Origin: Candidatus Micrarchaeota archaeon
GTDB taxonomy: Archaea > Micrarchaeota > Micrarchaeia > Burarchaeales > JAKAKT01
Direction of reading: 5' to 3'
DNA: 32,000 nt
NCBI GenBank assembly: GCA_043814255.1
Contig: JBDRKD010000103.1
Span: 6,499 to 38,498 of the forward strand
Shown: in pieces, positions 1 to 32,000 of the stretch
Position numbering within the stretch: the first letter of the stretch is position 1
How the letters are laid out: each line of letters starts with the position of its first letter
Notes under the pieces: model-generated
Told to the model about the DNA's origin: nothing
What the model saw: the letters and a program-made list of their open reading frames with translations, nothing else
The model's database searches: none
Translations under genes and position numbers: made by a program

Positions 1-3000
1 CCGAGTCAGTGAAGTTGCAGGCATCCCCACCTGAAGAATATATACTATAATTCGCCCAGTCGGATGTTATGTTGTAGAACCTATTATTGCTTGCGCCACT
101 AGCAGTATAAACTCCATAAACCGTGTCATTCATTGTTATATTCTTAAACAGGTTTCCTGTTCCCGATGGACTAACAAAGATTCCGCGCGTCACATTCATT
201 ATTCTCCCATTCTCGTAGGTGCCATTCGAATCCAGAAACAATGCATACGAGCAATCCGCACCACTACAAGTTATGTTAAAGTTGGTGAGGTTAACATCGA
301 CCGAATCTATGGATGTCGCATAATCACTTGCATTATCAACCGAAAGGCCCGTGACATTCGCAGGACATTCGAAGTATGTGCCCCCATACCCATTCTGCAC
401 AATAACATTCTCGAACGAAACATTGGATTTGCAGCTACTTGATGTAACCCTAATCGCATACCCGCTGCCGGACATATTCGTAATGTTCAGGTCGACACCT
501 GAGAAATTTGAGACACCCGATAGCTGTATACCATAAGACCGATAAAGCATGCTTCTTCCACTATCCGACTCGCCTGAGTGGTTCTCTCCTGTGTAATTTC
601 TTACAATCAAATGGTCTCCCCAGTTTACAGAGACCCCATACCCAAATCCCCCATTGGGAGTTGCTCCGGCTCCCTCAGCTGAGAGGTTCCAGTCAGTATG
701 GTTCGTGACATTCGTGTAGTTGGAATTCAGTACGTATACACCCACGGAATGGTCGCTGTACCCATCCGCATAGAGATAGCTGTCATAAACAGTATTGTTG
801 TATATGTCCACACCAAGAGACACATTCACCATTATGCTCGTGGAGAAGTTGTTAATCCGGCAGTTCCTGATGAGTATGTTCTGCCTCCCCTGAGTATCAA
901 TCGCATACGCATACCGCGTGTTGTTGCCGGTAATTGTATGTCCACCACAGTCAAGCATGATGTCATCTGCTCCGATTGTGATGCACGTCGAACCGTATGA
1001 TTGTAAGTCACTAACGAGTGTCGTGTCCTGTGTTATGGTTCCACACGTTGGGTCGTACAGTGTAAGGTTTACGACAGTGTTTGTGGTTATGTTGACGCTG
1101 GTCGTATTGGATGCAGTGGCATTGGAAGCTATCACGGTGTGGTTATTCCAGCTGTAATTTGTCTGGCCCCCTCCGGTATTCTCAACATTCACGTCTCCTG
1201 CGGCAACAACACTTGAAAGCCCTCCAGCCCCAATTGTCTCAGACAGGATGCTGTTGCTGTATATATCCGTGACATTCACATCAGCGCTTATCCCGTCCCC
1301 ACTGATATTCGTTACATTCACCCGAAGGTACCACTTTATCGTAAAGTTCTCCGTTGAAGTCCCGTCCCAGTCAATGCTCGCCCAGTCAATCGAGCAGTTC
1401 AGGAACGTGCTGTTCTGCCCGTCATTTGGATACAGGTCATAGTCATTGACATTGCTGACTGTCGTGTTTGTGAAGTTATGCGCCCCACCAGAGAACTCTA
1501 TTCCATATGCGTCTCCCATAGCGCCTGCTGGGAAGCAAAGAACCTGGGACCCAACATCAACCACGTCTATTGTGACATTACCAAATACATTGTTTGAAGC
1601 ACCCGTCAGGTATATCCCATGGGAATCCCCAGCACACCCGTTAAATCCCATCACATCCCCAGAACCGCCTGCGCCATCGTCTCCGCTTGCGGCATATGAC
1701 AGGTAATCACTATCAACATCATTTGTACCACCAACCACATAGAGCAGGTATACATCTCCACTATCCCCACCTACTCCTCCTAGATCCACTGCGTCTCCCC
1801 CGTTCCCACCATCACCCGAAGTAACGTTTGTCACATTATTATTCCAACCCGTGTTGCTCCCATCTCCAAGGTATACTCCATAAGCTGTTCCACCGTCCCC
1901 TCCATTGCCCCCCGAGCTCAATGCTCCTGCCCCATTTCCCCCGTCTCCCCCGTTTCCGCTTGCAATCCGGCTTACATTATTGTAATTGTAATAGCTGCTC
2001 CCACCCGCCAAGTAGATTCCGTAGGCATCCCCACCATTAACTCCTGAAGGCCCGTTGCCACTTGTGTCATCCCCTGCATTCCCCGCATCCCCGCCACCCA
2101 CTATGCTCACGTTGTTTTCAATGAGCCAGTTTGTTGCAGAATTGATGTACATCCCATAAGCCACCCCACCTATGCCTCCTGCTGTTGCCGTTGCCCCGGT
2201 TGTTCCAGCCCCACCATTTCCGCCAACTATATTCGTTATGTTGTTCTTCTTTATCGTGTTATTTCCGATTGAATATATCGCATAAACATCTGCTCCTGCA
2301 TTCGTGCCCCCAGCAGCTCCACTCCCGCTGGTTATGTTCACAATCACATTGTACTCCAGAGTGTTGTTATTGGAACTGCTGTTCATGTAGGTCCCATAAG
2401 CAGTCCCAGCAGTATCTGTTGCCCTGACTGAAGTTATATTGTGGATTATGTTGCTCGTGATGTTGTGTCCAGTATATCCATCAACATACAATCCAGACCT
2501 GTTGTAGGTTCCAGTGCCCCCTGCGTCATACGTCAACGTATTGTTATCCACAGTAACATTGTAGCTCTGGTTGATGTATACATCATGCTGGAAATCAGCA
2601 ACAATACAGTTCCTTATGAAAACTCCATCAGTATCGTTGGTATCCACTCCGATGTCCCCCTCACCACCATCCCCGCGTATCGTGTACCCCATACAGTTCA
2701 AGGTGATGTCATCCGCGCCAAACACAATACAATCTCCGGTTGTCGTAAGGTCAGCACCGAGCGTAGTGTCCTGCGTTATGACTCCGCAATCGATTGCATA
2801 CAATGTCAGATTTATCGTCTGGCTCGCATTAGTCATCTTGAACGACGTGGAGTTTGCAATATAGCCCCCCAGGCTCGCGTTTATCGTGTGATTGTTGAAC
2901 GAGGTATTCCCAGCACTGGTGTAATTCGTATCATTCACAACGATGTAATTTGTCAACCCATCCGAATCAGTCAGGTTGTCCTGCATCCCAAAATTCCCAT

Positions 3001-5881
3001 TGATGTCAGTTATGTCCACTACGACATTCTCAATCCCCGTTCCCCCAGAATCAGTCACATTCACCCTTGCATACCACTGCACGAGGAAGTCACTCGTGGC
3101 TATAAAAGTTACGTTAGAATAATTGCCAGTTGTATTCAGGAATATGTTATCATTGGTTCCACTACCAACATATAACATAGCTGTTGTCACCGAGGAAGTA
3201 TAGAAAATACAATCTGTGAAATTGTTTTCATCATTACCTGATTGGAAATTGACTCCATATTGGGACCAGTCAAATGTTACGTTGTAGAACTTATTCTCAC
3301 TCGCACCACCACCAAAATCAAGTCCACGGGTTGTGTCATTGATTGTTATGTTCTTAAACAGCCCCTGAACCCCAGATGAACTGAACTTAATTCCGTATGT
3401 GAAGTTCTCTATTCTTCCGTTCTCCAGGGTAATGTTATCTTCATTTACACCCACCCCAGACTGTATACAAGTGCTCTCAGCACATGTTACATTGAAGTTA
3501 GTTACATTGATGTGGGGCCTGCCTGCGGTAATACCTCCAGAGCTCGCGTTATCCACCAAGATGCCATCGGCATTCGCAGAACAAAGTAAATACAAGCCAG
3601 TACCGGTTTTATTTGCTATGAGATTCTGCACAGATATGTTCATATAAATGGCAGGGTCTGCCAATATGCCAATACCATACCCTCCTGTCATGCTTGTGAC
3701 ATTCACGGTATCTATCGAGGCATTGGATAAAGATAATGAGTCTATTCCGTGTCCAATACTGCTAATGCTTCTCCCGCTGTCGGACTCTCCTGTGTGGTTC
3801 TCCCCAGTGTAATTAGTTATTATAAGATGATCTACAGCGTTCATGTATATTCCCCGAGCTTTTCCTCCAGAAGGAGGGTTGATTGCAGTCATTGTGAAGT
3901 TCCAATCAGTATGGTTCGTGACATTTGTGTAATTTGAATCTAGAATGTACAATCCTATCACGTCGTAGGTCACACCATTTGCATAGAAATAGCTGTCATA
4001 AACAGTATTGTTGTACACATTTACTCCTTGTGATTCATTCACAACAATGCTCTGACTGAAATTATTTATCCTGCAGTTCCTGATTATTACGTTCTGCCTC
4101 CCCTGTGCTTCTATTGCATAAGCGTAGATTGTGTTGTTCCCGGTAATAGTATGCCCGCTGCAGTCAAGCATGATGTCGTCTGCACCTATTGTAATACAAG
4201 TAGTGCCATAAGAATAGATATCGTTTATCAATGTCGCGTCCTCCGTTATTGTCCCACACTCGCTTTCTGCTGCTGCGTACAAAGTGACATTCACAACAGT
4301 GTTCGTCGTTATGTTTACCGTGCTCTCATTCGTGGAAGTCCCATTGGTCACGTTCACAGTATGGACGTTGTAGGAGTAGTTGTTGTATGAGCCGGTCACC
4401 TGCGTCACATCCTTCTCATTCACTATTGCGATGCTTGAAAGCCCCCCAGCATCGACAGTCTCAGATAACCTGCGCACACTGAAGTTGTCGGTAACCTCCA
4501 CATCAGCGCTTATCCCGTCCCCGCTTATGTTGGTCACATTCACCTGCAGGTACCACTTTATCGTGAAGTTCTCAGTCGTGGTGGTATCCCAATCAATGCT
4601 GTTGTAATCAATCGAGCAGTTCAGGAACGTGCTGTTCTGCCCTCCGTTTGGATATATGTCGTAGTCCTCTACATGATCAACAGTGGAATTGGTGAAGTTG
4701 TGGCCGCCCCCCACAAAACCTATCCCATAAGCGTAATCTAGGTTTGCTATAGCACAAGCCCCAGACCCCAACTGGGTTATGTAATCTACAGTTACATTAT
4801 CATATGCATCATAAGTCCCGCTCTCGATGTAGATTCCATACGCGCCTCCATAACATCCTGCAAGCCCCCCGAGATCTCCTACACCACCCAATCCCCTGTC
4901 TCCACCTATCGCCTCTTTTAGGTAATCGCTCTCTATACTGTTGCTCCCATCAAGCGCATACAGGAGATACCCCTCCCCTCCGTTCCCCCCAACTCCTCCA
5001 AAACAGAACAGGTCACTGCAATCTCCACCATCACTGCCATCCCCTCCAGTAGCATTAGTTACGTTATTCTCAAGATTGTAGTTGCCTCCCCCCTTGAGGT
5101 AGATTCCATACGCATTTCCCCCATCATTTCCGGTCAGCCCACCGCCATCAGTATGCGAACCAGGTTTTCCACCAGCCCCTGCAGTTATTGTGCTCACATT
5201 GTTCCGAACAATCCAATTCGCCGGATATATTGCGTTAAGCTGTATGCCATAGGCGTCACCTCCCACGCCTCCCTGGTCTGGTGAAGCGCCACCAAGCCCA
5301 ATCCCCCCATTCCCAGCTACTAAGTTAGTTACTACATTCTCCTTTATTGTGTTGTTCGCAGTGGAATAGATACCAGTAACATCTGCTCCGGCGTAATCTC
5401 CGCCGACGTTACCATCCCCTCCACTTAGATTCGCAATTATGTTGTACTGGATTGTGTTGTTACCCGCACCTGTGGATAGAATTATCCCATATACTCCACC
5501 AGCAGTAGTTGTTGATGCAACAGAAGTAAGGTTGTGGATAACGTTATTCGTGATGTTGTTCCCGCTGTACCCAAGCACCCACAGGCCATATCTTCCGTAG
5601 GTTCCTGTGCCCCCTGCATCATACGTCAACGTATTGTTATTTATCGTTGTGTTGTAGCTGTACCTAACATATATCGGAACCTGGAAATCAGCAACAATAC
5701 AGTTCCTTATCGTGGTCCTGTTGTGATAGTCGGTGTCTATCCCATAATCCCCAGTGCCCCCATCCCCCCGTATCGTGTAACCATTACAATCCAGGTAAAT
5801 GTCATCCGCGTCAAATACAATGCAATCTCCGGTTGTCGTAAGGTTCTGGGCCAAAGTGCTGTTCTCGGTTATGGTGCCGCA
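1..5881 (-). repeat. Tandem coding super-repeat inside the giant gene. The unit is A-type helix, spacer, B-type helix, spacer. The period is about 3093 nt measured A2 to A3 and about 3213 nt measured B1 to B2. The second copy is cut by the window edge.
   Basis: Module start motifs recur at 5881 and 2788, and at 4258 and 1045. Nucleotide blocks are identical or near-identical: ggaaatcagcaacaatacagttccttat occurs near 2590 and near 5683, and cacatcagcgcttatcccgtcccc occurs at 1277 and 4499. Antisense track ORFs are mirrored: 1248..1442 resembles 4380..4607, and 2441..3175 resembles 5534..6112. Confidence 0.8.
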
Positions 5882-8800
5882 GTCGACCAAATCAACAGTC
5901 ACACTTCTGTTCTCCGTTATGTTGAGGTTTCCACCGGCATCCATCGCATAGGCAAAATAATCATACGTCCCCTCGCCCAACGAGGTGAATTCATTCTGCA
6001 ACCTATTGGCAGAATTATTATATGCTGCCAGCACCTCTTCGGCAGAAAGGGCGCGGCTGAATATGGCAATCTCATCAAGGCTCCCGTTCAACCAAGTCCT
6101 ATCACTCCCTAGGTTGTAATCCTTTCCCAACAGCGATTCAGAACCGCCTATTGAATCCGGAGCGCCCCCCTGCGTTCCAGTGGCCTCAAGGCTCCCGTTG
6201 ACATAGAGAGATAATCCAGTGCCGTTGAACACAGCAGCAAAATGCGTCCACTCGTTCACAGGAGCACTATAATCCGAGGAATAAATATTCACACTTGAAT
6301 TTACAGAGTTCCACGTGGTAAAGCGAATAGCTTCTGGATGAGCAATCCCATCAACGAAATCCGCCTCAGTCCATTCAACAAATGTCTGGTACTGCCCCCT
6401 CAAATCAACAAGTAGCTGCTCATCCGCAGCCGACACTTCAACATCATTCTCTCCAAGCGGGTAAACCCAGCCGATAATGCTGAACTCATTCGCATCCGGC
6501 AGGATATCATTCGGAATATCAACATAATCATTACTATACCCTCCATCAAAATATAGTGCGTTCCCCCTAACACCACTCACTATATCATCTGTATCCAATC
6601 CTCCCTCAAAGGTTCCGAAATTACTATTAGTCGAATTATCATAGATGCCCGAGGCACTATAGAAATCCATGGGCCAGTAGGCAAGCAGGCTGTAGTTCCA
6701 ATCAAAGAACGCAGATGTCTCGCTGTCATCGGTTATTGTTGTATTAAGGTACACAGTAGGAACCTGCACTGTGGAGCCGTTATCAGGAGTTGGGTATTCC
6801 CACACTATCGAGGGTTCGGTCAAGTCCACATCAAGGGTTATATTTATTGTGTAGCATGCATCTGAAACGTTGAACGAGGTGGTGCTGCTCGTTCCACTGT
6901 AGCTCACGTTTATCGTATGGTTGTTGAATGGAATTTCAGTACCGGGACCCAGATCACTCTCAGCACTCTCCACATAACCCGTAAGCCCATCCGCATCGGT
7001 GGTGTTCATGCTCATCTCGACCCTGTCTGTCGAGTCGCTGATATTGCATTCTGCGCCGTTTACTGGAATCCCGCCAATAGCTGTGACATTGAGCCTCACA
7101 TACCACTTTATGCTTGCGTTCGCCCCAGCTGAAAAGGCCACGTCAGTGCTCGCATTAAGGAGTATGTGGTTTATCGAGCTGGCCGTGAACCAGAATTCAT
7201 AGTCCTCAGCATTTGTCACGCTTCCATTCGAGACATTCCAATAGTCATAGCCGCCTGTGTAAAATCCAGACGCCAGTGCACTTCCTCCACTTGTCACATT
7301 ATCTATTGTGAAGTTTTCTATGATTGCATAATGCCCTGCTTGCCACCCCCAAGCATCACCATCAGAGCCGTCCGCTCCGGCAGGGGTCCCGGTCCCCCCA
7401 CTCCCGCCAGTGCCTCCCATCACATCCCTCACGCTGGTGTTCTTGAAATCGAGGTTGCTCGCAGTTGAATAAATCCCATGGGCTCTCCTCCCGTCGCCCC
7501 CATCCCCACCAGCTCCTATACTACTTCCCCCATCCCCACCAGCTCCCCCAACTACGTCCCTGACACTGACGTTCTTGTAATCAGTACCGCTTCCATACAA
7601 TCCATATGCATACCCTCCATTATTCCCAACCCCTGTTCCTGATCCAGTTCCCCCATCCCCACCATAAACTCCATCAACGTTTATGTTATACAGTTCAGTG
7701 AAACCAGTAGTGTATATATACGCATGATCCCCCAAGCCCCCATTAGTACCGCCTAGCAAAGCCGCACCGCCATTTCCTCCGCTCCCCGCGGTTATGTTTG
7801 ACAACGAGACATTGTGCAGCGTGTTGCTGCTGGAACTGCTTGTATAGATGCCATATACTATCTCTCCGTTCCCTCCATTATATGCCACACCTCTGTCACT
7901 GCCCCCTATCCCTCCATCCCCGCCGCTTATGTTCGCTATTGTTATGTTCGTGAAATTCGAGTATCGAGCATAGATTAAGTCCATGCCCCATCCATCCCCA
8001 CCCAATCCACCAGTTGTGGTCGTTCCCCCGCTCGCCCCATCCCCACCATGTATCTCGTTGATGGTTATGTTCTCGAACAGGTTATAATCAGAATACTGGG
8101 TGTTTATGTAAATCCCATACGCATCATATCCAGTTGCTCCAGCAGCACCTGAATTTCCCATAGTTGAATTCATTATTGTTACATTGTACACAAAGCTGTT
8201 GTCCGCATTCGACCAATATATCCCTGCTTGGAACCCACTTATGACGCAGTTCTTTATTGTTATGCTATCTCTTGTACTCGGAACAATTATCCCGTAATCC
8301 CCGTTGCCCGCATCCCCAAAAATGGTGTATCCCTGACAGTCCAGCGTGATGCCATTCGCCCCTATTGTGAAACAATCCCCCGTAGTCACCAAATCACTCT
8401 GCAGGGTTGTGTCACCAGTTATGGTCCCGCACCCTGGGCCGGTGTAGGTGACGTTCATGTACGGGCGCTGCGATTGTGTGGAGTAATCACACTCCCGCCA
8501 TCCAATGTAGTTAGAAGGAGCAAGCATGTCCCCAATATACAGGGGTGATGAAGTGCGGCCATCCCCACCCAGGAACGGATAGTCGGGGTCCTCTATGCGT
8601 ATAGAGAGATTCGCATTCCCTGCGTTGAAATCAGTCAGGAACGGCTGCGTTACGTTGATGCACCACCAGTCATCGGTTTCATTGGTGCTGAATACCTGGC
8701 TCGTGTTCTCATCAGTAAGGGGCATGTCCTCGAATTCCTCGGCAACAGTTGATTCAGTCCATGTCTGATTGGCAACACGCGAGAAATTGGCATCGTCATC

Positions 8801-10402
8801 TACTGTTTCAGCGGTCATGAAATTCCAGAAACAAAGCTGCACATCACTTATTGTTGAGCCCCACAGGTTTATTGCGCTCATGTCCCACTTGATTTGCGTT
8901 GCAACCTTCCAGTCCGTGCTATTCTGAATGTAGTTATCCTCAAGGCAGTATCCACTACTGCCATTGAAATGCGCTGTCGGGTCTATCACAATTGGGTAAA
9001 CAGACCTCTCTAACCAGTAAAGCGGCACGGAAACGGCGTAGTACCCCTTCCCAGCCCTCTCTGTCAGCTCAGCATCAAGCTCAATAACATCCGGATACCC
9101 AACTTCCTCTCCATCAACCAGTGCCTTTGCCGAATCCCTTGCATCAGCAGGGGCGAAAGAATATGCAACGCTTCCATCCCCACTAACGAAATCAATCCAC
9201 TCCTTGCTCTTCTCACCCACCCCCACGCTAGGCTCCAACCCCCTGTAATCAATCTGGGAGACAAAGTATATCTCAGCATCTTCATTAAGTGCAAGGCCTG
9301 AAACAAGCGTCTTGAACTCCTCCTTCAGCATCAACTTCTCCTTCAGCAGGCCCTCCTGGTAATAGTACTCAACATCAACGCCGGTGAACACATCCCCGTA
9401 CACAACCGAATTCCTGTTCGGTATCCCAACCGAATCAGATGCGACCTGTATGTACCTGTACTGCTCCCCATCGTGATACGCGATTCCGAACGGCCTCATC
9501 TTCAGCTCGTTCCCACCAGCCACAGCAAGCACAGGCCAATCGTCATTCACCTCGCTCTTGAAATAGGTGTTGTAATCCCCCTCCCCAACTAACCTATAAT
9601 CATCAGCATACATACCCTCCGTTCTCCCAATACTAATCAGGGTCTTGTCTATCGGAACGTATTCCTCCCCGTTCCACCAGTTCACCGGAGTTGCGTAGAT
9701 TATCCTGCTTGTGCTCCCGTCAGGGTTCAGTACATCGTCCCAGCTCTCCCCCCTCCCCAACGCATCCTCCACTTTCGTCAGCTTCTCCGCAGCACAGACG
9801 CTTGCGTACCTCCCCCCAAGAATAAGCGACCCATATGGGGAATAGACAGTCATGTTCCACGTCCCATTTGAACAGGGGGTGACATTGTACCTCAGCATGA
9901 ATGACCTGTTCGTCCTCTCCCTGAACGAGAAGTGACCGGGATCAACAGGAATCCATCTATAAACATTTTGCTGCCTCCTCACAATTTTCCCATCCTCCTC
10001 CACAACAGAGACTAGGGAGTTCGAGAAATAGGATTGCCAGAGCGTGATGCCCCGGGCATCCCCGCTGAATTGATGGTGGAATTCAACTTCGAAATCATGT
10101 ATCTGCCCGGCCTCATTCTTGATGAGTATCTGCGTTTCACATACGCCCACACTTGAGCAGGCGGTCCCTTTCTCGTATGATGCAGTGAACCCGGACTGCT
10201 TGTCAAGGAATTTTGCAGATGATTCCAGTTTCACGTTGTCAACAGCCTCATCAACAGGGTACTCAACATACTCATCTATATTGAATTTGAACATCGTTGT
10301 TTGTGTTGGGAAGGCGATATTGCATAGAAGGAGCACCACCAGCACAGACTTAACAGTAACCGCGCAGCTAGGACTGGACCACATTATCACAGTTCTTTTC
10401 AT
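1..10402 (-). CDS. Giant secreted surface protein. N-terminus is complete and the C-terminus runs off the left window edge (at least 3467 codons). Order: signal peptide, YPxxIDPT/DNRLRE-like beta-sandwich region, parallel beta-helix module A1, Ig-like spacer, LamG lectin domain, then beta-helix modules A2, B1, A3, B2 separated by spacers.
   Basis: The ATG at 10402 is directly preceded by an in-frame TGA (10403..10405, the stop that ends track ORF 10403..10708). The N-terminus reads MKRTVIMWSSPSCAVTVKSVLVVLLLCNIAFP. I checked the frame by hand at 10400, 10013, 8456, 5879, 4256, 2786, 1043 and 2; the lowest codon coordinate is always 2 mod 3. The track lists no minus ORF in this frame, which fits an ORF with no stop inside the window. 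Each beta-helix module opens with a CG(T/V)IT..(T/S)TL...L...G.C motif (starts near 8431, 5881, 4258, 2788, 1045). The A modules have repeated GG.G.AYGIY...N..(V/I)(T/S) coils. Confidence 0.85.
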   Translation of the reverse strand, partial: MKRTVIMWSSPSCAVTVKSVLVVLLLCNIAFPTQTTMFKFNIDEYVEYPVDEAVDNVKLESSAKFLDKQSGFTASYEKGTACSSVGVCETQILIKNEAGQIHDFEVEFHHQFSGDARGITLWQSYFSNSLVSVVEEDGKIVRRQQNVYRWIPVDPGHFSFRERTNRSFMLRYNVTPCSNGTWNMTVYSPYGSLILGGRYASVCAAEKLTKVEDALGRGESWDDVLNPDGSTSRIIYATPVNWWNGEEYVPIDKTLISIGRTEGMYADDYRLVGEGDYNTYFKSEVNDDWPVLAVAGGNELKMRPFGIAYHDGEQYRYIQVASDSVGIPNRNSVVYGDVFTGVDVEYYYQEGLLKEKLMLKEEFKTLVSGLALNEDAEIYFVSQIDYRGLEPSVGVGEKSKEWIDFVSGDGSVAYSFAPADARDSAKALVDGEEVGYPDVIELDAELTERAGKGYYAVSVPLYWLERSVYPIVIDPTAHFNGSSGYCLEDNYIQNSTDWKVATQIKWDMSAINLWGSTISDVQLCFWNFMTAETVDDDANFSRVANQTWTESTVAEEFEDMPLTDENTSQVFSTNETDDWWCINVTQPFLTDFNAGNANLSIRIEDPDYPFLGGDGRTSSPLYIGDMLAPSNYIGWRECDYSTQSQRPYMNVTYTGPGCGTITGDTTLQSDLVTTGDCFTIGANGITLDCQGYTIFGDAGNGDYGIIVPSTRDSITIKNCVISGFQAGIYWSNADNSFVYNVTIMNSTMGNSGAAGATGYDAYGIYINTQYSDYNLFENITINEIHGGDGASGGTTTTGGLGGDGWGMDLIYARYSNFTNITIANISGGDGGIGGSDRGVAYNGGNGEIVYGIYTSSSSSNTLHNVSLSNITAGSGGNGGAALLGGTNGGLGDHAYIYTTGFTELYNINVDGVYGGDGGTGSGTGVGNNGGYAYGLYGSGTDYKNVSVRDVVGGAGGDGGSSIGAGGDGGDGRRAHGIYSTASNLDFKNTSVRDVMGGTGGSGGTGTPAGADGSDGDAWGWQAGHYAIIENFTIDNVTSGGSALASGFYTGGYDYWNVSNGSVTNAEDYEFWFTASSINHILLNASTDVAFSAGANASIKWYVRLNVTAIGGIPVNGAECNISDSTDRVEMSMNTTDADGLTGYVESAESDLGPGTEIPFNNHTINVSYSGTSSTTSFNVSDACYTINITLDVDLTEPSIVWEYPTPDNGSTVQVPTVYLNTTITDDSETSAFFDWNYSLLAYWPMDFYSASGIYDNSTNSNFGTFEGGLDTDDIVSGVRGNALYFDGGYSNDYVDIPNDILPDANEFSIIGWVYPLGENDVEVSAADEQLLVDLRGQYQTFVEWTEADFVDGIAHPEAIRFTTWNSVNSSVNIYSSDYSAPVNEWTHFAAVFNGTGLSLYVNGSLEATGTQGGAPDSIGGSESLLGKDYNLGSDRTWLNGSLDEIAIFSRALSAEEVLAAYNNSANRLQNEFTSLGEGTYDYFAYAMDAGGNLNITENRSVTVDLVDCGTITENSTLAQNLTTTGDCIVFDADDIYLDCNGYTIRGDGGTGDYGIDTDYHNRTTIRNCIVADFQVPIYVRYSYNTTINNNTLTYDAGGTGTYGRYGLWVLGYSGNNITNNVIHNLTSVASTTTAGGVYGIILSTGAGNNTIQYNIIANLSGGDGNVGGDYAGADVTGIYSTANNTIKENVVTNLVAGNGGIGLGGASPDQGGVGGDAYGIQLNAIYPANWIVRNNVSTITAGAGGKPGSHTDGGGLTGNDGGNAYGIYLKGGGNYNLENNVTNATGGDGSDGGDCSDLFCFGGVGGNGGEGYLLYALDGSNSIESDYLKEAIGGDRGLGGVGDLGGLAGCYGGAYGIYIESGTYDAYDNVTVDYITQLGSGACAIANLDYAYGIGFVGGGHNFTNSTVDHVEDYDIYPNGGQNSTFLNCSIDYNSIDWDTTTTENFTIKWYLQVNVTNISGDGISADVEVTDNFSVRRLSETVDAGGLSSIAIVNEKDVTQVTGSYNNYSYNVHTVNVTNGTSTNESTVNITTNTVVNVTLYAAAESECGTITEDATLINDIYSYGTTCITIGADDIMLDCSGHTITGNNTIYAYAIEAQGRQNVIIRNCRINNFSQSIVVNESQGVNVYNNTVYDSYFYANGVTYDVIGLYILDSNYTNVTNHTDWNFTMTAINPPSGGKARGIYMNAVDHLIITNYTGENHTGESDSGRSISSIGHGIDSLSLSNASIDTVNVTSMTGGYGIGILADPAIYMNISVQNLIANKTGTGLYLLCSANADGILVDNASSGGITAGRPHINVTNFNVTCAESTCIQSGVGVNEDNITLENGRIENFTYGIKFSSSGVQGLFKNITINDTTRGLDFGGGASENKFYNVTFDWSQYGVNFQSGNDENNFTDCIFYTSSVTTAMLYVGSGTNDNIFLNTTGNYSNVTFIATSDFLVQWYARVNVTDSGGTGIENVVVDITDINGNFGMQDNLTDSDGLTNYIVVNDTNYTSAGNTSFNNHTINASLGGYIANSTSFKMTNASQTINLTLYAIDCGVITQDTTLGADLTTTGDCIVFGADDITLNCMGYTIRGDGGEGDIGVDTNDTDGVFIRNCIVADFQHDVYINQSYNVTVDNNTLTYDAGGTGTYNRSGLYVDGYTGHNITSNIIHNITSVRATDTAGTAYGTYMNSSSNNNTLEYNVIVNITSGSGAAGGTNAGADVYAIYSIGNNTIKKNNITNIVGGNGGAGTTGATATAGGIGGVAYGMYINSATNWLIENNVSIVGGGDAGNAGDDTSGNGPSGVNGGDAYGIYLAGGSSYYNYNNVSRIASGNGGDGGNGAGALSSGGNGGDGGTAYGVYLGDGSNTGWNNNVTNVTSGDGGNGGDAVDLGGVGGDSGDVYLLYVVGGTNDVDSDYLSYAASGDDGAGGSGDVMGFNGCAGDSHGIYLTGASNNVFGNVTIDVVDVGSQVLCFPAGAMGDAYGIEFSGGAHNFTNTTVSNVNDYDLYPNDGQNSTFLNCSIDWASIDWDGTSTENFTIKWYLRVNVTNISGDGISADVNVTDIYSNSILSETIGAGGLSSVVAAGDVNVENTGGGQTNYSWNNHTVIASNATASNTTSVNITTNTVVNLTLYDPTCGTITQDTTLVSDLQSYGSTCITIGADDIMLDCGGHTITGNNTRYAYAIDTQGRQNILIRNCRINNFSTSIMVNVSLGVDIYNNTVYDSYLYADGYSDHSVGVYVLNSNYTNVTNHTDWNLSAEGAGATPNGGFGYGVSVNWGDHLIVRNYTGENHSGESDSGRSMLYRSYGIQLSGVSNFSGVDLNITNMSGSGYAIRVTSSSCKSNVSFENVIVQNGYGGTYFECPANVTGLSVDNASDYATSIDSVDVNLTNFNITCSGADCSYALFLDSNGTYENGRIMNVTRGIFVSPSGTGNLFKNITMNDTVYGVYTASGASNNRFYNITSDWANYSIYSSGGDACNFTDS
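6010..6710 (-). other. LamG / concanavalin-A-like lectin domain (Laminin_G_3 type) within the giant protein
   Basis: Hand translation gives LLAYWPMDF...GNALYFDGGYSNDYVDIP...EFSIIGWVYP...WTHFAAVFNGTGLSLYVNGSL...WLNGSLDEIAIFSRALSAEEVLAAY. This is the canonical LamG_3 strand pattern, ending in the DE(I/V).I..RALS..E(I/V) motif. Confidence 0.75.
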
Positions 10403-10427
10403 TCAGGTCGCACTACGAATCAGCCGT

Positions 10428-10443
10428 CTATAATATAAATACA
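10428..10443. promoter_or_regulatory. Shared AT-rich TATA block for the divergent giant gene (ATG 10402) and nnr gene (ATG 10462)
   Basis: The block ctataatataaataca sits in a 59-nt intergenic gap. Read on plus, atataaat is centred about 26 nt before 10462. Read on minus, tttatatt is centred about 33 nt before 10402. Both spacings imply leaderless or very short-leader mRNAs. Confidence 0.45.
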
Positions 10444-10461
10444 TTTTGGTATATCCGTTCC

Positions 10462-11304
10462 ATGGAAAACGAGATAAAAGCAAGGGGAATAATAAAGCGC
10501 AGGCACCCCCGCTCAAGAAAAGGGGAGAACGGGAGGCTCGTTGTGATTGGCGGAAGCACCCGCTATTACGGCGCACCGGCACTCGTCTCCCTTGCCGCAA
10601 TGAGGGTTGGGGCAGATCTTGTGTATACGCTTGTTCCTGAAAGAATCGCCCCAACAGTCGCATCCTACTCTCCAGACCTGATAGTCTGGGGCTATTCTGG
10701 CGATTCACTCAACCCGTCAATCTACCCATTCGTGAAGGAGTTATCCCTGAAGGCAGATTCACTGGTCATAGGCAACGGCCTCACGCGCGAGCACGATGTC
10801 AAGAAAACAGCACAGCGAGTCGTCAACTCCTGGGAGAAGCCCATTGTATTGGATGCAGACGCCATAGGAGCGCTGGAGACACCCGAAGGAAGAACAGTGT
10901 ACACGCCACATGACAATGAGTTCCTCAGGCTTACAGGAAAATGCCCGCCTGACTCAATTATAGAGAGAACAAGCATAGTGAAGCACGAAGCCAGAAAGAT
11001 AGGGGCAACAATACTGCTCAAGGGGGCAATCGACGTCATTTCTGATGGGGAGAGGACGCACACAAACAGAACTGGGAACGCAGCCATGACATGCGGCGGG
11101 ACAGGAGATGTGCTCGCAGGCATAGTGGGCGCATTCCTCTCACAAGGTTATTCGCCATTCGATGCAGCCCGTATAGGTGCGTATGTCAATGGCCTTGCAG
11201 GTGACATCGCGTATGACAGGTTTGGGTACTCGATGCGGGCAACAGACGTGCTTGATACAATGCCATCCGCAATACAGAGGATACATGGCAGAAGCCAGAA
11301 ATGA
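10462..11304 (+). CDS. nnrD: ADP-dependent NAD(P)H-hydrate dehydratase (YjeF C-terminal / carbohydrate kinase family)
   Basis: 280-aa ORF. It has KGENGRLVVIGGSTRYYGAPALVSLAAMRVGADLV near the N-terminus and a GGTGDVLAG motif near the C-terminus. Both are typical of this family. Confidence 0.85.
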   Translation: MENEIKARGIIKRRHPRSRKGENGRLVVIGGSTRYYGAPALVSLAAMRVGADLVYTLVPERIAPTVASYSPDLIVWGYSGDSLNPSIYPFVKELSLKADSLVIGNGLTREHDVKKTAQRVVNSWEKPIVLDADAIGALETPEGRTVYTPHDNEFLRLTGKCPPDSIIERTSIVKHEARKIGATILLKGAIDVISDGERTHTNRTGNAAMTCGGTGDVLAGIVGAFLSQGYSPFDAARIGAYVNGLAGDIAYDRFGYSMRATDVLDTMPSAIQRIHGRSQK

Positions 11305-11348
11305 CATCACACATATAATACCAGTCGACGATAAACAATGGGATTCAG

Positions 11349-12290
11349 ATGAGGGTAACCCTGTTCGCGTTTGTTTTGCTTTCTGCGCACATCATAACTG
11401 CCTACGAGATAGGCGATATCAGGGAATTTGATTCAAGCGGGTTCTCAGAATATCCTGAAATAGAAGGGATCAGGCAAGACCTCCTGCTCTCGTTCTATTC
11501 TGTTGGCAGGGACAACCTGCCCCCAGGTTTCCCGGAATTTGCTGGCGCATCAGTTATCTTCATGACGCAGTTTGGGAAGGCCTATGACCTATCCTCCTCC
11601 GGAGAACAAACAGACCTCCTGCGCCTTCCGGAAACCCTAACGGATTTATCCTCATCTCTCCAGCGGATGGAAGGCCTTTCAAGGGACGAGATACTGCTCT
11701 CAAAACACAGCGCGTATCTGGCCAGGTCGTTGTTCGATAGGTATGTCCATGACGAAGCCCGGAAACTTAGGGGACTTGCGGAATCAGAGGCGCGTACGGC
11801 GCGGAAACTAGAATATTACCTAGCGGCCTCAGAACTCTTCGAGCGTTCTGGGGACAAGGTCAGCTCATCCGAGATGAGGGCGACATATGACAGCATAAAG
11901 GCAGCCTATGATGCAGACCTCGAGTCAGCGGATGCTATGTTTACTCAGGGGAAAACAACATGCAATGATGCAATTGAGGACATGGGGGCATGGTTCGGCC
12001 TTCCGGCGTATGCCCGTCTCAGGGAATGCACAGCAACCCTTTTCTCTGCCAGGGGAACATATGTTTCCCATCTGGAATACGAACGTATTGAGCAGTTGGA
12101 TTCGCATATGCTGGCAGCCACCGACACAATGGAAAAGCTCTCAGGCAGCGTGATGGTCCTTTTCGTTTTCGGTTCCATCCTGTTCATATCAATCAACGTC
12201 TTTCTCATATCCAGATTCAGAAGATGGCATGAGGACATCTATGATACATCACTAGGTACAGAGGTGCTCAGTTGGAAAGGAAACTCCTGA
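11349..12290 (+). CDS. Secreted, C-terminally membrane-anchored helical protein of unknown function
   Basis: 313 aa. Signal-like N-terminus MRVTLFAFVLLSAHIITA. The body is rich in Ala, Glu and Arg and looks helical. C-terminal TM VMVLFVFGSILFISINVFLI is followed by RFRRW. A TATA-like acatataata lies about 30 nt upstream of the ATG. Confidence 0.7.
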   Translation: MRVTLFAFVLLSAHIITAYEIGDIREFDSSGFSEYPEIEGIRQDLLLSFYSVGRDNLPPGFPEFAGASVIFMTQFGKAYDLSSSGEQTDLLRLPETLTDLSSSLQRMEGLSRDEILLSKHSAYLARSLFDRYVHDEARKLRGLAESEARTARKLEYYLAASELFERSGDKVSSSEMRATYDSIKAAYDADLESADAMFTQGKTTCNDAIEDMGAWFGLPAYARLRECTATLFSARGTYVSHLEYERIEQLDSHMLAATDTMEKLSGSVMVLFVFGSILFISINVFLISRFRRWHEDIYDTSLGTEVLSWKGNS

Positions 12291-14563
12291 TATTATCCAT
12301 AATCATTATGGCATCTTGCATTTCCCATGGCCAGATTGTGGTTGGAGAGGTACTGACCTATCCCGCCCTAGTAGTCGAATCAACCGAGAATGTTACTCTC
12401 TCATGGGGGACAAACGACCTTGCGCTCAGTTCAATCAACTGCACAGGCCCGGGAGTGGAGACATACCACGTTCAAGTCGAGACCGAGCCAACAGCGAACC
12501 ACGCATTCTTCCTGGAGACCAATTTCACAGGTGAAGGAATACTGGCATGCACAATCGTCACGTTCCCAATCAATGGGACATCAGTCACAAGGGACTACGA
12601 AATCCCCATCCATTGCGAAGGCGTCAGGCTGGAGCTTCTGAATCCATCAGTACGGGTAGCAGCTTATTTCACAAGGCCAAAAGGGACAGGGCATTATATG
12701 CTGAATACAACGATAAAAGTCAGGAACGCATGTGTTGGTCTGGCGATAGTTTCTGTATCATCGACCCCGCCAGGCGGGATGCAGATGGCCGTGAAGGCAG
12801 ACGACATCTACGGCCTCAATGTTAAGGACATGCCAGTGACGATAACAGTACCTGATTCAATGGATGAGGGAGTTTACCAGGGAACAGTGCGCTTTAGTGC
12901 AAACGGCAGTACCACTACATCGCTGGTAAACATTTCAGTCCATTGGCCAGGTCCAACAATCAGGGCGAAAATCGGCAAGGGTCCATCTGACATCAACCCA
13001 CTTGGGAACGTCAGGTCCGGAACGGATGTGGTGGAATACGTGGAGATTGAGGAAACAATGGGGTATAATGCCGCGAAGGATGTGGTATGTTCTGTGAAGT
13101 TCCAGGATAGGAACCAGGAACAGCAGGCAATAAGCATCGGTACAGTTAATCCATTTGGGAATGGGCGATGCTCATTTACAATGAACTTCCCAGACAGGAA
13201 TGTCCGCATAGGGAACTATTCCGTGTGGATAGCAATAACATCCAACAATTCAGGTGACCTCAACCTGGTGACAAATTACACAATACCTGTACCATACATC
13301 CTGTTTGCACCAACAACAATAGACCTTGGGAAGCTCACGTTCGATTCGGGAAAGGATTCGTCGAATTCAATCCTGACAATCATAGAGAACGGCGGGTTCA
13401 CCCCTATAGAGAACTTGAAATTCGAGCTTCTTGGCGGGAGTGAAGGATGGATATCCCTTCCATCATGCTACTATGTCCCACCAGGCGGAAGAATTAACTG
13501 CACGTTCAAGATATCGCTCAGCGATAATGCGAGCATAGGGCCGAAGGAATGGGTGATAGGCATAAGTTCAGAGTATATTCAGCCTGTTGAGCTTACAGCA
13601 AAGGTCGAAGTCTACTTCATAGGTGTCGAGGATGCTATCGCAACATTGGAGGCAATGTCTGTTTATTCCATAATGGACCAATTCATACAAGCGGAGACGG
13701 TGAAAACAAACACTGTAATGATGCTCGAGGGAATAAAAGAGAGTGATATCTCAATGGAGGACACTGCAATCATACTCTCAATGTATGGGGGCGTCGAGTC
13801 TCTGCTTGCCCAGACCGAAAGGGCCCGTGGAAATTTCTCATCAGGAGACCACCTTGGTGCTGGAAGGAACCTTCTTGTTTCCAGTATGGCACTCGAGAAG
13901 ATATCCTCCACTTACCGCTCCACAAAAGGGAACAGAACAGGTGCGTTACGTGATTTGGGAGAGGTCTACACCGCGAGCGCCTCCCTGTGGTCCGCCTCAT
14001 CCGAAGATGTTCTCAAGGTGCTTGAAGCCGAGGCAGTAGCAAGCGAGAAGGTCAGTTACAGGAGGGCAGCAGAGTATTACTCCCTGCTTGCAGACATATA
14101 CTGGCAGAGCAATGAAGACAAGTCCAAGGCGTTCTCACATAAGGCAGATACCCTGGGGAGTTTCTATTCAGACTCTGTCATAAGGGCTGGTGAAATCAAG
14201 CGCAATGCAGACAGGCTGTTCTCAATGGCACGCGAAGGGACAATCGAAGCCAGCGGGATGCACATAGTAATCAACCCATTCTCATATGACCGAACAATTG
14301 AAAACTACAGATTCGCATTGGCGGATTACGAGGCAGCATCCAAGCTTTACAAAAGCGCCGGACAGCAGAACGAGTTGAACATAATCCTCTCAACCCTTAG
14401 TGCAGCTGAGCAGGAATACGAATTCGTGGACAGGATGTTCATCCTTGGAGGGGTGGTCCTTTCGCTATTCCTCGTTCTTGTGATACTGCGCGTGACCGTC
14501 GGGATGCAGCGTTATAGGGAAGATGAGGAGGACATGGAGATAGGGAATGTGATGCTACATTAA
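12272..14563 (+). CDS. Large surface protein with an N-terminal beta-sandwich (CARDB/NEW3-like) region, a helical stalk and a C-terminal TM anchor
   Basis: 763 aa. A TTG start is inferred because it gives the signal-like ERKLLILSIIIMASCISHG; it overlaps the upstream gene by 19 nt. It has strand patterns such as VTITVPDSMDEGVYQGTVRFSANG and many sequons. The C-terminal roughly 250 aa look helical and resemble the 313-aa neighbour (ARKLEYYLAASELFERSG versus SYRRAAEYYSLLADIY). The anchor is MFILGGVVLSLFLVLVILRV followed by an acidic tail. Confidence 0.75.
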   Translation: MERKLLILSIIIMASCISHGQIVVGEVLTYPALVVESTENVTLSWGTNDLALSSINCTGPGVETYHVQVETEPTANHAFFLETNFTGEGILACTIVTFPINGTSVTRDYEIPIHCEGVRLELLNPSVRVAAYFTRPKGTGHYMLNTTIKVRNACVGLAIVSVSSTPPGGMQMAVKADDIYGLNVKDMPVTITVPDSMDEGVYQGTVRFSANGSTTTSLVNISVHWPGPTIRAKIGKGPSDINPLGNVRSGTDVVEYVEIEETMGYNAAKDVVCSVKFQDRNQEQQAISIGTVNPFGNGRCSFTMNFPDRNVRIGNYSVWIAITSNNSGDLNLVTNYTIPVPYILFAPTTIDLGKLTFDSGKDSSNSILTIIENGGFTPIENLKFELLGGSEGWISLPSCYYVPPGGRINCTFKISLSDNASIGPKEWVIGISSEYIQPVELTAKVEVYFIGVEDAIATLEAMSVYSIMDQFIQAETVKTNTVMMLEGIKESDISMEDTAIILSMYGGVESLLAQTERARGNFSSGDHLGAGRNLLVSSMALEKISSTYRSTKGNRTGALRDLGEVYTASASLWSASSEDVLKVLEAEAVASEKVSYRRAAEYYSLLADIYWQSNEDKSKAFSHKADTLGSFYSDSVIRAGEIKRNADRLFSMAREGTIEASGMHIVINPFSYDRTIENYRFALADYEAASKLYKSAGQQNELNIILSTLSAAEQEYEFVDRMFILGGVVLSLFLVLVILRVTVGMQRYREDEEDMEIGNVMLH

Positions 14564-14660
14564 GTATGGAGCGCTCTGTTTTTGAAGTTGGAGCTTTTTC
14601 ATTAAGGTATCTGTATACTTCTTCCGCCTCTGGGGACAAGATAACTCTTACTTTTTTCAT
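14439..14660 (-). pseudogene. Probable decapitated toxin-like (RelE/ParE-style N-terminus) ORF. Only about 33 codons (14562..14660) look genuine; the remainder is antisense read-through into the 3' end of the 763-aa gene.
   Basis: It starts with an ATGA overlap to the upstream small gene. The N-terminus MKKVRVILSPEAEEVYRYLNEKAPTSKTERSIL looks like a real protein. From exactly the stop of the convergent gene (14563) onward the sequence becomes Pro/Ser/Arg-rich and non-protein-like. Confidence 0.35.
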
Positions 14661-14935
14661 ATCTCAAGACCTTTTGCAATCGCATTCCTAAGGTTAGGAT
14701 TGGGGCAGTGTATCCAAGTTATGCCGCTTATGCTTACGGCAATCTTGTTGCTCTCCTCCAGATAAAGCAGAATCGCCTTCAAAGTGTTGTGGTTGACTTG
14801 CTTTGGAAGCATTCTCTTCAGTTGCGCTATGGTGACGACGCTGTCCTTTGCCTTCGCAAGAGTGTTTTCCACCATTATCACAGTATTGAGAGTAGGCGCA
14901 TGTGCAAATTTCAATGCTTGGATTCCCTTTGTCAT
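14657..14935 (-). CDS. Small winged-helix-like DNA-binding protein (possible antitoxin or regulator)
   Basis: The track ORF 14657..14944 starts at a GTG. I prefer the ATG at 14935 (MTKGIQALKF...) because a TATA-like agatataa is centred about 27 nt upstream. The segment VTIAQLKRMLPKQVNHNTLKAILLYLEESNKI fits a helix-turn-helix plus wing. It overlaps the downstream toxin-like ORF by 4 nt. Confidence 0.5.
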   Translation of the reverse strand: MTKGIQALKFAHAPTLNTVIMVENTLAKAKDSVVTIAQLKRMLPKQVNHNTLKAILLYLEESNKIAVSISGITWIHCPNPNLRNAIAKGLEI

Positions 14936-15057
14936 AAAAATCACTTTTATTTATTAACTTATATCTTTTTATTATGAATATATACCAATATAAACCTTTC
15001 TCTCGAGCTGCAGAATTTGGCATTCCCTTATCGATTGCCGAGCCGTTCGGTAAGACT

Positions 15058-15073
15058 CTAAAAATAAAAAACG
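15058..15073 (-). terminator. Oligo-T termination signal downstream of tRNA-Leu
   Basis: The minus strand reads CGTTTTTTATTTTTAG immediately after the discriminator base. Archaeal RNA polymerase terminates at oligo-T tracts. Confidence 0.4.
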
Positions 15074-15266
15074 TGCGGGGGGTGGGATTTTTGGGCAGCT
15101 TCTTGGACGAGTCGTTTTAGGCGTCTCTTTCTTTTTCCAAGGTTTTTATTTCTCCGCAAAGAGAAGGAAAAAGCTTGAACCCACGTAGCACCTTAGTGCA
15201 CAGGATCTTAAGTTTGGCAGAGTTTTGAACTCCCCTGCCCTTTTGACCGTGCTCAGGTACCCCCGC
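15074..15266 (-). tRNA. tRNA-Leu (anticodon UAA), class II, interrupted by two introns: about 20 nt 5' of the anticodon loop (15213..15232) and about 86 nt inside the T-loop (15089..15174)
   Basis: Acceptor stem GCGGGGG (15266..15260) pairs perfectly with CCCCCGC (15081..15075), followed by discriminator A. After U8 A9 comes a D arm CCT/GAGCACGGTCAAA/AGG. The anticodon stem is CAGGG/TCCTG with loop CTTAAGA. The long variable arm is T-GCAC-TAAG-GTGC-TAC. The T stem GTGGG (15184..15180) pairs with CCCAC (15086..15082), and the T loop TTCAA + AT is restored only after removing the insert. The predicted mature length is 87 nt and no CCA is encoded. TTTTTATTT lies about 27 nt upstream. Confidence 0.8.
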
Positions 15267-15367
15267 GCAGTTACTACTTATCATTGCGAGCAAATAAAAA
15301 GAGTGCGGGTTACTGGAACTTCCCGGTTATTGTCACACAACCGAGTTTATATAAAATCCCCCATCAT

Positions 15368-16420
15368 TCAGATTGTCGCCCCCTGAGCGAACTTTCTGCT
15401 TTGTTTTATCTCCTTTGGTTTTATTATGCATCGTATTTTCTTTACCCTACCAACAAACTTTTTTACGTCAGTTTTAATTATTCCCTCTCTCCTCCCTACG
15501 AAGTGATAAACATACCCGTTGTAATATATCCCCCAGTGTTCTCCTCTCCCAGAACCCGTCCAGGAACGTGATTGAATCATGCATCCATCCATTTTCTCAA
15601 GGTCCCTTAGGGCTGTGCTTACACTCTTCTCGTTATACCAAAAGTAGTCCACAGTTCCATCCAATCTTTCATTCTCTATTGTTCTCCTGGAATCTTGTTT
15701 ATATTTACCAATATATCTCTGGAAGTATTTCTTTCCCCTTGCTTGTGAGAGCATTAGCATGCAGAAATCAAAGCAGTCATTATCATACTTCTTATATGGC
15801 CCCATAACGCTAAATCCCATTGAATCCATTCTCTTCGCCGTCATTGCGGCGTTTCCTATTCTATCTTCAAGCGAGGCGTTCTCTATGTTCAGGGAAACTT
15901 TCTTGAAAAAAGCATCCTCCCTTAATGATTCAGCAGGGACATTGAACAACAGCGAATACCTGTTCTTAAAATAGGTTTCAATATCTCCAGGGACAAGTTT
16001 CCACACAGGTTCTTTCATCCCGTTGAGTGTTTTCTTAACCCAGTTTACTGATATTTCCCTCTCAGTTGCCCCAAGTTCACTCAATCCCTTGGCAAGAGCC
16101 AGGGTGTTTATGAACTCATCAGGGTGTAGGTTTTTTCCTAGTTCAGAGTCACTTTTTCCCCTGAACAACCCATTAAGAGCAGAGTTTATTTCCCTGTCGG
16201 GGATTCCCAGCGCCTGCATTGCTCTTATCTGGGCATCTAGGTTTTGCATAACATAATCTGAAAGTCCCTGGACAAACATAGTTTCATTAGTGAATGTCCT
16301 ATGAAAGTGTTCAAATACACTTTCATCTAGATCTGTTCTTCCAAATTTAACCTTTCTTGGAATGTACACAAACAGAGCATCAGCAGGTTCGCCTTCCTTC
16401 CCATACATTCGATCCGTCAT
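15368..16420 (-). CDS. Protein with a C-terminal NlpC/P60-superfamily (papain-like, LRAT-like motifs) domain and an N-terminal helical region of unknown function
   Basis: 350 aa with no signal peptide. The motifs are YDNDC(216)FDFCMLM and then GEH(295)WGIYYNGYVYH(306)FVG. This is a Cys...His...His triad in classical, non-permuted P60 order. The His motif text closely resembles the LRAT/PLAAT motif HWA(I/L)Y.G.GYV(I)H. The gene has its own TATA (tttatata) about 27 nt upstream of the ATG and is visibly more AT-rich than its neighbours. Confidence 0.6.
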   Translation of the reverse strand: MTDRMYGKEGEPADALFVYIPRKVKFGRTDLDESVFEHFHRTFTNETMFVQGLSDYVMQNLDAQIRAMQALGIPDREINSALNGLFRGKSDSELGKNLHPDEFINTLALAKGLSELGATEREISVNWVKKTLNGMKEPVWKLVPGDIETYFKNRYSLLFNVPAESLREDAFFKKVSLNIENASLEDRIGNAAMTAKRMDSMGFSVMGPYKKYDNDCFDFCMLMLSQARGKKYFQRYIGKYKQDSRRTIENERLDGTVDYFWYNEKSVSTALRDLEKMDGCMIQSRSWTGSGRGEHWGIYYNGYVYHFVGRREGIIKTDVKKFVGRVKKIRCIIKPKEIKQSRKFAQGATI

Positions 16421-16464
16421 AACCTAAAGATTATGCTTAGCTACTATATAAAAACAAGGGAAGA

Positions 16465-17196
16465 TCAGCCATACATCGGTCCGAGTCCCTGTACTTTCTT
16501 GTAGTGTTCATGGGCCGTCTTTGCGTTTTTCATAATATCCTTTATCTTCCCCTCTATTGTTCTGGATTCGTTTATAAGCTCCTTGGTGTCGACATCTATC
16601 TTGATGATGTCCTTCAGTTTTTCTATTACTATCGCAGAGGCAAGCGGATCCATGAAATCAGGTTTCGCCTCTGCTAGCAGCGATGCTGCCGGGAAGCCTC
16701 TGGAAGCGCATTCTGCCAGAAGCACCCCACTCACACCAGTAGTGGCGCCTTCCTTTATCATCTTTATGCCATTCCTCTCCAATCGTTTTCTCAATTCAGG
16801 AGTACTTGCAATCCCGAAGACGTCGTTCCTGTTCCCATCTATGGATATCCCCCCAAGGGAGAATATCTCGCGGACCTTGTGGTCCACCGCCCAATCAACA
16901 ATCTCTGATGCAAGGTGATGTATGGTTCCCATGGGCATCGTGAATTCACTGAAGAGCACAATGAGATTGTATTTCTTTGATTTGTATATTCTGGCTGGAT
17001 GGAGCGGGGCGTAATTATGAACAGCAGCAAGGGGCGGAAATTTCTCAGAGGTGATATAGCCAAGCTCATCCATCTTAAGTTTCTCAACAAGATAGCTAGC
17101 AGATATCGTTCCGACCAACCCAACGCCCGGGAACCCTTCTATGAGGGTAGGATTCTTCAAATCAAACTTCCCAACTTCCCTTATTCTCACAGCCAT
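16465..17196 (-). CDS. PAC2-family proteasome assembly chaperone (archaeal PbaA/PbaB-like)
   Basis: 243 aa. The N-terminal LIEGFPGVGLVGTISASYLVEKL motif and the overall length are typical of the PAC2 family. A TATA tttatata is centred about 33 nt upstream of the ATG. Confidence 0.8.
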   Translation of the reverse strand: MAVRIREVGKFDLKNPTLIEGFPGVGLVGTISASYLVEKLKMDELGYITSEKFPPLAAVHNYAPLHPARIYKSKKYNLIVLFSEFTMPMGTIHHLASEIVDWAVDHKVREIFSLGGISIDGNRNDVFGIASTPELRKRLERNGIKMIKEGATTGVSGVLLAECASRGFPAASLLAEAKPDFMDPLASAIVIEKLKDIIKIDVDTKELINESRTIEGKIKDIMKNAKTAHEHYKKVQGLGPMYG

Positions 17197-17493
17197 TTAA
17201 TCACACACCAATAGCGTTCCTCCGCTATATAAACTTTTTCAATATATCGTAAGCCAACTTAGGTTTGGTCCCGGGTTTTCGGGTCTTGGGTTGGAATTCG
17301 CTCTGGGTCGCATTCTGGCTTGAAGGGCCGGAACACACCGGCACAGTTGGTTGGTTTAACACAATCTCGATATACCTGTACAAAATCGAAAGCACACGGA
17401 CCTGAACCAGTTATTTGAACTAACCATCCCCCCTAACACCCGACGACCCGATACATTAAAATACTGACCGAGAAATAGATATGGGAGGTTTGA

Positions 17494-17805
17494 GTGGTTA
17501 ATCTAAACGCAGTCGTGTATGCGGTATGTTTCGTGCTGTTCCTGGTAGGGATAGCGTTCATCTATTACCTCTCAAAAATCACACAGTACAATGAGGCATC
17601 AGAGAACAGAACAAGGCGGAGGATAGAGGATGTGGCATACTACCTCTCAAAGCTTGAGGAACACATCGAGGATGTGGAGGCACAGATTCATAAGAAAATA
17701 GACTCAAGTGAACTGGAGACAAGAATCAAGCTTACCACTTACGACCAAATAATCACGCGGGTTTCAAAACACACCAAGAAAAGCCGGAAGGCGGTGGCAC
17801 AATGA
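17494..17805 (+). CDS. Bitopic membrane protein: N-terminal TM plus coiled coil. It is a paralog of the N-terminal leader module of the next gene.
   Basis: 103 aa. GTG start with GGAGG 6 nt upstream. The TM is AVVYAVCFVLFLVGIAFIYYL. The coiled coil is RRIEDVAYYLSKLEEHIEDVEAQIHKKIDSSELETRIK. It ends in SRKAVAQ and has an ATGA overlap with the next gene. Confidence 0.65.
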   Translation: MVNLNAVVYAVCFVLFLVGIAFIYYLSKITQYNEASENRTRRRIEDVAYYLSKLEEHIEDVEAQIHKKIDSSELETRIKLTTYDQIITRVSKHTKKSRKAVAQ

Positions 17806-18524
17806 TTGAAGAACTTGAGATAGCACCACAATCACTCATACTTCTTGTAGTAACGGGACTGTTCCTATTCTGGCTCGTTCGCTATGCCGGGGGCCTGAGG
17901 AGGGAAGCGGAGTCTAAGAGGCTTGTGGTCGAGGAAGACATGGCTGACCTGGAGGATGTCTCAAGGAAGCTGGAGGAGAACATAGACGACCTGTACAAGC
18001 GTTTGGACAGCAAGGTTGATCAGGTGCACCTAGAATTAAAGCTCGAGGAGCTGGAGCGAAAGCGGGCAGAGCTCATTCGCAGTGCAATAGAGGCGAGGAA
18101 GAAAGCACAGGCATCCATCGAGCTGATGGCAATATTCACGCTGTTGCTCGTACCGATAGCTATCGGTTTCATGTATTCGTACACTGCAATCTCTGATTCA
18201 ATGAATTACAAGGCCGCTGTAGTTCTTGATCGCATCGGAGCAGTCGCGGAGAAGCTTTATGTCGAGGGTCCAGGGGCAAGTGCCCTGGTTTATGTGGACG
18301 TGCCTAGTGGAGTTGACCATGCCTCCTCATATATAGGGACCCCATCATCCGGAGAGGGAAGGTATCTTTCCATCAATCAATCAGGCTCCGAGTCTTTTCG
18401 CATATTGGATGCAACAGTAAGCGGGGAATGGCCAAACACCACGGGGGGAAAAGTTCGGCCAGGTTTCAGTGTATTTAATCTGACTGTCAATTCCTCTGGC
18501 ACTGTCAGGATTCAGTTAAGGTGA
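17802..18524 (+). CDS. Pilin-like protein with an internal class III signal motif preceded by a 102-aa TM plus coiled-coil leader
   Basis: 240 aa. The TM is SLILLVVTGLFLFWLV and the coiled coil is EEDMADLEDVSRKLEENIDDLYKRLDSKVDQVHLELKLEELERKRAEL. Then comes ARKKA|QASIELMAIFTLLLVPIAIGF (Q103 at 18108), which matches the DUF361-type QxSxExxxL prepilin motif. A roughly 115-aa beta-rich domain follows. Confidence 0.65.
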   Translation: MIEELEIAPQSLILLVVTGLFLFWLVRYAGGLRREAESKRLVVEEDMADLEDVSRKLEENIDDLYKRLDSKVDQVHLELKLEELERKRAELIRSAIEARKKAQASIELMAIFTLLLVPIAIGFMYSYTAISDSMNYKAAVVLDRIGAVAEKLYVEGPGASALVYVDVPSGVDHASSYIGTPSSGEGRYLSINQSGSESFRILDATVSGEWPNTTGGKVRPGFSVFNLTVNSSGTVRIQLR

Positions 18525-18907
18525 GGTTGTTGAGGGCCCAAATAGCACTTGAGTACATATTTGCGTTTCTTATGTGGATTATCATATGCACAATAACGGT
18601 ATTCATGATTAACCCATACGTCTCTGCCCTGTCGTCTGGGTTCACGACAATGTCATACTCCGCGACAATCCAAAAGCTAAACGAGATAGCTGCTTCTGAC
18701 CTTGATGGCATGAAGCACACACAGGTATATCACAAGATAAATAACACGCTGTCTTTCAACAACACTATTGTTGCGATACATACTACGGATGGGGAGGTAA
18801 TCATTGGGTCCCAACTTACCTATACATATGCGGACAATTTCAACCAGGGGGACAGGATGCTCATAAAGAATAACGGGGACGATATACTGGTCATACGGGT
18901 GGAATGA
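18521..18907 (+). CDS. Class III signal peptide (type IV pilin-like) protein
   Basis: 128 aa. GTG start overlapping the upstream stop (GTGA). The N-terminus MRLLRA|QIALEYIFAFLMWIIICTITVF fits the (K/R)(G/A)|Q..(S/A).E...hydrophobic prepilin pattern. Confidence 0.7.
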   Translation: MRLLRAQIALEYIFAFLMWIIICTITVFMINPYVSALSSGFTTMSYSATIQKLNEIAASDLDGMKHTQVYHKINNTLSFNNTIVAIHTTDGEVIIGSQLTYTYADNFNQGDRMLIKNNGDDILVIRVE

Positions 18908-19407
18908 TGAGGGGACAGGCTGCATCTATGGACCTAATCCTTTCGACAGTCCTCTTTGCGCTTTTGGCGTTTTCCATAATGTCATTTCTCCACACAGAGA
19001 TAAAGAGTGCTGATTCCAAGTTTCTTGATGAGAAGAGGGACCGCCTGACAAATTTCGCCGCCTATCAACTGATATTCCTCTCGGGACGTCCTGATAACTG
19101 GAACAGCTCAAACTGCGACCGCATAGGCCTGTCATGCTCCCAAGGTTCGCTATGCACAAGCAAGATATCTGAAATTGAGGCAATGTATTCATCAGACTAT
19201 AATGAAACGCGAAATCTGCTTAACCTGGTAGCATATGATGTATCGATCCACATCTGTTCAACGGGCAATTACTCGGATTGCGACTATAACTTTACGACTC
19301 AGGACAGGGAAGCGGATAGGGCAGCATCATCCTCCGTTTCAAGAGCAGAACTGGTTTCAACGCTAAACGGAGAACTCGTTTCAGTGATAGTCTATGCTTG
19401 GAGTTAA
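18904..19407 (+). CDS. Class III signal peptide (type IV pilin-like) protein, Cys-containing
   Basis: 167 aa with an ATGA overlap to the upstream gene. The N-terminus is MMRG|QAASMDLILSTVLFALLAFSIMSFL. The globular part has 6 Cys and several sequons. Confidence 0.65.
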   Translation: MMRGQAASMDLILSTVLFALLAFSIMSFLHTEIKSADSKFLDEKRDRLTNFAAYQLIFLSGRPDNWNSSNCDRIGLSCSQGSLCTSKISEIEAMYSSDYNETRNLLNLVAYDVSIHICSTGNYSDCDYNFTTQDREADRAASSSVSRAELVSTLNGELVSVIVYAWS

Positions 19408-19862
19408 CAATCAGAATAATAGATTGAATCGTAAACCCCATTCTCTGCGACAACCCTCAGGGTGTGGTAACCAGTTGAAAAGCTGCTCGTTGTATTGAAG
19501 CGGACGACATCATATGGTCCCCAAATTCCCACATCTGAATACAGTACCCACGTACCGTTGAGAATATCTATTGCCGCCACACTCACATACGTACTATCCA
19601 CGAATATGGCAGTCGTGTTCGCATCAAGATACGAATCCCCCGTGTTCTTTATATAGACATATGAGTATCCACCAATATAACATGGGTCGCTGATTATAGT
19701 TATATCAGTTTTTATCTGGTCTGAAAGAGTATCCGCTTTCTGGTTAAAGGCATTAGCCACACTACCGGCAGCTGCCGTCATAACACCAACAAGCCCAAGC
19801 GCGACTATTGCAGCTGCTATGAAAAAGATGGCCTGCGTTACGCTTGTTCCAAAACCCATCAA
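19404..19862 (-). CDS. FlaG/FlaF-family (ArlG-like) protein
   Basis: 152 aa. The N-terminus (M)MGFGTSVTQAIFFIAAAIVALGLVGV carries the MGF(S/G) hallmark of archaeal FlaF/FlaG. The beta-sandwich text is YVYIKNTGDSYLDANTTAIFVD...YHTLRVVAENGVYDSIYYSDC. The C-terminus is paralogous to the next gene. Confidence 0.65.
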   Translation of the reverse strand: MMGFGTSVTQAIFFIAAAIVALGLVGVMTAAAGSVANAFNQKADTLSDQIKTDITIISDPCYIGGYSYVYIKNTGDSYLDANTTAIFVDSTYVSVAAIDILNGTWVLYSDVGIWGPYDVVRFNTTSSFSTGYHTLRVVAENGVYDSIYYSDC

Positions 19863-19868
19863 TCACAC

Positions 19869-20858
19869 CTAAGAACAGTCATAAGTCCCATATGCAGATA
19901 TCCCGTCCTCAGTAACAACAGCTACTCTATGTTCGCTGTCAGCGCTACTCATATTCATATACGTTATATTAATACTTTTAGCTGGAGCCAGGATCCCAGT
20001 CACCGTACCATAACTAGTAACAGCATAACTTACATTCAGGTACGGATCCGAATTTAGGCCTAAAGAATCAGTTTGGTATATTAATACATATTTTCGTTCA
20101 TTAGCGCCAACGGCCCAATTCTCTATGAGCTCAAAATCAGTATCCCCCGTCTTACTTATGTACGCGCTCGGTACTGAGATGCTCTCCCACCCGGTTGTTT
20201 CCTCGTAATCCACACCGTCAAAATAAGTGCAACAGCCCCAGTCAGTTGTATCAAGCGTAACCCCTAAGACATCATTCCCATAGTAATAATCAACTCTCCA
20301 ACCAGAATCCAGTCCCGCGCTCTTTACAAATGAGGAGGACTTAGCATATAGTGTGGCACCTGTTACGCTTGCACCGTCCAGTAGGTCAGAAGTATCGAAA
20401 CTGAAGTATGAGCGGTACTCTATATTTGATGGGCCACTTCTATCCTCCCCTATGTAAGAGGTATCCCCAATTGAGGATACAAGATACTTAACACCATTGA
20501 AGCTTATGTGGCCATCCACCCCTGGGGTTGAATAAAAAGTAGTTGTATTAATTGTAGTCCCAGTGACGTTCTCCAGCACCTCATTATTATCGAGAAAATC
20601 CATCTTATCGAGCCTGAGCCCCACACTCCCCGTATTATTCAAAGCAATGGTTATGTTGTAGAGCGAACAATCCCCCTCAACCGTAATATTCTCAACATTC
20701 AGGGATGTTTGGTGCTGCTCCTTGTAGTTCTCGTTCTGAATCCGGAATGCATCCGAGATATCGTGCACACTTGATTCGATGATGGGATACGCTATAACCA
20801 AGGCTCCAGCTATCCCAAGCATAATCAATATCATGGCTATCGCAGTGCTGAATCCCAT
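19869..20858 (-). CDS. FlaF-like (ArlF-like) protein carrying an inserted DNRLRE-like beta-sandwich domain of about 170 aa
   Basis: 329 aa, roughly twice the typical FlaF length. It starts MGFSTAIAMILIMLGIAGALVIAY and has the core text YNITIALNNTGSVGLRLDKMDFLDNNEV...EHRVAVVTEDGISAYGTYDCS. Residues about 115-285 contain YRSYFSFDTSDLLDGASVTGATLYAK...WESISVPSAYISKTGDTDFEL...DPYLNVSYA. Confidence 0.6.
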   Translation of the reverse strand: MGFSTAIAMILIMLGIAGALVIAYPIIESSVHDISDAFRIQNENYKEQHQTSLNVENITVEGDCSLYNITIALNNTGSVGLRLDKMDFLDNNEVLENVTGTTINTTTFYSTPGVDGHISFNGVKYLVSSIGDTSYIGEDRSGPSNIEYRSYFSFDTSDLLDGASVTGATLYAKSSSFVKSAGLDSGWRVDYYYGNDVLGVTLDTTDWGCCTYFDGVDYEETTGWESISVPSAYISKTGDTDFELIENWAVGANERKYVLIYQTDSLGLNSDPYLNVSYAVTSYGTVTGILAPAKSINITYMNMSSADSEHRVAVVTEDGISAYGTYDCS

Positions 20859-20918
20859 TGCTAATCACAGGTATGATGTCTTCCCTCCTTAAATCATTTT
20901 CGGAGGAGTGCAGGGCAG

Positions 20919-21665
20919 CTAGAAGAACCTTGACATGAGCCTTGTCATGAAGCTTGGGGGGCGATATTGCACATCCGCAAGCGCGGCTCCGAACTTTTTC
21001 ATCTCAATGGAGTAATTAGTATGCGGCTTGTGATGCACCACCGGTCTCCCGTATTCAACACTATCCATTACGTTCTCGTCATAAGGCAGGATTCCCAACA
21101 CATCGTTCCCTATCCAGTCTTCAGCTTCCCTCTCAACCTTGCTCCAGTTTCTCCTCACCTTGTTGACCACAGTTCCAAGGACATCAATACCATACTTCTC
21201 CGCCACCTTTTTGGTTTTGAGCGTATTGGCGTAAGCGGTAATCTCTGGAGTTGTTATGAGCATAACCTTGTCCGCAAGCTTCAGGCTCTCTATAGTGTTC
21301 TCACCAAGCGTTCCAGGAGCATCCAGAAGTATGACATCCGCAATGCCTTCCATACTATCGACAATATCGTTTAGGTGCTTTGGTTTTACGGTGGACATGT
21401 CATCCACAGACAGGCTTGATGCAACCACCTTCACACCAGTCGGGTGTTGAAACACGGCATCACTGATATGAATCCCATCCAATACGACATCATGGAGCGT
21501 CTTTTTTGGGAACGGTGGCCCAAGAATGCAGCCCAAATCCCCATTTGTCAGATTCCCATCAAGAATCACGACATCAACCCCAAACTCAGAAAGCGCAATC
21601 CCTAGGTTTGCCACAAAATTGCTCTTACCAACCCCACCTTTTCCGGATGCAACAGTTATAATCAT
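20919..21665 (-). CDS. minD: MinD/ParA-family P-loop ATPase with a C-terminal amphipathic helix
   Basis: 248 aa. It has the deviant Walker A MIITVASGKGGVGKS and a Walker B-like VILLDAPG. The C-terminal SFMTRLMSRFF resembles a MinD membrane-targeting helix. Confidence 0.8.
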   Translation of the reverse strand: MIITVASGKGGVGKSNFVANLGIALSEFGVDVVILDGNLTNGDLGCILGPPFPKKTLHDVVLDGIHISDAVFQHPTGVKVVASSLSVDDMSTVKPKHLNDIVDSMEGIADVILLDAPGTLGENTIESLKLADKVMLITTPEITAYANTLKTKKVAEKYGIDVLGTVVNKVRRNWSKVEREAEDWIGNDVLGILPYDENVMDSVEYGRPVVHHKPHTNYSIEMKKFGAALADVQYRPPSFMTRLMSRFF

Positions 21666-21668
21666 CGC

Positions 21669-22145
21669 TCATCCCTCTCCCAATTTTTTTTTCATATTGT
21701 CCTTTAGATACACCCTTCTCTCCTCTCGGCTTAGTGAGTCAAAATCAACGTTCTCCCATGAATTTTCAGTATCGCCGTTTTGGAGTACATCATCCTCAAC
21801 GATGATAGCATTCTCGAGTTCCTTTATTGGATCAAAAGGCGCGTGTTTCTGAGTAGTGATTTCTTCCGTTACATCATCCTCCAAGACAGGTGCACTCTCA
21901 TCCAGAACAGTGATTTCCCCGCGCTTGACCTTCCAATAGTATTCCTTTTCAATCTCGAGTTCCGTTCCTATGACTTCAACAGGCAAACTGTATCCTAAAT
22001 CATTTATAGTGGAAAGGAAGTCTTCCCATTGCACATGGTCCCAATATCCATCCTGTACATTAACAAAGTCCTTAAGCAAGTTAGAGGACTTGAGCCTATC
22101 AAGTTCTGAAGCATCGAAAATCTGTTCACTCTGCCCACTCATCAT
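21669..22145 (-). CDS. Acidic cytoplasmic protein of unknown function, first gene of the MinD/FlaF/FlaG operon
   Basis: The track ORF starts at the TTG at 22169. I prefer the ATG at 22145 because GGAGG lies 5 nt upstream (TGGAGGCATATGATG). The protein is very rich in Asp and Glu with a basic C-terminal tail (RRVYLKDNMKKKLGEG). Its stop is 3 nt from the minD start. Confidence 0.55.
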   Translation of the reverse strand: MMSGQSEQIFDASELDRLKSSNLLKDFVNVQDGYWDHVQWEDFLSTINDLGYSLPVEVIGTELEIEKEYYWKVKRGEITVLDESAPVLEDDVTEEITTQKHAPFDPIKELENAIIVEDDVLQNGDTENSWENVDFDSLSREERRVYLKDNMKKKLGEG

Positions 22146-22435
22146 ATGCCTCCAAATCAAACTGGTCAATAAAATTTTAACACAGGGGGTATTTAAGCAT
22201 TTCCCTTTTTGGTGCTGTTAAGTCATTGTTGGTGGCAACGCCAACAAGCGGCAGCCAATTCGGGAGGCCGTTAGTGCCTTGGGGCACGGATCCGAACTGC
22301 TGCGTGCCATCCGTTACCAGTGTGAACGCTTTTAATCTGACACCTCATCAGCCGAAATTTCCAGCAAAGAACAAATATCCATCAACAAAAGCAAACATTT
22401 ATACCCGTGTCTCAATCATATACCTTAGTGGTCGA

Positions 22436-23377
22436 ATGTATCGAATGAGCGAAGGGCAAGTCCCAGATTTCCTCGATTATATCTCAAGGAATGTAGAACT
22501 GATAATACCATATAGGAAAGACGGGGTATCCTATTTCAAGAAGTACGAGCCAGGGGACAAGCCGTTTCTGGGGAAAGGGAACACAGATTATTCTGTGAAG
22601 CCGTTCTTCTTCCCATACAAGGACGCAATGTTCAAATATACGAAGGATGGGGATATCCAACACAAACCAGAGGCAAAAGAGCGGGTCATATTCGGAGTGC
22701 GCCCGTGCGACCTTCATGGAATATCAGTCACAGACATGTTCTTCTCAAACGACATAAAGGACCCACACTATATGGAACTGAGGGAGAAGACGATACTCAT
22801 CGCACTCGATTGCACAATACCTGGGAAGAATTGTTTCTGCGACTCGCTTGGGAAAAGGAACCCAATCGGCCATGACGTGGTTCTTTTCCATGTGGGAAAG
22901 CACTACTACGCCAGATCGGAAACCGACAGAGGGAGGGATTTGATAGAAGGCAGCGGTGTTTTCAAGGAAAGCGAAGACATCGAACAGCCAAAACGAAGCC
23001 CGTGTAAGAAGAGTGCGGCTCCTGTAGAAAACTCCAAAATCAAGTGGGAGAAATGGGGAAAGCAATGCTTCGGTTGCAGTGCCTGCACCGCGGTGTGCCC
23101 GACATGTGTATGCTTCGATGTGGAGGACGAGGTCCAACTAGATGGAAACGTGGAGCGCAACAGGCTCTGGGCATCGTGTTTCACAAAAGATTTCACAACA
23201 GTCGCGGGAAACCACTGTTTCAGGCTTTCTCACACCGAGATGCTCAAGCAATTCGTAAATCACAAGTTCTCCTATTTCGAGGATGAGTTCGGGGTCACGA
23301 TGTGCGTTGGTTGCGGGAGGTGCATAGGCGCCTGCACGGCGAAAATTGACATATCAAAAATAATAAGCGGGAAATAG
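22436..23377 (+). CDS. hydB: Sulfhydrogenase (group 3b NiFe hydrogenase) beta subunit, 4Fe-4S dicluster protein (AsrA-like)
   Basis: Cluster motifs CFGCSACTAVCPTCVC and CVGCGRCIGAC are present. The N-terminus MYRMSEGQVPDFLDYISRNVELIIPY...KPFFFPYKD resembles HydB. The start is set at 22436 (alternative 22445) because a TATA atttatac sits at 22397..22404. The track start at 22226 adds 70 codons that do not look like protein. Confidence 0.75.
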   Translation: MYRMSEGQVPDFLDYISRNVELIIPYRKDGVSYFKKYEPGDKPFLGKGNTDYSVKPFFFPYKDAMFKYTKDGDIQHKPEAKERVIFGVRPCDLHGISVTDMFFSNDIKDPHYMELREKTILIALDCTIPGKNCFCDSLGKRNPIGHDVVLFHVGKHYYARSETDRGRDLIEGSGVFKESEDIEQPKRSPCKKSAAPVENSKIKWEKWGKQCFGCSACTAVCPTCVCFDVEDEVQLDGNVERNRLWASCFTKDFTTVAGNHCFRLSHTEMLKQFVNHKFSYFEDEFGVTMCVGCGRCIGACTAKIDISKIISGK

Positions 23378-23385
23378 GTGTACCA

Positions 23386-24177
23386 ATGGACGATCCATAC
23401 ATTCCAAAAAAATCAAGGATTCTGAAAATAACTGATGAGACCCAGGACATAAAGACATTTCACATAGAGAACATAATAGGTCAATATTCCCCGGGCCAAT
23501 TCGTAGAGCTTACTGTTTGGGGTGTTGGGGAGGCTCCGATATCCATCTCAAGTTCCGAAGGGGACCTAATCCTAACTGTGAAGAAGATAGGTTCTGTTAC
23601 AGATGCATTGTTCAGGCTGAGAGAGGGCGATACAATTGGCATCAGGGGTCCGTATGGGAGCGGTTGGCCAATCCATCTGCTCAAAGACAAGAGCGTGATA
23701 GTCATCTGCGGAGGAGTCGGACTTCCTCCTCTGAGGCCAGTCATACACCACGTGATGAACTTGGGGCGAAAAGCCATACTCTGTTATGGGGCAAGAAGCC
23801 CCGAGGACATGGTGTACAGGGATGAACTCGAACATTGGAAGACGCAGGGAATCGACGTGAGGACGACTGTTGACACATGCGGTATGGGGTGGAAGGGAAA
23901 TGTCGGGGTAGTGACATGCATAATGGAGACTGCAATAAAGAAGGACGAAGGCGCAATATGCATGCTCTGCGGCCCACCGATAATGATGAAATTTGCCACA
24001 AAATTACTGTTCGATACGGGATTCAAAAAGAACCAGATATACGTTTCACTGGAACGGATGATGAAATGCGGGGTCGGGAAATGCTGCCATTGCATGGCTG
24101 GTGGGAAATTTGTTTGCAAGCACGGGCCAGTGTTCCGGCTCGATGAAATCGAGAACCTTCCAGAGAGGTTGTTGTGA
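23386..24177 (+). CDS. hydG: Sulfhydrogenase gamma subunit (FAD/NAD(P)-binding, 2Fe-2S; AsrB/PyrK-like)
   Basis: 263 aa. Motifs seen are GVGEAPISISS, the nucleotide-binding VIVICGGVGLPPLRPV, and the C-terminal MKCGVGKCCHCMAGGKFVCKHGPVF cluster motif. Confidence 0.8.
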   Translation: MDDPYIPKKSRILKITDETQDIKTFHIENIIGQYSPGQFVELTVWGVGEAPISISSSEGDLILTVKKIGSVTDALFRLREGDTIGIRGPYGSGWPIHLLKDKSVIVICGGVGLPPLRPVIHHVMNLGRKAILCYGARSPEDMVYRDELEHWKTQGIDVRTTVDTCGMGWKGNVGVVTCIMETAIKKDEGAICMLCGPPIMMKFATKLLFDTGFKKNQIYVSLERMMKCGVGKCCHCMAGGKFVCKHGPVFRLDEIENLPERLL

Positions 24178-24178
24178 C

Positions 24179-24934
24179 ATGGAAAAGAAGAAAGTAGCCA
24201 TATTCAGCCTAACTTGCTGCGCAGGATGCCAGCTTGAGATACTGGATAATCCAGAACTTTTGGATATGCTGAAATACATTGAAATAGTGAAATTCCCAAT
24301 AGCCATAGCGCGCAACGAGCCAGGACCATATGATATAGTTTTTGTTGAGGGCATGGTCACAACCCCAGAGGAGATAGTAATAGTGAAGAGCATTAGGAAG
24401 AGCACGAAACACCTCATAGCCATCGGTGCCTGCGCAACATATGGTGGAGTCCCGACAATAAGGAACTCCATCCCGCAACGCGAGGCCGAGGCAGCGGCCT
24501 ATGGGGAGAACACGCAGCACATCCTGTCAATAAAACCATCAGGGGTTTCCGAATACGTTAAGGTCGATTACCTAATCCACGGATGCCCGATCAGCAAGGA
24601 TGAGTTTTCATCGGTTGTAAAGGCTCTCCTCGCAGGGAAATACCCAAAGCCCCACACACATTCGGTTTGCATGGAATGCAAAGCAAAGGGAAACAAATGC
24701 CTGTTCCCAGAGGACATATGCATGGGTCCGATAACGCATGGGGGATGCGGAGCCCCATGCCCATCCAACGGGGTGGCGTGTTTCAGTTGCCGCGGCCCGA
24801 AAGAGGATGCCAATGTTGAGGAATTTGTTTCCCTCGCGAAAAAGCAGGGCTATTCTGATGCAGAGATAAGGCGGCTCCTCGGAAAGTTTGCATGCACTGC
24901 AAAACAATACAAAAAAATATCTGGAGTAGATTGA
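24179..24934 (+). CDS. hydD: NiFe hydrogenase small (delta) subunit
   Basis: The ATG at 24179 lies 1 nt after the hydG stop. The N-terminus MEKKKVAIFSLTCCAGCQLEILD is the typical small-subunit proximal cluster motif. Further Cys motifs are GCPISKDE, CMECKAKGNKC and GGCGAPCPSNGVACFSCRGP. The track start at 24101 is an upstream alternative-codon artefact. Confidence 0.85.
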   Translation: MEKKKVAIFSLTCCAGCQLEILDNPELLDMLKYIEIVKFPIAIARNEPGPYDIVFVEGMVTTPEEIVIVKSIRKSTKHLIAIGACATYGGVPTIRNSIPQREAEAAAYGENTQHILSIKPSGVSEYVKVDYLIHGCPISKDEFSSVVKALLAGKYPKPHTHSVCMECKAKGNKCLFPEDICMGPITHGGCGAPCPSNGVACFSCRGPKEDANVEEFVSLAKKQGYSDAEIRRLLGKFACTAKQYKKISGVD

Positions 24935-26209
24935 ATGGTCTTGATAAAACTCGATCACATAACAAAAATAGAGGGACACGGAAGCCTACACGTCCAAGTC
25001 GAGGAAGGGGAAGTCAAGGAAGTTCAGATGGGGGCAGTGGAAGGGGCAAGGTTCTTTGAGGCAGTCGTGAAGGGCAGGGAGTTCCACGAGATTCCAACAC
25101 TAACCTCTCCAATATGCGGCATATGCAGCCAAGCCCACGTTCTCGCATCCATAAGTGCAATAGAGTGCGCCACTGGGATAGAGCCTTCACACCAGACAGT
25201 TCTTATGCGTGAGTTGCTCAACATAGGGCAGTATGTACAGAGCCACAATGTACACACCCACTTCCTTGTGCTCCCGGATTACTTTGGCTATGGGGACGCA
25301 ATAGCGATGATGGATAAGCACGAAGATGTCGTTAAAAGGGCACTTAAATTCAAGCGTTGGGCGAGTTCATTCTGCACATTGGTGGGCGGCAGGGATATGC
25401 ATCCGGTGTGCGCGCAGGTCGGCGGGTTCTCACACATCCCGGACAAGGGCAAGCTCAGCGATATGATCTCCACACTCAAGGAGCTTCGGCCCGAAGCAAT
25501 GAAGATAGCTGAGATTTTCGGTTCGTTGAAATATCCTGATTTTGAGAGAAAGAAGGACTACGCATCCCTCATCCAGGAAAATAAGTACCCCTTGATAAGC
25601 GGAGACGTAACAATAGGGCAGACGCGATTCAGCCCAAGTGAATATCTTGATAATGTCTCCGAATCCACAAAAGCATATTCTCCGAGCAAATACTCGCTTT
25701 TCAAAGGAAAGAGTTTCATGGTTGGGTCACTTGCTCGCATTAATAACAACCTGCCAAACCTCTCGGACAATGCAAAGGTTGCGATTGCCCATTCAGAAAT
25801 AACCTTCCCAAACAATAATCCATTCACAAACAATTTCGCTCAAGCGGTTGAGATAGTGCATTGCGTTGACCGCGCCATAGACATACTGGAAAACCACCGT
25901 CTCAAACGTGAGCAATGGATCCACCCAAGGAAGCTCAAGATCCAGAACGGAAGAGGGGTAGGGGCCGTTGAGGCCCCGAGAGGAACGCTCTATCATGATT
26001 ACACCATATCAAAGGGAATCATCCAGTCTGCCAATATAATCACCCCGACAGTTCAGAACCTAAACTGTTTGGAGGATGATGTGCGCGCTTATCTCCCGAA
26101 GATACTTGACAGTGATGAGAAAACAGTAGTTGCCGAACTCGAGAAACTTGTTCGCGCTTACGACCCATGCTGCTCATGTTCGGTCCACTATCTGGATGTC
26201 CGCAGATAA
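24935..26209 (+). CDS. hydA: NiFe hydrogenase large (alpha) subunit, group 3b type
   Basis: 424 aa. It has the N-terminal KIEGHG motif, the L1 nickel-binding motif PICGICSQAH, and the C-terminal DPCCSCSVH followed by a short YLDVRR tail (the protease substrate). Its ATG abuts the hydD stop (TGAATG). Confidence 0.9.
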   Translation: MVLIKLDHITKIEGHGSLHVQVEEGEVKEVQMGAVEGARFFEAVVKGREFHEIPTLTSPICGICSQAHVLASISAIECATGIEPSHQTVLMRELLNIGQYVQSHNVHTHFLVLPDYFGYGDAIAMMDKHEDVVKRALKFKRWASSFCTLVGGRDMHPVCAQVGGFSHIPDKGKLSDMISTLKELRPEAMKIAEIFGSLKYPDFERKKDYASLIQENKYPLISGDVTIGQTRFSPSEYLDNVSESTKAYSPSKYSLFKGKSFMVGSLARINNNLPNLSDNAKVAIAHSEITFPNNNPFTNNFAQAVEIVHCVDRAIDILENHRLKREQWIHPRKLKIQNGRGVGAVEAPRGTLYHDYTISKGIIQSANIITPTVQNLNCLEDDVRAYLPKILDSDEKTVVAELEKLVRAYDPCCSCSVHYLDVRR

Positions 26210-26574
26210 TCAACAATGAAACCACTAACTTCCAGGATAGCGTCCTTCTGATCCATCCCCTCAGGAATCCCAATCACCTTCACACGCTTACCCTCCTTCT
26301 CAAGCAACCTCAGATAGAACCCAACGTCAATATCATGGGCAGTTATGCCCCTACTCTTTTTCAACTCCTCAATCCCAATAAACCTGACTTCACCAATCCC
26401 TTTTACAACATCAAGAACAATGGTCATATCATCCGCTTCATCCAAAAGACGGTCATCCATCCCGCAAACAACAAACTCAACACCTGTGACTTTTCCACCC
26501 AACGCCTCTCCAACATTGAGGGCAAGGCTATCCATCTCGAAATGCGGATTTCCGAAGCAGAGCACTTTCAGCAT
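26188..26574 (-). CDS. Hydrogenase maturation endopeptidase (HycI/HoxW-like)
   Basis: The start is set at the ATG at 26574, giving MLKVLCFGNPHFEMDSLALNVGEAL...MTIVLDVV...ITAHDIDVGFYL...VKVIGI. This is the family pattern GN....D(D/S)..G, then DA/DV, then (T/S)HD. It converges on hydA and overlaps its 3' end by 22 nt. Confidence 0.8.
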   Translation of the reverse strand: MLKVLCFGNPHFEMDSLALNVGEALGGKVTGVEFVVCGMDDRLLDEADDMTIVLDVVKGIGEVRFIGIEELKKSRGITAHDIDVGFYLRLLEKEGKRVKVIGIPEGMDQKDAILEVSGFIVDYLRTSR

Positions 26575-26633
26575 ATCCGGCACTATGGCGTAAGTAATAT
26601 TAAAATACCCACCCATAACGGGTTGGTGGTATT

Positions 26634-27722
26634 GTGAGGATATTTGCTATTATGTTGGTTATCGCGGTGTTGTTCTCCCCCTGTTTCTCAGAGGCAAGGG
26701 AATTGCCGGCAATACTCAGCGACTTTACACAAGAGACACTGGTAGTTATGAACTGTAAGACTACTCAGCCAGGCGGTTCTGAAATGGTGGACATATCCAT
26801 AAACGTGGATAACCCCCTGCCAGTGCAGATGAAAGTGAGCTTTACATACCTGGACATGGCAACAGGCCTCTATGAAGAACAGCCAATAAACCAATACTGC
26901 TACATAGGCCCACACCTCTCACTGCCCTGCAAATTCAAGATGCCCATACGACTCGGTGGAAGGGCCAATGGAACCATCTCAAACGCGGAGCTCATGCGAC
27001 TCAAAGGGGTTGACCCACAGGGAACCAGAACAGAGACCTATACCAAGTCATTCTGGTTTAACATCGAACACGAGGAATCGCTCCCAGAGATAAATGCAAT
27101 GAACAAGATAGTTGCTGCCGAGGAGCTTATTTCAGAAACAGATTCAGGGATACCCTGTTTTGGTTCTGTCTGCTGCGGAATGGGTGGAGCAAACGATAAC
27201 ATCGAGCTAGCCAAGCTCGACGTTTCAAAGGCCAAAGAGCAACTGAGACTATGCAATATCACAGGTGCATATTCCCTAGCTTCCTCTGCAGTTGCCAAGG
27301 CACAGAATGCAGGTTCTTACCTATCATCAAACACACTGCCATGCACAGACATACTGCTTGAATACAAGGAAGCAAAGACTGCCGTGGACGAGGCGGAAGC
27401 GCACCTCTCAAATCTCGACTGTGACGTCGATCAAACACTGACAGAGGCACTGAGCAACGCAAGAGGAAAGCTAATGAATTCAAAATCGAAGATAGGTTCA
27501 GATGAATACGAGTTGGCAAGCCTTGAGATCCAGGGAGCAAGAAACGCTGCCGAATCAATCAAAGAGGCAGGATGCACGCCTGACGGGAAAATCGACACAA
27601 GCAACGGCACCGATTCGAACGTAACATCGGGGGATGGCGTTTCTTCGGAAGATGATGCCAAACCATGCCCTGCGTTTCTCCTGCCATTGATACTCGCGGC
27701 GTTCGCGTATACAAAGCGATAG
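26634..27722 (+). CDS. Secreted Cys-rich surface protein with a helical region and a PGF-CTERM-like C-terminal anchor
   Basis: 362 aa, GTG start. The signal peptide is MRIFAIMLVIAVLFSPCFSEA. It has more than 15 Cys. A Ser/Asp/Gly-rich linker (GTDSNVTSGDGVSSEDDAK) leads to PCPAFLLPLILAAFAYTKR at the extreme C-terminus. Confidence 0.7.
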   Translation: MRIFAIMLVIAVLFSPCFSEARELPAILSDFTQETLVVMNCKTTQPGGSEMVDISINVDNPLPVQMKVSFTYLDMATGLYEEQPINQYCYIGPHLSLPCKFKMPIRLGGRANGTISNAELMRLKGVDPQGTRTETYTKSFWFNIEHEESLPEINAMNKIVAAEELISETDSGIPCFGSVCCGMGGANDNIELAKLDVSKAKEQLRLCNITGAYSLASSAVAKAQNAGSYLSSNTLPCTDILLEYKEAKTAVDEAEAHLSNLDCDVDQTLTEALSNARGKLMNSKSKIGSDEYELASLEIQGARNAAESIKEAGCTPDGKIDTSNGTDSNVTSGDGVSSEDDAKPCPAFLLPLILAAFAYTKR

Positions 27723-27724
27723 TT

Positions 27725-28018
27725 ATGGGATTATTGGACGTCTTGCTTGGGCGCCACAGGAACCAGGAGTGCCCCAAATGCGGAGAGCCAGTCTCCATGG
27801 AATTAGAGGAATGTCCAAAATGCGGGACAAAGATACAGGACATGTTTGTAATCGTCTGCTCAAACTGCAAGGAGCAGGCGCCCCTGAAATCACGCTCGTG
27901 CCCCAAATGCGGGCATTCGTTCTACAAGCAAGAGAACGTATACCTATGTCCGCGTTGCAGGTACAAATCAAAAACGTTCCTGACAAGATGTCCTGCATGC
28001 GGGCAGAAATTTATGTGA
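27725..28018 (+). CDS. Small triple zinc-ribbon protein
   Basis: The ATG at 27725 lies 2 nt after the upstream stop and gives MGLLDVLLGR. Six CxxC pairs (CPKC, CPKC, CSNC, CPKC, CPRC, CPAC) are arranged as three ribbons in 97 aa. The track start at 27665 overlaps the upstream gene. Confidence 0.7.
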   Translation: MGLLDVLLGRHRNQECPKCGEPVSMELEECPKCGTKIQDMFVIVCSNCKEQAPLKSRSCPKCGHSFYKQENVYLCPRCRYKSKTFLTRCPACGQKFM

Positions 28019-28022
28019 TTAT

Positions 28023-28727
28023 ATGGATGTTGAATTGATTGCACACACCCCGGACCCAGACATCACAGCAGCTGCAGCTGCGATGACGTCGACTTCGAAA
28101 AGGAGCACAATCCAGATAATCAGGGATTCAAAAGAACCAGAGATGCGAAAGAAGGCCCTCAAGGTGCTGAAGCGAGTCATGGCATCAGGACACCTGTCCG
28201 TCCTAGAACACACAACATTCACGTTCTCTGTTTCCGGAGTTTCTCGCGCATTAACGCATGAGCTTGTGCGCCACAGGATAGCATCGTACACACAACAAAG
28301 CCAGCGATACGTTAAATTCGAAAACGAGAAAGATTTTATTCACCCTCACACAATTGAAAAAAACAAAAAAACAAAAGGGATTTATGAAAGGCTCTTGTCA
28401 GAGTCCATTAAGGCATACGACGAACTTGTTGGGGAGGGAATTCCTTTTGAGGACGCGAGATACGTTCTTCCCAATGCTTCCCCGACAAATATCATCATTA
28501 CGATGAATGCCAGGGCGCTGCTGAACTTCTTTTCACTCAGGTGCTGCGAAAGAGCGCAATGGGAAATCAGGGAACTGGCCACCGAAATGTGCAGGCAAGT
28601 AAAAAGACTTGCGCCAGTAATGTTCGCTGATGCTGGCCCATCATGTTCCCAGAAAGGGCGTTGCACGGAGGGAAAGCTCACATGTGGGAGAATGGGGGAG
28701 GTAGTGGAGCGTTTCAATAATCTATAG
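28023..28727 (+). CDS. thyX: FAD-dependent thymidylate synthase
   Basis: 234 aa. It contains the ThyX signature RHRIASYTQQSQRY (RHRxxSxxxxSxR) and has a typical N-terminus, MDVELIAHTPDP. Confidence 0.9.
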   Translation: MDVELIAHTPDPDITAAAAAMTSTSKRSTIQIIRDSKEPEMRKKALKVLKRVMASGHLSVLEHTTFTFSVSGVSRALTHELVRHRIASYTQQSQRYVKFENEKDFIHPHTIEKNKKTKGIYERLLSESIKAYDELVGEGIPFEDARYVLPNASPTNIIITMNARALLNFFSLRCCERAQWEIRELATEMCRQVKRLAPVMFADAGPSCSQKGRCTEGKLTCGRMGEVVERFNNL

Positions 28728-28737
28728 TTCCCCTTTC

Positions 28738-30300
28738 TCATTTTACACGCCCCATACAGTATATGTCTGGCCCCAAACAACCTTCTTTCTCTAGTTGCGA
28801 AACCATCCAACCTAGGACTCTGTTCCTCAACTGCATATATTTCTCCCTCCCAAATTCTACGTTCCCTATGGCATACCTCTTGTTCTTTGCGTTGAAGCAG
28901 AACATACAATTGCTAAGATTCTCGCAGTTATGGCAGAACATGGAATCCCTGCAATTCGAGCAGCCATCCATCTCGAAACATTTTACCAGGTTTGCTGAGT
29001 GATAGCAGTTGAGACAGAATCCACAATCGATAATCCAGAAAGAGCCGAACACGTATTCTGAGTTGAAGACCTGGCCGGAGATTCCAGAGTTTTTCCCAAA
29101 GTTTGAGTCTACAACCTTGTAGATGTTAACCGAATTCTCAGAGAGCGGACTTCCGATTACGTTTTGACAACCACCCGCAATTATCTCAGGCGAATAATAT
29201 GCGATCTTCTCTATTTTCTTGAGTATCACGCTTAAGTTCAACTCCTCAGTCTCAGACAAGTCAATCCTTAGCTTCCCGAGCTCGAGCGCCTCCTCGTTGG
29301 TTACAAAACGGCTCTCATGGATGCCCCGCATAAATGGAAAAGATGAGAACGGCGGATAGGTCTCTCTTCCGAACGGAGTTTTTCTCCTTCCCACCGTGGC
29401 AGTATGTTTGCTAAGCCATTTCTCAAACCTTGTTATTGGACCAAGATTCGCCCCCAATGTTATCCTGCCCGCTGTGTTGAATGCCTTGTCTATCCTGTCC
29501 ATCCTCTGTTCATCAGTTCTTTCTTTAACATTTATCTCCGGAGGTGCTTCTGTCCTTCCAGGTAGATTGAATATATTCGGCAGTTTTTTGTCCTTAACAA
29601 GTTTTTCCCTAATCTCTTCGAGAAGTTTGTTCCTTATCCTGAAATACCTGTCCTTTTCGAGCGGCAAGTTTCCTATAACATACCTTGCCCCCCTCTGGTT
29701 TAGCGAGAACATGTTGTGTGTGCAACCGAGGCAATTGTAGGAGAAGTAAGTATCGCTTGTGTCAGCGACGTAATAAGCCTCGAAGCACCTGGTCGAATTA
29801 TACGAGACAGTCTTTATCATGTGCCTCGCCTTTCCACTTGTGCTCGATCCGAAAACATACTCGCTGTCCCTCACCATCCAGGAGTAAGCGATGTACTTCG
29901 ACTGCTTGATGTTAGTGCTTCCCACCACATAGAAGCTGTCCATGCACACATCAACATCATTTACGAACCCCGACTCGCCGAGCACCCTGTTCCCAGTGTA
30001 CAATACTCTGTCGTCAATCGCGTTGAGAAGGCTGTCGATATCCTTTATCTCGTTTATGTTCAGCGGCTTAAATTCCCCCTCAATTATCTCATCCTGGGAG
30101 ATGAACTTCGCCTCCCCGCAGTGCTCGTCTGTCAGCAGGGTTATGTCCTTTCCCGAGATCCAAGATTTCTTTTTCGATACAGGGCGGAAGTACTCTGTCA
30201 GGTACTCCCTGAAGTTCTCAAGTCGCACTTCCCCATCACCCTTCCCCAGCAGCATTTTGAAGGTGCGTTGAAACGCTGAGTCTACATCCATATCAATCAA
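28738..30300 (-). CDS. Internally duplicated protein of unknown function with a C-terminal cysteine ladder
   Basis: 520 aa. Two homologous halves are offset by about 268 aa: DSEYVFGSS...RGARYVIGNLPLEKDRYFRIRNKLL and NSEYVFGSF...NKRYAIGNVEFGREKYMQLRNRVL. Residues 426-468 carry 10 Cys with C-x2-C-x5 periodicity (CGFCLNCYHSANLVKCFEMDGCSNCRDSMFCHNCENLSNCMFC). Confidence 0.6.
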   Translation of the reverse strand: MIDMDVDSAFQRTFKMLLGKGDGEVRLENFREYLTEYFRPVSKKKSWISGKDITLLTDEHCGEAKFISQDEIIEGEFKPLNINEIKDIDSLLNAIDDRVLYTGNRVLGESGFVNDVDVCMDSFYVVGSTNIKQSKYIAYSWMVRDSEYVFGSSTSGKARHMIKTVSYNSTRCFEAYYVADTSDTYFSYNCLGCTHNMFSLNQRGARYVIGNLPLEKDRYFRIRNKLLEEIREKLVKDKKLPNIFNLPGRTEAPPEINVKERTDEQRMDRIDKAFNTAGRITLGANLGPITRFEKWLSKHTATVGRRKTPFGRETYPPFSSFPFMRGIHESRFVTNEEALELGKLRIDLSETEELNLSVILKKIEKIAYYSPEIIAGGCQNVIGSPLSENSVNIYKVVDSNFGKNSGISGQVFNSEYVFGSFWIIDCGFCLNCYHSANLVKCFEMDGCSNCRDSMFCHNCENLSNCMFCFNAKNKRYAIGNVEFGREKYMQLRNRVLGWMVSQLEKEGCLGPDIYCMGRVK

Positions 30301-30407
30301 CAGGCTGGTATGGCTAACGCTAATATCTGCGTAGCATATACACCACCATGTTTCAGTTATGCGTTTCTATATATTTAAAACCAATAGATTGATTTTTTTG
30401 TGAAATA

Positions 30408-30430
30408 GAAATATTTATATATTATATTTC
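30408..30430. promoter_or_regulatory. AT-rich inverted repeat overlapping the TATA box of the Lrp-like regulator gene (candidate auto-operator)
   Basis: GAAATAT-ttatatatt-ATATTTC has 7-nt perfect arms and ends 13 nt before the ATG at 30443. The embedded atttatat is centred about 27 nt upstream of the ATG, implying a leaderless mRNA. Confidence 0.3.
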
Positions 30431-30442
30431 CATAATAAAAAT

Positions 30443-31465
30443 ATGGCCAGGAGCACCCCCAGAGTTCTAGATAAAAAGGACCTCAGAATACTATATGAGC
30501 TGGACCTGAATGCCCGCATATTCACCTCTCAGCTGGCAAGGAAGATTGGCCTCTCCCCACAGGTCACTGATTACAGAATCCATTCGTTGATGAGACATGG
30601 GGTCATAATTGGCTCGATGGCGCTTCTCGACATCCACCGCATCGGTTACTTCAGCTTTAGAGTTTACATGCGGTTGCAGAACATAACTCCGAAAAAAGAG
30701 GCCCATATAGTCAACTACCTGAAGAACCACCCTCTTTCTCTCTGGCTAGTAAGCACTTCTGGCAGGTGGGACATAGAGGTACTGTTCACGTGCAGAAACC
30801 CAGTCCACTTCAGCAACATCATAAAGGAAATGAAGGCAGACATCGGAAAATACATTCTTGACTACAACCTGTCTGTCTCAACAGTGAACTACCACTTCAA
30901 AAGAAGCTATCTCATGGAAGCCGAACGAACATCTTCAAAATATCCTTTTTACGGGTTCGAGCCAGAAGTCGAGATTCTGGATGAGACCGATATAAAGATT
31001 CTCGAAATACTTTCAAAAGACGCCAGAAGGAGCAATGTTGACATAGGGAAAAAGGTCGGGCTGACCTACAACGGCGTGAAAAACAGGATTGAGCGCCTTC
31101 AGAGCAGGGGCGTTATACAGGGCTATCGCATATTTATCGACTTGAAAAAGATAAGTAGGCACTACTACAAGTCCATGATAACACTGCGTAACATGGACAA
31201 GAAAATAGGGAAACGAATATTCGAATTCTGCGTCAGGAACCCAAAGGTCACCTATCTTGTTGAACTCATGGGCGAATGGGACATTGAGGTAGAGGCCGAG
31301 GTCCAAAACGAGGAGGAGTTTAGGGACATAATGATCGACTTTCGCAGTCAGTTTGGAGAGTACATTCGCGATTATGAGATACTACACGTATACCAAGAGC
31401 ACAAGATGAACTATTTTCCAATGGCTAATGAGCTTCTTAAGAGGACTAAATCTTCTCATCGATGA
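30443..31465 (+). CDS. Tandem (duplicated) Lrp/AsnC-family transcriptional regulator
   Basis: 340 aa with two HTH plus effector-domain halves. The first is LDKKDLRILYELDLNARIFTSQLARKIGLSPQVTDYRIHSLMRHGVI...GRWDIEVLF. The second is LDETDIKILEILSKDARRSNVDIGKKVGLTYNGVKNRIERLQSRGVI...GEWDIEVEA. Confidence 0.8.
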   Translation: MARSTPRVLDKKDLRILYELDLNARIFTSQLARKIGLSPQVTDYRIHSLMRHGVIIGSMALLDIHRIGYFSFRVYMRLQNITPKKEAHIVNYLKNHPLSLWLVSTSGRWDIEVLFTCRNPVHFSNIIKEMKADIGKYILDYNLSVSTVNYHFKRSYLMEAERTSSKYPFYGFEPEVEILDETDIKILEILSKDARRSNVDIGKKVGLTYNGVKNRIERLQSRGVIQGYRIFIDLKKISRHYYKSMITLRNMDKKIGKRIFEFCVRNPKVTYLVELMGEWDIEVEAEVQNEEEFRDIMIDFRSQFGEYIRDYEILHVYQEHKMNYFPMANELLKRTKSSHR

Positions 31466-32000
31466 ACTCCCTTATTGCCATCGTTGCATACGATCCAGAC
31501 GGAAGCGAGAACTCGAACGTGCACTGCCCCTCAGAGAATTCGAAATCCTTAAGTGGGCAGTACATGACCCTATGGCCACCCCTTGAACCGAGCTCTGGGA
31601 AAGACTTAAGCTTGAAATCAATGGTGCGTATTGCCTCTTCTTCAAGCACCCTGTTTTCGGATTCCCCGAGTTCACTCTCATACCCAATGATTTTTCCAAC
31701 AAGGAAGCCCATGGTGGTTCTTTGGCTTAGGTCTGGGTAACCAAATTCGTTCTCTCCGCAATAATACTCTCCGACATCCGCTCCCCCACCCATCTCAGTT
31801 TTTGATGAGAGTATCCTATTGAACAGATATGCTTGATATGCATGTACAAACATCAGTGTCAGACCACGGGGCAGTTTTCTCATAGCGTTTACATAATCGT
31901 TTGGGTTCTTTGAGAGATGCAGAAGCAACAGTCTTTCATATGTGAGGTACTTTGGAAAGTTCTCAAGCGCTTTCATGTAATCCCCACTGTTTTTCAATTC
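31446..32000 (-). CDS. truD: tRNA pseudouridine synthase D (TruD/Pus7 family), C-terminal part; the N-terminus lies beyond the right window edge
   Basis: Motifs seen are HAYQAYLFNRILS and the C-terminal FEFSLPSGSYATMAIREF, which are typical of TruD. The apparent TTG start at 31997 is only the first alternative start codon inside the window. The gene overlaps the convergent regulator gene by 20 nt. Confidence 0.8.
   Translation of the reverse strand, partial: ELKNSGDYMKALENFPKYLTYERLLLLHLSKNPNDYVNAMRKLPRGLTLMFVHAYQAYLFNRILSSKTEMGGGADVGEYYCGENEFGYPDLSQRTTMGFLVGKIIGYESELGESENRVLEEEAIRTIDFKLKSFPELGSRGGHRVMYCPLKDFEFSEGQCTFEFSLPSGSYATMAIREFIDEKI

Follow-up and report, generated by a model that had tools for sequence, protein, structure and literature searches.

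Analysis of the window (the whole stretch of 32,000 nt studied here) revealed a giant minus-strand gene. We infer, with a probability of about 0.6, that it encodes a secreted Micrarchaeota surface protein acting as an acidic, probably N-glycosylated, glycan-binding fibre for attachment or host contact. This kind of protein is already known from DPANN archaea, and the exact protein is already in GenBank.

Gene, reading frame and assembly

The following features were annotated, in the order of transcription:

10431..10439, minus strand: TATA-like AT-rich element, ~30 nt upstream of the ATG (read from the sequence)
10403..10405, minus strand: in-frame TGA directly upstream of the start codon
10298..10402, minus strand: start codon and residues 1-35, Sec-type signal sequence with a charged n-region and the h-region SVLVVLLLCNIAF
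9767..10297, minus strand: residues 36-212, lineage-specific beta-rich N-terminal domain (homologues, AF2)
8933..9766, minus strand: residues 213-490, large all-beta X domain, with the invariant D-P of YPIVIDPT at its end
8492..8932, minus strand: residues 491-637, CBM96/DNRLRE-like carbohydrate-binding beta-sandwich (sub-threshold HMM and fold)
7169..8491, minus strand: residues 638-1078, beta-helix A1 (homology to A2 and A3)
6809..7168, minus strand: residues 1079-1198, beta-sandwich spacer 1 (homology to spacers 3-5)
5882..6808, minus strand: residues 1199-1507, LamG cassette made of a linker, Laminin_G_3 (PF13385) at 1290-1457 and a short tail
4553..5881, minus strand: residues 1508-1950, beta-helix A2 (PF13229, 38.2 bits, cut-off 25.9)
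4259..4552, minus strand: residues 1951-2048, spacer 2 (62% identical to spacer 4)
3149..4258, minus strand: residues 2049-2418, beta-helix B1 (PF13229, 37.1 bits; conserved NHTDWN and NHxGxxD)
2789..3148, minus strand: residues 2419-2538, spacer 3 (internal homology)
1382..2788, minus strand: residues 2539-3007, beta-helix A3 (AF2 model)
1046..1381, minus strand: residues 3008-3119, spacer 4 (seven-strand sandwich in the AF2 model)
2..1045, minus strand: residues 3120-3467, beta-helix B2, cut by the window edge (PF13229, 32.3 bits)

Translation of the minus-strand frame 2..10402 yielded 3467 codons with zero stops between the ATG at 10402 and the edge of the window, and the in-frame stop that had been claimed directly before the ATG is the TGA listed above, so that the giant ORF of the original prediction was borne out. 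Chance is ruled out as the source of this open frame ((61/64)^3467 ~ e^-166). It is indeed missing from the ORF track, because it runs off the window; the minus-strand ORF listed in the same frame ends at 10403 and is the shadow ORF of the divergently oriented NAD(P)HX dehydratase gene. The intergenic region shared with the latter gene measures 59 bp and holds the TATA-like element, a candidate promoter by analogy with archaeal promoter geometry, whose spacing would suit an archaeal gene with a short leader or none.

Exhaustive HMMER search showed that the window translation matches, letter for letter, the first part of a 3752-aa protein (P0001; MFH1448453.1, "LamG domain-containing protein") from a Candidatus Micrarchaeota MAG, with an identical start, 92% of which lies inside the window. 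Based on this protein, the gene, which had been thought open at the left edge, continues for 285 codons and a stop (~857 nt further), which supply the last part of B2, spacer 5 and a Cys-rich C-terminal domain of 152 aa. The complete gene spans 11.3 kb, and its portion in the window takes up one third of that stretch; the product has a mass of 397 kDa and a pI of 4.05. Its presumed origin from a small archaeal genome (DPANN/Micrarchaeota) agrees with both the GenBank naming and the closest GTDB relative (L001), a Micrarchaeota MAG protein with 46% identity.

The giant ORF is a single intact, real gene. An assembly artefact or decaying pseudogene, with repeats mis-joined into one long frame, might be suspected from the metagenome-assembled source and the internally repetitive sequence, yet it is exceedingly improbable. 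Internally, the DNA repeats itself only in a duplication of ~3.1-3.2 kb, whose two copies share only 73-82% identity and are thus too diverged for a collapsed-repeat assembly, while the frame runs through 3752 codons without a stop, domain boundaries are clean and AF2 models are confident. Moreover, the module junctions are collinear in independent assemblies, namely in L001 (A helix, spacer, B helix, spacer, C-terminal domain), P0003 (X, CBM96, A helix, spacer) and P0002 (head and rod).

None of the other window ORFs has any module of the giant protein. Synteny study with the L001 locus gave nothing beyond a generic MinD/ParA match (26% identity), and the PAC2 neighbour of the giant gene was matched only on one 1.6-kb ENA contig. 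In this window, no repeat joins the giant gene to the remaining sequence and no RT domain occurs in neighbour genes. The gene was therefore rejected as the target of a diversity-generating retroelement, both a template/variable repeat pair and a nearby reverse transcriptase being missing within the window.

The N-terminal head

The claimed signal peptide is present as an N-terminal hydrophobic segment, the sole segment with a Kyte-Doolittle value >1.6. It is followed by the domain of residues 36-212, whose only homologues are in the Micrarchaeota MAG proteins P0002 and P0004 and for which AF2 pLDDT is <50. The original prediction also held that the N-terminal region (VYGDVFTGVDVEYYY..LKEKLML..YPIVIDPT) recurs in other proteins, and in agreement with this 215 cluster representatives match it at E<=1e-3, many of the matches beginning at residue 20-60. 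A word-indexed homology search had found no relatives for residues 1-640 or for the super-repeat described below; this reflects a limit of the tool and is no evidence of an orphan, as the exhaustive search later gave these 215 relatives (including the protein itself).

The X domain is present in 85 of the top 150 representatives, often right after a signal peptide and followed by CBM96, and its AF2 model has a pLDDT of 80-97. No Pfam family exceeds its threshold in residues 213-490. DUF7948 scores 16.4 bits (E 0.0095) over a 37-residue stretch, short of the 27-bit cut-off, and weak DUF7948 matches occur in 5 of 22 X-domain homologues (best E 6.8e-4); judging from these scores, any kinship would be a distant relationship at most. 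Foldseek returned weak matches to beta-sandwich domains of GH92, GH63 and PL33 enzymes. An uncharacterised beta-sandwich domain found in at least 85 cluster representatives is thereby delimited.

The DNRLRE-like sandwich stood as a fold and failed as a curated family assignment. Both cut-offs were missed (NF033679, 27.6 vs 34 bits, E 2.6e-6; PF24517, 23.1 vs 26 bits, E 7.5e-5), with ~110-120 of 164 profile positions covered. On the other hand, a family profile of the region matches PDB 8wab (E 1.2e-5; Foldseek prob 1.0, TM 0.58), Foldseek also matches 7vbo (prob 0.99), and the homologue P0029 reaches 83.5 bits for CBM96 in the region aligned to residues 491-637. The scores below the curated cut-offs were counted against an attachment fibre.

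The beta-helix rod

The five beta-helix modules that had been claimed were recovered by Pfam Beta_helix, by mutual internal homology and by the A3 model. They fall into two types within one chain, A (A1-A3) and B (B1, B2). Coils of the A type comprise 42-47 residues, each with a ~20-residue Gly/Asp/Asn-rich loop (GGxGGxGG...AYGIY). A1 opens with a Cys-rich N-cap (CGTITGDTTL..DCxGYTI) before its Gly-rich coils; it has no Beta_helix match of its own, DUF4957 being sub-threshold (22.7 bits). A2 additionally matches NosD (22.9 bits). PF13229 scores only 18.9 bits in A3, under the cut-off; A3 and A1 alike are linked to A2 through homology within the protein. The AF2 model of A3 (pLDDT 83.3, pTM 0.83) has a repeating E-E-E pattern, with three-strand coils and ~20-residue Gly-rich loops. 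B-type helices carry a near-invariant pair of motifs, NHTDWN and NHxGxxD, which is degenerate in one paralogous copy. Scanning a B-module alignment against metagenome contigs produced no relative.

Foldseek matches of A3 are almost all beta-helix proteins at the top: AlgE6 (prob 1.0), AlgE4, the tailspikes Sf6, 9NA and HK620, GH87 and PL6 lyases. The E-values are modest (5e-4) and the TM-scores low (0.2-0.45), so these matches indicate fold only. These nearest structural neighbours of A3 are mostly polysaccharide-acting enzymes rather than adhesins, which was counted against an attachment fibre.

The same matches (epimerases, depolymerases, a glucanase and lyases) bear on another reading, in which some or all helices are catalytic (depolymerase, lyase or epimerase-like) and remodel the host glycocalyx or biofilm polysaccharide, with the CBM96-like and LamG modules for targeting. 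Known CBM96 modules are appended to a chondroitinase (8wab) and an alginate lyase (7vbo), the X domain weakly resembles the accessory beta-sandwiches of GH92, GH63 and PL33, and the B-helix motifs, near-invariant and degenerate in one paralogous copy, are distributed as in active versus inactive duplicates. We nevertheless consider this reading unlikely. HMMs of catalytic families (pectate lyase, GH28, PL6, GH87, AlgE) gave no match, only the generic Beta_helix and NosD models doing so; the structural similarity concerns fold, no solved sequence relative of B1 was found, and catalytic residues are not assignable. Quite doubtful is the more far-reaching version, that the rod is an array of glycan-processing helices analogous, on the cellular side, to tailspike depolymerases, that NHTDWN/NHxGxxD forms an active or metal-binding site and that the head, made of the undescribed X domain and CBM96, is a targeting unit widespread among secreted proteins of archaea. 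If true, such a rod would open the glycocalyx or biofilm matrix of the Micrarchaeon's host.

Between the helices lie the spacers, which had been predicted to be Ig-like. They are seven-stranded beta-sandwiches indeed, but the best Foldseek matches of spacer 4 are CueP, Sulfolobus SlaB (8qox_B, prob 1.0) and CnaB2, with no classical Ig domain among them. Helices and spacers together form a diverged super-repeat of ~1050 aa (A-helix/spacer/B-helix/spacer), and the internal homology indicates that the rod grew via duplication of this unit.

The predicted LamG domain is clear: Laminin_G_3 scores 92.7 bits against a cut-off of 27.6 (85.8 bits when the whole protein was searched), with profile positions 3-150 of 151 aligned. 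Its flanks co-occur with LamG in four other proteins, and the cassette is placed after helix A1 (and spacer 1). The closest solved LamG sequence is 4qvs_A, an "S-layer domain-containing protein" (E 4.4e-5).

C-terminus, glycosylation and surface role

No hydrophobic segment was detected by Kyte-Doolittle analysis outside residues 9-38 of the 3752 aa. The C-terminus (...GNETREMNHTSEQS) is without a hydrophobic stretch, as is that of L001, and a C-terminally anchored surface protein (PGF-CTERM/archaeosortase or TM) was rejected because a C-terminal hydrophobic helix is missing. The last 285 aa gave no Pfam match and the C-terminal domain no solved relative. In P0087, a protein of 512 aa, the CBM96 module and the C-terminal domain recur with no rod between them, which suggests that head and tail are the functional ends and the rod an extension.

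N-x-S/T sequons number 167, compared with 60 +/- 6.7 in shuffles, and are sparse in the first 490 residues. Part of this excess is the structural N-[VI]-[TS] motif of the helix coils, which makes it unclean evidence for glycosylation; still, the protein is probably heavily N-glycosylated. The S-layer protein of a Micrarchaeon is N-glycosylated (bioRxiv 10.1101/2021.04.28.441871).

An acidic, sequon-rich protein is also what an S-layer protein would be, and the giant protein could be a structural envelope component, either part or decoration of the S-layer or cell sheath, for protection or shape and with no partner-specific role. Archaeal surface-layer proteins with beta-helix and beta-sandwich domains are known (Jing et al. 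2002, as cited in PMC5498576), and the SlaB match of the spacer and the 4qvs_A match of LamG point the same way. We find this decidedly improbable, as no S-layer family is among the Pfam or NCBIfam matches (membership in such a family was rejected on this basis) and S-layer proteins, which usually range from 40 to 200 kDa (101 kDa for that of the Micrarchaeon; bioRxiv 10.1101/2021.04.28.441871), are far smaller than this protein of 397 kDa. In addition, the full architecture was seen by exhaustive search in only a handful of MAG proteins, which one would expect of a variable accessory protein more than of a core lattice protein.

Under the preferred reading of an attachment or host-contact fibre, the protein would be exported through its Sec-type signal and would project from the cell as a rigid fibre. 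The lectin-type modules (CBM96-like, LamG), and possibly the helix grooves, would then bind glycans of a partner cell or of the biofilm matrix, leading to attachment or host contact. Retention on the cell might be achieved by an uncleaved signal anchor, or by binding via the head or the C-terminal domain.

Like other DPANN archaea, Micrarchaeota rely on touching host cells, and we know of no molecule that has been identified as making this contact. The giant gene, alongside a probable paralogue (at least 3228 aa) in the same GenBank accession series, is a tangible, clearly bounded candidate. Each of its modules (X domain, CBM96-like, LamG, the two helix types and the C-terminal domain) lends itself to separate expression for glycan or host-cell tests. 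Current views stand, the gene adding one member and some anatomy to the known class of DPANN surface proteins.

Comparison with known systems

The original prediction likened the A-type coils to the repeats of chlamydial polymorphic membrane proteins (Pmp). Like the Pmp proteins, the giant protein is presumed to be a beta-helical protein of the cell surface whose coils carry short motifs with Gly, but it is archaeal, has no autotransporter barrel and gave no Chlam_PMP or POMP (TIGR01376) HMM match even at E<=1; GGA[ILVF] occurs 0 times and F..N seven times in 3752 aa. The resemblance is superficial.

With right-handed parallel beta-helix proteins (Beta_helix/NosD, AlgE A-modules, tailspike depolymerases) it shares three-stranded coils, a Cys-rich N-cap and an asparagine/Thr ladder (N-[VI]-[TS]). 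It differs in its long-loop A coils, in having no catalytic family signature and in stringing five helices in one chain with sandwiches between them. Concerning CBM96/DNRLRE modules (8wab, chondroitin-sulfate-binding; 7vbo, alginate-binding), the AF2 model of the giant protein has the same fold, the alignment of residues 491-637 takes in most of each HMM and homologues clear the thresholds well, whereas its own copy stays under both curated cut-offs and sits on a non-enzymatic-looking rod, the known modules sitting on lyases.

Archaeal surface-layer proteins (the beta-helix/PKD proteins of Methanosarcina, Jing et al. 2002; Sulfolobus SlaB) likewise place beta-helices and beta-sandwiches on the archaeal surface, and the modelled spacer resembles SlaB domains in fold. 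The giant protein is ~four times larger and has neither S-layer family domains nor a C-terminal anchor.

Also close are the LamG-rich and giant surface proteins of DPANN archaea. In Mia14, a member of the Micrarchaeota, LamG-like proteins are expanded, large surface proteins make up 2.5% of the genome and host contact has been proposed (PMC5498576); giant LamG/Ig surface proteins also occur in nanohaloarchaea (PMC10266531). Compared by description only, these proteins, including the nanohaloarchaeal "SPEARE" proteins (PMC10266531, PMC6642349), are likewise very large, secreted, acidic and modular, are encoded in reduced genomes and have in common LamG and beta-sandwich modules and a proposed host-contact role, while here a beta-helix rod replaces the Ig/WD40 arrays and the head consists of the X domain and the CBM96-like module. 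The nanohaloarchaeal giants have a C-terminal transmembrane and VirB4-like ATPase part; the giant protein has neither, and a SPEARE-type reading was rejected (no hydrophobic segment beyond the N-terminal one; no VirB4/TraG-like ATPase in the Pfam search of the last 285 aa). An adhesin or host-contact role would agree with the proposal made for LamG-rich Micrarchaeota surface proteins (PMC5498576).

Integrity and origin of the giant gene

Translation of the minus strand from the ATG at 10402 down to position 2 gave 3467 codons without a stop, so the uninterrupted frame claimed in the original prediction holds. The gene is real, intact and very large, and random openness cannot account for a frame of 3467 codons, its probability being (61/64)^3467 (approximately e^-166). 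The frame is indeed missing from the ORF track, because ORFs running off the source are left out of the listing. The triplet directly upstream of the ATG (10403-10405) is a TGA, at which a minus-strand ORF of the same frame ends (10403-10708). The latter is a shadow ORF, since the plus-strand NAD(P)HX dehydratase gene lying there is well supported (Carb_kinase match, 177.9 bits). The two divergent genes are separated by a 59-bp gap (10403-10461), the sole AT-rich element of which is ATTTATATTATAG, with a TATA-like core at 10431-10439, about 30 nt from the ATG. Both genes appear to share this single element, and by archaeal promoter geometry the leader of the giant gene would be very short.

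Residues 36-640 served as the query of an exhaustive HMMER search, which recovered the full-length protein (P0001, 3752 aa) at 100% identity, the window translation being an exact prefix of it (92.4% of its length). It is deposited as GenBank MFH1448453.1 ('MAG: LamG domain-containing protein [Candidatus Micrarchaeota archaeon]'), encoded on a contig of 38.5 kb; the phylum is currently named Microcaldota, within the kingdom Nanobdellati (DPANN). The 285 residues beyond the window comprise the end of helix B2, spacer 5 and a 152-aa Cys-rich C-terminal domain, and no C-terminal hydrophobic segment was seen in the full-length protein. The gene is of Micrarchaeota origin: a relative 46-53% identical to its product, found in a GTDB Micrarchaeota MAG (L001), is collinear with it through the end of an A-helix, a spacer, a B-helix, a spacer and the same C-terminal domain, and then stops.

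Module organization

Self-comparison, HMM scans and two AF2 models led to the following layout.

Modules of the giant protein (residues; window coordinates and strand where given)
1-35: signal sequence
36-212: lineage-specific beta-rich domain
213-490: 'X' domain
491-637: CBM96/DNRLRE-like module
638-1078: helix A1
1079-1198: spacer 1
1199-1507: LamG cassette
1508-1950: helix A2
1951-2048: spacer 2
2049-2418: helix B1 (window 3149-4258, minus)
2419-2538: spacer 3
2539-3007: helix A3
3008-3119: spacer 4
3120-about 3490: helix B2 (window part 2-1045, minus)
about 3491-3600: spacer 5
3601-3752: C-terminal domain

The unit A2/spacer 2/B1/spacer 3 has a second copy, A3/spacer 4/B2/spacer 5. At the protein level the copies are 46-65% identical in their long segments, with short stretches reaching 83%, and at the DNA level 73-82%, a divergence too great for a repeat collapse in the assembly; an assembly artefact is very improbable.

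The only hydrophobic segment of the protein is the N-terminal one, in line with the signal peptide originally claimed. The product is very acidic (pI 4.05; 397 kDa) and its N-x-S/T sequons number 167, where shuffled sequences have 60 ± 6.7, an excess suggestive of glycosylation without proving it, because it partly reflects a structural N-[VI]-[TS] coil motif. Few sequons fall within residues 1-490, and their density is highest in the spacers. Experiments have shown that a Micrarchaeon surface protein is N-glycosylated (bioRxiv 10.1101/2021.04.28.441871).

Concerning the head, residues 36-212 were poorly modelled by AF2 and have relatives only in P0002 and P0004, both proteins of Micrarchaeota MAGs. 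The X domain that follows holds the pattern VYGDVFTGVDVEYYY...LKEKLML...YPIVIDPT, which had been described as recurrent at the N-terminus of secreted proteins; this was borne out, as the domain is present in 85 of the best 150 cluster representatives, often beginning at residue 20-60 and often followed by CBM96. All aligned sequences keep the D-P of its terminal IDPT. No Pfam family scored above threshold for X, with weak DUF7948 matches in 5 of 22 members. Its AF2 model is a large all-beta structure (pLDDT 80-97), the weak PDB matches of which are to accessory beta-sandwiches of GH92, GH63, cellobiose phosphorylase and PL33. The DNRLRE-like beta-sandwich proposed next stands as to fold, although residues 491-637 score under the curated cut-offs (CBM96, 23.1 vs. 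26; DNRLRE, 27.6 vs. 34). Specifically, their family profile matches the solved CBM96 structure 8wab (E-value 1.2e-5), their model superposes both on 8wab (probability 1.0, TM 0.58) and on 7vbo, which binds alginate, and a homologue reaches 83.5 bits in the aligned region. We accept this segment as a divergent module of the CBM96/DNRLRE superfamily, putatively ligand-binding.

All five predicted beta-helices were recovered. A2, B1 and B2 match Pfam Beta_helix above the cut-off (38.2, 37.1 and 32.3), while A1 and A3 are tied to A2 through clear internal homology. The AF2 model of A3 plus its spacer (pLDDT 83.3, pTM 0.83) consists of repeated three-strand coils, and its best PDB matches are nearly all right-handed beta-helices, namely the AlgE6/AlgE4 epimerase A-modules, the Sf6, 9NA, HK620 and CBA120 tailspikes, GH87, capsule depolymerases and PL6 lyases; with modest E-values and low TM-scores, these matches speak for the fold only. 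The main rival to a binding role arises here: the helices would be polysaccharide-acting enzymes. These neighbours and the CBM-type modules point that way, but no signal of any catalytic family was found, and we consider it unlikely.

The A-type repeat combines one three-strand coil with a loop about 20 residues long, rich in Gly, Asp and Asn, that closes with (A/V)YG(I/V/M)Y; wherever consecutive coils carry the motif, the period is 42-47 residues. The coil motif originally noticed is thus real, but its likeness to Pmp repeats was rejected, as the protein has 0 GGA[ILVF] motifs and matches neither Chlam_PMP nor POMP, even at E<=1. B-type helices have no Gly-rich loops; in B1, B2, P0002 and L001, NHTDWN is nearly invariant, with NHxGxxD about 40 residues further on, and both are degenerate in the last P0002 copy (NFTTWN, NYSGDYH). 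These motifs are a lead, and nothing more, to a candidate ligand, metal or active site. The spacers, predicted as 'Ig-like', deserve that name only loosely: they are seven-strand sandwiches best matching CueP, the Sulfolobus S-layer stalk protein SlaB and a CnaB2 domain. The LamG domain is unambiguous (92.7 bits), its flanking segments accompany LamG in four other proteins, and the nearest solved sequence, 4qvs, is a LamG-like domain from a protein named as 'S-layer domain-containing'.

Relatives and genomic setting

The full architecture is rare, being found in P0002, P0003, P0004 and L001. P0002 (GenBank MFH1447545.1, partial, at least 3228 aa) has the same head (44% identical) and a mixed helix/spacer rod. 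Its accession lies about 900 away from that of P0001 in the same GenBank series, and both proteins possibly belong to one MAG, in which case a genome of roughly 1 Mb would devote >21 kb to the pair. P0087 (512 aa, JGI/ENA) combines a signal peptide, a small N domain, CBM96 and the Cys-rich C-terminal domain (E-value 1e-16) with no helices or spacers. Because it keeps both ends without the rod, it suggests that the ends may be the working parts of the giant protein, the rod setting their distance.

Neighbours of the giant gene in the window
10462-11304, plus: NAD(P)HX dehydratase
11349-12290 and 12272-14563, plus: two overlapping ORFs (313 and 763 aa), no Pfam match
16465-17196: PAC2 protein
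17802-21665: small-protein cluster with pilin-like N-termini, pilin/archaellin-like
22226-26209: four-subunit [NiFe]-hydrogenase-like set
28023-28727: ThyX thymidylate synthase (229.9 bits)
30443-31465: Lrp-type regulator with two AsnC-type HTH domains

No direct functional link to the giant gene was seen among these neighbours. The products of the two overlapping ORFs each begin with a signal sequence and have a hydrophobic anchor at the C-terminus; they are probably envelope proteins and, speculatively, might help to retain the anchorless giant protein. An identical PAC2 protein lies on a 1.6-kb contig of an independent assembly (k141_80804, ENA ERZ27247117); therefore, the same or a very close strain is present in a second data set. 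Within the pilin-like cluster, ORF 19404-19862 matches Arch_flagellin (70.9 bits), and a MinD/ParA-type ATPase (20919-21665) adjoins it; LamG genes have been tied to type IV pili loci in Mia14 (PMC5498576). The hydrogenase-like set (Fer4_22, NAD/FAD-binding, Oxidored_q6 small and NiFeSe_Hases large subunits) hints at hydrogen metabolism in the source DPANN archaeon. A DGR target is not indicated, as neither repeats tying the giant gene to the rest of the window nor a nearby reverse transcriptase were found within it. Downstream of the L001 relative, no genes are common with the window except a generic MinD; near that relative, L001 also encodes (7265-9712) an 815-aa protein in which VIT and VWA domains are joined to an ArsR-type HTH at the C-terminus, an unusual pairing of extracellular-type domains with a DNA-binding one.

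Putative function and comparison with known systems

Besides its conserved terminal domains, the protein has two modules of lectin type, five beta-helices and five sandwiches. In the reading that we favor (probability about 0.6), it would be exported, glycosylated and of rigid extended shape, and its binding to a partner cell or to a matrix would be directed at glycans. A purely structural envelope role is less probable still than the enzymatic one. The protein was already in GenBank under a generic name, and giant LamG-bearing DPANN surface proteins are present in the literature. To these our analysis adds a complete map of the modules, the distinction of two helix types with their super-repeat, the divergent CBM96 assignment, the bounds of the unnamed, widespread X domain and the rejection of the Pmp analogy. 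Glycan-directed binding agrees with earlier proposals on giant and LamG-rich surface proteins of DPANN archaea (PMC5498576, PMC10266531).

Follow-up and report, generated by a model that had tools for sequence, protein, structure and literature searches.

FleN/MinD-family ATPases (arCOG00589), located inside or beside archaeal type IV pilus (T4P) loci containing minor pilins, have already been described for clade-1/Epd-type systems, including Methanococcus EpdA-E, and for other T4P (Makarova et al. 2016, PMC4858521). ATPases of the ParA/MinD family, TadZ/CpaE in bacterial Tad systems and FlhG/FleN in flagellar ones, are thought to place or licence the respective machines, and an archaeal MinD homolog, MinD4 of Haloferax volcanii, positions archaella (bioRxiv 10.1101/2020.04.03.021790). 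The archaellum contains the stator pair ArlF/ArlG (FlaF/FlaG; S. acidocaldarius entries 4p94, 4zbh, 5tuh and 5tug). For Micrarchaeota, T4P have been reported and archaellum genes have not (PMC5498576, PMC8561730).

The window, i.e. the whole stretch of 32,000 nucleotides analysed from a Candidatus Micrarchaeota MAG, contains eight tightly packed ORFs, here called A to H, arranged in two convergent operons. The plus-strand operon is made up of A (17494..17805), B (17802..18524), C (18521..18907) and D (18904..19407), joined by overlaps of ATGA between A and B (17802-17805), GTGA between B and C (18521-18524) and ATGA between C and D (18904-18907). The minus-strand operon is composed, in reading order, of H (21669..22145), G (20919..21665), F (19869..20858) and E (19404..19859). 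Three nucleotides separate the stop of H from the ATG of G; the start of H is most likely the ATG at 22145, preceded by GGAGG, and its orthologs begin at an equivalent MSGQ. D and E end on a common TTAA (19404-19407): the plus-strand stop TAA occupies 19405-19407, and 19404-19406, read on the opposite strand, gives the stop of E, also TAA. The eight ORFs, the overlaps in the plus operon and the shared TTAA had been proposed in a sequence-only reading of this DNA, and all were confirmed at the stated positions. By hydropathy, a single transmembrane (TM) segment was detected in each of the proteins A, C, D, E and F; B has two, and H lacks any.

Class III-type signals were searched in all ORFs of 50 aa or more from the six reading frames of the window, 263 in total, by using a regular expression ([KR][GA]-Q/T..-E/D, followed by a hydrophobic stretch of 18 residues), and only B, C and D were matched. 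C (128 aa) carries the signal MRLLRA|QIALEY and reaches 18.3 bits (E 0.002) with the Pfam model PF04021 Class_IIIsignal, short of its gathering score of 23.7; its orthologs are present in L001-L005 (related loci are denoted by L numbers) and in L027. D (167 aa) carries the signal MMRG|QAASMD, five cysteines and four N-glycosylation sequons; its orthologs share 52-58% identity, and a more distant homolog was detected in L007 (39.7 bits, E 1e-10). In B (240 aa) the motif lies inside the protein, near residue 100: residues 1-98 resemble A, with a TM segment and a cytoplasmic coiled coil, residues 99-125 form the class III-type signal (RKKA|QASIEL) with its hydrophobic helix, and residues 126-240 correspond to an extracellular pilin-like domain. 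The short motif, sub-threshold with respect to PF04021, and the gene context make B, C and D candidate pilins, C and D being candidate minor ones. The motif KKAQxS[IV]E is kept in all five fused B orthologs. In L035 the halves of B are two adjacent, separate genes, one encoding a 106-aa protein matching positions 1-85 of the B model (54.6 bits), the other a 167-aa protein matching positions 91-239 (150.7 bits) and provided with its own N-terminal signal, KFKG|QVSMEML; because B corresponds to two genes there, the B of the window is a TM/coiled-coil protein and a pilin fused into one, derived from two adjacent genes. A stand-alone pilin aligning to positions 104-192 of B (E 7e-4) was found in L009. 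The three class III proteins proposed earlier were recovered, one of them as a composite protein. A itself is a 103-aa bitopic membrane protein with a TM segment at residues 6-24 and a charged, helical cytoplasmic part, which appears to be coiled-coil-like, as judged only by its composition and heptad pattern. Its orthologs in L001-L005 are 55-61% identical, and the comparison of A with the N-terminal part of B by hhalign (probability 92%, E 5e-7) identifies the two as paralogs.

In the minus operon, the FlaG-like and FlaF-like assignments of the sequence-only reading, as well as that of MinD, were upheld by profile searches. E (151/152 aa) matches the NCBIfam ArlG model with 86.1 bits (E 2e-24) and F (329 aa) the ArlF model with 71.2 bits (E 9e-20, residues 1-105), both significant and both below the equivalog cut-off of 110; E also exceeds the gathering score of Pfam PF01917 Arch_flagellin (70.9 bits versus 29.5). 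In reciprocal profile tests E scores as specifically ArlG-like and F as specifically ArlF-like, and comparison of E with the N-terminal part of F by hhalign gave 95%. Outside their own clade, the closest relatives of E are ArlG proteins encoded in canonical arlF-G-H-I-J operons (35-41% identity). The AF2 model of E (pLDDT 88.5) retrieved archaellin 9eq7 (TM-score 0.74), FlaF 4p94 and FlaG 5tuh in a Foldseek search, and its sequence contains an invariant Cys61 and a C-terminal Cys152. Both N-termini (MGFG... in E, MGFS... in F) are hydrophobic helices from the very start, lacking a basic leader and a [KR]G cleavage site. As in the archaellum pair, an uncleaved membrane helix precedes a beta-sandwich, and the canonical F-then-G order is also maintained. 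E and F descend from the ArlF/ArlG stator family. They differ from the archaellum pair in that neither arlH/I/J follows nor archaellins or arlC-E precede them, their operon containing MinD and an acidic protein instead, and in belonging to a phylum reported to lack archaella. The earlier description of F also needed correction: its ArlF core is formed by residues 1-~100 and ~290-329, separated by an insert of roughly 190 aa (residues ~100-288, nt ~19995-20561), absent from canonical ArlF and from the 145-aa ortholog in L005. The F-family model aligns to the canonical ArlF of L031 and L032 at both its N- and C-terminal parts. The insert resembles the DNRLRE domain, since all five orthologs tested match NF033679 DNRLRE_dom, at sub-cut-off E-values between 1e-5 and 3e-4.

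G is a 248-aa ATPase of the archaeal MinD/FleN family, scoring 205.3 bits against TIGR01969 minD_arch (cut-off 201.75), with the deviant Walker A motif GKGGVGKS. Among solved structures, A. fulgidus MinD-1 (1hyq, E 2e-41) is its nearest homolog; Pyrococcus MinD comes next, and FleN, the closest non-archaeal one, after it. Orthologs are present in 12 Micrarchaeota contigs, at 59-89% identity. Unlike TadZ/CpaE and FlhG/FleN, G is of the archaeal MinD type and carries its own C-terminal amphipathic helix (SFMTRLMSRFF, hydrophobic moment 0.64); presumably, it also lacks the receiver-like N-domain of TadZ. H, for which those bacterial systems have no counterpart, is an acidic cytoplasmic protein of ~158 aa (pI 4.2, 38 acidic versus 16 basic residues), located directly upstream of MinD here, in L001-L006 and in L009-L013. 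The helix of G and the acidic character of H had both been anticipated. Alignment of H orthologs revealed conservation of an N-terminal domain of ~60 aa and of a basic C-terminal tail, FDxL..EER..KKK[LI], the acidic linker between them being variable. No family was matched by H in Pfam and NCBIfam profile searches, and its N-terminal domain is present in 61 representative clusters, none of which is named.

No T2SSE ATPase, T2SSF platform or A24 peptidase was found by domain search in any other ORF of the window, in agreement with the absence of motor genes noted before. Seven of these other ORFs have no Pfam match at all. The synteny check proposed with the sequence-only reading revealed the full module in five or more additional genomes or contigs (L001/L004, L002, L003, L005, L027 and L026), its fast-evolving genes being 37-70% identical. 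The two operons adjoin each other in one subclade only, in which synteny extends to the PAC2 and hydrogenase genes on the flanks, and this adjacency proves little if taken alone; in relatives, D and E are separated by gaps of 1 to ~570 nt and the TTAA overlap is not kept, while more distant relatives retain only H and MinD.

Further genes are joined to each operon elsewhere. In L009/L034, H, MinD, a DUF2085 gene, a T2SSE ATPase and a KaiC-like gene form one tight operon, with gaps of 33 nt at most, and several genes with class III signals come next; the MinD...ATPase order is comparable to tadZ-tadA. The L009 ATPase scores 258 bits against the FlaI model (cut-off 550) and is a non-ArlI ATPase. 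In L035, an ortholog of this ATPase and its KaiC-like partner are followed by homologs of A, B(N), B(C), C and D, in the same order as in the window: that of A lies directly 3' of the pair (18.9 bits, E 4e-4, 5669 ORFs searched), and those of C (20.5 bits, E 1e-4) and D (40.2 bits, E 9e-11) are colinear. Other lineages thus tie each operon, independently, to one and the same ATPase-KaiC pair. In the sister assembly GCA_964649265.1 the two lie apart: contig 60 carries the module, and the ATPase-KaiC pair belongs to contig 6. The sequence-only reading had described the locus as a non-canonical surface-filament module, which needs correction in that the module is the accessory part of a dispersed T4P system and does not stand alone.

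We consider it probable that the eight genes encode envelope and regulatory parts of a Tad/Epd-like T4P machine of a Micrarchaeota lineage, whose motor, major pilin, prepilin peptidase and platform would be encoded elsewhere in the genome, the motor consisting of a FlaI/TadA-family ATPase and a KaiC-like ATPase. The machine is incompletely reconstructed, because a platform protein (TadC/ArlJ), a prepilin peptidase and a small major pilin were not found in any locus examined. Roles may be suggested for all eight proteins by analogy. A prepilin peptidase would cleave C and D at their class III signals, and probably B at its internal one, to give three minor pilins, which may prime or cap the filament in the manner of EpdA-C and of the minor pilins of bacteria. 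A and the N-terminal half of B, both bitopic, could scaffold the ATPase/KaiC motor at the membrane through their cytoplasmic coiled coils. The ArlG-like and ArlF-like proteins, anchored by their uncleaved helices, may form a pseudo-periplasmic post tying the machine to the S-layer, with the DNRLRE-like insert of F as the likely wall- or glycan-binding part; pulling or torsional load would then be carried by the S-layer. MinD would dimerize in an ATP-dependent manner and contact the membrane by its amphipathic helix, the basic tail of H being a candidate ATPase-stimulating peptide, and the two proteins could set the place or number of machines, as TadZ/CpaE, FlhG/FleN and Haloferax MinD4 do in theirs.

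The ancestry of E and F may also suggest that they are displaced genes of an ordinary archaellum, with arlB, arlC-E, arlH, arlI and arlJ located elsewhere, that MinD and H position this archaellum, as MinD4 does in Haloferax, and that A-D belong to a separate pilus. The relatives of E in canonical arl operons and the conserved F-then-G order are in keeping with this, and the cultivated micrarchaeon ARM-1 bears thin filaments, described in the text as possible archaeal pili and, for one density, as archaellum in a supplementary-figure legend of the preprint. We regard this explanation as unlikely, given that published analyses of Micrarchaeota genomes report T4P and no archaellum genes, that H-MinD shares an operon with a non-ArlI ATPase in L009 and the A-D homologs share one with its ortholog in L035, and that in each of six syntenic loci the surrounding ~10 kb are free of arl genes. 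Nor does the locus form the end of a canonical arl operon on this contig.

The two operons might instead be unrelated neighbours, a minor-pilin set facing a MinD-based system for positioning or division, together with two membrane proteins associated with the S-layer and similar to archaellins only in fold. The restricted, convergent adjacency with its conserved flanks, the loss of the TTAA overlap and the persistence of H-MinD alone in distant relatives would all fit, and generic pilins of the FlaG/FlaF/PilA family are widespread; such independence is nevertheless improbable, because each operon is separately linked to the same ATPase-KaiC pair and E and F are specific, in the reciprocal tests, for ArlG and ArlF. 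Alternatively, E and/or F might be filament subunits, i.e. archaellin-like pilins, with B, C and D as minor partners, the locus being a complete filament set except for the motor. The full-length model of E is indeed closest to archaellin subunits, and no small major pilin was found in the window. ArlG has reportedly been seen to polymerise, in work on S. acidocaldarius FlaG (PDB 5tuh). This possibility appears very unlikely, since E and F lack the basic leader and cleavage site present in B, C and D, and since clade-1 archaeal T4P typically have their major pilins encoded by stand-alone genes elsewhere in the genome (PMC4858521).

The accessory T4P module preferred here shares with clade-1/Epd-type systems the Q-x-x-x-E class III signals, a run of several minor-pilin-like genes, a MinD/FleN ATPase within or near the locus, a secretion ATPase accompanied by KaiC-like ATPases and large LamG-type surface proteins close by. 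It differs from them in being divided among at least two loci in this subclade, in containing ArlF/ArlG orthologs and a conserved acidic MinD partner, in the fusion of one minor pilin to a TM/coiled-coil protein and in that TadC was not seen beside its ATPase. Haloferax MinD4 similarly governs where a type IV filament machine is placed, but its gene shares no operon with arl genes, and its targets are a canonical archaellum and chemosensory arrays. The sequence-only reading had not recognised a MinD-FlaF-FlaG operon next to pilins as a described system, which holds in part: MinD beside archaeal pilins is not new (PMC4858521), while no description of a MinD-ArlF-ArlG operon was found in literature. 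The features not described before are this operonic link, the acidic partner conserved with MinD and the fusion of a pilin. In a tiny symbiotic archaeon, the non-motor gene set of a pilus would include homologs of the two stator proteins that, apart from this case, only the archaeal swimming motor is known to have.

The eight ORFs that the sequence-only reading had assigned to two convergent operons are present in the window exactly as described. The plus strand carries A (17494-17805, 103 aa), B (17802-18524, 240 aa), C (18521-18907, 128 aa) and D (18904-19407, 167 aa). The minus strand carries, in the operon order H-MinD-F-E, the genes H (21669-22145, about 158 aa), G, encoding MinD (20919-21665, 248 aa), F (19869-20858, 329 aa) and E (19404-19859/62, 151/152 aa); F and E correspond to ABIG39_06385 and ABIG39_06380, with 100% identity each. 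The ATGA, GTGA and ATGA start/stop overlaps, as well as the TTAA common to both operons, were confirmed from the sequence. A functional role of the TTAA was considered and rejected: the element is not conserved in relatives and is regarded as incidental, because the distance between the two operon ends varies there from 1 to about 570 nt. The most probable start of H is the ATG at 22145, with GGAGG ahead of it, the upstream TTG not being used as a start, and its stop is located 3 nt from the MinD start. No tRNA and no Rfam family was detected in the window.

GTDB species genomes were scanned with MinD, and 12 Micrarchaeota contigs were detected at 59-89% identity; all the loci compared here come from uncultured MAGs. 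The full module, with A-D converging on H-MinD-F-E, is conserved in loci L001/L004, L002, L003 and L005, and parts of it lie on two short metagenome contigs, L027 and L026. Its fast-evolving genes are 37-70% identical among syntenic loci. The adjacency of A-D and E-H, taken alone, is weak evidence of a relation between the two operons, since the flanking PAC2 and hydrogenase genes are also mostly syntenic in this subclade. In more distant Micrarchaeota (L006, L009-L013) only the H-MinD pair is kept.

As had been claimed, no ORF of the window contains a T2SSE, T2SSF or A24 peptidase domain. Candidates for the motor were found in related genomes. In L009/L034, from a Micrarchaeia MAG, the H-MinD pair is followed by a DUF2085 membrane protein (L009 8768-9406; L034 9330-9968), a 597-aa T2SSE ATPase and a KaiC-like ATPase, all on the same strand with gaps of at most 33 nt. 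On the FlaI model (cut-off 550) this ATPase reaches 258 bits, the TadA family ranking second among its matches. After the KaiC-like gene come several small genes that carry class III signals, one of which matches B over its pilin half. In locus L035, an ATPase orthologous to that of L009 (60% identity) and a KaiC-like gene are directly followed by homologs of A (18.9 bits), the N-terminal half of B (54.6 bits), its C-terminal half (150.7 bits), C (20.5 bits) and D (40.2 bits), in this order, with E-values from 4e-4 to 1e-44 among 5669 ORFs. Finally, genome GCA_964649265.1 contains the eight-gene module on one contig (L002) and the ATPase-KaiC pair on another (L025), near glycosylation genes. 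By these three links, each operon of the window is tied independently to the same motor.

Searches of the window and of every fetched locus of the lineage detected neither a platform protein (TadC/ArlJ, T2SSF) nor a prepilin peptidase (A24), and a TadC-type platform gene is absent from all the ATPase loci examined (L009, L023, L025 and L035). A 590-aa multi-TM protein of L025 was evaluated as a platform candidate and discarded, since, judged by TM count and sequence, it resembles a membrane protein of the glycosyltransferase/oligosaccharyltransferase type. Similarly, no small major pilin was detected in the window, L002, L023 or L025.

Within the minus-strand operon, E had been described as FlaG-like. 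It matches the NCBIfam ArlG model NF052591 (arCOG01822) with 86.1 bits (E 2e-24), and PF01917 (Arch_flagellin) with 70.9 bits, over the gathering score of 29.5; the assignment is supported by profile matches and by the predicted fold, although the NF052591 score lies under the curated cut-off of 110. An AF2 model of E, based on an alignment of 81 sequences (pLDDT 88.5), shows a long N-terminal helix at residues 3-50 and eight strands forming a beta-sandwich, and a Foldseek search with it matched archaellin 9eq7 and the soluble domains of S. acidocaldarius FlaF (4p94) and FlaG (5tuh). The N-terminus, MGFGTSV, has no basic leader: a hydrophobic helix that carries no cleavable signal leads into a beta-sandwich of the FlaF/FlaG/archaellin type. 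A PDB sequence search gave for E a best E-value of 0.019, to an archaellin N-terminus, and found nothing for F.

The FlaF-like assignment of F holds for the N-terminal part of the protein. Residues 1-105 align to positions 1-102 of the 137 of the ArlF model (NCBIfam NF052590, arCOG01824) with 71.2 bits (E 9e-20), but full-length coverage is missing and the score does not reach the curated cut-off of 110. The L005 ortholog has 145 aa, its N-terminal part being directly joined to the last 40 residues or so; because it goes without them, residues from about 100 to 288 of F are an insertion of about 190 aa. In five of five orthologs tested the insert gives sub-threshold matches to the DNRLRE domain (E 1e-5 to 3e-4). 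By its N-terminal as well as its C-terminal segment, an HMM of the F family matches the canonical ArlF of L031 and L032, and it is through this model only that the C-terminal strands of F align to canonical ArlF. E is homologous to the N-terminal part of F (hhalign 95%), and each protein retains a conserved Cys pair, one residue early in the sandwich and one C-terminal, a disposition which fits an extracellular location. The single-chain AF2 model of F, based on three sequences, reaches a pLDDT of 36.6 and is too poor for a fold search; a homolog search with F retrieved just three proteins among 5.8 billion.

For E, 13 further orthologous clusters of 152 aa were found, and a metagenome scan with its alignment detected just three loci, of which two belong to the same clade and the third is a fragment with 32% identity. 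The best relatives outside the subclade, 35-41% identical over the full length, are located in canonical arlF-arlG-arlH-arlI-arlJ operons of Woesearchaeota, Thermoplasmata-like and other archaea. In the window an arlF-like gene precedes E as in those operons, but the operon stops at E, converging on the pilin operon, and arlH, arlI and arlJ are absent from the window and from six syntenic loci. One 44%-identical copy of E stands alone (L029); a 3647-aa giant protein is encoded near this orphan ArlG-like gene. On an unassigned metagenome contig, the canonical arl operon of L032 has a 302-aa gene (492-1400) with an N-terminal TM between the ArlF-like gene and ArlG, for which no significant similarity to F was found; around stator genes, enlarged or additional envelope proteins may have evolved repeatedly. 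In Micrarchaeota, type IV pili (T4P) have been reported, archaellum genes have not (PMC5498576, PMC8561730). A supplementary table of PMC5498576 includes a nanohaloarchaeon, B1-Br10_U2g1, with two FlaF-family genes and without FlaB, FlaG, FlaH and FlaJ, so that orphan stator-family genes in DPANN have a precedent, which went unremarked.

In the plus-strand operon, the single TM of A precedes a charged helical region. The N-terminal half of B is similar to A (hhalign 92%) and is followed by a second TM, behind the motif RKKAQASIEL, and by a C-terminal domain of about 115 residues. C and D start with RA/QIALEY and RG/QAASMD (the slash follows position -1), each continuing into a hydrophobic helix. 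Among 263 six-frame ORFs of the window, the class III pattern (a basic leader, G/A at -1, a hydrophobic helix and E/D at about +5) is found in B, C and D only, internally in the first. The 27-residue Pfam model PF04021 (Class_IIIsignal), with a gathering score of 23.7, gives 18.3 bits for C, 12.8 for its L002 ortholog and 22.9 for a short L009 pilin. The pilin calls for B, C and D therefore rest on motif and gene context: the prepilin signals that had been proposed are there as motifs, but they remain sub-threshold in the profile and that of B is not N-terminal. Family-to-family hhalign comparisons revealed that the C-terminal half of B, C and D have only the signal in common, being neither mutual paralogs nor paralogs of E and F. 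In L035 the halves of B are two separate genes, the pilin half carrying an ordinary N-terminal signal, KFKG/QVSMEML; B of the window is hence a gene fusion. The cleavage motif stays internal in five of five fused orthologs, and a gene-calling artefact was rejected, as the fusion is intact in all five.

G is a MinD/ParA ATPase, as had been recognized: it scores 205.3 bits on the archaeal MinD model TIGR01969 (arCOG00589), over the cut-off of 201.75, and has a deviant Walker A (SGKGGVGKS, residues 7-15; pattern KGGxGK[ST]). Its nearest solved structures are archaeal MinD proteins, 1hyq of A. fulgidus, 1g3q and 1ion (Pyrococcus MinD among them), followed by FleN. The C-terminal amphipathic helix, SFMTRLMSRFF, was also verified (hydrophobic moment 0.64) and is kept in L001-L009. 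In L010-L013, the most distant Micrarchaeota orthologs, a strongly basic tail of few residues (e.g. AGRRKKLK) takes the place of the helix, and H has only about 100 aa, which suggests a different membrane or partner binding mode.

H is acidic (pI 4.2), has a conserved basic C-terminal tail and found no family match in profile searches. An exhaustive search retrieved 61 representative clusters, all unnamed, which share its N-terminal domain of about 60 residues. The domain, with the pattern L..LK.S..L..FV...G.W, appears to be an undescribed small domain; it occurs sometimes in up to five repeats and sometimes fused to TIR, HEAT or zinc-ribbon domains, and one member comes from a Planctomycetota MAG. 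The fusions gave no functional lead.

FleN/MinD ATPases (arCOG00589) and KaiC-like ATPases have been described in archaeal T4P loci, together with large adhesins, several minor pilins and additional membrane proteins (Makarova, Koonin and Albers 2016, PMC4858521), and the association of MinD with pilins is thus not new. As to the earlier statement that this is not a described system, no description was found of orthologs of ArlF/ArlG that share an operon with MinD away from an archaellum locus, nor of the conserved partner H, the fused pilin B or the insert in F. Compared to the canonical archaellum (arlB, arlC-E/X, arlF, G, H, I and J), of which L030, L031 and L033 are true examples, the window has F- and G-like genes only. 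The locus belongs to the archaeal T4P systems, as an incomplete and dispersed member with a borrowed stator pair, and not to the archaella.

The module is probably the accessory half, envelope and regulatory, of a dispersed T4P machine whose motor is encoded elsewhere, as the links of both operons to the ATPase-KaiC pair indicate. An unlikely alternative is that this Micrarchaeota lineage has assembled, from parts foreign to the archaellum, a machine that resembles one in bearing load or rotating. It would combine a non-ArlI T4P ATPase and its KaiC-like (ArlH-like) partner, ArlX-like TM/coiled-coil scaffolds (A and the N-terminal half of B), Epd-type Q-x-x-x-E pilins, a recruited ArlF/ArlG stator, and placement by MinD with a dedicated acidic partner; such a machine would represent either a stage in evolution between the pilus and the archaellum or a case in which the stator was re-used independently, for the attachment of an ectosymbiont to its host.

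In the favored reading, that of an accessory half of a T4P machine, with the functions assigned by analogy, C, D and probably B would be cut by a prepilin peptidase encoded elsewhere and act as minor pilins priming or capping the filament. The coiled coils of A and of the N-terminal half of B, predicted to be cytoplasmic by the positive-inside rule on inspection of the sequences, may scaffold the ATPase/KaiC pair at the membrane. E and F would stay membrane-anchored and tie the machine to the S-layer, the insert in F being the likely wall-binding part. MinD and H may place or licence machine assembly. MinE and ParB are ATPase-stimulating partners of MinD/ParA proteins, and the basic C-terminal tail of H is a candidate peptide of this type.

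On its flanks the module has genes for a PAC2 protein, for a NiFe hydrogenase of four subunits, for secreted proteins anchored at the C-terminus and for a LamG/beta-helix giant. The latter is a single minus-strand frame of at least 3467 aa (2-10402), leaving the window at the left end, with Laminin_G_3 and right-handed beta-helix domains, consistent by its domain content with a giant surface adhesin. Comparable giants are encoded near related genes, namely a 1627-aa LamG+VWA protein downstream of the T4P operon of L035 and the 3647-aa protein of L029, and LamG-like (DUF2341) proteins have been placed at pilus tips (Makarova 2016, PMC4858521). Three plus-strand proteins of 313, 763 and 362 aa (11349-14563 and 26634-27722), without Pfam matches, combine a signal-like helix at the N-terminus with long helical stretches and a hydrophobic anchor at the C-terminus, and are possible S-layer or envelope proteins; a comparable 619-aa protein is found in the T4P locus of L009. 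The hydrogenase genes (22226-26209, plus strand) encode 4Fe-4S dicluster, FAD/NAD-binding, small and large subunits, notable metabolic equipment for a DPANN archaeon; the cluster also adjoins the module in L001-L003. A 520-aa protein (28738-30300, minus strand), without family match, has a C-terminal region rich in repeated, CxxC-like Cys pairs.

ArlF and ArlG anchor the rotating archaellum motor to the S-layer and, to our knowledge, have been regarded as archaellum-specific. Here E and F are co-transcribed with MinD, beside minor pilins whose partners connect to a non-archaellum ATPase. Besides a candidate partner protein for archaeal MinD, the locus offers a pilin preceded, through gene fusion, by a putative pro-region of 100 residues with a membrane anchor and a coiled coil and, in ArlF, a DNRLRE-like insert as a possible wall-binding module. 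Clear ArlF/ArlG homologs in a phylum reported to be without archaella would point to a stator/anchor able to serve type IV filaments other than the archaellum, which bears on the origin of the archaellum from pili and on the way DPANN ectosymbionts hold on to their hosts.

Follow-up and report, generated by a model that had tools for sequence, protein, structure and literature searches.

How does a class III signal peptide come to lie in the interior of a membrane protein, and what would become of a protein built in this way? By definition, a class III signal peptide is found at the N-terminus and has a short hydrophilic leader, and search tools such as FlaFind, PilFind and PF04021 look for it there. 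In the window, i.e. the whole stretch of 32,000 nucleotides of DNA from Candidatus Micrarchaeota archaeon that was analyzed, the site is located 102 residues deep in a predicted membrane protein, and the “leader” in front of it is a conserved protein, which is separately encoded elsewhere.

A 240-residue open reading frame with an internal class III signal motif

An ORF of 103 aa (17494-17805) and an ORF of 240 aa (17802-18524) are joined by an ATGA overlap. The initial annotation had described this junction, both ORFs and a class III motif at Q103 within the longer one, all of which were confirmed. In NCBI, the product of the longer gene is deposited as hypothetical protein ABIG39_06365 of Candidatus Micrarchaeota archaeon. 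The pilin-like genes and the segments relevant for the following analyses are (arrows indicate predicted cleavage sites; the evidence is given in parentheses):

17494..17805, + strand: TM-CC1, a stand-alone TM plus coiled-coil protein of 103 aa with a GTG start (ORF, homologs)
17802..18524, + strand: fused gene of 240 aa with an ATG start, comprising the TM-CC2 module, the class III signal and the pilin-like domain (uninterrupted ORF)
17820..17879, + strand: first hydrophobic helix, residues ~7-26, predicted N-out/C-in, with an acidic N-tail in front and RYAGGLRREAESKR behind (hydropathy, charge counts)
17880..18095, + strand: charged, heptad-patterned helical region, residues 27-98, predicted cytoplasmic (charge, heptads, AF2, pN/pS ~0.3)
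18072..18074, + strand: Leu91 (CTC), position -12 relative to the site (homolog alignment)
18096..18122, + strand: class III signal peptide core RKKA↓QASIE, with the predicted scissile bond A102↓Q103 between bases 18107 and 18108
18108..18521, + strand: predicted mature pilin-like protein of 138 aa (AF2, sequons, 246 relatives)
18521..18907, + strand: second pilin-like gene, 128 aa, short leader MRLLRA↓QIALEY (PF04021 E 0.002, below cut-off)
18904..19407, + strand: third pilin-like gene, 167 aa, short leader MMRG↓QAASMD (ORF, homology)

The sequence RKKA↓QASIELMAIFTLLLV corresponds to residues 99-117 of the 240-aa protein, Q103 representing position +1. As in other class III signal peptides, the leader ends with Ala preceded by basic residues, while Gln and Glu occupy positions +1 and +5, respectively. 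Kyte-Doolittle windows detected hydrophobic segments at residues ~7-25 and ~106-124, and the latter, together with the AF2 model of the pilin part, provides the hydrophobic helix of ~20-25 residues and the globular head expected behind such a site. Instead of a short hydrophilic N-terminal leader, however, 102 residues with a TM helix and a coiled coil precede Q+1. A-1 (A102), Q+1 (Q103), S+3 (S105) and E+5 (E107) do not vary among the 16 full-length homologs, 15 of which also have K-2. Unfused relatives are subject to the same constraints, with K/R at position -2 in 124 of 146 cases and A/G/S at position -1. These features agree with how class III signal peptides are defined in the literature (PMC10191384) and with DUF361/EppA-type pilins (PMC3875500). 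The fused clade has little depth (55-70% identity), and the conservation of the motif could in part reflect constraints acting on the helix itself.

Downstream of the site, the protein is predicted to be pilin-like: an N-terminal helix of ~55 residues, with ~22 hydrophobic ones at its start, leads into a beta domain of five strands with conserved N-glycosylation sequons. AF2 modelled this part from 85 sequences with a pLDDT of 95.7 and a pTM of 0.81, yielding a helix at residues 2-57 and, behind it, 5 strands. At E<=1e-3, a profile search carried out with the pilin part only retrieved 246 relatives, of which 149 were examined. The motif was present in 146, and in 142 of these Q+1 is located within the first 30 residues (median position 7), which makes them ordinary class III prepilins. 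Profile positions 2-4 align to residues 2-20 in nearly all relatives. The columns that are internal here are thus the extreme N-termini of about 140 short-leader pilins and, judged from this alignment, the KKAQ motif is by its ancestry a true class III signal peptide, in support of the initial annotation.

Searches against protein families were less informative for the pilin part. At gathering score, PF04021 did not match the full protein, and with the pilin part it gave hits below the cut-off in 3 of 15 members (best E 0.1). The archaellin domain PF01917 was not found in the pilin part. When the latter was compared with archaellin by hhalign, only the 17-residue signal was aligned, with a probability of 3%, and nothing was aligned in the comparison with the ArlG-like protein.

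The N-terminal part is conserved and has a stand-alone paralog

Residues 1-102 had been described as a TM helix followed by a coiled coil, and hydropathy and heptads agree with this description. Residues 27-102 comprise 18 K/R and 20 D/E but no Pro, and a heptad pattern extends across residues 37-88. W24, R27 and Y28, located in the region of the first hydrophobic helix, are invariant, which includes a separate 106-aa protein encoded at locus L009. Across homologs, the N-terminal part is under purifying selection: pN/pS was ~0.3, with synonymous sites being saturated, similar to the pilin part. The last ~10 residues of the charged region form a variable linker, which is also the site of insertions of 0-19 aa. 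Indels and an entropy of 1-2 bits are seen at residues 90-98, and entropy amounts to 0.7-2 bits in the 9 residues directly before the motif. The uninterrupted 240-aa-type architecture is kept in at least 17 independent Micrarchaeota assemblies. Homologs of the whole fused architecture comprise 16 full-length proteins (55-70% identity), two metagenome loci and the more distant protein P0027.

The C-terminal domain of the fused protein carries 2-6 N-glycosylation sequons versus 0-1 in the N-terminal part. Sequon placement and the positive-inside rule predict that the cleavage site is exposed at the cytoplasmic face of the membrane, in agreement with the topology suggested at the outset. For the full-length 240-aa protein, AF2 returned a model of low confidence (pLDDT 59) with helices at residues 9-68 and 74-131, in which a single continuous helix is drawn across A102↓Q103.

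TM-CC1, the protein encoded directly upstream, contains a hydrophobic helix at residues ~6-24 (17509-17565), and the sequence GGGAGGT is present 4 nt upstream of its GTG start. Eight homologs with 57-68% identity were found, whose genes are always located directly upstream of the fused gene, and an 89-aa homolog (E 9e-8) is encoded at L009. The similarity between TM-CC1 and the N-terminal module of the fused protein, noticed already in the initial annotation, was detectable by BLASTP (E 0.001) and became clear when profiles of both modules were aligned by hhalign (probability 96%, E 2.8e-9, 67 columns). By this comparison, TM-CC1 is a true paralog of the fused N-terminal module. For the coiled-coil modules, Pfam and NCBIfam yielded only sub-threshold, compositional matches (PspB, FtsL, T2SSM, SMC-like), including T2SSM in 3 of 10 TM-CC1 members with a best E of 0.008. 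A search of a set of 5.8 billion proteins with the N-module profile was swamped by coiled coils sharing words with the query, and only 2 hits were scored.

Some elements of the initial annotation did not withstand comparison with homologs. The C-terminus of TM-CC1, SRKAVAQ, had been interpreted as a mimic of the RKKAQ cleavage context, but homologs end with KKVAQR, RRIKAVV or EEKAENEN, indicating that this text is unconserved. Likewise, the N-terminus of the fused protein, MIEELEIAPQS, had been likened to the N-terminal helix of a pilin. It is acidic and not class III-like, because it has neither a basic residue nor a conserved G/A. The view of the region as a series of iterated modules is not supported, since the presumed cleavage mimic and the pilin-like character of this N-terminus, on which it draws, rest on unconserved text.

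Outgroup loci point to a gene fusion

At L009, the N-module is encoded by a separate gene of 106 aa (41% identity, E 7e-15). It is separated by 118 bp from the downstream pilin gene, whose product (45% identity, E 3e-45) possesses a normal leader; the intergenic stretch contains a GGAGGTG of its own. Locus L007 encodes a pilin trio with leaders of 3-4 aa, without the N-module. The initial annotation had named homologs with leader and pilin parts always in separate genes as an observation that would speak against it. This applies only in part: the parts are separate at L009, and the module is absent from L007, whereas module and pilin are always fused in the clade of the window and in P0027. 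A neighbor-joining tree places the fused forms in a derived group. On the basis of the short-leader relatives and the separate genes of L009, the 240-aa protein is a lineage-specific fusion of a pilin gene to the gene in front of it.

The position of Leu91 is informative in this regard. Here, Met is found in 5 of the 16 full-length homologs as well as in the truncated P0017, so that in all of these proteins M(I/M)QSA(I/V)xLKKKA↓Q makes up a perfect 12-aa leader, and the leader of the L009 pilin aligns with the stretch around Leu91. The Met at position -12 is probably a relic of the ancestral pilin start, which has been lost in the window. In one close relative, L005, a 540-bp contig carries a short-leader pilin, which is met in an A-rich run by an upstream ORF in another frame. 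This contig was discarded as a clean example of the split state, as the frame change in the A-rich run leaves it ambiguous; a frameshift error or secondary fission is more likely. The split state was therefore judged from L009 and L007.

A model for processing of the fused protein

The data led us to a model that we regard as likely, while leaving considerable room for doubt. It comprises the fusion, insertion of the protein through two TMs, cleavage to two products and a coiled-coil scaffold formed together with the paralog. As the comparison shows, a small bitopic membrane protein (N-terminal TM helix plus cytoplasmic coiled coil, one of a paralog pair) has become fused, without a change of frame, to a pilin-like gene that is the first in a set of three. 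The original start codon of the pilin was lost, and the class III signal (K-K-A↓Q-x-S-x-E plus hydrophobic helix) is now found at residues 100-125. Both TM helices would be inserted into the membrane, with the N-tail and the glycosylatable beta domain facing outside and the coiled coil facing the cytoplasm. An aspartic class III signal peptidase of the PibD/EppA type, acting at the cytoplasmic membrane face, would then cut after Ala102. This one cut would restore the two ancestral products in a 1:1 ratio: a 138-aa pilin-like subunit, which begins with Gln and could be extracted into a type IV filament, and a 102-aa membrane-anchored coiled-coil protein. The latter would probably pair with its paralog TM-CC1 to provide a cytoplasmic scaffold of the filament machinery with ArlX-like architecture. 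Judged by architecture and gene neighbourhood, the coiled-coil modules are candidates for such a scaffold function.

Of the mechanisms considered, a cut between A102 and Q103 is the one that the sequence data support best. We infer that cleavage is kept because the signal residues stay fixed next to a variable, indel-rich linker. A need for a class III peptidase in this organism is indicated by the two adjoining pilin-like genes, which carry ordinary short class III leaders. An A24-family prepilin peptidase is encoded neither in the 32-kb window nor in the related loci examined.

Alternatively, the fusion might persist as an uncut two-pass membrane protein, in which the external pilin-like domain is tethered to the cytoplasmic coiled coil and serves, for instance, as a fixed base, anchor or stator-like element, in the way that ArlF and ArlG retain their archaellin-like N-terminal helices in the membrane. 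The continuous helix drawn by AF2 over the site and the lack of a peptidase gene in the vicinity would fit such a protein, and so would the loss of the pilin start in most members, which closes the usual route to a free prepilin. In addition, the locus encodes ArlF-/ArlG-like proteins, a membrane-retained archaellin-like kind (PMC8978795). However, K-2 and A-1, which are relevant only to recognition by the peptidase, are fixed beside a linker that varies freely, and a rigid mechanical tether is not expected to accept Pro/Ser/Lys-rich insertions of 0-19 aa. Moreover, the two parts work as separate proteins in L009, and the L007 pilin does without such a module. We therefore consider a permanently uncut protein unlikely, albeit deserving of serious attention. 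A variant of both ideas appears doubtful as well: the pilin could be tethered or released on a signal, with the cut at A102↓Q103 licensing filament priming, or the uncut protein could link the filament base to the cytoplasmic scaffold. If true, such a tether or checkpoint would constitute an undescribed coupling of inside and outside in a type IV filament machine.

It is quite improbable that the pilin is translated separately from an internal start, the long ORF representing an unrelated N-terminal protein or minor read-through. As stated in the initial annotation, the 20 codons before Q103 include no ATG, GTG or TTG, and the last start is the GTG codon of V75 (18024), which has a weak AGGT 7 nt upstream and would generate a 28-aa leader. 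Among homologs, this residue is T/S/I/V, and the GTG was rejected as start site given its lack of conservation, the weak match to a ribosome-binding site and the absence of any start nearer to Q103. The five full-length homologs and P0017 have Met at -12, a position that is preceded by GAGG at a distance of 6 nt in L011 and L013; in homologs of this type, dual initiation is conceivable. In the window, CTC occupies this position and the 28 codons leading up to Q103 are devoid of start codons, and in none of the at least 17 assemblies are the parts separated by a stop or frame change. Finally, it is hardly credible that two adjacent genes were merged into the long ORF by faulty assembly or annotation, or that the motif is a chance resemblance. 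The L005 contig with its two frames could be quoted in favor of an artefact, but is itself more readily explained as described above. The same continuous frame is present in independent NCBI, ENA, JGI and Logan assemblies, the N-terminal part evolves as coding sequence, and the columns of the motif match, one by one, those at the N-termini of 146 relatives.

Comparison with known systems

The pilin part shares several features with DUF361/EppA-type pilins (M. maripaludis EpdA, EpdB, EpdC; PF04021), namely the motif [K/R]-[G/A]↓Q-x-S-x-E followed by a hydrophobic helix (PMC3875500), a mature size of about 130-160 aa and N-glycosylation sequons. The leaders of these pilins are hydrophilic and 5-13 aa long, in contrast to the 102-aa leader with TM helix and coiled coil described here. 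Three such genes follow one another in the window, next to genes for a MinD/FleN ATPase and for two additional small membrane proteins, an arrangement also described for clade 1 (Epd-type) loci (PMC4858521); this likeness is drawn from published descriptions (PMC4858521; 10.64898/2026.04.22.720090). Epd-type minor-pilin modules are marked by linkage to EppA, two TadC-like genes and MinD, the last of which is encoded in the window. The window differs from Epd-type loci by PF04021 scores below the cut-off and by ArlF/G-like genes that are additionally present.

Among the type IV pilins of bacteria, T4b pilins and the major pilins of S. sanguinis likewise have long leaders. To our knowledge, these leaders comprise a few tens of residues at most and have no known function once removed, and none of them contains a transmembrane segment or matches a separately encoded protein. 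Nor do we know of any prepilin peptidase substrate whose leader bears its own transmembrane helix. The long bacterial leaders differ from the one in the window in being hydrophilic or neutral peptides, and class III leaders “much longer” than usual are still processed by prepilin peptidase, leader length being variable (PMC10191384). In the literature searched, neither a transmembrane-containing class III leader nor polyprotein processing by a prepilin peptidase is described, which is not proof of absence.

In the initial annotation, the leader had been compared with PilN/PilO. Indeed, PilN/PilO/GspM (T2SSM) are small bitopic coiled-coil proteins of type IV filament loci, which often form paralogous pairs. 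Their coiled coil and ferredoxin-like domain are external to the membrane. In the window, the distribution of charges predicts the opposite topology with the coiled coil in the cytoplasm, a globular domain is lacking and T2SSM matches stay sub-threshold, so that this comparison is not supported. In its architecture, the N-module resembles ArlX rather than PilN/PilO. ArlX (FlaX), the scaffold of the crenarchaeal archaellum, consists of a single N-terminal TM helix followed by a cytosolic alpha-helical part, as predicted for the modules studied here, and forms a ring around ArlH/ArlI/ArlJ (PMC8978795; PMC5019145). The TM-CC genes adjoin ArlF/G-like genes, and at L009 the genes for a secretion ATPase and for a KaiC/ArlH-like ATPase directly precede the two modules. 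On the other hand, the TM-CC modules are much shorter than ArlX, exist as two paralogs, exhibit no detectable sequence similarity to it, and occur together with ArlC and ArlD/E at L006, which encodes both of them. In NCBIfam and Pfam, neither module had a significant match, be it to ArlX, to another archaellum family or to any other entry.

Gene fusions as such are common among archaellum components: ArlC/D/E occur as C, D, E, DE or CDE proteins, and accessory genes are fused or split depending on the lineage (PMC4858521, PMC8978795). These fusions involve soluble cytoplasmic partners, which stay fused. By contrast, the fusion in the window is probably undone after translation, because a membrane protein has been fused upstream of a protease site. 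Should the protein be cut, we know of no earlier example of a prepilin peptidase serving as a polyprotein-processing enzyme or of a leader peptide with a life of its own. Such a cut would also imply that prepilin peptidases tolerate long, membrane-anchored N-terminal extensions. As a general rule, the data suggest that proteins with a cytoplasmic C-terminus can be fused upstream of a pilin harmlessly, because the peptidase site separates the partners again. Genome screens restricted to N-termini would miss pilins of this fused kind. The pair of small membrane-anchored coiled-coil proteins represents candidate scaffold components of DPANN filament machines.

Genes neighbouring the pilin-like set

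The three-gene pilin-like set is located inside or beside archaellum gene clusters of Micrarchaeota. The second and third pilin-like proteins have homologs in the L007 trio (E 1e-9 for the 128-aa and E 7e-17 for the 167-aa protein), and synteny is conserved for both genes. They are followed by four genes on the opposite strand:

19404..19862, - strand: ArlG-like protein of 152 aa, its gene converging on the pilin operon (PF01917 E 2e-19)
19869..20858, - strand: protein of 329 aa, ArlF-like in its N-terminal domain and extended by a long C-terminal part (NF052590 ArlF E 9e-20, below cut-off)
20919..21665, - strand: archaeal MinD/FleN-type ATPase, 248 aa (TIGR01969 E 8e-61, above cut-off; synteny conserved)
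21669..22169, - strand: acidic protein, 166 aa, last gene of the conserved block (position conserved)

The acidic 166-aa protein had no family match in Pfam or NCBIfam, and its interpretation as a diverged ArlD/E was dismissed, as no similarity was found. The ArlG-like protein also matches NF052591 ArlG with E 2e-24, below the equivalog cut-off. The counterpart of the ArlF-like protein comprises only 141-146 aa in L001, L006 and L007. At L007, two half-size T2SSF genes are present near the pilin trio.

Architecture and predicted topology of the 240-aa protein

The analysis concerns two overlapping open reading frames (ORFs):

17494-17805, + strand: ORF, TM-CC1 gene, encoding a stand-alone 103-aa protein with transmembrane helix (TM) and coiled coil
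17802-18524, + strand: ORF, fused gene, encoding 240 aa; ATGA overlap with the 103-aa gene

The 240-aa protein, which NCBI lists as hypothetical in a Candidatus Micrarchaeota MAG, begins with an acidic N-tail (net charge -3 across 10 residues) and a first hydrophobic segment at about residues 7-25. The 76 residues from 27 to 102 comprise 18 K/R, 20 D/E and no proline, with a/d heptad hydrophobicity spanning 37-88. The motif RKKA↓QASIELMAIFTLLLVPIAIGFMY (arrow, predicted cut), a second hydrophobic peak at 106-124 and a beta-rich C-terminal domain complete the protein. The final possible start codon ahead of Q103 is the GTG at V75. Re-examination of the sequence thus reproduced the ORFs, segments, motif position and last start codon of the initial annotation, which had proposed a prepilin with a 102-aa membrane-anchored coiled-coil leader.

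A basic stretch, RYAGGLRREAESKR, comes after helix 1 while RKKA precedes helix 2, a charge distribution that fits a predicted N-out/loop-in/C-out topology. The C-domain holds two to six N-glycosylation sequons, of which three are positionally conserved, versus none or one in the N-part. Together, acidic N-tail, basic flanks and sequon distribution would place the predicted cut site at the cytoplasmic face of the membrane; prepilin peptidases have their active site at this face (PMC10191384).

The internal motif resembles class III signal peptides of related pilins

A profile of the pilin part only (from RKKAQ onward), run against 1.84 billion representative proteins, yielded 246 matches at E<=1e-3. 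Of the 149 relatives listed, 146 have [G/A/S]-Q-x3-E with a hydrophobic stretch behind it. In these 146 proteins the median position of Q+1 is 7, with 126 at or below 15 and 16 at 16-30 (e.g. MRA↓QVSFEY, MASLRRA↓QASIEF, MDSKKA↓QSSIEY). Beyond position 60 it was found, among the relatives listed, only in the likewise fused protein P0027 (position 114) and in one probable mis-called start. Position -2 is K/R in 124/146 and position -1 is A/G/S, in agreement with the published class III signal peptide signature (PMC10191384). The EppA-cut DUF361 pilins of Methanococcus share the +1Q/+5E signature and have leaders of 5-13 aa (PMC3875500). Judged from sequence, the internal site is by ancestry a class III signal peptide. 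In an AF2 model computed from an 85-sequence alignment (pLDDT 95.7), the pilin part forms an N-terminal helix of 56 residues and, behind it, a sheet of five strands, the "lollipop" layout of pilins. The pilin part scored under the cut-off of PF04021, and formal tests for archaellin membership of the domain came out against it.

Evidence for a gene fusion

Separate counterparts of both halves are present at locus L009, a 74-kb JGI contig with the order secretion ATPase, KaiC/ArlH-like ATPase, 89-aa TM + coiled coil, 106-aa TM + coiled coil and three pilin-like genes. The 106-aa protein aligns with residues 13-73 of the window protein at 41% identity (E 7e-15), and the alignment takes in the invariant W-L-x-R-Y. 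Its gene closes with its own stop codon; 118 bp of intergenic sequence containing a separate GGAGGTG come next, and then a pilin (45% identity, E 3e-45) with a normal leader. At L009 5930-6029, 2.5 perfect copies of a 40-bp unit in tandem duplicate the Shine-Dalgarno sequence and TTG start region of this stand-alone pilin gene and yield repeated "LIKLFSKKFR" text within the leader.

Locus L007 is a Candidatus Micrarchaeia contig of 117 kb; its homologous pilin trio carries leaders of 3-4 residues and is not accompanied by a coiled-coil gene. A crude neighbour-joining tree of mature domains groups the fused proteins as derived and leaves L007 and L009 outside this group. P0026, which is sister to the fused P0027, looks unfused, but is ambiguous because two frames meet in an A-rich run on its 540-bp contig. 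We conclude that the 240-aa protein very probably arose when a gene for a bitopic coiled-coil protein was joined to a class III pilin gene and that, as the sequences indicate, the pilin's own start was lost while the residues recognized by the peptidase were kept.

Five of 16 full-length homologs and truncated P0017 have Met at -12 from the site, in M-(I/M)-Q-S-A-(I/V)-x-L-K-K-K-A↓Q; the window has Leu (CTC, 18072-18074). This Met looks like a relic of the ancestral pilin start, and organisms possessing it (L011, L012 and L013 among the loci) might produce an ordinary prepilin in addition to the fusion. At L011 and L013, GAGG is located 6 nt upstream of the -12 Met codon.

The upstream gene encodes a probable paralog of the leader

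The 103-aa protein matched the fused N-module (residues 1-102) in BLASTP (E 0.001) and in profile-profile comparison (probability 96%, E 2.8e-9, 67 columns), a score somewhat inflated by the shared TM/coiled-coil composition. By these matches the two are paralogs, as had been suggested initially. The SRKAVAQ tail, previously taken to mimic the cleavage context, is not conserved in homologs of the 103-aa protein. The TM-CC1 gene is always found directly upstream of the fused gene, and the L009 89-aa protein matches the window 103-aa protein (E 9e-8). By eye, TTAAAATA (17456-17463), ~30 nt ahead of the start GTG (17494), is a plausible candidate for an archaeal TATA box of the four-gene pilin operon.

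Conservation, predicted processing and alternatives

The whole architecture is kept in the 16 full-length homologs (55-70% identity, 234-262 aa), drawn from NCBI, ENA, JGI and Logan assemblies, as well as in two more metagenome loci and the more distant 251-aa P0027. Pairwise codon comparisons, in which synonymous sites are saturated, gave a pN/pS of ~0.3 for residues 1-98 vs 0.25-0.30 for the pilin part. This indicates that the N-terminal part is translated in this frame and under selection, which makes it highly unlikely that the long ORF is an artefact. Internal initiation as the source of the pilin part is also improbable: the last possible start before Q103 is the V75 codon, and since this position varies (T/S/I/V) across homologs, the GTG is not a conserved start.

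A102, Q103, S105 and E107 are the same in all 16 homologs, and 15 of them have K101. Just ahead of the motif, residues 90-98 show an entropy of 0.7-2 bits, and Pro/Ser/Lys-rich insertions of 0-19 residues occur between residues 98 and 99. The main rival reading, in which the two-pass protein stays uncut and keeps a pilin-like ectodomain tethered to the coiled coil, is less likely, as K-2/A-1 stay fixed beside a linker that tolerates indels. We favor processing at the predicted site, which is plausible from sequence: a class III signal peptidase probably cleaves after A102. Such a cut would restore the two ancestral proteins in equal amounts, and the 102-aa fragment would pair with its paralog as a cytoplasmic scaffold.

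Literature searches retrieved no class III leader containing a transmembrane helix and no prepilin peptidase reported to process a polyprotein. The fused prepilin would represent a clean, testable exception, inferred for a narrow clade, to the rules by which class III signal peptides are defined and recognized.

Gene neighbourhood and comparison with known systems

An eight-gene block is kept across the window's clade:

Pilin side, + strand: TM-CC1, fused gene, two short-leader pilin-like genes
Convergent side, - strand: ArlG-like, ArlF-like, archaeal MinD, acidic protein

A secretion ATPase, a platform protein and an A24 peptidase were not found within the 32-kb window. The ArlF-like protein (19869-20858, - strand) measures 329 aa in the window and 327 aa in L003, whereas the counterparts in L001, L006 and L007 reach only 141-146 aa; its extra C-terminal ~200 residues match a DNRLRE domain weakly (E 0.001). 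The pilin trio is paired with FlaC, ArlD/E and ArlF/G-like genes in L006, and with a full arl cluster and two half-size platform genes in L007. At the latter locus (235-8992) the order is two archaellins, FlaC, ArlD/E, ArlF-like, ArlG-like, the Q+1 trio, then convergent ArlJ and ArlI; the trio is inside a complete archaellum cluster, with the two half-size T2SSF platform genes just upstream. To our knowledge, it is unusual for an arl cluster to contain pilins other than archaellins.

The leaders of T4b and S. sanguinis pilins are not known to exceed a few tens of residues. They are hydrophilic or neutral peptides (PMC10191384), whereas the window leader has 102 aa and a hydrophobic segment. 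In pilin signature and gene content, i.e. a pilin-like trio of ~130-160 aa, MinD and "two additional membrane proteins", the locus recalls Epd-type clade 1/system 1 loci (PMC4858521; 10.64898/2026.04.22.720090). The coiled-coil modules are similar to ArlX in architecture (PMC8978795), but not in sequence. PilN/PilO/GspM do not fit, since their topology is opposite to that indicated by the charges. The fusion and the retained site have good support. The initial annotation's PilN/PilO analogy and its "iterated module" details are not supported.

Other genes in the window

At 2-10402 (- strand), one frame stays open for at least 3467 codons and continues beyond the window start, so that it encodes a secreted protein of giant size. 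This protein, probably an adhesin, combines a Sec-type N-terminus with a Laminin_G_3 domain (E 4e-24) and a beta-helix region that matches weakly, under the cut-off (E 1e-4). L001 carries a counterpart of >1800 aa at the same position, and in L009 a 1625-aa Laminin_G/VWA protein comes after the pilin genes. Overlapping genes at 11349-12290 and 12272-14563 (+ strand) encode proteins of 313 and 763 aa; both have a signal-like helix at the N-terminus and a membrane anchor at the C-terminus, and no family match was obtained for either. This pair, which may be of cell-surface or S-layer type, is conserved close to the pilin block of L001 and L003, with sizes of about 315 and 756-759 aa. A 520-aa cysteine-rich protein (28738-30300, - strand) without Pfam match has many CxxC-like pairs toward its C-terminus. 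Four genes at 22226-26209 (+ strand) encode an Fe-S protein (Fer4_22), an FAD/NAD-binding protein and the small (Oxidored_q6) and large (NiFeSe_Hases) subunits of a NiFe hydrogenase. The cluster looks like a cytoplasmic, sulfhydrogenase-like hydrogenase and is linked to the pilin block also in L003 and L004.
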